Of a stretch of 64,000 bases of DNA, positions 1-64,000 are shown piece by piece; the first letter of the stretch is position 1, and each line of letters opens with the position of its first letter. The notes beneath the pieces are model-generated. The model saw only the letters and a list, made by a program, of their open reading frames with translations. It was not told where the DNA came from and ran no database searches. Position numbers and translations under genes: made by a program. This DNA comes from a virus: the IMG/VR virus record IMGVR_UViG_3300048113_001121, positions 134,835-198,834 of that record; one strand, given 5' to 3'.

Positions 1-190
1 ACCATATTACCGTGGCGTTTATTTAGAGATGTATTCTTCGAAAGATTTATACTTGATTGGGTCGTAAAGAAATTCTTTACGTGTGTTAACTGTAAAAGAA
101 TTAAGAAATAATGATGTTAGTAGGATTAGTAGGTTGCTCTGTAGTCTATATTGGTTATAGTATAAAAGAAAGATTTGAAGGTAGACATAA

Positions 191-880
191 ATGGTAAGTA
201 TGAAAAATAATGTATTGGTACTTGGTGATGGACTCTTGGGTCGTGAATTGATTAATCAGACTAATTGGGATTATGTTTCCCGTAGTAAGGATGGTTTCGA
301 TATTAACCACCTCGATGAGTTTATATTATCTAATTATGATATTGTTATTAACTGTATTTCACATACTGATACTTACGATAAAGATAGAGAACTTCATTGG
401 AATGTTAACTGTAAGTTTGTGGATAAGTTAATTGATTACTGTAATGAACACTTTATTAAACTTATTCATATTTCTACTGATTATGTTTATTCTAATTCCA
501 TTCCCTTCGCCAGTGAGAATGATGTCCCTGTTCATTGTAATAATTGGTACGGTTATACTAAGTTATTATCTGACGGTCTTATTCAGTTAAGGTCTGAGGA
601 TTATCTTCTTATACGTTGTTCCCATAAACCCACTCCTTTTGTATATGATAACGCTTGGATTGATTATGTCGGTAACTTCGATTATGTGGATACTATCGCC
701 ACTCTCATTATTGATTGTATTAATAAAGATTTGTCAGGTGTGTATAACGTAGGTACAGACGTTAAGACGATGTTTGACTTAGCTAATGAGACTAATGTTG
801 TTGAATCCTCTTTTACCCCCTCACACGTCCCTAATAATCTTTCTATGGACCTAACTAAACTTAAGTCCTCACTCCCTTAA
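191..880 (+). CDS. rfbD: dTDP-4-dehydrorhamnose reductase-like SDR (RmlD family)
   Basis: Rossmann motif VLVLGDGLLG, HISTDYVY, catalytic YGYTK (YxxxK); shorter than cellular RmlD. Confidence 0.8.
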   Translation: MVSMKNNVLVLGDGLLGRELINQTNWDYVSRSKDGFDINHLDEFILSNYDIVINCISHTDTYDKDRELHWNVNCKFVDKLIDYCNEHFIKLIHISTDYVYSNSIPFASENDVPVHCNNWYGYTKLLSDGLIQLRSEDYLLIRCSHKPTPFVYDNAWIDYVGNFDYVDTIATLIIDCINKDLSGVYNVGTDVKTMFDLANETNVVESSFTPSHVPNNLSMDLTKLKSSLP

Positions 881-883
881 TGT

Positions 884-1198
884 ATGACAACATTTGCAGT
901 TCCACATGAAGTGATTGATGTATTGTTTGATAAACTTATTTATCCTAAACATCCTGAGCTTACTGATTGGGATATACACGAAGACACTCTTTTATTATTT
1001 GTAGACACTAACCTAATTGATTTTACGATGAGTGATGTCATTGAGTTTGAAACTTATATAATGTTGGAAGAAGAATATGATTGTTTCACTTCTGACTATT
1101 TCTATGAGATTCTTTCGTCTGATATCATTGATACCGTTAACCGCTCTTTTGATTTAATTGACAATCATTATAAAATTGAGTTAGTTTTATCTTCTTAA
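884..1198 (+). CDS. hypothetical acidic protein
   Basis: 104-aa ORF directly after rfbD; no motif recognised. Confidence 0.6.
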   Translation: MTTFAVPHEVIDVLFDKLIYPKHPELTDWDIHEDTLLLFVDTNLIDFTMSDVIEFETYIMLEEEYDCFTSDYFYEILSSDIIDTVNRSFDLIDNHYKIELVLSS

Positions 1199-1239
1199 AC
1201 TATTTATAACAATGTAATCTTTCTGTTAGTGGCTCGCAC

Positions 1240-1578
1240 TTATTCCTCCCAGCCCTCTTCATCTAAACTTCTAATATAATTCCACCTTTCGATTTCATCA
1301 TTAATCGAATCCTGTTTAGTGTAGATATATAATTCACCATCATCGACATACCAATCTAATATATTTGAATCATTATCTAACGAATCCTCATTAAAAAGTT
1401 TATCTTCTTTAGGTACCAAACGTATTGTATCATCGTTGTTAACCGTAGGAATATTATCATCACTTTTTATTATCTCTTCAGTATAAGTAATACTTCTATC
1501 TTGCATTAAAATTCTTACTACGACTAAACATGAAAGTATTATCGATATTATTGCTAAATTTTTTGATATATTTCCCAT
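1240..1578 (-). CDS. hypothetical membrane-anchored protein
   Basis: N-terminal hydrophobic helix LAIISIILSCLVVV followed by an acidic tail. Confidence 0.6.
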   Translation of the reverse strand: MGNISKNLAIISIILSCLVVVRILMQDRSITYTEEIIKSDDNIPTVNNDDTIRLVPKEDKLFNEDSLDNDSNILDWYVDDGELYIYTKQDSINDEIERWNYIRSLDEEGWEE

Positions 1579-1579
1579 A

Positions 1580-2035
1580 TTACTTACCTAAATTATCTTT
1601 TTCTGAAATTATTGGATTATCAGTAAACTCTTCTATAATAGATTTAACTTCAGGAATATCTTTCCACACAATCGAATGTTCTGACTCAGGAGAGTATTCA
1701 CCCTTAACCATATAAACAACTATGGTGTCAGGTTCTAAAGTTAAGAACCCATGAGCATACTCATCATGTAAGTAAACCGCATTCCCTTCATTTACTATTA
1801 CGTGTTGTGTTTTATGTGTTTCTAAATCATAAGCTATGTCTATAATTGAACCACGAATAACCTTAACGTATTTCTCTTGTGGTGGGTCTGTTTGATAGTG
1901 TAAACCCCTAAAGGTATATCTACCATCATTAATTGAAATGGAACATTGTGTCCATTCCTTTCCCATTATATCTAACTCCATTGGGGTATAACTCCCTCGA
2001 TTATCTTTAAATGTCTTATGGTCTCTTATTATCAT
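1580..2035 (-). CDS. rfbC: dTDP-4-dehydrorhamnose 3,5-epimerase (RmlC, cupin)
   Basis: FKDNRG, FRGLHYQ..PQEKYVKVIRGSIIDI, AHGFLTLE motifs. Confidence 0.9.
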   Translation of the reverse strand: MIIRDHKTFKDNRGSYTPMELDIMGKEWTQCSISINDGRYTFRGLHYQTDPPQEKYVKVIRGSIIDIAYDLETHKTQHVIVNEGNAVYLHDEYAHGFLTLEPDTIVVYMVKGEYSPESEHSIVWKDIPEVKSIIEEFTDNPIISEKDNLGK

Positions 2036-2041
2036 CTTTTA

Positions 2042-3184
2042 TTATTTATTAATTAATATACTTATCTCTCTTGCTAATTCTTTAAACCACTCCACACTAT
2101 GACCTCTTGTTGTTTCAGCTGCCGTACCTATTCGAATACCACTTGTTTCCACAAAACTTCTAGGGTCGTTAGGTATTCCATTCTTATTAACTGTAATACC
2201 GTTTTCTTCTAACATATCAGCGATTACTCTTCCACTATATTTCTTAGTTGATAAATCAATTAAAATTAAATGTGAATCGGTACCATCGGTTAGAATCGGT
2301 ATATCATTTTCTCTGAAGATATCACACATATGTTTTGCATTTTCTTTTACTTTAATACAATACTCCTTAAAATCTCTTGTGTTTGCCTCTATGAAACATT
2401 GGGCCTTTGCTGCGATTATATGCATTAATGGTCCTCCCTGAGTACCAGGAAATATTGCTCCATTTATTTTCTTTGTATAGTCTGAATCGTTCCAAATAAT
2501 AATACCACCTCTTGGTCCTCTAAGTGTTTTGTGTGTCGTTGAAGTTACTACATCCGCATATTCAATTGGATTGGGGTACTCACCTCCAGCAATAAGACCT
2601 GAATAGTGAGCCATATCCACCAAAAGTATCGCTCCTACTTCATCAGCAATCTCTCTAAACTTTTTCCAATCGATTATCCTTGAGTAAGCACTCGCACCTG
2701 CAATAACCATTTTAGGTTTAACTTCTAACGCTTTAGTTCGTATATCATCATAGTTTAAATAACCATTATCATCCACACCATATGAATGAGCGTCGTATAC
2801 TTTACCTGAAATATTAGGTTTACTTCCATGAGATAAGTGACCACCACTCGCTAAATCCATTCCAAGTATTGTATCACCTGGTTTTAGGAATGCTTGAAAT
2901 ACCGCAGTATTAGCGTTTGCACCACAATGTGGTTGAACATTAGCAAAGTTACAATTATATAACTTTTTTAATTCTTCTATTGCAAGTGTCTCCACCTCAT
3001 CCATATGGTCACATCCATTGTAATATCTTTTACCAGGATATCCTTCAGCATATTTGTTAGTGAATATTGAACCCGCCAATTTCATTACTGAATCAGACGC
3101 AAAGTTCTCACTTGCTATTAATTCAATTGTATTAGATTGTCTAAAATTTTCTTTATCGAGTATCTCTTCTATTCTTTTGTCCAT
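2042..3184 (-). CDS. glyA: serine hydroxymethyltransferase
   Basis: IELIASENF, NKYAEGYPGKRYY, GGHLSHG, PLP-lysine motif TTHKTLRGPRGG, SGIRIGT. Confidence 0.97.
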   Translation of the reverse strand: MDKRIEEILDKENFRQSNTIELIASENFASDSVMKLAGSIFTNKYAEGYPGKRYYNGCDHMDEVETLAIEELKKLYNCNFANVQPHCGANANTAVFQAFLKPGDTILGMDLASGGHLSHGSKPNISGKVYDAHSYGVDDNGYLNYDDIRTKALEVKPKMVIAGASAYSRIIDWKKFREIADEVGAILLVDMAHYSGLIAGGEYPNPIEYADVVTSTTHKTLRGPRGGIIIWNDSDYTKKINGAIFPGTQGGPLMHIIAAKAQCFIEANTRDFKEYCIKVKENAKHMCDIFRENDIPILTDGTDSHLILIDLSTKKYSGRVIADMLEENGITVNKNGIPNDPRSFVETSGIRIGTAAETTRGHSVEWFKELAREISILINK

Positions 3185-3196
3185 TTTTAAGATATC

Positions 3197-4072
3197 TTAA
3201 TTTTTTCTACGATTATTAGTAGTGTTATTTCTACTTGGATTATTGTTCGTTCTTGTCGGTGTACTTCGATTAATTACAGGACGACTATTATTAACTCTTG
3301 GTCTTGTATTATTATTAACTCTTGGTCTTGTATTATTATTAATGGTCGGTCTATTATTATTAATGGTAGACCTATTATTATTTGGTCTATTATTGTTAAT
3401 GGTAGGTCGACTGTTATTATTAATATAAATCTTTTCTCTTTTATTATCAACCTTAACACTACGTTTAGTTGATTCTATCATTGAAGATTGTCCTATTCTG
3501 TCTCGTATAGTCATAGTACTACCTCTTCGACCGTTGATATACGACACATTATTTCTACCTCGTCTTCCGTACCAACCATTTTGACCGTAATTGTTCCACC
3601 CGTAATAATTATTCCATCCATTACCATAGTACCCATTATATCCCCATCCGTGGTTATTCCAACCATAGTAGATTCCATATCCCCATCTATCATATCCAAA
3701 TGGTGACCATCTATGAGGAGAACCCCAAGAATTCCACCCTGTATAACCCCAAGCCCAATCATTCCACATTTGGTCTCTATTCCAATAATAAGAATTATAT
3801 CGGTAATCATACTGTCTCCCTAACAATCGGTTATTCCAATCAAATGATACTGGTTGACTCAAGGCATATCTTGCAAAGTCTAATCTAAAACCTATATCTG
3901 TTCTTAGTTTATTTCTAAATTGAAATTCATTTAAAGTATCCACCCTTAAATTGTCTCCAACTACATAATAATTTTCGTCATCATATATAGGGTCATGGTT
4001 TAATGTTGATACTGTAAATGTCGCACAACTTGTCGTTAGAAGTACGATTAATAATAGTAATGAATTTTTCAT
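3197..4072 (-). CDS. putative lipoprotein with W/G/Y/N-rich core and Asn/Arg/Pro low-complexity tail
   Basis: lipobox-like LLTTSC after a hydrophobic signal; WGY/WNN-rich middle; NNRP/NNTRPRV repeats. Confidence 0.65.
   Translation of the reverse strand: MKNSLLLLIVLLTTSCATFTVSTLNHDPIYDDENYYVVGDNLRVDTLNEFQFRNKLRTDIGFRLDFARYALSQPVSFDWNNRLLGRQYDYRYNSYYWNRDQMWNDWAWGYTGWNSWGSPHRWSPFGYDRWGYGIYYGWNNHGWGYNGYYGNGWNNYYGWNNYGQNGWYGRRGRNNVSYINGRRGSTMTIRDRIGQSSMIESTKRSVKVDNKREKIYINNNSRPTINNNRPNNNRSTINNNRPTINNNTRPRVNNNTRPRVNNSRPVINRSTPTRTNNNPSRNNTTNNRRKN
3286..3400. repeat. short in-frame tandem repeats (~24 nt) encoding NNTRPRV / NNRPTI
   Basis: TTATTAACTCTTGGTCTTGTA repeated in tandem, with degenerate copies downstream. 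Confidence 0.7.
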
Positions 4073-4084
4073 ATTTTTTATTGT

Positions 4085-4462
4085 TTAAAAGTTGTAATTA
4101 TAAATCTTACATTCAGGATTTAAATTACTAAGATTTGGAAACGTTACATCTCCAATTTTATTATTATCAATATGAGATATGTGTAATTCCGTAAACTTAT
4201 CACAGAATCTCTCATATGTTTTTTTACCTCCGATACACCAATCACAATTATAGTAGTGAAAAACGGAATGGTCCCTTTTATCAACAATCATTAACTCTCT
4301 GTTGGGTAAAAAGGGTAGGGCTTGAGCGGTACGATAACCGACTAATAACGTATCACCATAAGTCATACGTTTGAAATGATTTAAATCTTTTTTATTGTGC
4401 CATAAAAGTTTATCACCTTTACCGATAAAACCAAGATTGTTTACTGCTATAATTGCTTTCAT
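4085..4462 (-). CDS. folA: dihydrofolate reductase (compact, 125 aa)
   Basis: MKAIIAV...FIGKGDKLLWH..DLNHFKRMT...LLVGYRT and IGG cis-peptide motif (CIGGKKTY). Confidence 0.85.
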   Translation of the reverse strand: MKAIIAVNNLGFIGKGDKLLWHNKKDLNHFKRMTYGDTLLVGYRTAQALPFLPNRELMIVDKRDHSVFHYYNCDWCIGGKKTYERFCDKFTELHISHIDNNKIGDVTFPNLSNLNPECKIYNYNF

Positions 4463-4465
4463 AAC

Positions 4466-4750
4466 CTACACATCAACATTCACGCCGAAACATCCGTTTT
4501 CGGAAATTAAGTTCTCTTTAATTAATTTTATCTTTAGGTTATCCACATCTAATATAAACGCATCATAGTCAGATGTTAAATATTTACTATATACTTCGAG
4601 TAACTTAAAACGCATTAAAAAGTCACCATCTATATAGTGACCAATAATTTTACTAGCCTCTTCTCGACAATCAGGCCCCACTACTTCGTTGATGATTTCG
4701 GTGAAGTTAATCTCCTGAATATCCGATAATTTTAATATTAATTCACTCAT
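4466..4750 (-). CDS. hypothetical protein (probably leaderless)
   Basis: 94-aa ORF; ATG lies 4 nt downstream of TATATTTG. Confidence 0.6.
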   Translation of the reverse strand: MSELILKLSDIQEINFTEIINEVVGPDCREEASKIIGHYIDGDFLMRFKLLEVYSKYLTSDYDAFILDVDNLKIKLIKENLISENGCFGVNVDV

Positions 4751-4754
4751 ACTA

Positions 4755-4762
4755 CAAATATA
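4755..4762 (-). promoter_or_regulatory. Bacteroidetes-type -7 promoter element TATATTTG
   Basis: TAnnTTTG 4 nt upstream of the ATG at 4750. Confidence 0.6.
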
Positions 4763-4860
4763 TAAATTATTATTTAATAATCGAGTTATTAACCGTTTTT
4801 TATCTTAATATTACAGATAACTGAATGTCAGTTACAACCTCATATCCATAAATATGGTTA

Positions 4861-4903
4861 TAAAAGAAAACCCCTCACCATTTCTGATGAGAGGTCTTAA
4901 TTT
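4861..4903 (-). terminator. intrinsic terminator
   Basis: minus-strand hairpin CCTCTCATCA-GAAA-TGGTGAGGGG followed by a U-rich tract, just after the 4920-6317 gene. Confidence 0.65.
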
Positions 4904-4919
4904 TCATAATCAATTGAAC

Positions 4920-6317
4920 TTATATTTGTGATTCTGCTGTTACTACTAAATTAGAGAAACTCCATCCACCACCCTTATGTTCAACTGAACCTTCAGTCCA
5001 ATTACATAATGTACCGTGTGAACATTCTCCACCCGTATCTTTGTACCACTTAGTTGGTTCATCATCACCAGGTGACCAATCACCGTGATATGAAGGTGTA
5101 AACCACCATCCTACTTCCATACCATCTTTTAATAAAGACATATCTAAAGTAGAACCATCACCAATAGATGGGTCAGTCATATCAAAAACTTTAACACTAC
5201 TATCTCCTTGAGAAAGTGTAATCACCATATTAGTATAATCACCATTAAAGACAGTAACCATATGAAATGGTTTAGTAGGGTCAATCTTACCAACTAAACT
5301 GTGTACACCTCCAAGTGTTGATGATGTCATTTCATCCCAATTCCAACAATCAGTATTCGCAGCTTCAGTATATGAAACTTCCCACCTTTGTTTACCCTTT
5401 TTAATTGTGTCTAAATGTAACGTATGTTGGAACATTTTATTACCGTTAGTCTCTAATAAATCAATTTCATTACAGAAGTCACATTGTTCGTATTCCGCAT
5501 CACAGTATTTATCACCAATAGGTTGTACGTCTCTAGTAACTAAGTACATCGCCGCGTTTAAGTAATCCGCGGTCCACCCTTTATTTTGTTGTAACCCCGA
5601 TAAGTCAATGTCAACTTCAATTTTACTGATATTTTTATATCCATTTTTTGAACACACTCTACCTGCCGCAGGATTTCCTTCTGTACCAAAACTTACACCA
5701 CCAGAACTAACTATAGGGTTAGGTCCACATTTTTGATAATCAACATCAAATTCAGGTATAAAAGTTGTTTGAGTTGTCTCCTCAGGACATATACATGGGT
5801 CTTTAAACGGACATGGACAACCCTCTATACCTACAGGACTCACTTTACCTGTAGTAGCATCAACACTCACAAAACCTTTACTAGTCGTGAAAATGTACTG
5901 TGCAAAGTTAAATCCTGGTTCTAACGGTCTTCTTAAGACTACTTCAGACCAATCAGCAACTCCTTCAACTCCTGTACCATATCCCGCGTCCAATAATAAT
6001 TGTTCAGCATCCTCTAAAGTAAGTTTTACAGGTAATTTTATTACCTCATCTTCCATAAATGGAGAATTAATCACTTTAGATTTTGTCTTCCCATTAGAAT
6101 CACACAACACCTCAATAGTAGTGTTGTTAACACCCGCGAATACCGATTTAACACCCGTTAATTCTTTAGTTGCAGTTGATTCATAAAATAAAGCGGTAGT
6201 ATCAATACTTTTTGCCGCTTCCTGTGTTTGATTTACCATCTCATTGAAAGTTAAATCGTTTTGTTGAGTACATCCAATTAAGAGTAATCCCAACATCATT
6301 GTTAATAGTTTTTTCAT
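4920..6317 (-). CDS. lipoprotein with PepSY-like region and C-terminal clan GH-B (GH7-like) glycoside hydrolase domain
   Basis: lipobox LLLIGC; VSVDATTGKV (PepSY-like); DIDLSGL..LNAAMYLV, YCDA, CNEIDLLETN (ExDxxE), IDPTKPFHMVTVF recall GH7 motifs. Confidence 0.65.
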   Translation of the reverse strand: MKKLLTMMLGLLLIGCTQQNDLTFNEMVNQTQEAAKSIDTTALFYESTATKELTGVKSVFAGVNNTTIEVLCDSNGKTKSKVINSPFMEDEVIKLPVKLTLEDAEQLLLDAGYGTGVEGVADWSEVVLRRPLEPGFNFAQYIFTTSKGFVSVDATTGKVSPVGIEGCPCPFKDPCICPEETTQTTFIPEFDVDYQKCGPNPIVSSGGVSFGTEGNPAAGRVCSKNGYKNISKIEVDIDLSGLQQNKGWTADYLNAAMYLVTRDVQPIGDKYCDAEYEQCDFCNEIDLLETNGNKMFQHTLHLDTIKKGKQRWEVSYTEAANTDCWNWDEMTSSTLGGVHSLVGKIDPTKPFHMVTVFNGDYTNMVITLSQGDSSVKVFDMTDPSIGDGSTLDMSLLKDGMEVGWWFTPSYHGDWSPGDDEPTKWYKDTGGECSHGTLCNWTEGSVEHKGGGWSFSNLVVTAESQI

Positions 6318-6451
6318 TTTTGTTTTTTTGTTTTATCTTTATTTATTATATTGCCGTACTCATCACATAAAGGTGCGGTTATAATTTCATAAATTATAAA
6401 TATCCATGAAATTAAGAATGAACCTATGATTATTTTGATTAACATATTATT

Positions 6452-8065
6452 CTATTTTTCCGTATTCTTTTTTTCGTTTATATCAAAATTCTCCTTCTCA
6501 TAACCCTCTATATCATTGTAAGCATAAGTCTCAAAATTAGGATTTGTTTCAACCCAAGTTTTATATTCATATTGGTTATTTTTATTAACAAATATCTCAT
6601 TAACTCTTAATTTTCTTTCTTCTAATTCCATCAACTGTTGATGTAAGTATTCCCTTTGTTCTCTATATTCAGGTTTATAAGCTAAATTATGTGATTCCTC
6701 AATATCGTTAACTAAGTCGTATAACTCATATTCTTTTTGATATCTACCTAATGAATCGAAATAATATGTGTACTTCCAATCATGTGTACGGATTGCCCTT
6801 AATCTATTAGTTGCTTTAACAGAAGATGGTAAATTATTCGAACCCGACTTAGTATCATCAAAAGTAAATAATATAGAATCTTGAACTGATTTACCTTCCT
6901 CAATTATTGGTATTAAACTCTCACCTCTTGAGTTACTGTCTTTAGGTACACCAACAATCTCAGATATCGTTGGGAATATATCAATAAGTGTTGCTAATTC
7001 ATCTGACGATTCTTTTTTGTTAAACACAATAGGGTTTGATATCACCATAGGTATTCTTAACGCCTCTTCATAAGCAACAAAAGCCTTTTGTCTCATACCA
7101 CCATGTGACATCCCCATCTCTCCGTGGTCCGCCAATCTTATAACCACCGCATCATCAGCGAGTCTACTACCTTTGGTATCATCATAAAGTACATCAATAA
7201 ATTTACCAATTTCACCATCAATCTTAGTTAGTAGGTATGCGTAAAAATTTAAGTAATTCAATTTCATATCATCATTTCGTAAGACACCTAATAAACCATC
7301 AGCAGCAATGTTTGTTTGTAATTGAGCCATAGGTTTACCATTTTTAAGTAATTGTTCCGTAACTGTAGGTGGTAAGTCGGTAATAGTTCTACCAGTATAT
7401 TCATCGGGAGTATAACCAAATTGTACTGACTTTGGATAACCTAACACATCATGAGGATTTACTAAACTTAATACTAAACAATAAGGTTTTCTTGGTTCAC
7501 CCTTTTGTCTACTGATTCTTACCTGTTCTAAATACTCTATACCTTCTTTCACATACCTTGCATCAGCATTTGGATAACCCCCACCAAAGTTTTCAGGTTT
7601 CGCATCTTCACCCGCATCAGGTCCAACCCAACCTTTAAACCCATAAAGTGATATTTCTTTAGCTAATGGGTCACCACCATCAGCACCTTTACTTAAATGC
7701 CATTTACCTCTGTATTGTACATCGTAACCGATACTATCTAACATCTTACCAATGTTATTACTTTTATTATTTAATTGTATTTCACCAGGTGAGTATATAC
7801 CACCTGTTGTTAAGGTTTCAGTACATTGATGTTGTGATGGGTACGTACCAGTAAATAAAGTAGCTCTACTCGGTGTACACATACAACTATTACAGAAGGC
7901 TTTATCAAATGTGAAACCATTATCTTTTAATTTAGTTAGTGTTGGTAGATTTTCTTGTTCCCATCCTTCAGGAAAGTACTGAGTGGCTCTCTCTTGGTCT
8001 GTTATTATTATTACAATATCAGGTTTATCAACAAGTAATTCTTTAAATTTGTTTTGTTTTTTCAT
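6452..8065 (-). CDS. Cys-type (formylglycine) sulfatase
   Basis: PDIVIIITDQ, CTPSRATLFTG (CxPxR), GKWHL, ADHGEM, YEEALRIPMVI, ELYDLVND. Confidence 0.93.
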   Translation of the reverse strand: MKKQNKFKELLVDKPDIVIIITDQERATQYFPEGWEQENLPTLTKLKDNGFTFDKAFCNSCMCTPSRATLFTGTYPSQHQCTETLTTGGIYSPGEIQLNNKSNNIGKMLDSIGYDVQYRGKWHLSKGADGGDPLAKEISLYGFKGWVGPDAGEDAKPENFGGGYPNADARYVKEGIEYLEQVRISRQKGEPRKPYCLVLSLVNPHDVLGYPKSVQFGYTPDEYTGRTITDLPPTVTEQLLKNGKPMAQLQTNIAADGLLGVLRNDDMKLNYLNFYAYLLTKIDGEIGKFIDVLYDDTKGSRLADDAVVIRLADHGEMGMSHGGMRQKAFVAYEEALRIPMVISNPIVFNKKESSDELATLIDIFPTISEIVGVPKDSNSRGESLIPIIEEGKSVQDSILFTFDDTKSGSNNLPSSVKATNRLRAIRTHDWKYTYYFDSLGRYQKEYELYDLVNDIEESHNLAYKPEYREQREYLHQQLMELEERKLRVNEIFVNKNNQYEYKTWVETNPNFETYAYNDIEGYEKENFDINEKKNTEK

Positions 8066-8154
8066 GATGTATTTTTTTAAAAAGTATTAAATAAGATACT
8101 TTAGTGTATAGTTAATTGTTTATTTATACTTATTACTAACTAAAATTAAAAGAT

Positions 8155-8508
8155 ATGGCACACCCTATTTTACACTCTAAATCATCCGCTAAAAAGTTTG
8201 GTGGGAAACCTGAAGATTATTTACATATACATAATTGGTTTGATGAAACTAAATCATGGATTGGAACATCTTTTCATCGAATATTTAGACACCATTCAGA
8301 AGGTATCTTTGAATGTGAGAAAACCTTTGGTGAGTCATTCTTAAATTCAGACGGTAAAGAAGTTTTTGTTCGTTACATAGGTGAACAACACGTTAAAGAA
8401 GATTGTAATAACTATATTCCATCAGCAAAAGAATGGGTAGATGCTTTAAATAATAAAGAAAAACCCTTATGGATGATGAAAACTATGAAATTAAAGTTTA
8501 CTGACTAA
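8155..8508 (+). CDS. conserved His-rich hypothetical protein (DUF6915-like, from recollection)
   Basis: MAHP..HSKSSAKKFGG..DY..IHNWFD, HR..RHHSEGIF, GEQHVKED pattern. Confidence 0.6.
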   Translation: MAHPILHSKSSAKKFGGKPEDYLHIHNWFDETKSWIGTSFHRIFRHHSEGIFECEKTFGESFLNSDGKEVFVRYIGEQHVKEDCNNYIPSAKEWVDALNNKEKPLWMMKTMKLKFTD

Positions 8509-8529
8509 TATTTATATATAAAAACTATC

Positions 8530-9201
8530 ATGGAACAGAAATACAAAGTACTATTTAATTTAATTAATCCGGCATTCTTAAAATCAGGGTGTAAAAAAGC
8601 CGTTATGGAGTTTGATGAAGCCTTCTCAATCTATCAAGATGGGTATTATTGTGGTTATCAAAATAGTGGTAGTCCAAAAAGTTTCTTAATTCCTATTGAA
8701 CGTGAACTTAGTGAGTATGTTGAAGAGGCTGTCGGTGATAATACTTGGCACGAAGAGACAGGTAGTGAATACTACACTTATGAAGTTGAAATTAACTCTG
8801 AATATAGAAGTGTTGAAATATTCGGAACCTACACAGTTTACGGTACCGAACCCATTAATGAAGTAGTAATAGATGAGGAAGAAGAACCAGAAGAATTTAA
8901 ACCTATCTTTGATTACTTAAACGATGAAGGGTCCGACATATTAGAAGTTAATGTAGACGCTGGTGGAGATAGTGGTTGGATTCACGACACAAACGATGAC
9001 GTTAATGGTAATACTATACAAACTTCAGACCAAATGGAAGAAGTATGTTATAGACTATTAAACCAACATCCTGGATGGGAAATTAATGAAGGTTCTTACG
9101 CTAAGTTTACATTTGACCCACATAGACGTATTTTGATATGGGAATTCGCTTACAATACTGAAGAACAGGCAAGAGAATTAGTGTCTTCTGAAAAGTTTTA
9201 A
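8530..9201 (+). CDS. acidic hypothetical protein (DUF6878-like C-terminal part, from recollection)
   Basis: VNVDAGGDSGWI and GWEINEGSYAKF motifs. Confidence 0.5.
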   Translation: MEQKYKVLFNLINPAFLKSGCKKAVMEFDEAFSIYQDGYYCGYQNSGSPKSFLIPIERELSEYVEEAVGDNTWHEETGSEYYTYEVEINSEYRSVEIFGTYTVYGTEPINEVVIDEEEEPEEFKPIFDYLNDEGSDILEVNVDAGGDSGWIHDTNDDVNGNTIQTSDQMEEVCYRLLNQHPGWEINEGSYAKFTFDPHRRILIWEFAYNTEEQARELVSSEKF

Positions 9202-9602
9202 GTTAATTTTTCACCAATTTTATCACCAAACATTAACTCACGTTTCCACTTTAAATCTTTGGATTTATAACTGAGGTAACTCTCCACACCTGAAATTAAT
9301 GCCCCTTCAAACGTATCGTAATCCAAATCAGAAACACCTAAGTTAGTTTCGTCACAAAGAATATCCTCCTCCTGTCCAAAATCATTTAAGTCTATAACTG
9401 AGTAATAATAAGAAAGTTCAGGACCTTCGCTCGCATCTCTAAAAGGTAAGGCGGTAATATAAATGTGTTGGTTACGTAACCACGATAAAACATCATCCAT
9501 ATCAGGATATTTGTTCAAAGCGGTAACATCACCGACTTTTACGGTCTCAAAGGGGTAAACACATGTTTGTAGGTAGTTGAAGATTGTTTCAGTAATTCGC
9601 AT
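9198..9602 (-). CDS. hypothetical protein
   Basis: 134-aa ORF preceded by TTG-N19-TAAGTTTG promoter (-7 box at 9621-9628). Confidence 0.6.
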   Translation of the reverse strand: MRITETIFNYLQTCVYPFETVKVGDVTALNKYPDMDDVLSWLRNQHIYITALPFRDASEGPELSYYYSVIDLNDFGQEEDILCDETNLGVSDLDYDTFEGALISGVESYLSYKSKDLKWKRELMFGDKIGEKLT

Positions 9603-9643
9603 AAGATTATTTATTTTCTACAAACTTAAAATAAATAATGGAA

Positions 9644-10552
9644 TTAATCAACCTTTTTTGTTCGATTTTCACTAAAAGTAGTGCTATGTCCTAATTTAGG
9701 ATGGTTAGACAGCGATTTAGAGTTGTAAATGGATTTGAAACTATTTTCATTAACTATGTTGTAATCGATACTATCTGAATCTAAACCATATGGCTGTGTT
9801 ATACTATCCACATAATCTCTAAGTACATCACCAATTTCATAACCTATTTCATCCAAAACACCCTTAACACTCTCAGGTACATTATCGTTATTACTCCATA
9901 AATCACCTAACATATAAGTTTCACCATCATTCATTAAAGTTACAGATGAGTTTTCACCATTAATTGTAACCATAACATCATAATACGCAACATATTCCGA
10001 TGTGTCTGATAAGATATGATTGGTCTGACCCGTATAAATATCCATAGTCACCTCACTAATAATTCCCTCAATCTCATAACCGGCTTGAGTATAATTAAAT
10101 GGTTCACCAACCTTTAACTCTTTTTTAATTTTCTCATAAACATTATAAATCCCACCAAAGTATTCAATTTTATAAGCTAATATTTTAGCTTTATCCTCCC
10201 TATTAGAACTGTCTAAACCTAAGTAATGGTAAATAGGTGTAGATTCAACACCTTTGTCGTCCCAATACTTAAATAATAAATCTTTTTGCTTTTCGTTTTC
10301 CTGTAACGATTCCTCTTCCTTTGAGAAATAATCTTTATTCTTAATAAGAAAATCGTAGAAATATTCTAATGGTAGTTGTTTTTTTGTTCCTTCGTACTTT
10401 TGTGATAAGTCTTGATATACCTCATCTAACATACCCATCTTTAGACCTTTAATCAAGTCGCTAAATATATCAGCAAATAGTGCAAACATTTTTATGTCAA
10501 CACCACTGTATCGTTCGTGAACTATATTTTCTAAGAGTTTAAGTAGTTTCAT
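9644..10552 (-). CDS. putative virion head/internal protein
   Basis: N-terminus MKLLKLLENIVHE (L-x-E motifs); TATTTAT upstream. Confidence 0.5.
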   Translation of the reverse strand: MKLLKLLENIVHERYSGVDIKMFALFADIFSDLIKGLKMGMLDEVYQDLSQKYEGTKKQLPLEYFYDFLIKNKDYFSKEEESLQENEKQKDLLFKYWDDKGVESTPIYHYLGLDSSNREDKAKILAYKIEYFGGIYNVYEKIKKELKVGEPFNYTQAGYEIEGIISEVTMDIYTGQTNHILSDTSEYVAYYDVMVTINGENSSVTLMNDGETYMLGDLWSNNDNVPESVKGVLDEIGYEIGDVLRDYVDSITQPYGLDSDSIDYNIVNENSFKSIYNSKSLSNHPKLGHSTTFSENRTKKVD

Positions 10553-10567
10553 TACAGATAAATATAT

Positions 10568-11158
10568 CTAAAATGTAGTTTGCCACTCTTTAAATTCTTT
10601 TCGGTCTTCTTTACTAATCCATAATTCATGACCTTCCAAAGAACTATGACTAACTTCTACCCAATTCGGTATTAATACTCGTTGATGGTTTTCCCATATA
10701 TGATAGGTTAATTGTTCAATACTTTTTCTCAAATACTGAGCACTTTCAGGGAAATCTTCCATAACCATCTGTCTATAGACCCCCCATTCATATTTATGAC
10801 TTTGGTCTTTAACAAATTTATTTCTTTCAGAATATCTTTCAATACTATCCATATCTTTATACATAAAAACAACTAAAACATCTTGTAAGTAATCTGTTAT
10901 TCTATGTAAATGTCCCGATTGTGAAGGACCAAAAGATGAGTACTTATCGTTCATATGATTTTTATGAAATGTTCTTATACCATCTTCTTCATTATACCCA
11001 TTTAAATCCCACGCATATTCACCTCTAACTTCAGGTAAATTAAAATCTTTAGATATTATTTTTGTCATTATCTTATTACCCGCACCATGAGGTCCAGTGA
11101 CAATAACTTTATTGTATTTACTAATAACTGACTTTAAATCTTTATATTCCTTACTCAT
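10568..11158 (-). CDS. P-loop / sulfotransferase-like fold protein
   Basis: VIVTGPHGAGNKI resembles the ITGxxRSGT 5'-PSB/P-loop; downstream VLVVFMYKD strand; divergent. Confidence 0.35.
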   Translation of the reverse strand: MSKEYKDLKSVISKYNKVIVTGPHGAGNKIMTKIISKDFNLPEVRGEYAWDLNGYNEEDGIRTFHKNHMNDKYSSFGPSQSGHLHRITDYLQDVLVVFMYKDMDSIERYSERNKFVKDQSHKYEWGVYRQMVMEDFPESAQYLRKSIEQLTYHIWENHQRVLIPNWVEVSHSSLEGHELWISKEDRKEFKEWQTTF

Positions 11159-11552
11159 CTTTTTTTATGTTTTCTAAAATTATACCATTAATATTATCAC
11201 CATATAAATTAGGGAACTCATGTTTTAAATCCTTTAACGGTATAACTAAACCTTCCCATTCTTCCTGTTCATGTATTTCATTAACCATAAAATTATAAAA
11301 GTCTATACTCTGTTTAGACCTAAAAACTTCTCTTATTATTTTTTGTATATGAGTAAACTCTTTATTACGTAAATCAACACCCGTAACGTTTTTAGCTCTA
11401 CCCCATACAAATTTAACCCTTGAGTTTATATCCACCGTATGTGTTTCAACATTATCTTCAAACACATCTCTTAAATATATTTCTTTATTGCCCTTTATCT
11501 CAAAAGTATAGTATCTTTGGATGAAGTTAATTACGTTTTTCTCCATTAACAT
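11151..11552 (-). CDS. hypothetical protein
   Basis: ORF in tight operon packing. Confidence 0.55.
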   Translation of the reverse strand: MLMEKNVINFIQRYYTFEIKGNKEIYLRDVFEDNVETHTVDINSRVKFVWGRAKNVTGVDLRNKEFTHIQKIIREVFRSKQSIDFYNFMVNEIHEQEEWEGLVIPLKDLKHEFPNLYGDNINGIILENIKKDE

Positions 11553-11730
11553 CCTCTTTTAAGATAGAACAATAATAGTAATCACCAGTGTCTTTAAACT
11601 TATTAAATAAAAACTTTCTTACCGAATCAGAATCATATTCTTTAAGTAAGGTAGACGCGTAAAGGTGTTTAGCACTATCCCACACATCATCTCTTTCAAT
11701 ATTATCAATAAGAATTTGTTTACTTAACAT
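11527..11730 (-). CDS. hypothetical protein
   Basis: short ORF in operon packing. Confidence 0.5.
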   Translation of the reverse strand: MLSKQILIDNIERDDVWDSAKHLYASTLLKEYDSDSVRKFLFNKFKDTGDYYYCSILKEDVNGEKRN

Positions 11731-11733
11731 CGT

Positions 11734-12792
11734 TTAATTACTTAATGGAGCTTTAATAGTTGGTTTATAATTATAATTTATTAATTCATAGTTGAATTCA
11801 CCACCTAATAAATTAACACCTTTAAAGTTAATATGTGGTAAATCGTAACCTTCTCTCTTAATCTGTTCTTTAGCCTGATTTAAATGATTTTGATATAAAT
11901 GGACATCACCTAAATTACCTATTAATTGGTCTGGTATCATATGTACCTCTTTTGCAATTAACATAAGTAAAGTAGCATATGAAGAAATGTTAAATGGTAA
12001 CCCTAAGAATGTGTCTACAGACCTTTGGTTCCACATTAATGATATAGCTCTCTTTGGTGTTGGTTCGTGTCTTTTATCATCAAAATCAGGTAGGTTTTTA
12101 GGGTCGAAATATCTTTCCATACCTGTCTCATAATTATTTTTGAACCAGTATTCATATCTCTCTTTATCAGTTAATAATCTAGTGTATATTTGAAACCCAT
12201 AATGACATGGAGGTAAAGTCATTAAATCTAACTCCCCAACATTCCAAGCACTAACCATTAACCTTCTTGAGTCTGGATTCCTTTTAAGTTGTTCAAGTAA
12301 ATTTTTAATTTGGTCAACACTTTTTTCGTTATAAACTTGTAACGTATCCCCTTCAAATACTTGCTCACCTTCTTGAAACCATCCTCTCCACTGAGCACCA
12401 TATACAGGACCTAACTCACCCCATGTCTTTGCAAATTCATCATCGGTTTTGATTCGTTCAATAAACTCATCCATAGTATCAGGCCAATTACCTTTATACT
12501 CATTAGTTTTACTAATATAGTTTTTGAAAGCATCACCATTCCAAATGTTACATCCGTTGTCCACCAAGTACTTGATGTTGGTATCTCCTTTTAAGAACCA
12601 CTTCAATTCAGTCATCATTGTTTTGACTGCCATCTTCTTTGTGGTAAGAAGAGGAAACCCTTCTTTCATATTATGTCTTATAGTATAACCAAAAATAGAC
12701 TTAGTACCCGTACCAGTCCTATCTGATTTATCTACACCATGTTCTAAAATAGTAGATAGTAATTCGTTATATTGTTTATCAATACTATTCAT
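11734..12792 (-). CDS. thyA: thymidylate synthase
   Basis: DRTGTGT, ELKWFLKG, LGPVYGAQWR, SRRLMVSAWN, LPPCH, NQRSVD, GLPFN (Asn = dUMP specificity), HLYQNH. Confidence 0.97.
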   Translation of the reverse strand: MNSIDKQYNELLSTILEHGVDKSDRTGTGTKSIFGYTIRHNMKEGFPLLTTKKMAVKTMMTELKWFLKGDTNIKYLVDNGCNIWNGDAFKNYISKTNEYKGNWPDTMDEFIERIKTDDEFAKTWGELGPVYGAQWRGWFQEGEQVFEGDTLQVYNEKSVDQIKNLLEQLKRNPDSRRLMVSAWNVGELDLMTLPPCHYGFQIYTRLLTDKERYEYWFKNNYETGMERYFDPKNLPDFDDKRHEPTPKRAISLMWNQRSVDTFLGLPFNISSYATLLMLIAKEVHMIPDQLIGNLGDVHLYQNHLNQAKEQIKREGYDLPHINFKGVNLLGGEFNYELINYNYKPTIKAPLSN

Positions 12793-12797
12793 TTTAC

Positions 12798-13013
12798 TTA
12801 TGAGTGTAAGTATTCAATAATAGTTGATTGTTGTGGTACTCTAATAATTGGAACACTCGGACCCGCAGGTTCTTGTTTTTGTCTAACTTCGTAATAGTTA
12901 TTCCCATCATCTTTAATTGTTGTCACATTTGGATATTCAACAACATGAGTCTTTTCCATGTCAGGTTTATAAACCAAAGTATGTTTTTTTGTATTAAACG
13001 TTAATTTTATCAT
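12798..13013 (-). CDS. hypothetical protein
   Basis: 71-aa ORF upstream of thyA. Confidence 0.55.
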   Translation of the reverse strand: MIKLTFNTKKHTLVYKPDMEKTHVVEYPNVTTIKDDGNNYYEVRQKQEPAGPSVPIIRVPQQSTIIEYLHS

Positions 13014-13049
13014 CTTATATTATTTTTTAGTATTTTTAAGGCATTAAAA

Positions 13050-13078
13050 AACCTTTCTCCTAAAATAGAAGAAAGGTT
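13050..13078 (-). terminator. intrinsic terminator
   Basis: AACCTTTCT...AGAAAGGTT stem with U tract on the minus strand. Confidence 0.6.
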
Positions 13079-13103
13079 AGTATTTGTCAATATATTATTT
13101 AAA

Positions 13104-13403
13104 TTAAGTTCCGATAACTAACTCGTCATAATTCAGTTTTTCCATACCTTTTAGCTCTTCCTCAGCCTCATCGTACATGAAAGATTTTACAACTGAAACA
13201 ACACTCTGTTCTGATTGAGCAATTTTACTTTCCATCCAATCATCAAGTTGTTCACCTTCTTCCATTTGTTCCCACATTTTATATGCTAGTGTGGCTATTG
13301 TAAATAATTGTTGTTTTGCCATATAAGAACCATCATGAGAACCCTCTTTAATGTTTGACTTTAATTTACGTAATTGTGATTCAGTTATTATTATGTTTGA
13401 CAT
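13104..13403 (-). CDS. putative small head protein (ITESQ-type N-terminus)
   Basis: MSNIIITESQLRKL..IKE; TATTTAT at 13422-13428. Confidence 0.6.
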   Translation of the reverse strand: MSNIIITESQLRKLKSNIKEGSHDGSYMAKQQLFTIATLAYKMWEQMEEGEQLDDWMESKIAQSEQSVVSVVKSFMYDEAEEELKGMEKLNYDELVIGT

Positions 13404-13462
13404 ATCCGTTGGTATTTTATTATAAATATAGTTATATTAGTAAAATTGTAGATTATTAATTA

Positions 13463-13490
13463 AAAAAGGTGAAGATTTCTCTCCACCTTT
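13463..13490 (-). terminator. intrinsic terminator
   Basis: AAAGGTG...CACCTTT inverted repeat with A run on + strand (U tract on - strand). Confidence 0.55.
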
Positions 13491-13565
13491 AGGGACCGAC
13501 TTTGGCTATCGGACTACTCCACCATCTCATTTAATCTAATAAGAAAATCTATCTTTCCTTCACCT

Positions 13566-13736
13566 CTAAACCATTTCTTCAATGATTCCTATTACTTCAC
13601 TAACTATAAGTATAATACAAGCGGTAATCAAGTTAAAAGGAATAAAACCGTAACCAATAATTCTAACACCTGATTTAATAAAACTTATAATTTTGTGCCA
13701 CTTTTGATTTGGCATATGTTTAATATCATCAATCAT
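13566..13736 (-). CDS. small membrane protein not in the ORF track (56 aa)
   Basis: MIDDIKHMPNQKWHKIISFIKSGVRIIGYGFIPFNLITACIILIVSEVIGIIEEMV; overlaps the upstream stop by 8 nt. Confidence 0.65.
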   Translation of the reverse strand: MIDDIKHMPNQKWHKIISFIKSGVRIIGYGFIPFNLITACIILIVSEVIGIIEEMV

Positions 13737-14208
13737 CCATACCTAATTTACGTTCAAAATAATTTGCATCTTCAATAACCTCAGGGTTCTGTTTAATAGT
13801 TTGCATCGCAATCATATCTTTCATTCTTGTTGTTGACCATCCATGTGCTCTACTCGTGTAGATTACCTTTGGTGGTAAGTCATCACCCGTAAATGATTTA
13901 CCAATATAATCTTCACCAAGAATTCTAATATCAGGTTCAAAGAATTTAATTAAATCATACAATTCTTCTTCAGTTTGATACACATAAACCTCATCAATAT
14001 ATTGAATTGCCATTAAGGTTCTATATCTTTCATATAATGGAACCACTGGTTTGTACTTGGATTTTCTATGTAACGATGGGTCTCTTTGTAAAAACACAAT
14101 GAATTTATCACAATGTTTTCTTGCGTCTTCAAATGTGTAAATGTAACCCGGATGCATTAAATCAAAATTACCTGCTGTGAACCCTACAATTTCTTTTTTT
14201 TCACTCAT
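13729..14208 (-). CDS. cytidylyltransferase-like nucleotidyltransferase (TagD/RfaE-like)
   Basis: GFTAGNFDLMHPGY (HxGH variant), PLYERYRTLMAIQYIDEV, GEDY, SRAHGWSTT. Confidence 0.85.
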   Translation of the reverse strand: MSEKKEIVGFTAGNFDLMHPGYIYTFEDARKHCDKFIVFLQRDPSLHRKSKYKPVVPLYERYRTLMAIQYIDEVYVYQTEEELYDLIKFFEPDIRILGEDYIGKSFTGDDLPPKVIYTSRAHGWSTTRMKDMIAMQTIKQNPEVIEDANYFERKLGMDD

Positions 14209-14396
14209 AATTTAAAACTTTCTTTATAATGTTTATCTTTTTTTACCACTTCATTTAAAGTTAGTAGTTGTGAAATATGATAAGAACTATTATCTGTCAT
14301 GTAAATAATAAATTGGTTTTCAATTTCTTCTATCTCATTAATTACCTTTATAGTTTTACTATCTCGTGGTATTACATAATCACCTACCTTAAACAT
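14205..14396 (-). CDS. hypothetical protein
   Basis: MFKVGDYV small beta-barrel-like ORF. Confidence 0.55.
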   Translation of the reverse strand: MFKVGDYVIPRDSKTIKVINEIEEIENQFIIYMTDNSSYHISQLLTLNEVVKKDKHYKESFKL

Positions 14397-14742
14397 TTTT
14401 AAGTTGTTTTAGTTTAATACCTAATAGGTCTAAAGTATTCTTATCCTTAACAGTTTTTTTAGCTTTTTTCTTAATCTCGTTGATTAAACCTTCAATATAT
14501 TTAATCTCAGGATTAATTTCCTCAACAACCTTAACGGTCTTATCCATTTTAACCCCGTTTATCTTGTTTTTAAGGTACACAGATAATAATTCTATGAGTT
14601 TATATGAGAAGTAGAATCCAAGACAAATAAGACCTGTTTCTACTAGTTTTTCTGTCCCTACAAAATGAACACCTACTAACATAAAGATTAAAATAATAAC
14701 CATTTTAATCATACTCCATAAATTATTAATTATTTTTACCAT
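14389..14742 (-). CDS. hypothetical membrane protein
   Basis: two N-terminal hydrophobic segments and a basic tail. Confidence 0.6.
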   Translation of the reverse strand: MVKIINNLWSMIKMVIILIFMLVGVHFVGTEKLVETGLICLGFYFSYKLIELLSVYLKNKINGVKMDKTVKVVEEINPEIKYIEGLINEIKKKAKKTVKDKNTLDLLGIKLKQLKNV

Positions 14743-14744
14743 TT

Positions 14745-15002
14745 TTATTGTGTTTTAGATTTTTGAATTGCGTACTCGGCTAAACTAATTTTTTGAACGT
14801 TACCAATTACCATTGAAGACCTTAATAAATCATATGGTATGTGAAGAAGAAAATCATTACCGTTTGATGTGGTTAAATCCTCTTTAAGTTCCAAACAAGA
14901 ATGAACCATTTTAAGATATATTTTAAACTGTATATCATCATCAAAACTTTTTTCTTGAAGGATTCCAAACTTTGGGTGTTCTATTTTAATTGTCTTCATC
15001 AT
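14745..15002 (-). CDS. hypothetical protein
   Basis: operon-packed ORF. Confidence 0.55.
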   Translation of the reverse strand: MMKTIKIEHPKFGILQEKSFDDDIQFKIYLKMVHSCLELKEDLTTSNGNDFLLHIPYDLLRSSMVIGNVQKISLAEYAIQKSKTQ

Positions 15003-15008
15003 ATACCT

Positions 15009-15269
15009 TTAGTCTTCATTAAAATTAATACCATATTTTTCATTCATAGTTTTTCTAAAGTCTTCACTAACTTTTTTCAAACCTTCATTGATTCCGTTTA
15101 CACATAAATCACTATATGATTCTACTATATTCATGACAGAAACTTGTTCCATAGGTAAACATTTACTGTCCTCAGTAAAAATTACAGTGTCTTCACCAAA
15201 TGATTCAATAGATTCAATAATGTGTGTTGAACCGATTTTATTATCTTTTATTTTATCTCCTTTTTTCAT
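15009..15269 (-). CDS. hypothetical protein (probably leaderless)
   Basis: MKKGDKIK; ATG 4 nt after TATATTTG (15274-15281). Confidence 0.6.
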   Translation of the reverse strand: MKKGDKIKDNKIGSTHIIESIESFGEDTVIFTEDSKCLPMEQVSVMNIVESYSDLCVNGINEGLKKVSEDFRKTMNEKYGINFNED

Positions 15270-15313
15270 ATTACAAATATAATTAAATTTTTTGATTTAA
15301 ACTAATATTATGT

Positions 15314-15544
15314 TTAAAAGTCTTCGTTAGTTAATGTTTTCATTTCCGTATTATTTGGTGGAGTTACAGATTCGGGTGTTGAACTAAAAACTAATGTTTT
15401 TAATAAGAACACAACTAAGATAATTCCAACTATCCAACCGCCAACCCTACCTGACGCGGCAAAGATATTTCCAATACCTTTTAGTAATTGTGAACCAAAT
15501 GTTAAAACGAAACCGATAATGACTAATGTGATAATTCCTTCCAT
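15314..15544 (-). CDS. small two-TM membrane protein
   Basis: two hydrophobic helices; has its own promoter. Confidence 0.6.
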   Translation of the reverse strand: MEGIITLVIIGFVLTFGSQLLKGIGNIFAASGRVGGWIVGIILVVFLLKTLVFSSTPESVTPPNNTEMKTLTNEDF

Positions 15545-15565
15545 AATTTTATTTTTTTATTTATA

Positions 15566-15597
15566 CAAATATAGTGAATAATATTCACTTACACAAA
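15566..15597 (-). promoter_or_regulatory. Bacteroidetes sigma-ABfr promoter with an internal palindrome
   Basis: TTTG-N20-TATATTTG; spacer holds the perfect inverted repeat GTGAATA-A-TATTCAC. Confidence 0.7.
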
Positions 15598-15607
15598 TTA
15601 TTGAGCA

Positions 15608-15640
15608 TAAAAAAAACCTCAGTCGGTTAGAACTGAGGTT
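15608..15640 (-). terminator. intrinsic terminator of the large ncRNA
   Basis: AACCTCAG-N10-CTGAGGTT followed by T run on the minus strand. Confidence 0.8.
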
Positions 15641-16523
15641 AAGGAAGATATATAATAGAGTATAGAACGCTGAGATTACACGTTTATGGTGACTTGTCTT
15701 TAGTGAGATTACCCTATATCGGTTGCTCATGTATCCACTCTCGTTGCCGAAAGTATCAAGTCAGTGTCGGTTATTTGAGTGAACCACTCTTTTCGTTAAC
15801 AACTACTCAACTACTACTTTACTCTGTCAAACCTTGCGAGTTCACTAAGGGACGGCCATCCCACCAGGTATTTGATAATTGACATCAGGAGACTTGCGGT
15901 CTACCGATGACTTCGTTAGTCTATTGACTCGAAGTGTTAGACACCTTTCGTTGTCAACGCCCGAAGAACTTTTGCTCTCTTTTAGTTTTAGTAAAAGTAA
16001 CGATGGAAATGAGAAAGATGTGCTTCGGGAGAAGTTTCGTTTCTTTTGAAAACAAAATGCTTCACACCTCTCTGTAAGTCTGTCAACTTACGGTACTTCA
16101 GGAATACGTTAACTTATCGTATCGGAATTCCTTTGTACTGGTACTCAGCCCTACAACACCTGACAGGGTGTGTCGAACCGTCACCTGTAGCTTTTCCTAT
16201 TGATATCACTATCTCAACTCTGATATTCCACGGACTCAGAGTGGTCTCGTCCCTTTAGCAGTTGCCCTTAGGGTCTTGACCGTAGCCACTTTGTTTAGTT
16301 GTCAGAGTAAACTCTGCGAATATTCACGATGTACTATTCTCGTTTCAATCCCTTTAGTCCCATTGCTGGGGTTATCTAACGACGCTAAACCGCCGTCAAA
16401 TGTCATACTTAACCGTTTAAGAAAAAGGGGTTAATCTTTTGTATTCCTTTCACAAACTGTGATGGTTAAGGTGACACTTACTAATATTTTCAAAGAACGT
16501 CTTCAGTACTCTTACTGAATTGT
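15640..16523 (-). ncRNA. large structured non-coding RNA, GOLLD-like (~880 nt)
   Basis: GC-enriched island with no credible ORF, bounded by a promoter and a terminator; many stems (15911-15934, 16074-16091, 16218-16241, 16303-16316, 16502-16519); 3' GAGTGGTT.AC..AA.T.ACCG.CACTG and GTAATCTCAG segments recall GOLLD RNA. Confidence 0.7.
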
Positions 16524-16527
16524 TTTA

Positions 16528-16559
16528 CAAAACTACAACAAATTTTTTAATCTGTCAAA
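16528..16559 (-). promoter_or_regulatory. Bacteroidetes promoter driving the ncRNA
   Basis: TTTG-N20-TAGTTTTG. Confidence 0.75.
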
Positions 16560-16630
16560 CTTTTTTTTAAAAACTTTCTGATTTTCTGTTGGGTAAGATA
16601 TAAATACTCCAATAAATCTCAAAAGTTATA

Positions 16631-16661
16631 CAAATATACAAAAAAATTACTCTCAGACAAG
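16631..16661 (-). promoter_or_regulatory. second (tandem) upstream promoter
   Basis: CTTG-N19-TATATTTG. Confidence 0.55.
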
Positions 16662-16706
16662 CCCTTTAAGGGTTTTTTTGTGTTTTGTATTAAAATTATT
16701 GGATAT

Positions 16707-16931
16707 TTACCCTATAATTACTCCATTAGAATCAAAATACTTATCTAAAGCACTTAATCTATCGTCCGCGTCTACTAACATTACTAACGCCTCTTCAGCG
16801 TTTTTATAGAAGTCCCCTGTTGAGTGGTCTCCGATTCCTACTGCTTTACTACCAAGTAGTTCAAGTGATAATAATGCCTTTGCTTTATCTGCCTGTGCAG
16901 ATGTTTTTAACATATTTACTAATTTGTTCAT
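16707..16931 (-). CDS. conserved small phage helical protein
   Basis: A..DKAKALLSLELL....VGIGDHSTGDF pattern. Confidence 0.6.
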   Translation of the reverse strand: MNKLVNMLKTSAQADKAKALLSLELLGSKAVGIGDHSTGDFYKNAEEALVMLVDADDRLSALDKYFDSNGVIIG

Positions 16932-17335
16932 TTTAAAATTATTTTTATAAGTTTATTAAATTGTTTTGTCATTGGTTCGGGTAATTCATCTTTACCAAAA
17001 TACCCACATTCCGTGTGTTCGTCCCCATCATAAGCGTTTTCTAAATCAGGAAACATCTCTTCTTCAACATCCATAAGGTAGGTATAAAACATACCTTTAA
17101 CTTTACTTCCGTCTCTGTTATACCTTTTTATTACCGCGGCAAACTCTATGTCTCCTAACACAGGTAAATCAGTCTCTTCTATAAACTCTCTAATCGCAGC
17201 GTCTTTAGTTGGCTCATCTTCTTCCACACTACCTGCGGGACATGACCAAAAACCTGGTAGAGTTGTTTGTGAGTTTCTTTTACAAAGTAACACCTTATTA
17301 TCACATCTTACGATTATTCCTGCGTATTTTTTCAT
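16928..17335 (-). CDS. NUDIX hydrolase
   Basis: Nudix box AGSVEEDEPTKDAAIREFIEETDL. Confidence 0.92.
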   Translation of the reverse strand: MKKYAGIIVRCDNKVLLCKRNSQTTLPGFWSCPAGSVEEDEPTKDAAIREFIEETDLPVLGDIEFAAVIKRYNRDGSKVKGMFYTYLMDVEEEMFPDLENAYDGDEHTECGYFGKDELPEPMTKQFNKLIKIILK

Positions 17336-17362
17336 TATTAGTTTTATTGGATATTTATTAGT

Positions 17363-17719
17363 ATGAAAGTAATCATAGAAAATAATATTTTAAAAGTCAA
17401 AGTTTCTTCCACTAAAAAATCCATAACTGATGGAATGATGGGAAAAAGATTTGATGAGTCCTTTGATGGTATGTTATTTTTTATGCCTGAACGTACCGAA
17501 CAAAGTTTTTGGATGTATAATTGTATTATACCATTAGACATTATTTTCATAGATGGAACAACAATAACTAAAATTCATTCTAACTGTCAACCATGTAATG
17601 ATAAGAAAAATTGTGAATCATATCAAGGATTTGGTGATACAGTTTTAGAGGTCTTTGGTGGTTTTTGTGAAGAACAAGGCATAAAAAAAGGAGACATCGT
17701 CTCCTTATCTTTATTTTAA
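17363..17719 (+). CDS. DUF192 family protein
   Basis: GMMGKRF....GMLFFM......FWMYNCIIPLDIIFID, VLEV.GG. Confidence 0.85.
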   Translation: MKVIIENNILKVKVSSTKKSITDGMMGKRFDESFDGMLFFMPERTEQSFWMYNCIIPLDIIFIDGTTITKIHSNCQPCNDKKNCESYQGFGDTVLEVFGGFCEEQGIKKGDIVSLSLF

Positions 17720-17735
17720 AGTTGTCTTAATTGTT

Positions 17736-20114
17736 TTAAGCTATATCAAATTTTTGTAATTCTTCAATTGAGTGTTCTCTAGCTCTTCTCTTAGGACTTC
17801 CTGAATTAACATCAGCAAAATATAATGTAGACTCTTTAGGGTTACTAAACTCAGGTACACCTTTACTAATTAAGAATTTTACAGCAACTTCGGCAGCTGT
17901 TTTATCATCTAACATCTTATCAGGGTCACTAACGATATCAATACCAACTTTATTTCCATATTTTTGATAATTAGCTTTACCCGTTAATTGGTTATAACCT
18001 CTACCAACGTATTTTGAACCATCATTTTTATTATTATTACCAATTCTACCATTATATACTAAATTAAAAAACTTATCATAGTCTCTCTTTAAATCATTTA
18101 ATTCTGAATCAGACATCTTTCTAGTTTTTGAAAATATTTTATTAATTCTACGATTAGATGTATTATGATAACCTCTTTCTTTTTTATTAATAAAATGAGT
18201 TTCTTTACCTATTACCGCTAACATACCAATTTGTGCGACTGGGTCTGTAATACCGTTCTCAATCATAGTATCAATTAATCTTTGTATTCCTTTAGATGCT
18301 TTACCTGAGTACGTATGAGTTATCTTACCATCTAATGTAGTAAACTCCTTACTTGAATATGTATATTTTTCTATATCCTTATCTTCTATATTTTCATTTT
18401 TTAATTTATTATACATTAAATCTTTAGTTCCTGTAGAAAAAATCCCGTTTTCCTCTAATTTGTTGTCTCTCTTAAATTTATTTAACGCTCTTTCTGTTTC
18501 GGGTCCGAATAACCCATCGACACCATACACCGGTAATTCATAACCTAATAAAGATAATCCAATCTGAAATGACTCAACATCTTGTTTAAATCTCATATTT
18601 TTACGGTCACTTCTTTCGATGTCACCTTCAATATTGTTAATATTAACTAATAATTGATTACTATCAGCATCGACTAATTCAGCCTTGTCTGCTTGTTCAT
18701 TTAATCCTTTTGATTCATTTATTTTTTCTTTAAGTTTTCTTACGAACTCTTTTTGAATCATCTTAACAAACTTAACATATGGTGAATCACCTCTATCTTT
18801 ACTATACTTGTACTTACCTTCAGGTTTTCTCTTACCTCTTCCGAAGTAATTTAACGCAGATATGTTTGTAATACATTTGTGTCCACCTGAGTTAGCTTGA
18901 ATCATTTCCCATGCCGGTACACCTAACTTATCTAATATAGCCCACTCATCTTCAGTTAACTTAGTAGATGGTTTGTCCATAATATCTTTTAATTTTTCCA
19001 TATAGTCATCACCCCCATCCATTGAACGAACCTTATCACCATAAAAGGCTTCTAAATCCGCATTAGTGAAACCAACTGACTCATCTCCAAATTGTTTATT
19101 ACCTTCTGATATCCATTTGATAGTAGATAAAGGAATTATCTTTTCTCTTAATTGACTCTCCCATTTACTTAATACTTCTTGAGCTATATCACCTAAGTTA
19201 ACACCTTTCAATTCTCTCTCACCTTTAAATGGGTTACATGACGCTTGTACTAACCCCATTGGCCAAGCGATTACTATAAAGTCAGCTTCAGGATTATTTT
19301 TAAATGGAGTATAACGGTCATAAGAACCTGGTTTAAACATTGAACCTCCTCCGTATTGTACTATAATTCCGTCATCAACATAAACTTTATCACTATCTTT
19401 TTGTTTCTGTACATAATCTTTTTGATTTAAAGCCATCTCTTCAGGTAACGCATACCCCTTTTCAGCAGCTAATCTATTAATGTTTTGAAATATGTTTAAT
19501 AGTGATGGTTGAGATGTCATTACTAAATCTTCCATAAAACCTGGTTTATTCTTATAAGCTAACATAAGTTTGTTAGTTGCTAAACCTAAGGCCATTTTAT
19601 TTTTCTGTAATGACTTATCTTTTTGTAATTTAAATACAAAATTCATTATATCTTGTGGTTCTAACCCATACTTAGCAAAATCTGCAGAATCGACTGTAGA
19701 TATTAATCTAATATCATCGGCAGTAAAGATATCACTTGGTGACATTATTTGAGATAAAGTCTCAACATTTGAACGTGACGACCTGAATGATGTTGATGTG
19801 TCGCCTTCCACACCTGTTTGACTATCATGATGGTCTGTATGTACAACAAACATCGGCTTTCCATGTGCGAAATCAACTAAAACCGGCATCGTATCACCTT
19901 TAGCATCTTGTTTCTTTACCGCAAATTCCTTATCACCGTATTGTATTATTTCAGAATCAACAACTTTAATTCCATTATTCTCTAAATAATTTTTCATAGC
20001 TAAGGCAGTCGTAACACCGTCTAAATCTTGATGAAAATATATTTTAGCTTTCTCATATCTCTTAGATAAATCGTTGATATTTCTTAATCCTGATTCTTTA
20101 ATTAATTTTTTCAT
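17736..20114 (-). CDS. DHH-like phosphoesterase + peptidoglycan-binding + GH19 (chitinase/endolysin-like) fusion
   Basis: FHQDLDG, VDFAH, TDHH; LSLLGYELPVYGVDGLFGPETERALNKFK (PG_binding_1); YVGRGYNQLTGKANYQKYG..DPD (GH19). Confidence 0.75.
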   Translation of the reverse strand: MKKLIKESGLRNINDLSKRYEKAKIYFHQDLDGVTTALAMKNYLENNGIKVVDSEIIQYGDKEFAVKKQDAKGDTMPVLVDFAHGKPMFVVHTDHHDSQTGVEGDTSTSFRSSRSNVETLSQIMSPSDIFTADDIRLISTVDSADFAKYGLEPQDIMNFVFKLQKDKSLQKNKMALGLATNKLMLAYKNKPGFMEDLVMTSQPSLLNIFQNINRLAAEKGYALPEEMALNQKDYVQKQKDSDKVYVDDGIIVQYGGGSMFKPGSYDRYTPFKNNPEADFIVIAWPMGLVQASCNPFKGERELKGVNLGDIAQEVLSKWESQLREKIIPLSTIKWISEGNKQFGDESVGFTNADLEAFYGDKVRSMDGGDDYMEKLKDIMDKPSTKLTEDEWAILDKLGVPAWEMIQANSGGHKCITNISALNYFGRGKRKPEGKYKYSKDRGDSPYVKFVKMIQKEFVRKLKEKINESKGLNEQADKAELVDADSNQLLVNINNIEGDIERSDRKNMRFKQDVESFQIGLSLLGYELPVYGVDGLFGPETERALNKFKRDNKLEENGIFSTGTKDLMYNKLKNENIEDKDIEKYTYSSKEFTTLDGKITHTYSGKASKGIQRLIDTMIENGITDPVAQIGMLAVIGKETHFINKKERGYHNTSNRRINKIFSKTRKMSDSELNDLKRDYDKFFNLVYNGRIGNNNKNDGSKYVGRGYNQLTGKANYQKYGNKVGIDIVSDPDKMLDDKTAAEVAVKFLISKGVPEFSNPKESTLYFADVNSGSPKRRAREHSIEELQKFDIA

Positions 20115-20680
20115 GATATAAACATATTTTTTTCTTTTGTTCTTCTATTCTTAAGACCATCATTCGAGGACTTATATGATAAAATACTTTCTGCCGCTTT
20201 TTTATTTTGACCAGATTTAACATATTGTATAAATCTTGACATTCTAACTGAATCACATCCAGTATTAAAAACTAATGATATTAACGAATCAAATTGTCCT
20301 TGAGTTAACATATACGTTTTTAATCCTTTATCTTTCCATTCCCCTAAAAATCTTCTAACGCAGTCGGCAGCCTCCGAAGCATCTTTATAAAGTAACTCTA
20401 ACGCAGTTTTTTTATCTATCACTAAACCACGTTTTACATCACTACCAGTGTGTCCATAACCGATAGTTAAAACTCCACTTGTGTCTTTATAAGCCTTTAA
20501 TACTGGCGCCTTTATGTTACCAATTGGTTTTTTGGGGTCACCTTCTTCAAATTTAATATGGTCCCAAAAGTTTTGACTGGCCTTCATTATCGTACCATCT
20601 TTTTTGTCAGAGTCACTTTCAATTAAATACATTTTACGTATTTGAGACTCTTCCGATTCATTTATAAATAACTTTGACAT
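20111..20680 (-). CDS. phage lysozyme (GH24) with head-protein-like leader
   Basis: EEG..., AYKDTSGVLTIGYGHTG, QGQFDSLISLVFNTG, GLKNRRTKE; leader INESEESQIRKMYLIES. Confidence 0.88.
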   Translation of the reverse strand: MSKLFINESEESQIRKMYLIESDSDKKDGTIMKASQNFWDHIKFEEGDPKKPIGNIKAPVLKAYKDTSGVLTIGYGHTGSDVKRGLVIDKKTALELLYKDASEAADCVRRFLGEWKDKGLKTYMLTQGQFDSLISLVFNTGCDSVRMSRFIQYVKSGQNKKAAESILSYKSSNDGLKNRRTKEKNMFIS

Positions 20681-20722
20681 AAAAACTTTTATTAATAAAT
20701 ATCTATAATAACAAAAAACCCC

Positions 20723-20893
20723 TCACTTTGTAGGGGTTTCACTCATTAATGATATTGAACATGCGATGATATTATCAAACCACACTTTTTTAGGGTTACT
20801 TAGACTTCCTTTTTTAAATGTTTTTACATGACCATCAGTTGTTACTATAGTGATTGAGTCGTGGTTCTTAATACTAATTTCTCGTATGTTCAT
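20723..20893 (-). CDS. small hypothetical protein not in the ORF track (56 aa)
   Basis: MNIREISIKNHDSITIVTTDGHVKTF...; overlaps the MTase stop. Confidence 0.5.
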   Translation of the reverse strand: MNIREISIKNHDSITIVTTDGHVKTFKKGSLSNPKKVWFDNIIACSISLMSETPTK

Positions 20894-21752
20894 CTAAAAC
20901 TAACTTCAACTGTTTTTGTTCAGTTTGATACTCTTTTAGTCTTTCTCTGGCAACTTCACAGTAATTTTTACTGATATCCATACCAATCCAAGGTCTACCT
21001 AACATTTCCGCAGCTAAACAAGTAGTCCCACTTCCGTTGAATGGGTCCATAACTACATCTTCTTTATATGAAAGAATTTTAATCGCCCTATATGGTATAT
21101 CCAATGAAAATGTCGCCTTTGTTTTTTGTCTTGTATCCGCAAAATAATTCCACTGACCAAAGACTAAAGACATAAAATCTTTTTTATCTTTATCCTCATA
21201 GACTAACTTCTTTCTAAACTCACCTTCAATTTTTTCATTAGGAACCATTTGAAACTCACCTTTCCATTGAGGGGTTCCTTTAATATCTTTCTTATGTTTT
21301 TTCTTATAAGCAAGAATCACACACTCCTTAGGATTATAGATATATGGTGAAGACGGGCTCATCCAACTACCCCAAGCAGTTGTTTTTGAACGATGTGGGG
21401 AATCTTCTTCTAAATCTACAATACCAAAGAAACCAAACCCAATCTCTTTCATTATCATCCAAAATTCAGCAGAAAAATATATTCTACCACCTTTTTTTTG
21501 TCTGTTAATTTCGTAAGGAATGTTTAGTGCTATACGACCATCGTCTTTAAGTACTCGATAAGTCTCTCTTAACCATTCTCTTGTAAATTTCCAGTACTCG
21601 GCTATTTCTTTATCATCATCCCAACTATCATAATCAATACCAACACCATAAGGTGGACTAGTAACAACTAAGTCTACAGTTTTTTCGGACATCTCCGACA
21701 TAAGTTTACGGCCATCACCGCAATAAATTTTATTCTTCTCCATTTTGTTCAA
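20874..21752 (-). CDS. DNA amino-methyltransferase, beta class (probably N4-cytosine)
   Basis: motif IV LVVTSPPY precedes motif I VMDPFNGSGTT; ATFSLDIP. Confidence 0.9.
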   Translation of the reverse strand: MNKMEKNKIYCGDGRKLMSEMSEKTVDLVVTSPPYGVGIDYDSWDDDKEIAEYWKFTREWLRETYRVLKDDGRIALNIPYEINRQKKGGRIYFSAEFWMIMKEIGFGFFGIVDLEEDSPHRSKTTAWGSWMSPSSPYIYNPKECVILAYKKKHKKDIKGTPQWKGEFQMVPNEKIEGEFRKKLVYEDKDKKDFMSLVFGQWNYFADTRQKTKATFSLDIPYRAIKILSYKEDVVMDPFNGSGTTCLAAEMLGRPWIGMDISKNYCEVARERLKEYQTEQKQLKLVLDEHTRN

Positions 21753-21966
21753 TTGTTTTAATTCTTCTATCTAAATAAAATAACGCTTTTTTTAAATCTT
21801 GTACAGGTGGGTTGTCATCTTTTTTTCCACTTCTAACTATATACTTTAATACGTTAAATAGATATGCATCTTCATCTAACCCTGTAGCTTCTGCTATTTT
21901 TATAACCTCATATGGGTTATCTTCACCACCATAATGGTCAGGGTGTGATACTAATTCTTTACTCAT
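21730..21966 (-). CDS. DUF3310 family phage protein
   Basis: VSHPDHYG, NVLKYIVRSGKK, DLKKALFYL. Confidence 0.8.
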   Translation of the reverse strand: MSKELVSHPDHYGGEDNPYEVIKIAEATGLDEDAYLFNVLKYIVRSGKKDDNPPVQDLKKALFYLDRRIKTIEQNGEE

Positions 21967-22174
21967 TACCTTTAGCTTTTAAAACATAATAGTCATCAGC
22001 GTGTTTACTAACCTCTATTAAGTCTCTATTAATTAATTGTTTTAAAATTATTCTAGTTTTTTCTGTAGACTCACATAAAATATAATCCGATATGTAATTG
22101 ATATGAATAGGTACCCTAAGTTTACCTGTTAACATATTCATACGTTCTGTTGGTATTTCAAATTTTTCACTCAT
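21959..22174 (-). CDS. hypothetical (winged-helix-like) protein
   Basis: short ORF in operon. Confidence 0.5.
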   Translation of the reverse strand: MSEKFEIPTERMNMLTGKLRVPIHINYISDYILCESTEKTRIILKQLINRDLIEVSKHADDYYVLKAKGNE

Positions 22175-22185
22175 AGTATTATCAT

Positions 22186-23148
22186 TTAATTATTAATTTT
22201 CCATTTATTGTAAGGTATCATACTATAAGGATGTCTTTCAAAAAAACTTTCATGAATAAAAGTATACTCATTTTCTTGTTTTTTATCAAGATACGCACCC
22301 CAAAATGATAACGTTGAATTTGATAATATGTGTTTATCACACATACTCATCATATGAACCGCAATATACGGGTCTTCATCAATATAAACAAACTTTTCCT
22401 TAGGAAACCCTAATTTGTTTACGAAATTTTTGGCAGATTCTAAATTATCTGAAAACACAAGTACTTTATGTCCCTCACTCTCATTATTTAAAATTTTAAT
22501 AACCCATTCTTCAGGTATTAATTTTATATCAAAAAAATTATCTTGTCTACCTCCACCCATTCTTAGATGTAAGGATATACTATTTTTAAATAAACTACCA
22601 TAATTGTATTCAATATAATTTGTTATATTTTCATCAGGTTCGAATATTTCTAAAATATAATCCCTCTCGTGATGCCAATACAATTTATTAAAAAAGTAAC
22701 CCTGAAATAGGTAAGGTGGTTTTACTTTTTGTTTTAAATCGTAGTACACTCCACCTTCACCAGTATCTATATCCCACCCTAAACTTTGGTCAAACCACCA
22801 TTCAAAGGCATTAGGTCTACTATCGAACCACGGTAATTTAGGGTAAACATCACCAAATGATATATGTGGGTCTTTTAATATGTGTCCACCCCATGGGTCA
22901 AAATGTATATTTCTACCATTTCGATTAAGATGTTTATTAAATTTAGAACTCTCTGATTGATGTGTAGTCCAATAACCAACAATTGGGTCATAACCCATTT
23001 CTTTAGCGTAGACCATTAAGGTTGCTGTCTGAAACATCATATTACCCAAACCACCCGCTAAAAGAACTGATACAGTTTTATCTGTAATATTAACGTCTAT
23101 AGGGTTTTGAAGTTTCATTAGTTTTGAGGTTTTTTTATTAAGACCCAT
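22186..23148 (-). CDS. alpha-1,2-fucosyltransferase-like glycosyltransferase (GT11)
   Basis: GGLGNMMFQ, QGYF, SLHLRMG, VFSDN, MSMCDKHILSNSTLSFWGAYL. Confidence 0.88.
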   Translation of the reverse strand: MGLNKKTSKLMKLQNPIDVNITDKTVSVLLAGGLGNMMFQTATLMVYAKEMGYDPIVGYWTTHQSESSKFNKHLNRNGRNIHFDPWGGHILKDPHISFGDVYPKLPWFDSRPNAFEWWFDQSLGWDIDTGEGGVYYDLKQKVKPPYLFQGYFFNKLYWHHERDYILEIFEPDENITNYIEYNYGSLFKNSISLHLRMGGGRQDNFFDIKLIPEEWVIKILNNESEGHKVLVFSDNLESAKNFVNKLGFPKEKFVYIDEDPYIAVHMMSMCDKHILSNSTLSFWGAYLDKKQENEYTFIHESFFERHPYSMIPYNKWKINN

Positions 23149-23540
23149 TTATGTTCAGAATTTAGTTCAACACTTAGAACAAATTCTTGATTCCACATTT
23201 CAGGTTCTATTAATGATAAGAAATATTTTCCATCATCTCCATAATAAAGATAATAAATATGACCTATTATCGGCTCAAAAGAAAATTTAGACTCATACAC
23301 TATTTGATTTAATTTAACTTCATCAACTAAATTATTATATTCATCTACTAATTCTTGGTATTTTTTATTGAATTTTTTCTGTATCTTTTGTACATTCCTT
23401 TGTTTGTAGGATGAAATATCTTCTATTTTAATAACGGGCGCCGATACGCTACTCCCATAAGGTAATATATTTGCGTTATATTTTTGAGTTTCTTCGTCCC
23501 ATACAATATGGTCAGGTTTTTTAAGTTTAATGTTACTCAT
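23118..23540 (-). CDS. DUF2452-like protein
   Basis: LPYGSSVSAPVI, KFSFEPIIGHIYYLY, FLSLIEPEMW; Flavobacteria-type family from recollection. Confidence 0.6.
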   Translation of the reverse strand: MSNIKLKKPDHIVWDEETQKYNANILPYGSSVSAPVIKIEDISSYKQRNVQKIQKKFNKKYQELVDEYNNLVDEVKLNQIVYESKFSFEPIIGHIYYLYYGDDGKYFLSLIEPEMWNQEFVLSVELNSEHKWVLIKKPQN

Positions 23541-23541
23541 C

Positions 23542-24345
23542 TTAGGACTTTAATTCTTGAATTTTAATTGTTTGAAAAATATAGTTCATAACCTTTCTCT
23601 TAGCTATAGATAAAATAGAACCTTCTAACGGAAATTTTTCTTCATACCTAACCCTAAAAATAGGATATGAATCTTCTATCTGTTTTAAAAACTTTTCTGA
23701 TTTTTTTTCATTGAAAATAATAGCTTTACTTCTAATTAAATTAATTAGACTTTTTTTATCGGTTACGTCTATCACGTCACCTTTATAAATTAAATCTACT
23801 TTACATTTATTTTCATTAGTTGTTTTAGTGTAGGTATTAATTCTATATTGATAAACATGTAATAACTCATCATACACAATATAAAAAAACCCTATACCTG
23901 GTTTAGTATTTGTTTTTTTAAGGTCATTAAAGACAATTCGTATTGAAACATTATCATATAGTAATGTCCATATAGACTTACCTATTAAAAATAAATCCGT
24001 TAATCTACTCTGAGAAAACTTTATAATCTTTGATATTTCTTCTTTAGTTTCTTTACTATGTCTTAAATTATTATACACCAAGTCGTCTAATAATATTTCA
24101 TCATCAATATCGTCTGGTTCCCTATTAAGTGTAATATATCTAGAACGGTCCTTAATTGAACCAACGTTAGCTAAATGTAACGACAATTCTTGGAAGGATG
24201 GGTATAACTTAAATTCATCAAAGTCCTTATCAACTTTGGTAATATAGTCCATTAGAACATATTGTTTATGCTCTAAATCTATAGGTTCTTGTAAAATCCA
24301 ATTGGTATCTAATCTCATATTCTCTTTAGTCTTCCTTTTTCCCAA
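23542..24345 (-). CDS. hypothetical protein
   Basis: WI...IDLEHKQYVL..Y, KLYP..EL..H pattern. Confidence 0.6.
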   Translation of the reverse strand: MGKRKTKENMRLDTNWILQEPIDLEHKQYVLMDYITKVDKDFDEFKLYPSFQELSLHLANVGSIKDRSRYITLNREPDDIDDEILLDDLVYNNLRHSKETKEEISKIIKFSQSRLTDLFLIGKSIWTLLYDNVSIRIVFNDLKKTNTKPGIGFFYIVYDELLHVYQYRINTYTKTTNENKCKVDLIYKGDVIDVTDKKSLINLIRSKAIIFNEKKSEKFLKQIEDSYPIFRVRYEEKFPLEGSILSIAKRKVMNYIFQTIKIQELKS

Positions 24346-25745
24346 ACACTGTGGTTGGGCCCAAGCCTGTACCTAAAATAAGGCGAAGTATTGGCTCTGT
24401 AAAGACTAACGAGTCCAGCATCTTTCATTGAACTGAACATTGTTGAGAGATATCCTGAAAATACTACGTCTTCAGGGTCTTTTTCTAAGACATTAATTAA
24501 GAAATCTCTCTTACTGGCTGGTTCCCCTTCATTTGTTTTTTGAGTTATATAATTTAAAAATTTAATGTAAGCATTATCAGGATTTCTACTTTCAAAACGG
24601 TAATTTGAATGTGAGTTTACAGGGTTCCAAAACTTAAAACCTTCTTGATTACCCACACTTAACTCTTCATGTAATTCTTCAATAAAGAAATTAAATATAT
24701 CTCTAATAACTTTATAATTAGTATGTATAGTATTTTGACTTAATAAATGTGCTAAATCATATGGGTCCGATTTAGACTCAAGATATTCTACCATTTCATA
24801 TAGAGGTCTCCTATCATAAACATAATTTGGAGTACTGTTTCTTAATTCCCTAAATTCTATTTCCTCATCGTTATCACTTACTTTAATCATAATACGTTTT
24901 TCACCATACCAACCGACTACAAGTGGTCTCGTACCTTTATCATCACCAATTATATTAACTAACTTATCGTATAAAACATATTTTCTAATTTTACTAAAAT
25001 TAAACTTATTTTCTCTAATAAGTTTAATTAACATAATCTCTAAACTTTTAGATTCATCAACTTTATGATTTTCTTCAATATCTTTTTCAATCGAATTGAA
25101 AGCTGAATTTGTTTTTAAAAAACCTAACAGATTAGAATTAAAATTATCTTTAGCATCAAAAAGTGAGTACCTATCCTCAGCTACATTATAATGAATGGCG
25201 ATTTTATAATAATCATTATCTTTATTTAAATTTTTAAATATAAAATAATACAAAGGACCTCTATCATTATAGGCTCTAAATGCGTTACCACCAGATGTGG
25301 CTGACGTACACCATTTGGTACCCTGACCATAATAACATGATGATTTTTGAGTAAGTGGTTTAACTATTAAAACTTCAGAGTCCTCATATATCTTTGAGGT
25401 GCCCGATTCTACTTTAGTTTTTTCTTCACTTTTTGTGTCACCGTAAACTTCTAACGCATCGATAAGGTCATGAAGGTTTTTATATTGATTAATATCTTTG
25501 TATTGTAAGTTTTTCCTTACTCTATCAAATTTTTCAATCCAATTAATTACACTATCTAAAGAAATAATTGTATTACCAAAGTCATCAAAATTTCTTTTAA
25601 GTACCCAATTTACATATTTATAATTTGTTTTCTTATTGAATTCATGGTCTAAGAACTCCTCTATTGTTTTGCGTAACTCAGGGTTCTCATCAAAACGATT
25701 GAGTATATCTTCTCTTCTACCTTCTATTAAATTTAATAACTTCAT
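24315..25745 (-). CDS. putative head/ejected protein with CxYG-x-TxWC domain (paralog 1)
   Basis: MKLLNLIEG leader; KDINQYK; KIYEDSEVLIVKP..KSSCYYGQGTKWCTSA. Confidence 0.6.
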   Translation of the reverse strand: MKLLNLIEGRREDILNRFDENPELRKTIEEFLDHEFNKKTNYKYVNWVLKRNFDDFGNTIISLDSVINWIEKFDRVRKNLQYKDINQYKNLHDLIDALEVYGDTKSEEKTKVESGTSKIYEDSEVLIVKPLTQKSSCYYGQGTKWCTSATSGGNAFRAYNDRGPLYYFIFKNLNKDNDYYKIAIHYNVAEDRYSLFDAKDNFNSNLLGFLKTNSAFNSIEKDIEENHKVDESKSLEIMLIKLIRENKFNFSKIRKYVLYDKLVNIIGDDKGTRPLVVGWYGEKRIMIKVSDNDEEIEFRELRNSTPNYVYDRRPLYEMVEYLESKSDPYDLAHLLSQNTIHTNYKVIRDIFNFFIEELHEELSVGNQEGFKFWNPVNSHSNYRFESRNPDNAYIKFLNYITQKTNEGEPASKRDFLINVLEKDPEDVVFSGYLSTMFSSMKDAGLVSLYRANTSPYFRYRLGPNHSVWEKGRLKRI

Positions 25746-27364
25746 TATTCTGTTCTAAAAACGTGAAACCAAGTATCACCTATCATTACTTCATTATCTA
25801 ACCCATCGTAACTACTAAGAGAATTACCCACACCATCGCTATCAATTGCTGACTCAAATAACGCATCTTTATCGACATAGTCACTTATATCTAAACCATA
25901 ATCGGTCATACTAGCCATCATATCATACATGACATCATTAACTCTACTATTTACCATATCTTCAATTTGTTCCTCTGTCGGTTCACCTTCAGGGTCAGAT
26001 TCAATATATGTTATTTCATCATCTATTTCATTCCATCTATCTTCAGCTAATTCTACCTCATCTTCATTATATACGTCATCTACATTTCTAGTTATCTCAT
26101 CTAACTCTTCTGCCTCTTCTTTTAATTTGGCTACTTGAGATTCTTGTTCGTCTGATAGTGGTAATTCGTCTGTATCAAAATATGATTCATAATTATTATT
26201 TACATCATCTTCAAACATATCATAAAAATAATCTCTAACTTCCTGCTCATCAATATGACTTTCAATAAACGAGCTACTCCATCCGTCAGCCCCTTGGTCA
26301 TCCCATAGTCCTTCCATATATTCTTTAGCCGCTTGCCATACTTCATCCCACGTACCAACAGCAAAGGTTATTCCAGTATCATCATCACCTACCCATTCAA
26401 ATGTTGGTAAATCATAATGATTATACTGTGACGGGATTAAATCATATATAGACTCACCTTCTTCTTCTAAAACAGATACGCCGTACTCATCAACCATAAC
26501 TTCAAATACCGCATTAGCCTCCAGCGCTTGTTGGTCAGGTTCGTTTTCTAAATTCCATGAATCCTCTTCTTTTCTTTCATCCGCATCAGCCCTTAACTGA
26601 GCAATTCTACGTCTTTCAGCCACTCTTCTTAATCTTTCTCTTTCAAGTCTAGCCGCCTCTTTATCTTTAAAGATATTAATCTCTCTTTGGTAGTTAGTAT
26701 TAATGTATTTATCAATCGCGTTTTGAATTTCATCATATTCTGGAGTACCTAATATCCACCCATCTTTAAAAGATTTATCAGGTGCATCATAGAATGTTTT
26801 ATCTCCATCATATTTTTGTAATAAAGCCACTTTATAATATTTGTCATTACTTTTTGCTTTTTTATCTAAGATATAGAAAAGTTTACCATCTACATTGTAG
26901 TTATCGAAATGTGAAGAACCATTCATAGAGGCAGTACACCACTTAGTACCAGCACCATAATAACAACTCGCCTTATGTGTTTGAGGAGTTACAACCGTAA
27001 ATCGGTCATCTTCATAAACAACATCAGCACCATCAACAGATTTAACTGTACGTCTAACTTTATTCTCATGATTATTAATAGCAGTTATTATCTCATCTAA
27101 AGTTTTAAATTGATTAATATCTTTTTGTTGTAGAGCTTGTTGGTACTTAATAAATTTCTCAACTACTTTTTCAGCTTTACTTAAATTCTCATCAAAATTT
27201 TCTGTAGGTATAACTTTACCTAAAAATGTAAGGAATTTTTGATTAGGGGCTAATTGTCTAGATAGGGTAAAAACTTTTTTAAGTTGTTCGTCAGAAAACT
27301 TGTCTCTAAACATTCTTAAAAAATCATCCTTCCTACTTTCTAATAAAACTTGACTAAGATTCAT
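25745..27364 (-). CDS. putative head/ejected protein with CxYG-x-TxWC domain (paralog 2), acidic C-terminal half
   Basis: MNLSQVLLES leader; KDINQFK; VVYEDDRFTVVTP..KASCYYGAGTKWCTAS; TATTTAT upstream. Confidence 0.6.
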   Translation of the reverse strand: MNLSQVLLESRKDDFLRMFRDKFSDEQLKKVFTLSRQLAPNQKFLTFLGKVIPTENFDENLSKAEKVVEKFIKYQQALQQKDINQFKTLDEIITAINNHENKVRRTVKSVDGADVVYEDDRFTVVTPQTHKASCYYGAGTKWCTASMNGSSHFDNYNVDGKLFYILDKKAKSNDKYYKVALLQKYDGDKTFYDAPDKSFKDGWILGTPEYDEIQNAIDKYINTNYQREINIFKDKEAARLERERLRRVAERRRIAQLRADADERKEEDSWNLENEPDQQALEANAVFEVMVDEYGVSVLEEEGESIYDLIPSQYNHYDLPTFEWVGDDDTGITFAVGTWDEVWQAAKEYMEGLWDDQGADGWSSSFIESHIDEQEVRDYFYDMFEDDVNNNYESYFDTDELPLSDEQESQVAKLKEEAEELDEITRNVDDVYNEDEVELAEDRWNEIDDEITYIESDPEGEPTEEQIEDMVNSRVNDVMYDMMASMTDYGLDISDYVDKDALFESAIDSDGVGNSLSSYDGLDNEVMIGDTWFHVFRTE

Positions 27365-27466
27365 AATATTGTACTTTTATCATAAATATAAATAAAAACC
27401 GATTATTACACTAATTCATGGTTACTTATATTTATTATTATAAACTTTACTAAAAAAATATCAACT

Positions 27467-27598
27467 ATGGGATGCGGATGTAAAAACAAAAACAAAAACC
27501 AAACAAAACAAAGTTCACAAACTGTTAAAAGTACAAACACTCAAACTGTTAAAGAAGCCATCAAAAAGACGGTTGAAAAGTATTACGATAAGAAGTAA
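27467..27598 (+). CDS. small MGCGCK protein not in the ORF track (43 aa)
   Basis: MGCGCKNKNKNQTKQSSQTVKSTNTQTVKEAIKKTVEKYYDKK; TATTTAT upstream, terminator downstream. Confidence 0.65.
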   Translation: MGCGCKNKNKNQTKQSSQTVKSTNTQTVKEAIKKTVEKYYDKK

Positions 27599-27626
27599 TT
27601 AAACAAAATAAGGGATTGGGGTAAAT

Positions 27627-27652
27627 AGGTGAGGTAAAACTCACCTTTTTTT
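27627..27652 (+). terminator. intrinsic terminator
   Basis: AGGTGAG-GTAAAA-CTCACCT followed by a T run. Confidence 0.8.
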
Positions 27653-27676
27653 ATATTTATATGTAAATAACGTGTT

Positions 27677-28732
27677 ATGAAAGAAAAAATTATCAATATA
27701 CTATCGGGAGGTTCAGGTGAGGTTGAAGACTTTATCAACCGTTATCTCAATGGAGATAAGGATAGTTTTTTTGATTTGTTAGAAAGGTTTGGGTTACTTC
27801 AAAACTCCGACACATACGAAAGTGTTATTGAAATGTTTCCAATGACTTATCTAAGAAAGAGTTATATTGATGACCGTAAAAAAACTATCGATAACATTGT
27901 TTCCACTTATAGTGATATAACTAAGAAAGGTGATAAATATTTTTTAACTCTTGGTGAAAGGTCAGACTTAAGTATTTTTTTTAAATCAGATGACGGTAAT
28001 CGTGAAATGTCATCATCGGAAATGGTTAAAAATATTTTAGGTGAAGATGATTGGTTCGAACCATTTAGCGATGTTACTCAAAATTTGTATACCGATGTTA
28101 TTGAAGAGTTAAATGAAAAAAATAAATTCTTACTTGCCAAATCAATATCTGAAGAATTATCAGGAACTCAAATTTCACCCGAAACTGAGTTATTAGAAAA
28201 TATGGCTAAAGACCAAGGTCACCCCGATTATGTTGATGTTAAAGACCCTATGTTAGTAATGGATATTTTAGAAGAAGATGAAACATCTACTAAAGTTTTA
28301 TTAGATGAAGCTTCTGAAGTTTCAAGTAATTTATATTCACTTCACCATAACTCATATAATACAGCATATACCGATGAAAAGTATAATGAAATAATGAGTG
28401 AAGTTAGAAGTTTATTGGAGATAGATAATAGTGGTGATTGGGAATCTAAGACCATAAAGAATAGTAAAGGTGAGGAGAAAACTATATATAACTACATCAT
28501 TGAAGTTACCAAATTCATACCTTTTTTATTTAGTTCAATTTTTAATGATGACTATCAATTAGATGATTATAGAAATGCATTTGACTATTATGGTGACTTT
28601 GAAGACCTCACTAAAGAAATGATTACTGAGGAAGTAATTGAAGGTGCATCAATGAGTAGAAGTTATTATGATTATGCCGACCATACTTTAGTTAAAAAGT
28701 ATTTAAATGATATGATTATTGATTACGTTTAA
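27677..28732 (+). CDS. acidic hypothetical protein
   Basis: 351-aa ORF; TATTTAT at 27654-27660. Confidence 0.65.
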   Translation: MKEKIINILSGGSGEVEDFINRYLNGDKDSFFDLLERFGLLQNSDTYESVIEMFPMTYLRKSYIDDRKKTIDNIVSTYSDITKKGDKYFLTLGERSDLSIFFKSDDGNREMSSSEMVKNILGEDDWFEPFSDVTQNLYTDVIEELNEKNKFLLAKSISEELSGTQISPETELLENMAKDQGHPDYVDVKDPMLVMDILEEDETSTKVLLDEASEVSSNLYSLHHNSYNTAYTDEKYNEIMSEVRSLLEIDNSGDWESKTIKNSKGEEKTIYNYIIEVTKFIPFLFSSIFNDDYQLDDYRNAFDYYGDFEDLTKEMITEEVIEGASMSRSYYDYADHTLVKKYLNDMIIDYV

Positions 28733-31700
28733 ACTTTCCCTCTAACTCAGTTAGTTCACCATCTTTATCCTTTAAGATTAATTCTTGTTCCTTAATTGCT
28801 TCAAATAATACTGAGATTAATTGTTCATAACTAACTTTATAACCTCTTTCTTCTGAACCACCAATTAATTCAGGTAAAACTTCTTTTACCTCTTGAGCAA
28901 TAACTCCAATATCTTTTCTACCACCATCAAGTAAAACGGTACCATCGAGATTTTCTTCTTTCCATATAAATTCAACACCACGTAGATTTAAAACTTTCTG
29001 TAAAGGTGTATCAATTTTTTTAATATTTTCCTTTAATCTTTTATCGGAAAAAGAACCCGCCGGACCTTGGGCTCCTGCCGGTCCTTGAGTTCCTTGAATA
29101 CCTTGTGAGCCTTGACTTGAAGTTCGTCCTTTTAAACCTTTTTCTCCGGTTCTACCTTTAATCCCTTTAAGTCCTTTTGGTCCTTTTTGTCCTGCTGGCC
29201 CTGTTGGTCCGCCAGAACCTGTAGGTCCTTTTGGACCTTGCGGACCTTGTGGTCCATCTTTACCAAGTACACCTTTTGGACCTTTAGGTCCTTTATAACC
29301 TTTATGTCCTTTTAGGCCTTTTGGTCCTTTAGCTCCTTTAGGACCTTTAGGTCCTTTAAGACCTTTTTCAGTACTTGCCGGTCCTTGTGGTCCTGTATCA
29401 CCTACGTCTCCTGACCCTTGAGATAATCTTGGTCCTTTTAAACCTTGGGGTCCTTGCGGTCCTCTAGGACCTTTGTAACCTTTTGGACCTTTAAATCCTT
29501 TTTCCCCTGTATTCCCCTTATGACCTTTAGGTCCTTTGGGTCCTTGTCCACCTTTGAACCCTTTAGGTCCTTTTGGTCCTTGACTACCTACATTTCCTCT
29601 TGGTCCCTTTTCTGAACTTGCCGGACCTTCTTTACCTGTCGGACCTGTCGCCCCTCCAGAGGCTTTGGGTCCTTGTGGACCTGTAGGCCCTTGCGGTCCT
29701 CGTGGTCCTTGGGGTCCTCGTGGTCCTGGCTCATTACCATCAGCACCTACAGCCCCTTTAGGTCCTTGTGGACCTTGTCCAGGTTGATAACCTGTAGGTC
29801 CTTGTGGACCTTGTCCACCTCTCGGACCTTTAATACCTTTATTACCTTTATCCGTACTTGCCGGACCTTGTGGTCCTGTAGGTCCATTAAGACCTTGACT
29901 AGCTTTAGGTCCTTGTGGTCCTTGTGAACCCTGAGGCCCTCTTGGACCCTTATTACCTTCTGGTCCCCTAACAGAACTTGCCGGTCCTTGTGGACCTTGT
30001 TGACCCGTTGCCGCTCTCGGCCCTTTGTAACCCTTAATACCTTTATCTGATGTTTGTGATTTAAGACCACCTTTTAAACCTTTATTACCTTTATCAGTAC
30101 TTGATGGACCTGTCGGTCCTTGTGGACCTGTATCACCACCAGAACCTTGTGTTGCCTTAGGCCCTTGTGGTCCTAAATCACCTTTAATACCTTTATTACC
30201 TTGTGGACCTCTATCTGTACTTGCCGGACCTTGTGGTCCTGTAGGTCCATTAGTACCTTGACTAGCTTTAGAACCTTGTGGTCCTTGCGAGCCTTGGCTT
30301 TGTCGTGGACCTATAGCTCCTTTTGGTCCTGCAGTATTACCTGCCGGTCCTTTGGGTCCTGTTGGTCCTTGAATACCTGTACCTGACGCACTACCTTGGG
30401 GACCTCGGTTACCATCATTACCTTGTGGTCCTTTTGGTCCTATTGGACCTCTATCAGTACTTGCAGGTCCTTTTGGTCCTGTAGGACCTGTTGCCCCATT
30501 AGATGCTTTAGGTCCTTGTGACCCTTGTGTACCTCTCCCTGTCTGTAAACCTTTTGGTCCTTTATAACCTTTTAAACCTTTATCTGTTGAAGATGGTCCC
30601 TTATCACCTTGTGTGGTATTTTTAGTACCTTTTGGTCCTGTAGGACCGGTGGGGCCATTTGGTCCTTTAGTACCTTTATAACCTTTTTGCCCTTTAATAC
30701 CTTTATCAGTACTTGATGGACCTGTCGGTCCTTGTCCACCGGTAGTTCCCTTTGGTCCTGTCGGACCTTGAGGTCCTTGTCCACCTTGATTACCTCTAGG
30801 ACCTTTTGGTCCTTGTGTTCCTTTATCAGTATTAGTTGGACCTGTTGGTCCTTGTGGACCTTTAAGTCCTTTATCGGCATTATTAGGTCCTGTTGGTCCG
30901 TTGGGTCCTGTTGGTCCCGTTATACTATTTCCAATAGTTCCTCTCGGTCCATCTGTACCTTTCGGTCCTTTGATACCTTTGATACCTTTATTACCTTTAT
31001 TTGTGGACGTACCACTCGGACCTTTTTCAGCTGTTGGACCTGTTGGTCCTTGTGTTCCTCTCGCCCCTTTAGGTGAAGTACCAATTGTACCTCTCGGTCC
31101 TTGAAAACCTTTAGGTCCCTTATCACCTGTAGGTCCTTGTAGTCCTTTATCTGTATTTGTTGGTCCAATATCTCCACCAACGGCAACATCACCTATAAGT
31201 CCCTTTTCATTATTACCTTGAGGTCCCTGAGGCCCTTGTGGTCCTCTTAACCCTTTAGTACCTTCTGGTCCTTTTAAACCTTTGTCAGAACTTGCAGGTC
31301 CAATTGGTCCTTGTGGACCTGTAGGTCCTTGTGACCCTGAACTAGTTGATGATTGTGGTCCGATTAATCCTTTAATACCTTTGATACCAATTAATCCCTT
31401 TAACCCTTTCGTACCTTTATCAGTACTTGCCGGTCCTTGAGGTCCGTTATCTCCACCAGAACCTGTAGGTCCTTTTAGTGAATCACCCTGCAACCCTCTA
31501 TCTCCATCAAATCCTTTTGGTCCTGTCGGTCCTTGTGGACCTATTGGTCCTTTAACGGCTGCTGGTCCACCTGGACCTGTTGGACCTTGTGGTCCGATAA
31601 ATCCTTTTTCACCTTGTGTACCTATTACACCTCTACCTTGTTTAGGTCCTTTAATACCCTTGATACCTTTAATACCCTTGATACCTTTATCACCTTTGTC

Positions 31701-32687
31701 TGTAGATTGTGGACCTCTTGGTCCTAAATCACCATCAGGTCCTTGTACACCTACAATACCATCAGGACCTTGCGGACCTTGTGGTCCTGTAAGACCTTTT
31801 ATACCTTTGTTACCAATAGGTCCTTTATCAGCGGTAGGTCCTGTTGGTCCTTGTGGTCCATTATCCCCATCTGTCGACCTAACACCTTTATCACCTTGTG
31901 GACCTTGATTTCCAAGAATACCTTTTTGTCCCTTTACACCTTTTATACCTTTTGGTCCTTTTTGACCTTTATCTGATGATGTCGGCCCTTTTAAACCTGT
32001 TGGCCCTTGAGGTGAATCACCACCTATACTACCTTTTGGTCCTTGTTCAGGTTTTAGACCCTTATTTCCTTTAACACCTTTAAGACCTGTCGGACCTTTA
32101 GTTCCTTTATCTGAAGATGTTAACCCTTTTAGACCTGTTGGTCCTTTAAGACCTTTTGTTGAGTCTGACGGCTTTAACCCTTTTAACCCTTTAGGTCCAA
32201 CAATACCTTTCTCACCTTGTGGTCCTCGGTTACCTTTATCCCCTTTGACTGAAAGCTCACCTTTGATTCCTTTTTCTCCGTCAGAACCAATACCACCTTT
32301 GATACCGAAGTCACCTTTATCACCTGTAGGTCCAACGATTCCCTGAATACCTTTATTACCTTTTAAACCTTTATCACCGTCAACACCTTGTAGTCCTTTG
32401 AGACCTTTTTGACCTTTAAGACCTTCTGTCTGCCCAACCCAATGACCTCCAGAGTCAACTACCATCATACTACCAACATAAAGTTCACTATTAATAACAT
32501 TAACCTCACCTGGTAATGATAATGGAGTAGCACTATCAGATATTTTAAAAATATTTGTAGAAGACTTAAATACTAAATCACCTGTAGTATCTATTTCAAT
32601 AGTATAATCAACACCTGTACCACTAAAAATTATATGTGGATTGGTGTTTAATGTACTTCCCGTAGGATATATTATAATATTAGCCAT
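28716..32687 (-). CDS. giant collagen-like fibre protein C with C-terminal peptidase S74 chaperone
   Basis: ~85-aa N-domain, ~1,120 aa Gly-X-Y, then [33 protein letters not shown]. Confidence 0.92.
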
Positions 32688-35600
32688 TAATCTATTTGTG
32701 TTCTTAACCAGTTTATTTGTTCCTCTATGTCTTCAATAAATACTTGTTGACTTTTAATCGCTTCAATAATTAATGCATTTAATTTATAATACTTAATAGC
32801 TAAATAACCATCATCCCTTCTATAAACTACTTCAGGATATAATAAGTTTATTTCTTGTGCTATCATACCAATTGAATGTAATTTTTGTCTTTCCTTTAAG
32901 AAGTCATATCCTGTATAATTTTCATTCCAATCATATTCCGTAACATTAATTTTTAGTAACTTATTCAAAGAGTCACTTAATGTTTTAGTACCATGTTTAA
33001 GTCTACTATCAGAAGCCCTACAATCGGCACAAGCATATATTTCACAAGCATTTACTACTGATTTAGGTGGTGGTGTAATTACCCATGAAAATAAAACTCC
33101 ACCTAAGTTGACCGCGTCCCATATAGTTATAAAATCTGTAGATAGATTTCTCATACATGGTAATCCCTCAAATTCTCTACAATCTTTACAATCTGGGTCA
33201 GTATAGAGGATATCACCCTGAGCTAATGGTTGTATATCACCTTTATATACAGTCAAATTTACCTTATCTCCACATGGGCTACTTCTACCATTACAATACG
33301 CACAATCTTCACCTGCTCTTACCGCAATGTCATGAGCGAAACAAAACGCACCACCTGTGGGTCCTTTTATACCTTTATTACCTTTTAAACCTTTTGGTCC
33401 TGTTGGTCCAGATAACGCTGCTGGTCCATCTGACCCTTGTGGGCCTCTTGGTCCTTGTGGACCTTGAAGACCTTGTGGACCACTACCACCTTGTCGACCT
33501 TTATACCCTTTAGGTCCTTTATAACCTTTATAACCTTTTGGTCCTGTTGGTCCTTGTGGTCCGGGATTTCCAGCGATACCTGTTTGACCCTTATCTGTAG
33601 AAGCATTACCTCTCGGACCTTGTGGTCCTCTTGGTCCTGTTTTAGATGATTGTGACCCTTTCGACCCTTGAGGTCCTCTTGGGCCCTTGTAACCTTTAAT
33701 TCCTTTATGTCCTTTTAAACCTTTTGGTCCTAATGGTCCTATTGGTCCTGTCGGTCCTTGAGATGTGCTTTGGGTACCTATTAGTCCTCTACCACCTTGT
33801 GGACCTCTACCACCTTGTGGACCTTTTGGTCCTTTTGGTCCTTTAGTTGTATTAGTTGTTCCTTGTGGACCACGAGTACCTTTATCACTATTTGCTGGCC
33901 CTGTAGGTCCTAACTGACCCTTTAAACCTTTCTCACCTGTAATACCTTTTAGTCCTTTGAAAGCGGCTGGACCTCCAATACCTACAGCACCTTTTGGTCC
34001 TTTTGAAGTACTTTGAGGACCTGTCGGTCCTTGTGGACCTTTTGGTCCTTTTAGTCCTGTTGGACCTGTATCACCATTTTGAGCGGTCGGTCCATTTGGC
34101 CCTCTTTCTCCTTTATAACCTTTAACTGAACTACCAGTTCCTTGTGGTCCTAAAGGTCCTTTATACCCTTTATGTCCTTTTAACCCTTTTAACCCTTTGA
34201 ATGCTGCGGGTCCACCTGCACCTGTTGGACCTGTTGGACCACTTTGTGTTCCTTGATTTCCTGTCGGTCCTTTAGGTCCTATTAAACCTTTTGTACCTTT
34301 TAATCCTTTGAATGCTGTCGGTCCTGTCTGTCCTTGAGGACCTCGTGGTCCTTTATCACCAGCAACACCTGTTGTCGCTCCTTGTGGTCCTAAAGGTCCC
34401 TTATATCCTTTAGGTCCTTTAGTCCCTTTTTTACCTTTAATACCTTTAAATGCTGCCGGACCTGTTGGACCTTGTGGTCCTCCATCGGCAGTTGATGGTC
34501 CTTGTGGTCCCTTAGGTCCTTTATACCCTTTATGTCCTTTTAACCCTTTTAACCCTTTGAATGCTGTCGGTCCATTATCCCCTGTTGGACCTTGAGGTCC
34601 ACCATCTCCTGTCGCTGAACCTATTGGACCTTTTGGTCCATAAGCCCCTTTAATACCTTTTTGACCTTTAAGTCCTTTATAGGCTGTTGGTCCATTATCT
34701 CCTCCAGGTCCTGTAGGTCCTTGAGATGTACTTTGTGTTCCTTTCGGCCCTTTAGGTCCTTTAGGTCCTTTATAACCTTTTATTCCTTTTAGTCCTTTAA
34801 ATGCTGCCGGACCTGTTGGACCTTGTGGTCCTTGTTCTCCACCAGTACCTGTTGTTGTTCCTCTTCCACCCTGTGGTCCTCTTGGTCCCTTAATACCTAT
34901 TAATCCTTTACTACCTTTTACTCCATCAGTTGCTCTTAATCCTTTGAGACCTTTTTGACCCTTAAGACCTTTAACTGTTGAAGTAGTACCTCTACTACCA
35001 TCTGGACCTTTATAACCTTTTTGACCTTTTATACCTTTATCACCATCAGTGGCTCTAAAACCTTTTTGACCTTTAATTCCTTTGTCACCTGCAGATACAC
35101 TTATTAAACCTTTATCACCAGTAACACCTTTTAACCCTTTTAAACCTTTAGGTCCTTTATTACCTTGTGGTCCTTTATAACCTTTTTGACCTTTGATACC
35201 TTTATAACCCTTTTGCCCTTTGATACTTTCAGGACCTTGTGGGCCCGCATCACCTTGACTGGCTTTAAGTCCTTTATTTCCTTGAGGCCCTATTAAACCT
35301 TTTAACCCTTTAAAACCTTTATTACCTTTTAATCCTTTAAGTCCTTTATTACCTTGGTCCGCCACTGGTCCCGTTGGTCCTTGTGGTCCTCCATCACCTT
35401 GACTCGCGATTAAACCTTTAGGTCCTTTAGGTCCCTTAACACCTTTCTTACCTTTTAATCCTTTATAACCTTTATTACCTTTATCTCCCTGTGGTCCTCT
35501 TTGACCCTTTTCCCCTGTAGGTCCTAACTCATTACCTTGGCTTGTTGGCCCTTGAGGTCCTTTTGTCCCATCAATACCCTTTTTACCTTTTAACCCTTTT

Positions 35601-38600
35601 AATCCTTTAAGTCCTTTAAGACCTTTATCCGCTCCCTCACCATCTTGTGAAACTGGACCTTGAGCTCCTTGGTCAGCAATTGCTCCTTGTGGTCCTTGTG
35701 GACCAAGTAATCCTTTTCGACCTTTTAAACCTTTGAGACCTTTATCACCTTTATTACCGGTCAGACCTTTATCGGATTGAGGACCTGTTGGTCCCGTATC
35801 TCCTTGGCTAGCTATTAGACCTTTGACACCTTTAATACCTTTAAGACCTTTATTACCTCTTCTACCTTTAATACCTTTTTCACCTTTATCGGTAGAAGTT
35901 TCACCTCTACCACCTGTAGGTCCTTGGTCACCATCAGGACCTATTTGACCTTTGGGTGAAACACCTATGGAACCATCAGGTCCTTTAATACCTTTTGGTC
36001 CAACAACTCCAACTTCACCTTTTGGACCTTTTAAATCACCAACAGGTCCATCAACACCGATAGGTCCCTTTTCACCTACCACACCTTTTGTTCCACTATC
36101 GGTATCAGGTCCTTTAGCCCCTTTTAAACCTTTTAATCCTTTTAATCCTTTTAATCCTTTAGTTCCTTTATCGTCACCAGCGATTCCTTTATTACCTTCG
36201 TCACCAGTTTCACCTTGTTGTCTTAGAAAAGACGTTAAAGCGTTTGTAACAACGGATTCCGTAAAATTACTAACAGTAGGGTCAACATCAAATCCAAAAT
36301 GTTTTAGTCCTGAACCATTTTTAAAACTACTTTCTAAATTTGTATAACAAGTTTCAGACGTTAAACCTGAATATACATTTGTTCTTGTTAATGCACTTAA
36401 ATTTAAGTTTTCAGGACCAACTGAAGTTATGTTATCACCATATCTGTTTAAAAACTCATTACTAGTGATGGTACTACCCTCAATTGCTGCTACTGCATGT
36501 TGAACAAACGCATAAGTTGAAGTACCTCTAAGTGGGTTTACAACTGGATAAACTAAACCTTGAGCATTACCCCCTCTATTGGATATAATATCTTCATATA
36601 CTTGAACATAAGAACAGTAATCGTGTAAATACCTATTCGTATATTCATCACCCGCATTATTATTCCAATAATTACCATTTAATTCAAATGGTTTATTATA
36701 CAAATCACTCTTAGTTGGATTACTATTAGTCCCACCTACCTGTCCATGATATAAACCAACAAGACCATCTGACTCATCAGCAACAATAATTACCAAATAG
36801 TTAGTATTATCACCACCAAATGAACCTTGTCCCGATGTTTCCGTATTATTTAAATCACTATGGTCAAAAGGTACACCCTGAGATATTGTTTCAGCGGCAC
36901 CTGTATCTAAATTAACACCTCTGTTAATTCTTCTATATATCGTTTCACCATCATTAAATTGTGAGTTTCTTGGTACACAATTACCACCTGAGTTAGACTT
37001 ACAATAATCAGATTGATAAGTTGCATTAGGTACAGCACTATTAAATTCATTAATTTGTGTGTTATCAGATAAGGTACCTCCGGATAGTGAACCAAGATAT
37101 GGGTAAGATGCCCACCATAACCAGTTTTCACCATTATGAGAATTTTTACCAATTACCCCCTCGTATAGTTTATTAATATCACCATCACCATTTACCGTTT
37201 GGAACCAATCTCTAACACTCTGCGAAGCTTCTTTAGCTTTATCACTTGGCATTGATGTCGCGTCATAGAAAACATAAACATCTACATTTGCAGTAATCCC
37301 AATTGGTCCTTGAGGTCCTTTTACACCTACCTCACCTTTTGGACCAATTGGTCCTTTATTAGTACCTGTGGGTCCTTGGTTACCTTTACTCGCCGATAAT
37401 CCTGTAGGACCTTTCAGTGAGTCACCAATTAATCCCTTTATACCTTTATTACCTTTGAAACCTTTAAACCCTTGTGGTCCTACTGGACCTTTTAAAGATG
37501 TCGGACCTATTGGTCCTGTATTACCCTGAGGACCTATTTGACCTTTGACACCTGTTGGCCCTATAGGTCCTTGGTTAGCCTTTTCTCCTTTGATACCTTT
37601 TAACCCCTTAGTACCTTGGTCACCCTGTGGACCTTGTTCAGTAGAAGTTATACCTTTTAAACCTTTTTTACCTTTTAAACCTTTTTCTCCATCAACCGCT
37701 CTACTACCCTTAAGACCTGTAGGTCCATTTGGACCTTGTGTACCAGTCGGTCCAATCATATTCATAGGGTAACCCTTCCACTTACCTAAGTCATCAATTA
37801 GTTCGTTACTATTCTCTTTCTTTACTGAAACAGACGGCATAAACTTTATATTATCTAACTCTAAGTTTGAAGTAATTTTAAAATCATTACCTAAGTGGGT
37901 GTTGAAATTTAATTCACCACTATTATAGTCAATATTAATCATAGTACTATTAGTACCTGAAAAACTGATTGTCCCACCCGTTGGATTTATTTTAATGTCT
38001 CTACCCATTTAAAATTTTTGATTTTAATATGTTAATTCTATCTGTTATATTTTCAATACGTGTGTTTTGTTCTTGTATAGAACCTATACCAATCGCAACT
38101 AATTTACCGTACTCAAGTTTTAGATAACCACTCTCACTATTAAATACAACTTCAGGTATAACTTTTTCAATATCTTGAGCGATAAATCCAAAATCTTCAC
38201 CATAATTATTTTCAAATTTAGTTGACCCACCTTTCCATGTAAACTTTACACCGTCAATTAATTTTAACTTACTTAGATTACCTTTTAAAGATTTAATATT
38301 ATTTTTTAATCTTTTATCTGATGCTGGACCTTGTAGTCCCTGTGGTCCTTGTAAACCTCTTGGTCCTTTTGGACCTTTAGGTCCTTGTCCACCAGTTGGC
38401 CCTGTCGCACCACCACTACCAGCCGGTCCTTGTGGTCCTGTCGGTCCCTGTGGTCCACTTGTTCCTTGTCCTCCTCTTGGTCCCGTACTACCAATTGGCC
38501 CTCTTAGTCCTTTTACCCCCTTTACTGTTGATGTTGGTCCTTTTGGTCCTATCGGACCTTTATCCGTACTTGCCGGACCTTGTGGTCCTGTTGGACCTGT

Positions 38601-41600
38601 TGGTCCAAGGTCATTACCAATTGGCCCTGTTGGTCCTTTTACTGTTGAAGTATTACCTTGCGGACCTATTGGTCCTTGACTACCTTGTTTTTCAATAGGG
38701 CCTTTTAGTCCTTTAAGACCCTTTAACCCTTTTTCAGTACCTGCTGGTCCTTGTGGTCCCGTTGGTCCATTTGAACCTCCACCACCTGTTGGCCCTGTTG
38801 GACCACCTGACCCATTTGACCCACCTGGACCTGTTGGTCCATTTGAACCTCTTGGTCCTTTATAACCTTTTATACCTTTATCTGTAGATTGTAGACCTCT
38901 TGGTCCTTGTGAGCCTTGTGGTCCTCTATTTCCTTTAGGTCCTTTACTACCTTGTAGACCTTTAAGACCTTTATCTGTACCTATAAAACCTTTTTGACCT
39001 TTATCTGTAGATTGAGAACCTTGTGGTCCCTTAATACCTTTACGTCCCTTTGGCCCTTTTCGCCCTTTTAATCCTTTAACACCCTGTAGACCCCTTTCTG
39101 AACTTGACGGTCCTATTGGTCCTTTTACTGTTGAATCATTTCCTCTTGACCCTTGAGGTCCTTGATTACCTCTATTACCCTTCGGCCCTTTTGGCCCTTT
39201 AAGTCCCTTTAAACCTTTTTCAGTACTTGGCTGTCCTTTTAATCCTTTTACTGTTGAATCATTTCCTCTTGGTCCTTGCGGTCCTCGTATACCTTTATCA
39301 CCTTTTATTCCTGAATCACCAACTGCACCTTTTTGACCTTTAGTATTATTAGTTGGACCTTTTGGTCCTTGTGTAGTTGAAGCTGAACCTCTTGGTCCTT
39401 GCGGTCCTTGCGACCCCTGATTTCCTCGATTACCTTTAACTCCTTTTAAACCTTTTGGACCTTTAGTTGTATTATCTATCCCTTTAAACCCTTTAACCGT
39501 TGAATTGGCTCCTCTAACACCTTGTGGTCCTTGGTTACCTCTATTACCCTTTGGCCCTTTTAAACCTTTTAGTCCTTTTAGCCCTTTTTCAGAATTATTT
39601 GGTCCTTTCGCCCCTTTTACTATTGATGTCGCACCTTGTGCCCCTCTATTACCAACAGAACCTCTTGGCCCTTTAGGTCCTTTATAACCTTTCTGTCCTT
39701 TAATACCTTTAGTAGTACTGGTTATACCTTTATACCCCTTTACGGTTGATGTTGCTCCTTGTGGTCCTCTTGGACCTTGACTACCTCTATTACCTTTAAC
39801 TCCTTTTAAACCCTTTAACCCTTTATGACCTTTAGTGTCATTGGTTGGACCTTGTGGACCCGTTGGTCCTGCAGCGGCTTGGTCCCCCTGTGGTCCCTGT
39901 GGACCTTTTTGACCTTTATCAGTAGATTGTTTTCCTTGTTGTCCTCTATTACCAACCGGACCTCTATCGGTACTTGCCGGTCCTGTTGGTCCTTGTGCGG
40001 CTTGACTCCCTCTACTTCCTTGTGGACCTTTTTGACCCTTATCAGTAGATTGTGAACCTCTATCGCCTTGAGGACCCTTAAGTCCTTTTTCCTCAGACTG
40101 TGGACCTCTATTACCTTTGTCGGATGATACACCAATATTACCTCTGTTACCTGTTGGCCCTTGCGGTCCTTTACCTCCTCTTACACCATCACTTCCTTGT
40201 GGTCCACGTCCACCAGTTAAACCCTTTAAACCTTTTTGTCCTTTTATACCTTTATCAGTTGAAGTTGGACCTTGTGGTCCTTGGTCACCCTGTGGTCCCT
40301 GTTCCCCTACAGTTCCTGTACTTGATTGTGGACCTTGTAACCCAATAGGTCCTTTAGGTCCTTCAATACCCTTTAAACCTTTAGGTCCCTTAAGACCCTT
40401 ATCGGTTGAAGTAGCACCTCGATTACCTTTATCACCTATAGACGCCTGATTACCTGTTGGACCTTGTGGACCTTGTGAATTTTTAGGTCCTTTTAAACCT
40501 TTATTACCCTTAAGACCTTTAAGTCCTTTGAATGGTGTTGGTCCAACTACACCCTTTATACCTTTGTCACCTGTCGAGGCTATACTACCTTGATTACCAA
40601 TCGCACCTTGAGGTCCTTGTGGTCCTCTATTACCTTTTAGACCTTTAATACCTTTTAGACCTTTCTGACCTTTATCATCACCTTTAGGTCCTGTTGGTCC
40701 AGTAGGTCCTTGTGATGCTTGTGTACCGATACCTCCTTGAGTACCTCTATTAGGTTTTAAACCTTTTAAACCCTTTACACCTTTTAACCCTTTTTGACCC
40801 TTAATACCCTTATCTGTTGAAGTGATTCCTTGTAATCCTTGTGGTCCTTGTGGTCCTTGTGTAGTTGTACTGGCTTGTGGTCCTTTAATACCTTTCGGAC
40901 CTTTTGTTCCTTGAAGACCTTTAAGTCCCTTGTCCCCTTTATAACCTATTGGTCCTTGAGCCCCCGTTGGACCTTGTTGACCATTATCACCACTTACAGC
41001 AATAAGTCCTTTATGTCCCTTCACACCCTTAAGACCTTTCACACCCTTAAGACCTTTAACACCTATCAGCCCTTTTATACCTTTTTCTCCTGTTGGACCT
41101 TTAGGTCCTATGGGTCCTTGTGAACCAACACTTGCTATTGGTCCTTGTAATCCCTGAGTACCTTGAATACCTTTCGGACCTTTTGTTCCTTGAAGACCTT
41201 TAAGTCCTTTAAGTCCTTTATCCGCAGATGAACCCGATTGTGAAACTGGTCCTTGTGGTCCTAAAGAACCTTTTTTACCTTTTTCACCTTCAATACCTTT
41301 GACACCTTTAGGTCCTTGTGGTCCTTTTAAACCCTTATTACCTTTATCACCAACAATACCTTTATCTGAATTTGAACCTTGTAAACCTACAGGTCCTTGA
41401 CTGGCTTTATCTCCAATAGCACCTTTAATACCCTCTTCACCCTGAACTCCACGATTACCTTTTTCACCTTTCGGACCCACTTCAGTGGATGTTGGACCTT
41501 GTGGTCCTTTTAAACCTTTATCACCATCATTTTGGAACGCCCAACTAGTACCTATAGTACCAAATCTACCTTTGAGACCTTTTAACCCTTTTCTACCTTT

Positions 41601-41720
41601 ATCACCTTGTGGTCCATCAACACTTGTACCTCTATTAGCTGTTGGCCCTACAGGTCCCTGTACACCTTTTAAACCTTTATCACCGTCAACACCATGATTA
41701 CCTTTTAGTCCTTGAGTACT
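29050..41720. repeat. Gly-X-Y codon repeat region (GGT/GGA-CCT-rich)
   Basis: continuous 9-nt periodic repeats (ggtcct/ggacct/ccttt on + strand) across three genes, interrupted by the globular domains. Confidence 0.9.
32687..38008 (-). CDS. giant collagen-like fibre protein B with vWA-like insertion, Cys-rich domain and S74 chaperone
   Basis: Gly-X-Y split by a ~350-aa globular insert (VYVFYDATS...LVIIVADES); Cys-rich segment; [23 protein letters not shown]. Confidence 0.9.
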
Positions 41721-41978
41721 ACCTTTCCAACCACCAGTGTCCGTAATAGAACCAACACTATTAAATGCTACGTCATTACCTAAGATAATAGAACCTTTAA
41801 CATTTAACCTATCTTCATCAATAACAACTAAAGCATCACCATGTGTTGCACCTGAAAAAGTTAGACGACCGTCATTGTGAACATTTAATGAAATAGTATC
41901 ACCATTAGTGTTCTCAAAAATAATATAAGGAAGTGTCGTACCTGTTGGTTGTGGTACTATTATAATGTTTTTAGCCAT
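38001..41978 (-). CDS. giant collagen-like fibre protein A with C-terminal peptidase S74 chaperone
   Basis: ~85-aa N-domain, ~1,130 aa Gly-[35 protein letters not shown]; TATTTAT at 42009-42015. Confidence 0.92.
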
Positions 41979-42117
41979 TGGTGCAATTCAAAGGGTTTAT
42001 CTTATTTTATAAATACTCACAAAAAAGTTTATTATTCATTTTAAATACCGATTTGTATTTATCATTCAAGTTTTTTTTTATATAATACATTTAATAAATA
42101 TTTAAAAGTCATTTAAT

Positions 42118-42984
42118 ATGCCGAACTACATAGTACAAACTTATTCAAGAGGTGAAGACTTAACTAATCTATTAGTTAATAAGGTAATTCTTGAGATAGA
42201 AAAAGAAACTAAAAATCATAAAACAAACATACAAGTAATAAACAACAGTAACTTTATAGTGGTGAGAGGAAATACCACACATAAAACACCAATTAACTTA
42301 TCTAAATTATTTATATCATATTATAAAACACTCTTTAGTAGTGATATAAATTTAAATGTTGTTGACCTTATCGAATATGACACACCTGTTGAGGAAGAAT
42401 CGATTTATTTTAAAAAAACATATACTAAAGATGAGTTATCCGATTCAATAAAAAAACAAACCTATTTAGATACGTTAAATAATAAGCACTACAGGTTTAC
42501 CGCTTGTACTGATTTAAACATTGTATTTACTGCAAATGATTTTAATGAAGATATCATAAGTGATGTGTTAAATAATTTTGAGGATTATAAAATTTTAAAA
42601 AATAATTCTTCTGTTGAAACTTTTAAATCATCACAACATTACGGTAAAAACTTAAAAACATCTAAACTTTTTGAGTCGTACTTTAACTACATTGTTTATA
42701 ATATATTTGAGAGAGGATTATGTCGTGACTTAACCGTTGAATTTTTTACAGACGCTAAGTTTGACACAATTAATTGGGAGAATATATCACTTAAAGTTAC
42801 CTCAGACAGTTTAATGACAAGTAATGAGTGGTTAGAATCTTTAATTTTAGATTTATTTACATTTAAACCTGATGAAATAATTAAGAGGTGGGATTTGAAT
42901 GAGTATGATTTCTCAGAAGAAATCATAAGTCATTTTAATATATGGAAAGTAAAAGATAAAGTAGGTGAAATGATATTATTTTAA
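42118..42984 (+). CDS. degenerate S-adenosylmethionine synthetase (MetK)-like protein
   Basis: [14 protein letters not shown]..S...Y..[19 protein letters not shown] and F.[12 protein letters not shown] echo MetK N- and C-domains; catalytic GHPDK/GAGDQG/GGGAFSGKD absent. Confidence 0.5.
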   Translation: [288 protein letters not shown]

Positions 42985-43260
42985 ATATCGTTTCACCTTA
43001 ACCAAAGCTTCGTCTAAATCTTCAAAGTCATCATCAGGTACCAGTAATTTTATGTTAGATGTTTTGTCACCTTTTTCAACAGTCAATAACATAAACGCAG
43101 GAATAAACTCACTATCCGTAGCCTGAACAAATAAGTCGTATTCATTTTTAAAGACATCTATATCTCTTGGTGTAAACTCAATTTTAGAGTCCTTTAACAT
43201 TTTTTTCATATCATCACAGTGACGACAACCTTTCATGGTGTAAACTATAACTTTTTTCAT
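42976..43260 (-). CDS. glutaredoxin-like protein
   Basis: VIVYTMKGCRHC (CxxC), FIPAF cis-Pro loop. Confidence 0.8.
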   Translation of the reverse strand: MKKVIVYTMKGCRHCDDMKKMLKDSKIEFTPRDIDVFKNEYDLFVQATDSEFIPAFMLLTVEKGDKTSNIKLLVPDDDFEDLDEALVKVKRYLK

Positions 43261-45014
43261 TTTAATATCATTCTATTATTAATAACTATTGCGTCAACAT
43301 CACTATTATTAAATAAATCAATAGCGTCCTCTATTGTTTCAACTATTGGTTGACCGTTTATATTTAAAGAAGTGTTAAGTACCATAGGAATATTGGTATG
43401 TTTTTCAACTTCTCTTATCAACTCATAATAAGTTGGATTATCTTTTTGATTAACTGTTTGAACTCTAGCAGTACCGTCAACATGAGTAATGGATGGTACT
43501 AAGTCAGGTTTTTTAACAGGACATGTATATAACATAAAAGGTGATGGAACATCAATATCAAAATACTCCTGACAGTTTTCTTCAGTAACCGATGGTGCAA
43601 ATGGTCTAAACCATTCTCTAAATTTAATTCTAGCGTTTAAGATATCTTTCATATTAGGGTCAACAGGATTAGCTATAAATGAACGATTACCTAACGCTCT
43701 TGGTCCAAATTCTGAACCTCCTTGAAACCACGCAATAATTTTAGATTCACTAATCATTTTAGAGATTACCTTCACATCATATTTCTCACCAATAGTTTCA
43801 TTAGTATATTTTTTACCCGTATAAACAATTTCTGAATTACTATACTCTTTATTATCATTACCTAAAATATGATGATAAGAATAAAGTGTAGAACCAACAG
43901 ATAACCCATCATCACCTGAAGCGGGATATATGTAAATGTTTTTAAATTTACTTTCTTTAAGTATTTTATAATTAACATTACAGTTTAAAAATGAACCACC
44001 CGCCAAACATAAATTACCACCATTATAACCTTTTGTTAATTCGTATAATTCATCAACAAACATCAGAACTATTTTTTCAAAAATATATTGTACTGAAGAT
44101 GCTAAGTCCATACCCTTTACCGTATCAACTTCTGAATTAGTTAGTATTGTTCTATTACCACTAAACTTAGGTTTTTCTTTATATAATACATTATCTTTTT
44201 CTATCCAACCCCTATAGGTATGTGGGGGTAATCCCGATAATTTAGAACCCATTATATAATAAAACTCTAAATCACCTGAACTTAATTTACCGTTATTATT
44301 AATTATAAAATCCTTCCATTGATTAATAGCTATTTCATTGGGTTTACCAAATGATGATAATCCCATCAACGTTCCAGCTTTAGTTAATCCAGGACCTATC
44401 GATAACCAATCAGTCATTTTGTCATAAAAAACACCAACTAAAGTATTAGGTGCCCCTAAAATTTCTAATCTATCATTACTACCGTAATGGTAAGACCCAC
44501 TTTTTTCAGGATATTCACCCGAAGCGTCTAATGTCATTATGACAGATTTTTTAAATGGTGATGTGTAAAAAGATGATGCAGCATGTGCAGTTTGATGATT
44601 TACTAAGTAACCTTTTTTTACATAGTGACCCTCTAAAACCACATTAATATTTATGAAAGGGAATGACTCCCTATCTGTAGTTGGTGTCACTAACCAATTA
44701 TCATTAAATATATCATACCCATGTTTGGTTAGAGGTGGGAGTTCACCTTTAAATGGACTATCTTCATCTTTATCTAAATAAATTTCTATAAATCCGTTTG
44801 AGTTCCATTTATCGTACCCCCCAACACTTATATAGTCAACTTCATCAAATGAAATATTAGAATCACTTAAAACATAATCTATCGCTACCCAATCAATGTA
44901 AGAAGTTTTTTTAAGTCTATAAATTCTTTCACATGATATAGATGAAATAACTTTACCATCTTTTAAAAGTGAAACTGAAGCATCATGACCTAAATTTAAC
45001 CCTAATATAATCAT
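43257..45014 (-). CDS. O-carbamoyltransferase (NodU/CmcH/TobZ family)
   Basis: LGHDASV, HQTAHAAS, GTLMGL, LAGGSFLN, GDDG, FGPRALGNRS, FREWFRPFAP, HVDGTARVQ, LNTSLN. Confidence 0.95.
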   Translation of the reverse strand: MIILGLNLGHDASVSLLKDGKVISSISCERIYRLKKTSYIDWVAIDYVLSDSNISFDEVDYISVGGYDKWNSNGFIEIYLDKDEDSPFKGELPPLTKHGYDIFNDNWLVTPTTDRESFPFININVVLEGHYVKKGYLVNHQTAHAASSFYTSPFKKSVIMTLDASGEYPEKSGSYHYGSNDRLEILGAPNTLVGVFYDKMTDWLSIGPGLTKAGTLMGLSSFGKPNEIAINQWKDFIINNNGKLSSGDLEFYYIMGSKLSGLPPHTYRGWIEKDNVLYKEKPKFSGNRTILTNSEVDTVKGMDLASSVQYIFEKIVLMFVDELYELTKGYNGGNLCLAGGSFLNCNVNYKILKESKFKNIYIYPASGDDGLSVGSTLYSYHHILGNDNKEYSNSEIVYTGKKYTNETIGEKYDVKVISKMISESKIIAWFQGGSEFGPRALGNRSFIANPVDPNMKDILNARIKFREWFRPFAPSVTEENCQEYFDIDVPSPFMLYTCPVKKPDLVPSITHVDGTARVQTVNQKDNPTYYELIREVEKHTNIPMVLNTSLNINGQPIVETIEDAIDLFNNSDVDAIVINNRMILK

Positions 45015-45335
45015 CTACAATATATTGTTTGCCATTTCAATTATTTGATTCTCTTGAACTAAACCTATTTTTGTTTCAACATTTTTACCTTCGTTGAAAG
45101 CCAACAATGCAGGTATTGAACGAACACCTAATTTTGCAGACATTTGATTATCAGACTCAATGTTAAATTTATATAGATTAACTTGATGACCTTCACTTGT
45201 CATTTTCTTATCTACACTTTCAATTATTCTTGATAACATTCTACATGGTCCACACCAATCAGCATACATATCTACTATAAATTTTTCACCACTATTAATT
45301 TTTTCCTGTAATTCTTCCGAGTTTAATATTCTCAT
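45015..45335 (-). CDS. trxA: thioredoxin
   Basis: DMYADWCGPC, GVRSIP. Confidence 0.93.
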   Translation of the reverse strand: MRILNSEELQEKINSGEKFIVDMYADWCGPCRMLSRIIESVDKKMTSEGHQVNLYKFNIESDNQMSAKLGVRSIPALLAFNEGKNVETKIGLVQENQIIEMANNIL

Positions 45336-45336
45336 C

Positions 45337-45705
45337 TTATATTGTTTTTAAATTTTTATAACTTCTTAAAAAGAAAATCATACCGTCTGATGATTCTTCT
45401 TTACAAATCGTATAGAACTTATAAGTATTTTCGTCCTTCCTTTTAATGAAATATAAGTAATTAAAAGTTTCCGAAAACCTTATAAGTCCTTCCTTTAATA
45501 TTACTTGACCACCATTAAATAATTTGTGTGACCAAATAATCTCATTTTTTTCTAACATTCGGTTTAAAGCCTCATGAGTGTAAAACTCAGTTTCAATAAC
45601 TGTTGATAAAGTATGAGCACCTTTACCAATTAGATTATTAACGTGAGTTAATACTTCTTTAGGTAAAAGATACTCTTCTTTATTATTTTGGTTATTATTT
45701 TCCAT
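45337..45705 (-). CDS. hypothetical protein
   Basis: operon-packed ORF. Confidence 0.55.
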   Translation of the reverse strand: MENNNQNNKEEYLLPKEVLTHVNNLIGKGAHTLSTVIETEFYTHEALNRMLEKNEIIWSHKLFNGGQVILKEGLIRFSETFNYLYFIKRKDENTYKFYTICKEESSDGMIFFLRSYKNLKTI

Positions 45706-46841
45706 TACTCAACATCCCTATCTAACGGTTCAGTCAAAACCATTTCTTTAACTTCATCACTTACTTTTACATCACTATACATATTGTGTAGAGTTTTATA
45801 CAACTCTTCCGCGTGGTTAATAGATTCATCAATAATATTAATTATTCGGTAAGGGTCAGCATTTGATGCTGGTCTTCTATCTTCAACATATCCTTTCCAT
45901 TCTTTTTCAGTCGATATTGGGACTCTAATTGACGCTCCTCGGTCAGAAACACCCCAACTAAATTTATGAATTGATTGTGTTTCGTGGTCACCGGTTAATC
46001 TCATATCATTAGACGAACCATAACACTTAATATGTTCCATATGTCTCGATTCAAACGTCTTAAATATAGCATCAAAATATTGCTTTCCACCTTCTTCTCT
46101 CATTTTTGTATTTGAGAAATTACAATGTAATCCAGAACCATTCCAATCACCAGTAACAGGTTTAGGGTGATATTCAATATTAAATCCATAGTCCTCAGAC
46201 ATTTGATTTAATATGTATCTTGATATCCACAAGTCATCACCTGACTTTAATTTACCTTTACCTAGTACTTGATATTCCCATTGACCTAACATTACCTCAG
46301 CATTTGTACCTGTAACCTCAATTCCCGCCATGATACAATTTTCCATATGTTGCTCAACAAAAAGTCTACCATTAACTTGACCATTACCCACACCACAATA
46401 GTATTTACCTTGTGGTTCAGGAAAACCATCTTTAGGGAAACCAATCGGTTTTCCATCTTTCATAATAGTATATTCTTGTTCAAATCCAAACCATAAATTA
46501 GTTTCGTTTTCATCACCTATTAGTGCTCTCGTGTTTGAGTCGTGTGGTGAGCCGTCAGGATTGAGTACCTCACAAAAAACAAGATAAGAATCCAACACAC
46601 CTTTATTAAGTGGGTTAGGATATAACCTAACAGGATTTAAAGTACAGTCTGAAAAATTACCTTCAGCTTGTTTAGTGGAAGAACCATCAAATCCCCATTG
46701 AGGGCAATCATTTAATGAAACTCCATGTAATTTCTTACCTTTTACTTCATGTAATTTAGCGTCTACTACTTTTACCTTACTTCTTAGGTTTGGTTCAGGA
46801 CTATACCCGTCCAACCATATATATTCTAACTTTATCTTCAT
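45705..46841 (-). CDS. glnII: glutamine synthetase type II
   Basis: LEYIWLDG, WGFDGSST, FEQEY, NAEVMLGQWEYQ, HPKP..GDWNGSGLHCNFS, RLTGDHET, RGASIR, EDRRPASN. Confidence 0.95.
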   Translation of the reverse strand: MKIKLEYIWLDGYSPEPNLRSKVKVVDAKLHEVKGKKLHGVSLNDCPQWGFDGSSTKQAEGNFSDCTLNPVRLYPNPLNKGVLDSYLVFCEVLNPDGSPHDSNTRALIGDENETNLWFGFEQEYTIMKDGKPIGFPKDGFPEPQGKYYCGVGNGQVNGRLFVEQHMENCIMAGIEVTGTNAEVMLGQWEYQVLGKGKLKSGDDLWISRYILNQMSEDYGFNIEYHPKPVTGDWNGSGLHCNFSNTKMREEGGKQYFDAIFKTFESRHMEHIKCYGSSNDMRLTGDHETQSIHKFSWGVSDRGASIRVPISTEKEWKGYVEDRRPASNADPYRIINIIDESINHAEELYKTLHNMYSDVKVSDEVKEMVLTEPLDRDVE

Positions 46842-46842
46842 A

Positions 46843-47442
46843 TTATTCTGTTTCTGTTAATTCTTCAATTGGTTCACCATCAGTTATTACTAACTCGTGA
46901 CATAACCCCAATAGAGATTGTTGATTTTCATATAGACTCTCATAGAATTCTTGAGATACATCATCGTACTTTTCATCATCCCAATCCATATCCTCAAGCG
47001 GATTTTCAATATCATTGTCTTCTTCTTCCCAAATACATGGTGTACCATCTCTATCTTTTTTAATCACAATTGCACCAATCGGACTGTAAGTTTCATCTTC
47101 GTATGTCACTTCAATTTCTACATTCTCATCTAATGTAACACACAGGTTATATAGATGGATGAAAAATTGTTTTGGTGGATACCAAGCAGATTCAATAGAA
47201 AACTCCCCATCGTTTTGAACATCATACAATGTGGTCCATTTAGAACCTAAATTTTCATTAGACCATGTGTTTAAGACACTACGGTCTTCAGTTAATTCAA
47301 CATCATTATAAAATGCTGTTGCGAATGCGGTAATAGGACTGTCACTATCATTATTATTAACATTATCTACCATTGAATCAATTAGTTTAATTGACTCATC
47401 GTTACCTTTAATGGTAACAAAACTTTTTAAATTATTTGCCAT
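46843..47442 (-). CDS. YubB/Api92-like ferredoxin-fold protein
   Basis: W..ENLGSKW and F.IESAWYPP motifs. Confidence 0.55.
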   Translation of the reverse strand: MANNLKSFVTIKGNDESIKLIDSMVDNVNNNDSDSPITAFATAFYNDVELTEDRSVLNTWSNENLGSKWTTLYDVQNDGEFSIESAWYPPKQFFIHLYNLCVTLDENVEIEVTYEDETYSPIGAIVIKKDRDGTPCIWEEEDNDIENPLEDMDWDDEKYDDVSQEFYESLYENQQSLLGLCHELVITDGEPIEELTETE

Positions 47443-47446
47443 ATCT

Positions 47447-47650
47447 TTATTCTTCTATTAATTCAGGCCACTCGGTGTCCTCTAATACTTTATCTCTTAC
47501 CAAATCAAAATCATCCACTACTTCATCATGAACTTCATCTTGGAGGTCATCATCTCCACTTTTCCATCTCTTAACTTGGTCCTCTGTTAATTCTTCTGTG
47601 TCTTCCCAACGAACTGTTGTGATAATCACTTTTCTTCTTAGTTTTGCCAT
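47447..47650 (-). CDS. small acidic hypothetical protein
   Basis: operon-packed ORF. Confidence 0.55.
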   Translation of the reverse strand: MAKLRRKVIITTVRWEDTEELTEDQVKRWKSGDDDLQDEVHDEVVDDFDLVRDKVLEDTEWPELIEE

Positions 47651-47695
47651 TTTCTTTTTTATTTATTATTATTCGTTTATTCTTGTTTAGACATT

Positions 47696-47974
47696 TTAGC
47701 TCACCTTTTCTTTTCGGCGACTTTTCCAATCTCTATCCATTTTATTTACCCTATGTTTATTAGTTGACTTAGTATTAGGAAACCGACTAAAGTTACCCAT
47801 TCCGTCCATGTCCATTTCATCCCCCTTAGGTTCTACCATTTGACCATGTCTATCGTAATAATTAGGGTAGTTTTCTTCTCTTTGTTTTCTAGCCCCGTAG
47901 AATATATTCCAAATTGTAAAGTAGATATAAGCCCCAAAAATAACTCCACCAACTATAAAGAATGCTAAATTCAT
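47696..47974 (-). CDS. small membrane protein (start revised to MNLAFF)
   Basis: single TM then hydrophilic tail containing DxDGMGN; the upstream extension overlaps another gene. Confidence 0.55.
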   Translation of the reverse strand: MNLAFFIVGGVIFGAYIYFTIWNIFYGARKQREENYPNYYDRHGQMVEPKGDEMDMDGMGNFSRFPNTKSTNKHRVNKMDRDWKSRRKEKVS

Positions 47975-48150
47975 GTTGTACGTCTTTGTCTGATTACTAT
48001 CGCAAATAGGAGGATAGTTCCTGGCCAATGCGCTGAGTATTGGGCCTCTTCTGTGTAACCAGCCAATCCTAAACCTACCGAATATAGTAGACACATAAAT
48101 GCAAAGATTACTGGGTACCAGCTCTGAAAAAATTTACTTATCTTTTTCAT
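47971..48150 (-). CDS. small two-TM protein (start revised to MKKISK)
   Basis: WYPVIFAFMCLLYSVGLGL...EEAQYSAHWPGTILLFAI. Confidence 0.6.
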   Translation of the reverse strand: MKKISKFFQSWYPVIFAFMCLLYSVGLGLAGYTEEAQYSAHWPGTILLFAIVIRQRRTT

Positions 48151-48163
48151 TTTTATCATTTTT

Positions 48164-48538
48164 TTAATATTCGTTTTCTCCGTATGCCAATGCTTGAAAT
48201 CCACCGGTCTTTGTCCACTCTTCATTTGGTACACCTACTTGAATAGATTCATCACATCCCTTAGTACGAGAATCGAAGAACTCATTTTCAACATAAGCTT
48301 CTTCCATACATAAATCATATACGGCATCCTCACCATAAACTTCTTTATTAGTTTCATTCTCATAGAATTCGTATTCATTCCACACTTCGTTTTGTAGATA
48401 GTTTACCAATTCTTGTTCTGAATCACCTTCATATGGTGGTACACACTTTCTTAATGCATCTACGTTAACCTCAATAGGTTTACTTGCTGATGAGATTGTC
48501 CAAGTCTCAATTTTACGGACATAAATTTTTTCTGACAT
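48164..48538 (-). CDS. acidic hypothetical protein
   Basis: ORF with upstream TTG-N..-TATAATTT promoter-like site. Confidence 0.55.
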   Translation of the reverse strand: MSEKIYVRKIETWTISSASKPIEVNVDALRKCVPPYEGDSEQELVNYLQNEVWNEYEFYENETNKEVYGEDAVYDLCMEEAYVENEFFDSRTKGCDESIQVGVPNEEWTKTGGFQALAYGENEY

Positions 48539-48588
48539 ATTTTTATTTATTAGATTTAATTTAACTCACTAAATTATAATCATAAAAA

Positions 48589-48611
48589 AAGAGGTAGTCA
48601 ACCTACCTCTT
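48589..48611. terminator. hairpin flanked by A and T runs (possible bidirectional terminator)
   Basis: AAGAGGTAG-TCAAC-CTACCTCTT. Confidence 0.65.
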
Positions 48612-48624
48612 AATTTTTTTTACC

Positions 48625-50313
48625 TTAAAATGGTAAATCGATATTAACTGTGTCATTAATTTCATCTTCATTATCCCACCTAAGAATAACTCCATCGTAT
48701 TTAGACTTTCTGGTTATAACCCTACCACTTCTATAAACTTTAGAAAGTTCAGGTGTTTTTAATATATCACTTCGATATAGTGAATTTATCTTATCATCTA
48801 AAATCTCTAACGTTGTGTCCCACATAGTAGTTAATTTACTATTTTTACCGCCAAGTGATTGTACCCTTTTTAATGTGTTACCGATAAATCGATATTCTAT
48901 CGTAGCCCGTACTTTACTATCTTCACTACCAACCCTCAATGAAATAATAATATTATTTGGGTTTTCAACATAAGTTCTAACGCAATTATTTTGAGTTTGC
49001 GATTCTTCATTGTAATCGTTGGTAGTCATTAATACTTTAGGGTAATATTCAACACCAACTAAATCGGTAACGCTACCTTCAATTAAACTTACAACTCCGT
49101 CCCCATAATATCTAGTGACAACACCTTTTCTATACGATTGTAGTAGTTCAGACACATCATAGTGTTCATTATTAAATTGTTCAATATCTTTAAATTTAAC
49201 TTTAAACTTATGTCCGTGTTTATCTTCTAATTCTTTAACCATGTTAAAGTGTTCGATAAGTGAATGTAGGTTTAATCCGTTATTTAAAACATTAACAATA
49301 TTTTGTTTATGAAAATTACTCGTCTCTAAATTGACTTTTTCAACTTTAAAGTTTGAGGAAAAATGAAGATTACTTTTAACAAATACGCTACTATTAACTT
49401 TGTTAAAGTAATCCACACCAAGTAAAGTATACACTTTATTTAAGACTTCAAAATCTAAATCATGACCGACATTTAAAATCTTACGAATTTTTCTACCATT
49501 TAATTCATTAACATTCATATATAAAGAAACTAAATTGGTTTGTTTTCTTAATAATTTTTTAGGTATCGATAACTGAACATATTCTCTATAGTTATTAGGG
49601 TATTTAAATTTATTGGTCTCCAAATATAGTTGGAAAAATTTAACCTCATAATCTTTACCTCTTATATCTTTATTGACGCCACATCTTTCTTTAATTCTAC
49701 TTAAAAAAATATCCATAATATCGTTAGAGTGCTCACACCTATCGCTATATTTCTTTGTAACCTGCCATGAAAGTTTTGAGTTTTCTTTAGGGACTCTTTT
49801 AGAAAAGTTATTGTTACGTAATTCGTTATCTCTTAAATGTCTCCTTATTTCTAAATTTAAAGAACTGAAAACATGACCGGTGAAGTCGTTAACTCTAACT
49901 TTTTTACTTAATATTTTTTTATTTTTTTTACTTATAGTACCCGAATAAAAATTATTATATTTAAAATTATATGTTATGTAGGTAAGGTATTTTCGAACCC
50001 TGAAGTAAGATGACCCAACTCGTCTAATTCTTTCCGTTTGATATACCTTACATGAAATTTTATTAGGATACTCTTCAACAACTATTGTTACTTTTTCTGA
50101 ACTAACCTTAGATGACGTATTACCATAATTGGATTTGAATTCTTCCTCAGAAACTTTATCAGTTTCGAATTCTTTCCAATACCCGTATTTATTTTCATTT
50201 AATCTTTTAACGTATTCTATGACAGTATTATCACCTATCTCATTACACGTATGGTATTTAGTAACCAAATACGTGTCGATAACTTTTTTATAATGTAATG
50301 TCTTTTTATCCAC
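48625..50313 (-). CDS. PcfJ-like domain protein (probably leaderless, GTG start)
   Basis: C-terminal EESQTQNNCVRTY....IISLR...RATIEY..QSLG.KN; TACATTTG 4 nt upstream of GTG. Confidence 0.7.
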   Translation of the reverse strand: MDKKTLHYKKVIDTYLVTKYHTCNEIGDNTVIEYVKRLNENKYGYWKEFETDKVSEEEFKSNYGNTSSKVSSEKVTIVVEEYPNKISCKVYQTERIRRVGSSYFRVRKYLTYITYNFKYNNFYSGTISKKNKKILSKKVRVNDFTGHVFSSLNLEIRRHLRDNELRNNNFSKRVPKENSKLSWQVTKKYSDRCEHSNDIMDIFLSRIKERCGVNKDIRGKDYEVKFFQLYLETNKFKYPNNYREYVQLSIPKKLLRKQTNLVSLYMNVNELNGRKIRKILNVGHDLDFEVLNKVYTLLGVDYFNKVNSSVFVKSNLHFSSNFKVEKVNLETSNFHKQNIVNVLNNGLNLHSLIEHFNMVKELEDKHGHKFKVKFKDIEQFNNEHYDVSELLQSYRKGVVTRYYGDGVVSLIEGSVTDLVGVEYYPKVLMTTNDYNEESQTQNNCVRTYVENPNNIIISLRVGSEDSKVRATIEYRFIGNTLKRVQSLGGKNSKLTTMWDTTLEILDDKINSLYRSDILKTPELSKVYRSGRVITRKSKYDGVILRWDNEDEINDTVNIDLPF

Positions 50314-50354
50314 AACACAAATGTAGTTAAAATAAAGGAATAAAAAAAGAGGAA

Positions 50355-59586: not shown

Positions 59587-60492
59587 TTATTTATTTAACT
59601 TTTCCATTATAACTCCTTTAATAAAGGAACTATCCAAGTTATATTTTTTTGATACTTGTTTTATGGCTTCTTTAACTATATTGTTTTCAAAGAACTCTAA
59701 AGCATTGATGTCACCCTGATTACAGTAAGGGAACTTCTTACACTTATCTTTTATTTTTACGTATTTACCTCCAGGTCCACCTAACTTTGGAAAGTTCTTA
59801 TCTTTAACTGACCTAAGTTTTGAATAAACATTCTTAGGCGTATCTATTTGTAATGGGTCCTTTTTTGGTCCTCCAAATGGTGCATCATAGGCTCCAACAG
59901 AAGATGAGGTTGTAGCCTCTTTGGATTCAATCTTCTCTAAGTTATTATAGTAGTTTAAATCCTCGTAAATGTGGTCCATCGCGATTTCAAAAGCTACCAT
60001 CATTTCAGTAGTATGTTCTAATTCAACATTAACACCCTTCTCTAAAGCGTCTATAATACTATCGACATCAACTTTGTGATGAGATGCCATATCTTCAATA
60101 CTCATACCATCAGATAAACCACCTTCTAATTTTTCTTCCTTAATTTTTCTTTTTTGAGGCTCACTAAATAAAGGTCCGACATAACCACCGGCTGAACCTG
60201 CACTAGTTGCTTCATTCGGTTCTTCTTTAGATGTCTCCATCTCATCATCTAAGTCTTTAGCTATTTTAGTTAATATTTTAGTTAAAGTATCACTAGTTAA
60301 TCCTTCAGTCTTACCTATTTGAGGTGACCATCCTTCATTACCATCTTCTTGCACCTCTTTTTTAAGTTTACTAGACGCATTCATAAAATCAGTAACTGAA
60401 TCACTATCACCATGAACGGTGTAATTTTTACCCATAGACGCAGTCATTGATTTACCTATCTCCTTTTTAAGTTGTTGTGAAACATTTTCCAT
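59587..60492 (-). CDS. putative head protein with duplicated EATxxxSxGxY motif and DUF5661-like segment
   Basis: EATSAGSAGGYVGPL and EATTSSSVGAYDAPF; GVNVELEHT..IAMDHIYEDLNYY. Confidence 0.55.
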   Translation of the reverse strand: MENVSQQLKKEIGKSMTASMGKNYTVHGDSDSVTDFMNASSKLKKEVQEDGNEGWSPQIGKTEGLTSDTLTKILTKIAKDLDDEMETSKEEPNEATSAGSAGGYVGPLFSEPQKRKIKEEKLEGGLSDGMSIEDMASHHKVDVDSIIDALEKGVNVELEHTTEMMVAFEIAMDHIYEDLNYYNNLEKIESKEATTSSSVGAYDAPFGGPKKDPLQIDTPKNVYSKLRSVKDKNFPKLGGPGGKYVKIKDKCKKFPYCNQGDINALEFFENNIVKEAIKQVSKKYNLDSSFIKGVIMEKLNK

Positions 60493-60740
60493 TATTTAAC
60501 ATTTTTTAGTCTTGGTTCCCAAAAACTTCTTTGAGTCCACATTATTTTATAAAATTCTTTCATAACCTTAGCAACTATTTCACTAACATCTTTGGTTATT
60601 TTACCTCTACGTATCTCATCTTGTATTTTCTCGATAATTTTTTTCTCAAACTGATTAATAGTCGTTGACCCAAGGAAGTCTTTTATTTCTTTCCTTATCA
60701 TTATCTCGATGTCGTTTTTGTCTGCCTGTGTTAGTGCCAT
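60492..60740 (-). CDS. hypothetical protein
   Basis: 82-aa ORF; TATTTAT at 60745-60751. Confidence 0.6.
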   Translation of the reverse strand: MALTQADKNDIEIMIRKEIKDFLGSTTINQFEKKIIEKIQDEIRRGKITKDVSEIVAKVMKEFYKIMWTQRSFWEPRLKNVK

Positions 60741-60751
60741 ATTAATAAATA

Positions 60752-61648
60752 TTAAAAAATCTTATAACCTACACTTATTCCTATGCCCCATGTAGGTTGA
60801 AACGAACCATCTATACTGTATAAACCGTATGATGGACCAATTAACATACCAAAACCCCTTCTACTTTTACGTTTTGGAGGTGACTGTATTATATTAGGTT
60901 TTATATCCATAAATTCTACACCATTAACGAATGGTATCTGTAAAATACTTGGAGGTATTGGGTTCCCATTATTATCTGTTGGTTGTACAACAACTCTTGT
61001 TAACCCATTTTCCATCTCCAGTTGAGATAGTGTAAGTGAAAAATTTAAATTGTGTTTTAGTTGAGATGATTTTCCGATTCCAAATCTATCCACTAACTCT
61101 AACTTCAATGAGTCTTTAAATGGTCTTAACTTAAACCAACTCTGGGTCTCAAGTGTATATATTTGGTTGGAATCTTTTATACCTAAACCGATATTACCAA
61201 CACTATCACGTTCAATGTTTGTCATAACGTCATTAGTGACTATCTCTGAACTCACATCAGTAACGTATATATTTTTAACCTCTACGTTTTCATCGAGTTT
61301 ATCGGCTAACTCTTGAATGTTTATTTTAGCGTCATTTAATTTTCTATCTAATAACTGTAATTCACCTTCTCTAACCCTTAAAAGTGATTTAACATAAACG
61401 TTATCCTCTTCAACAAACTCTACTGAATCTTTTAAATTTTCGATATTATTAAAGAAACGGTTTTTTTCATTTTCATATTCAACTTCTTTAATTTCTATTT
61501 CATTTTTTAATCCTTTAATGTTATCACATTGTTTAAACAATAAAACAATTAATAATGCAAAAATAACCCCTAAAAAAAACTTAGGGTTCTTCTTGATAAA
61601 ATCAAAAATACTATTAAAAACGTTTATGATACCAGTTAATGCAATCAT
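60752..61648 (-). CDS. membrane-anchored coiled-coil protein with C-terminal beta-hairpin (spanin-like candidate)
   Basis: N-terminal TM, long coiled coil, C-terminal GFGMLIGPSYG...WGIGISVGYKIF ending in an aromatic residue. Confidence 0.5.
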   Translation of the reverse strand: MIALTGIINVFNSIFDFIKKNPKFFLGVIFALLIVLLFKQCDNIKGLKNEIEIKEVEYENEKNRFFNNIENLKDSVEFVEEDNVYVKSLLRVREGELQLLDRKLNDAKINIQELADKLDENVEVKNIYVTDVSSEIVTNDVMTNIERDSVGNIGLGIKDSNQIYTLETQSWFKLRPFKDSLKLELVDRFGIGKSSQLKHNLNFSLTLSQLEMENGLTRVVVQPTDNNGNPIPPSILQIPFVNGVEFMDIKPNIIQSPPKRKSRRGFGMLIGPSYGLYSIDGSFQPTWGIGISVGYKIF

Positions 61649-62235
61649 ACCGCATCTATATTTTTTGTTTTCTTTCTTTGTGAAAGTACTTTAGCCCACT
61701 TAGCTTTAAATTTGTCATAGAAAGAGGTAAGTTTATTAATTAACTCCACTAAACCATCATCTAATTTAATCATATCTCCATTGATATATACTCCGTTGTC
61801 TTCGCCTATTGAAAAGTAAAATTCAACATCGTAGTCTATTACTTTACCTGACCAATCCACATTATTTGGATATAAATTTAATGTGCCGAAATCAGATAAA
61901 TCAGATACTTCATTTACAAATTCGTCCATAGTTTCTTGAAAAGATATTTTCTCATCTGTTGAGAGTTCTAGTTCTTGTTTGGTATTACCGTGTAAAGTAA
62001 TTAATCCACCAGACACTCTATATGATTTACTTTTATCTTCATCAGGGGTAGTTTGTACCTCAATTTCTTGTTCAGAATCTACCTCGATATTTGTCGCACC
62101 ATCATCTTCTATTTCTTGTTCACTAATAAGGCCGTTTTTTGTTAAAACTTTTCTTGACTCTGTAAGGTCATTTTTACCTAACATATTTCTAGATACATTC
62201 AGTAAATTCTTTAATTCATCGTATTGATTACTCAT
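61645..62235 (-). CDS. acidic hypothetical protein with L-x-E motifs
   Basis: LTESRK, LISEQ. Confidence 0.55.
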   Translation of the reverse strand: MSNQYDELKNLLNVSRNMLGKNDLTESRKVLTKNGLISEQEIEDDGATNIEVDSEQEIEVQTTPDEDKSKSYRVSGGLITLHGNTKQELELSTDEKISFQETMDEFVNEVSDLSDFGTLNLYPNNVDWSGKVIDYDVEFYFSIGEDNGVYINGDMIKLDDGLVELINKLTSFYDKFKAKWAKVLSQRKKTKNIDAV

Positions 62236-62827
62236 TTTCTATTTTTTTTATAAACTCTTCAAAGTTAAAAGATGGATTTAAATCGGTTCGTTCTCTATAG
62301 TAATTACTGTAAGACGCTATACCATGAAATTTCTCAATCTTATCCACTTTAACATTATGACCAATAAAGGTCGTAGGTATATTGAAGTCAGCACATAACT
62401 GATTAACTAATACAGATAAAGTTTCAATTTGTTTATCAGTGTAAGGTTGCCAAAAAAAGTAACCTCTCCACTTCCTCTCATATATCCTATCTTTATAAAT
62501 ATTACCAATCCAGTTAATGTAACCACCAACTAATGGGTTTTTACGTAACCACCCTAAATTTTCTAATGATATAACTATTGTAGATTTATTATGGGACTTT
62601 ACATCCATATAATTACTATAGGTTTCAGGTGGTATAATTTCATGTACCTCACCCTCTCTTGAAATCACATAATGAGGTAATTTATTATATTTACCACTCA
62701 TTCGATATCTAAGACTATTTAAATAATCTTTAGCGTTACGACCCGTATGTGTTAATAGTATTTGTTTCTTTTTTTTATAATTACCAATAGGTTTAAGTCC
62801 TATCAGTTTTTGAATTTTCACCGCCAT
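62228..62827 (-). CDS. N-acetylmuramoyl-L-alanine amidase (Amidase_2)
   Basis: ILLTHT, PHYVISREGEVHEI, VISLEN, YTDKQIETL, IGH, DLNP.F. Confidence 0.8.
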   Translation of the reverse strand: MAVKIQKLIGLKPIGNYKKKKQILLTHTGRNAKDYLNSLRYRMSGKYNKLPHYVISREGEVHEIIPPETYSNYMDVKSHNKSTIVISLENLGWLRKNPLVGGYINWIGNIYKDRIYERKWRGYFFWQPYTDKQIETLSVLVNQLCADFNIPTTFIGHNVKVDKIEKFHGIASYSNYYRERTDLNPSFNFEEFIKKIENE

Positions 62828-63998
62828 CTCTCCTTCTATATGTTAGAATACGTTTATTTGGTTGTGGAGTGACTTTATTATTCTCTTTTTTTTCTATATT
62901 CTCTGATTGTTCTTCTACGTCACTTTCCAAATCAATCACTTGTGATAATTTATCAATTTTTTTCAATAAATCATCAGTTATCACCATACTTTTTTCATTT
63001 TCAGTCTCTTTGGTGTCTATTTTACCTAATTCTTTTTCTAATCTACTTAGTAATTCGTCAGAAACCTCTAAAGGTTTGGGTTCATCATTAAGTAACTCTT
63101 TTTCAATTTTACCCGCCTCTTTTGATATTTCTATGGGATTACCTACTAAATTATCTTTTTCTGTATCCTCATTTTCATTTTTACGTTTTAATTGATTAAA
63201 CATGAAATTAGATGCAATTACTAATGAAATTGCTAATGGGTCAAATACAAAGATAATAATTAACAAAAGTACGTTAATTATAATATTCATAGGTTTACCT
63301 GTTAATTCACTTAAATATTTTAAAGGACCTAATTCACTTGCTATTTCAGCACTACTCTCAGTATCTAAAATTTTAATATCGATACCGTTAATTGAATCGG
63401 TAGCGGTCTCCAACCTAATAGATATTTTATCTCTTTGTGCCACCGCAGTATTTAACTCATTTTGTAATGCCTTTCTTGTACTTGAAGAAGTTGTGGTAAT
63501 TATTTGACCCGTTTCTTTATCTTTATACTGGATAATATTGTTAGATAGACCATCTCTAAGACTTGAAATACTTTTATCTAAGACCCCCTTTTCAGTCATT
63601 AAGTAATCTCTACTATCTATAAATCTATTTTTTCTAAGTTCTAAAACTTCAACTCTCTTATCAACAATACCCGACTTAGTCGCCGTCTCTTGATATGCCG
63701 CAGATAAGAATCCATAGATACCTGCAGAAGTAATAAGTACTAATATTATTGTAGCCAAAGTTAAGTAGAACCTTAACAATTTATTAATCTTACCCCAATA
63801 TTGATATAATAGTGATGCAATAACTAATTTAGAAACTTCTAATGATGACGCCATTACTATAACCTCAAAGGTCGCTCCCGCAAATAACTTACTAAGTCCT
63901 GATACTGAATAAAACGCAGCAGAAACACTCACAGACAAAGCCGAGAGTGCTACTACAGTAGGGAAAATACGTTTTTTAATTTCTTTTAAAATACCCAT
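62793..63998 (-). CDS. multi-pass membrane protein with long coiled coil
   Basis: three N-terminal TMs (SAAFYSVSGL, LEVSKLV), coiled coil, GPLKY, further TM (IIFVFDPLAI). Confidence 0.7.
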   Translation of the reverse strand: MGILKEIKKRIFPTVVALSALSVSVSAAFYSVSGLSKLFAGATFEVIVMASSLEVSKLVIASLLYQYWGKINKLLRFYLTLATIILVLITSAGIYGFLSAAYQETATKSGIVDKRVEVLELRKNRFIDSRDYLMTEKGVLDKSISSLRDGLSNNIIQYKDKETGQIITTTSSSTRKALQNELNTAVAQRDKISIRLETATDSINGIDIKILDTESSAEIASELGPLKYLSELTGKPMNIIINVLLLIIIFVFDPLAISLVIASNFMFNQLKRKNENEDTEKDNLVGNPIEISKEAGKIEKELLNDEPKPLEVSDELLSRLEKELGKIDTKETENEKSMVITDDLLKKIDKLSQVIDLESDVEEQSENIEKKENNKVTPQPNKRILTYRRRDGGENSKTDRT

Positions 63999-64000
63999 AA

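Follow-up and report, generated by a model that had tools for sequence, protein, structure and literature searches.

Genes A, B and C of an uncultured phage of about 300 kb adjoin one another and each code for a collagen-like fibre; their matched lengths raise the question whether the three products combine in one mixed collagen helix or form three fibres of equal length. A preliminary description of the window (the 64,000-nucleotide stretch of DNA that was analysed, positions 134,835 to 198,834 of IMG/VR virus record IMGVR_UViG_3300048113_001121) had put forward two readings, a heterotrimer of 1:1:1 composition or three types of fibre of equal length, with a lean towards homotrimers. Prokaryotic collagen-like proteins have been described as homotrimers (PMC8968730) and S74-capped modular viral fibres as typically homotrimeric (PMC12220804); fibres combining collagen with S74 are known in polinton-like viruses (PMC12220804). 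The new fact reported here is a length lock, i.e. the equal length of the three collagen rods within each phage.

Gene organization and domain architecture

A, B and C are minus-strand open reading frames, the boundaries of which had been given exactly in the preliminary description (Table 1). The translational coupling proposed there was confirmed, since the reading frames of A and B share 8 nt (ATGGGTAG, 38001-38008) and those of B and C 1 nt (TAATG, 32687). All three products matched the Pfam Collagen family above the PF01391 cut-off (E values of 1.5e-97, 7.4e-105 and 6.1e-96 for A, B and C, respectively). In the window, a TATTTATW motif considered as a promoter was present at chance frequency (35 found, 36 expected), and scans for sigma-70 promoters and terminators performed no better than with shuffled sequence.

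Table 1. Features of the collagen gene cluster and of a glycosyltransferase gene outside it; positions refer to the window
Feature	Position	Strand	Basis
Gene A, N-domain, collagen rod and S74 chaperone, 1325 aa	38001..41978	-	ORF, translation, Pfam
A N-terminal domain, residues 1-88, all-beta, putative virion anchor	41715..41978	-	Alignment, AF2, weak BFVD matches
A collagen rod, residues 90-1219, 1130 residues, 366 triplet-equivalents, 41-residue repeat unit	38322..41711	-	
A Peptidase_S74 chaperone, abuts collagen, Ser1220 of SDKRLK	38004..38321	-	Pfam, alignment
Gene B, N-domain, collagen, globular insert, collagen, Cys-rich domain and S74, 1773 aa	32687..38008	-	ORF, translation, Pfam
B N-terminal domain, residues 1-85	37754..38008	-	Alignment
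B collagen part 1, residues 86-239	37292..37753	-	
B globular insert, residues 240-598, 359 aa, 4 Cys	36215..37291	-	
B collagen part 2, residues 599-1554	33347..36214	-	
B Cys-rich domain, residues 1555-1665, 10 Cys including three CxxC	33014..33346	-	Translation
B Peptidase_S74 chaperone, Ser1666 of SDSRLK	32690..33013	-	Pfam, alignment
Gene C, N-domain, collagen rod and S74 chaperone, 1323 aa	28716..32687	-	ORF, translation, Pfam
C N-terminal domain, residues 1-88	32424..32687	-	Alignment
C collagen rod, residues 89-1213, 1125 residues, 365 triplet-equivalents, ~40-residue repeat unit	29049..32423	-	
C Peptidase_S74 chaperone, abuts collagen, Ser1214 of SDKRLK	28719..29048	-	Pfam, alignment
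PLOD/LH3-type glycosyltransferase gene	50355..51785	-	Pfam GT_PLOD, 247 bits

The N-terminal domains of about 85 aa are related to each other, as had been noticed earlier, with 35-38% identity and D80, G82, W84 and G86 invariant in the alignment of A, B and C. The AF2 model of the N-domain reached a pLDDT of 80; its best BFVD matches were weak (E 0.02-0.3, TM 0.4-0.56) and included the N-termini of annotated tail fibres, a PDB search gave no match, and the cluster names of its relatives were uninformative. The same N-domain also heads a non-collagen fibre in the relative L005.

Each protein ends in a Peptidase_S74 domain (PF13884; 53, 38.1 and 62.1 bits for A, B and C, curated cut-off 22), in agreement with the earlier reading, and these are the only three copies of the family in the 199-kb record. 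The domains are 36-44% identical and the S-D-x-R-L-K motif is intact in all of them (SDKRLK, SDSRLK and SDKRLK), with S6, D7, R9, L10 and K11 of the alignment invariant. Collagen runs directly into S74 in A and C, whereas B alone has extra sequence between the two, its collagen ending 111 residues before S74; the Cys-rich domain found there gave only a weak zinc-finger match (E 0.08). For the globular insert of B, Pfam returned no match at E≤1 and a PDB sequence search no useful one, and an AF2 model built on 8 orthologs had a pLDDT of 34. Atlas feature matches to VWA collagens scored only 0.79, which is of lead-only grade, and a vWA-like nature of the insert is unconfirmed. In relatives the insert is absent or replaced by other cassettes, the inserted domains in the family being of the PA14 and LamG types.

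Length and composition of the collagen rods

In length, the rods of the three proteins equal the fibrillar collagen of animals. The earlier estimate of 1,110-1,135 rod residues matches the spans in Table 1, that of B being 1110 residues (362 triplet-equivalents, 40-residue unit) for its two collagen parts together without the insert. Strict Gly-X-Y sequence makes up only ~900-950 residues per chain (300-317 triplets), and the remainder lies in 41-45 interruptions per chain. The description of the chains as matched in length therefore holds for the rods (366/362/365 triplet-equivalents) but not for the total proteins, as B is 450 aa longer owing to its insert and Cys-rich domain.

A repeat unit of 40-43 residues (~12 nm) is common to all three chains. 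The style of the breaks is chain-specific across phages, C gaining one residue per 7 or 14 triplets and B two residues per 13, and the A rod is nearly unbroken in the short clade. The interruptions of B had been given as in-register; this is not purely the case, as B has 22 register-shifting breaks, compared with 25 in A and 24 in C. A short homologous interruption stretch is common to A and B at shifted positions. The net charge of A, B and C is +37, +38 and +32 per 100 triplets, so that all are strongly basic and charge complementarity is lacking.

A gene for a PLOD/LH3-type glycosyltransferase, in which only the GT_PLOD domain was recognised by Pfam, is present in the Lys-rich clade and was not found in four Lys-poor relatives. 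Judged from sequence, its product probably modifies the Lys-rich rods, and in the marine clade Lys-rich collagen and a PLOD-type glycosyltransferase occur together in viruses of bacteria.

Conservation of the length lock in relatives

A search for cultured relatives in 50,697 phage records gave neither a DNA match nor a match to the N-domain of C; the only matches, weak ones to PA5oct, SCTP-2 and CcrBL9, came from a neighbouring gene. In about 25 relatives the A, B and C rods match within each phage, while rod length differs nearly four-fold between phages. Examples in triplet-equivalents are 354/350/351, 342/340/339, 314/314/313, 233/231/236, 167/166/167, 157/156/157 and 98/98/98. At least nine length classes are represented, and across them the three rods of a phage, 98-366 triplets long, deviate from each other by 1-5 triplets; agreement is to ~1% for all trios of the long clade, and many trios of the short clade differ by 0-2 triplets. 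Triplet counts match as well as or better than residue spans. The number of units ranges from ~7 to ~27 across phages, and units were gained and lost independently in the three genes, which carry different repeats. Relatives with only one or two of the genes, of unrelated lengths, had been named beforehand as evidence against the heterotrimer; in the relatives with enough flanking DNA, all three genes were instead kept and their lengths co-varied, and the heterotrimer thus stays alive as a rival.

Several trios of the freshwater clade differ by at least one unit, e.g. 134/98/133. Since the chain that deviates is shorter in every case and exact repeats are as long as 153 nt, these mismatches may be assembly collapses. 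Such trios would be tolerated by separate fibres and are therefore counted for them.

Interruption positions and modelled helices

The preliminary description had argued from differing interruptions to homotrimers, and mapping of the interruptions per chain sustained this argument: they cannot be aligned and their positions are statistically independent. For any pair of chains the relative Gly phase shifts 33-44 times over the length of the rod, and two chains stay in common register for 63-78 residues at most. Coincidences at zero offset (19, 13 and 14, with offset means of 14-16) were at chance level. Drift-tolerant matching gave 27, 25 and 32 for the chain pairs versus 26.6, 24.5 and 28.5 after shuffling, whereas the ortholog controls gave 34, 42 and 39 versus 21.7, 30.0 and 26.8, values not reached in any of 300 shuffles.

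In a modelled ABC helix, 40-42% of the levels were perturbed, compared with ~42% calculated from the per-chain rates for independently placed breaks; clean runs averaged 2.7-3.1 triplets and 9-10% of the levels lay in runs of at least 6 triplets. The corresponding values for modelled AAA, BBB and CCC helices were 15-19%, 6.6-7.0 triplets and 59-67%. An ABC helix of the short clade would be no more interrupted than the homotrimers of the phage studied here. Among the hallmarks of heterotrimeric collagens, A, B and C have distinct chains of equal length that are encoded together; interruptions at shared axial levels were not seen, coincidence being at chance level, and complementary charge between chains was not seen either, all being basic.

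Three probable length-locked fibres and alternative explanations

Since the interruptions of A, B and C fall at unrelated positions, three separate fibres are most likely, rather than one mixed collagen. The explanation that we favour, with moderate confidence, is that A, B and C are three homotrimeric virion fibres with the same number of ~12-nm units, set by a putative ruler. A single translationally coupled operon of a myovirus of about 300 kb would supply the chains in equal amounts. In each of them the C-terminal S74 domain would trimerise and nucleate zipper-like folding of the collagen, and would then cleave itself off at the conserved Ser, akin to removal of the procollagen C-propeptide, while the beta-rich N-domain of ~85 aa would dock the fibre on the virion, probably at the tail or baseplate. 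Mature A and C would be bare, strongly basic collagen rods of ~320 nm without a head. B would be an adhesin-type fibre with a globular knob ~44 nm from the base, its Cys-rich domain becoming the tip after release of S74. Selection would keep the number of 40-43-residue units equal in all three genes, which implies a common ruler; candidates are lateral packing of the fibres against each other and a dimension of the virion common to all three. A truncated ORF at the start of the contig, downstream of the sheath gene and considered as a possible tape measure, had no match on the contigs of five relatives, which do not extend over that region.

The main rival is a single mixed helix of one A, one B and one C chain, in which a heterotrimeric S74 cap would select and nucleate the chains, a heterotrimeric N-domain would hold them, and extra residues as well as the additional domains of B would loop out. 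PA14 and LamG domains are often insertions with adjacent termini, and an inserted domain of this kind could loop out from a strand that continues past it. Equal triplet numbers are a structural necessity in a mixed helix, and the observed lock (~1% in long-clade trios, 0-2 triplets in many short-clade ones) is exactly what such a helix would demand and goes far beyond what flexible fibres, if separate, would obviously need for their function. As with the three C1q chains, the three genes are always present and coupled, and the coupling would give a 1:1:1 ratio; a tip domain occurs in only one chain per trio, and the short clade is compatible with an ABC helix. However, interruption positions are independent between the chains, 40-42% of the levels would be disturbed with clean runs of ~3 triplets, ~71 single-chain register shifts would need to bulge out, charge complementarity is absent, and the collagen of B stops 111 residues short of the S74 domain that it abuts in A and C. 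Mismatched trios, if real, also speak against it, and the literature describes no heterotrimeric S74 or heterotrimeric prokaryotic collagen (PMC8968730). On balance the mixed helix is considered rather unlikely: the earlier lean towards homotrimers is supported by the independent interruptions and the similar polycationic charge, and the co-variation of lengths is what keeps the heterotrimer under consideration. The break style that each chain retains across phages and the restriction to B of additional domains ahead of S74 also count for homotrimers.

That the equal lengths reflect history instead of selection, as a trace of either triplication of the gene or conversion among its paralogous copies, is extremely improbable. 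A, B and C are indeed paralogs, and the interruption stretch common to A and B would fit such an origin, but DNA identity between the paralogs is only 65-72%, in scattered off-diagonal patches. Gene conversion left no sign between A, B and C and was rejected as the cause of equal length. Moreover, N-domains cluster by A, B or C type across both clades (3 label changes versus 16 when shuffled), so the triplication is old, and lengths changed from 98 to 366 after it, within chain-specific repeat arrays. As for location, we infer virion fibres from the N-domain on the non-collagen fibre of L005, from the tail sheath, major head and portal proteins encoded in the genome, and from a neighbouring gene that resembles a structural protein of PA5oct. 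It is very unlikely that the proteins are not virion parts and are placed on, or secreted from, the infected cell. The cluster is indeed separated by at least ~100 kb from the genes for head and tail on the contig and lies among modification enzymes, and bacteria have known collagen-like surface proteins (PMC8968730). Against this, the N-termini of A, B and C show no evident signal peptide or lipobox, an N-terminal anchor followed by fibre and S74 is a phage and virus fibre architecture, and neighbouring genes resemble structural proteins of jumbo phages.

A collagen of animal fibrillar length with a self-removing chaperone would represent an independent viral route to the folding of a 300-nm triple helix. 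The length lock would mean either a mixed three-chain collagen evolved by a phage or a virion ruler that counts units in three fibres; an ABC heterotrimer, if true, would have no precedent outside animals, either as a heterotrimeric collagen or as a heterotrimeric S74 chaperone. The A/B/C family also provides natural material on the tolerance of the triple helix for dense, regular interruptions.

Comparison with known systems

S74 chaperones are also found in endosialidase tailspikes and in the L-shaped fibre of T5. With the collagen-S74 fibres of phages and viruses, A, B and C share the putative N-terminal anchor, the collagen shaft, expected to be trimeric, the presumably self-cleaving S74 cap and the S-D-x-R-x-K motif. 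They differ in rods of ~1100 residues, in collagen that abuts the chaperone without a head domain in A and C, and in the presence of three conserved paralogs locked to one length. The collagen-like tail-fibre proteins of E. coli O157 prophages likewise have collagen-like repeats in trimer-forming proteins of the tail-fibre type; their collagen tracts are short and stand beside phage tail-fibre repeats, and no S74-abutted rod or length-locked trio was described for them (PMC3368898). Mimivirus collagens occur with the lysyl hydroxylase/glucosyltransferase L230 (Luther et al. 2011, PMC3243560, as cited in PMC12220804). Viral collagen encoded with a PLOD-type enzyme and abundant Lys at the Y position are common to both systems, whereas recognition of only the GT_PLOD domain, a bacterial host and S74-capped collagens characterise the present one.

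Heterotrimers such as C1q and type IV collagen resemble the A/B/C cluster in three clustered paralogous chains of equal helix length and in a cleavable or non-collagenous C-terminal domain that would choose the chains. In C1q, the A, B and C chains of which come from three clustered genes, and in type IV collagen, interruptions lie at shared axial levels; in A/B/C, by contrast, breaks are independent, complementary charges are missing and a tip domain is present in one chain only. The procollagen C-propeptide is likewise a C-terminal trimerising domain; in both cases such a domain would nucleate C-to-N folding of a helix of ~1000 residues and then be removed. Self-removal of S74 is established in other proteins. 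By analogy, the S74 domains of A, B and C, unrelated in sequence to the C-propeptide, would remove themselves without a separate protease.

Relatives and measure of rod length

Relatives, marine and freshwater in origin, were collected with N-domain profiles, which gave 15 viral and 50 metagenome contigs. Rod length was expressed in triplet-equivalents, each interruption of L residues adding floor(L/3) to the number of triplets. Searches of 50,697 phage records with the DNA and the N-domain of C gave no cultured relative. The family of the N-domain is a small one, 55 of 1.84 billion representatives matching at E<=1e-3. At every locus with sufficient flanking DNA all three genes were present in conserved synteny, their order being A-B-C in the 'long' (marine) clade and, in most cases, A-C-B in the 'short' (freshwater) clade. 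The N-domains clustered by A/B/C type irrespective of clade (label changes: 3 observed vs 16 with shuffling), so that the triplication is older than the clade split; the single B group is weakly supported.

Genome context and gene organization

The IMG/VR record (198.8 kb, the window being its final 64 kb) is rated 66% complete, implying a genome of about 300 kb, and since it encodes tail sheath, major head protein and portal the phage is a myovirus. GC content is about 30% in the window and 39-45% across the collagen trio. ORF calling on the minus strand returned the three genes exactly at the coordinates of the preliminary description, and the overlaps on which it based translational coupling were likewise found, 8 nt between A and B (ATGGGTAG) and 1 nt between B and C (TAATG). 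No Shine-Dalgarno-like sequence was visible before the start of A (41979-42040, minus) or at either junction within the trio, and the frequency across the window of a TATTTATA motif lying about 30 nt upstream of A is that of chance.

Features in the window and in related contigs (L-numbers)
Feature	Position	Strand	Description
Gene A	38001-41978	minus	ORF, 1325 aa
Gene B	32687-38008	minus	ORF, 1773 aa
Gene C	28716-32687	minus	ORF, 1323 aa
Flanking ORF	42118-42984	plus	288 aa
Flanking ORF	27677-28732	plus	351 aa
GT_PLOD gene	50355-51785	minus	LH3-type glycosyltransferase
Carbamoyltransferase	43257-45014	minus	NodU/CmcH-type
Glutamine-synthetase-like protein	45705-46841	minus	
Glycosyltransferase	22186-23148	minus	
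Two paralogs	24315-27364	minus	476 and 539 aa
Endolysin-like protein	17736-20114	minus	792 aa; PG_binding_1 and GH19-like endolysin domains at C-terminal end
Mid-shaft cassette	L071:6591-7154		lectin-type
Mid-shaft cassette	L009:6735-7391		lectin-type; 219-aa Laminin_G_3 domain
Non-collagen fibre	L005:5961-8435		824 aa, headed by same N-domain as A, B and C
Neighbour of that fibre	L005:2-4081		at least 1359 aa (ends at contig edge), rich in GNVGIGT-type repeats

The plus-strand ORFs flanking the trio keep their position in both clades and are therefore candidate assembly or docking partners. The 476- and 539-aa paralogs show weak likeness to proteins of three phages: PA5oct, a jumbo phage of Pseudomonas (a 'structural protein'), SCTP-2 of Salicola and CcrBL9 of Caulobacter.

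The GT_PLOD gene accompanies Lys-rich rods. In a comparison of the window with relatives L004, L014, L016, L018 and L019, the share of Y positions taken by Lys was 31-47% in the marine clade, where the gene is present, and 0-7% in four freshwater contigs, which have Gln/Thr there instead and in which, at only 24-42% completeness, the gene was not found. Neither the GT_PLOD protein nor its 562-aa neighbour showed a recognisable lysyl-hydroxylase domain. The carbamoyltransferase, glutamine-synthetase-like protein and glycosyltransferase near the fibre genes may form a glycan-modification set.

Domain composition

A, B and C all matched Pfam Collagen (E ~1e-96 to 1e-105) and, above cut-off, Peptidase_S74, of which the record holds no other copies. 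The related N-domains of about 85 aa described earlier were borne out, with 35-38% identity and an invariant D..G.W.G; among the S74 domains identity is 36-44% and S-D-x-R-L-K is invariant. The N-domain was predicted to be all-beta (pLDDT 80); no PDB match was found, and in BFVD it weakly matched N-terminal parts of proteins annotated as tail-fibre, S74 or collagen. It is a putative virion anchor, probably located on the tail. In A and C the collagen abuts the S74 serine directly, so that the mature rods would lack a head domain if S74 self-cleaves as in known fibres.

B is probably the adhesin-like member of the trio. Only B carries a 359-aa globular insert after the first 154 collagen residues and a 111-aa domain (10 Cys, three CxxC) between collagen and S74. 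Pfam and PDB sequence searches assigned the insert to no family. Relatives have interchangeable cassettes in the B shaft, or in the A shaft of freshwater phages, namely a PA14 domain (41.8 bits) and a Laminin_G_3 domain (33 bits), and the collagen count is locked with or without a cassette. The 188-aa PA14 cassette occurs in B of marine relatives and, in a version about 52% identical, in A of freshwater relatives; lectin-type cassettes lie mid-shaft in gene A of L050, L052 and L060.

Rod length and its conservation

The collagen spans of 1130 (A), 1110 (B, insert excluded) and 1125 (C) residues agree with the lengths estimated previously and, at a collagen rise of 0.286 nm per residue, correspond to rods of about 320 nm. 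Strict Gly-X-Y accounts for only 300-317 triplets per chain, the rest lying in 41-45 interruptions, 22-25 of them register-shifting and many of them four-residue S-T-D-K-like motifs. The three chains are built on a common repeat unit of about 14 triplets (window: 41 residues in A, 40 in B and 40-41 in C; L013: 42, 41 and 43), so that each length step is about 12 nm and the length lock means 'same number of units'. All three chains of the window (28716-41978) and of L013-L019 repeat every 7 or 14 triplets (21-22 or 40-43 residues), a period equal to one or two repeats of the 7/2 collagen helix; in short-clade C the period shows as one added residue following each 7th or 14th triplet.

Rod lengths in triplet-equivalents
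Locus	A	B	C
Window and six near relatives	365-366	360-364	365-366
L010	354	350	351
L008	342	340	339
L070	340	338	339
L082	314	314	313
L064	233	231	236
L019	167	166	167
L018	157	156	157
L015	153	152	154
L013	142	134	141
L014	98	98	98
Exceptions (freshwater)
L041	100	119	141
L046	134	98	133
L038	142	121	141
L050	152	158	139
L060	173	171	159
L017	157	161	170

When B and C lengths were shuffled among phages within a clade, phylogeny being ignored, an equal match was reached in 0 of 20,000 trials. Compared with the window, units have been lost in parallel from all three genes, about one in L010, two in L008 and L070 and four in L082, in each case within the gene's own repeat array. Gene conversion was rejected as the cause of the lock, paralog DNA identity being only 65-72% with scattered off-diagonal patches. 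Exceptions are confined to the freshwater clade, the odd chain being the shorter one in each; exact repeats reach 153 nt in these genes vs 38-53 nt in those of the window, and the mismatched trios may reflect either assembly collapse or genuine variation. If the fibres are separate, the equal unit number might be set by their side-by-side packing via the ~12-nm period or, alternatively, by a size feature of the virion common to all three, for example the length of the tail.

Mixed helix versus separate fibres

The length lock argues for a single ABC heterotrimer, whereas the interruptions argue against it. Breaks in known heterotrimeric collagens occur at shared levels. In the window, any two chains switch relative Gly phase 33-44 times and share a register for at most 63-78 residues, and in triplet-level coordinates 19, 13 and 14 interruptions coincide at zero offset vs all-offset means of 14-16. 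Drift-tolerant matching of chain pairs gave 27, 25 and 32 matches vs 26.6, 24.5 and 28.5 with shuffled segment orders, while ortholog controls gave 34, 42 and 39 vs 21.7, 30.0 and 26.8, none of 300 shuffles reaching these counts. Interruptions are thus independent between chains, and the break style is chain-specific and kept across phages. In a computed ABC helix 40-42% of levels would be disturbed, close to the value of about 42% calculated for independently placed breaks, with clean runs averaging 2.7-3.1 triplets and 9-10% of levels in runs of >=6; for computed homotrimers the values were 15-19%, 6.6-7.0 triplets and 59-67%. All three chains are polycationic (+32 to +38 per 100 triplets).

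We therefore regard the ABC heterotrimer as unlikely and consider A, B and C to be, with somewhat better than even confidence, separate homotrimers. In the short clade a computed ABC helix is no more perturbed than the homotrimers of the window, so that the exclusion rests on the long clade and on an assembly mode assumed to be family-wide.

Comparison with known fibres

Prokaryotic collagens have been described as homotrimers (PMC8968730), and S74-capped modular viral fibres as typically homotrimeric (PMC12220804). The combination of collagen and S74 is of a kind already known; new are the rods of animal-collagen length joined straight to the chaperone, the conserved trio of paralogs and a unit-exact length lock across a nearly four-fold length range.
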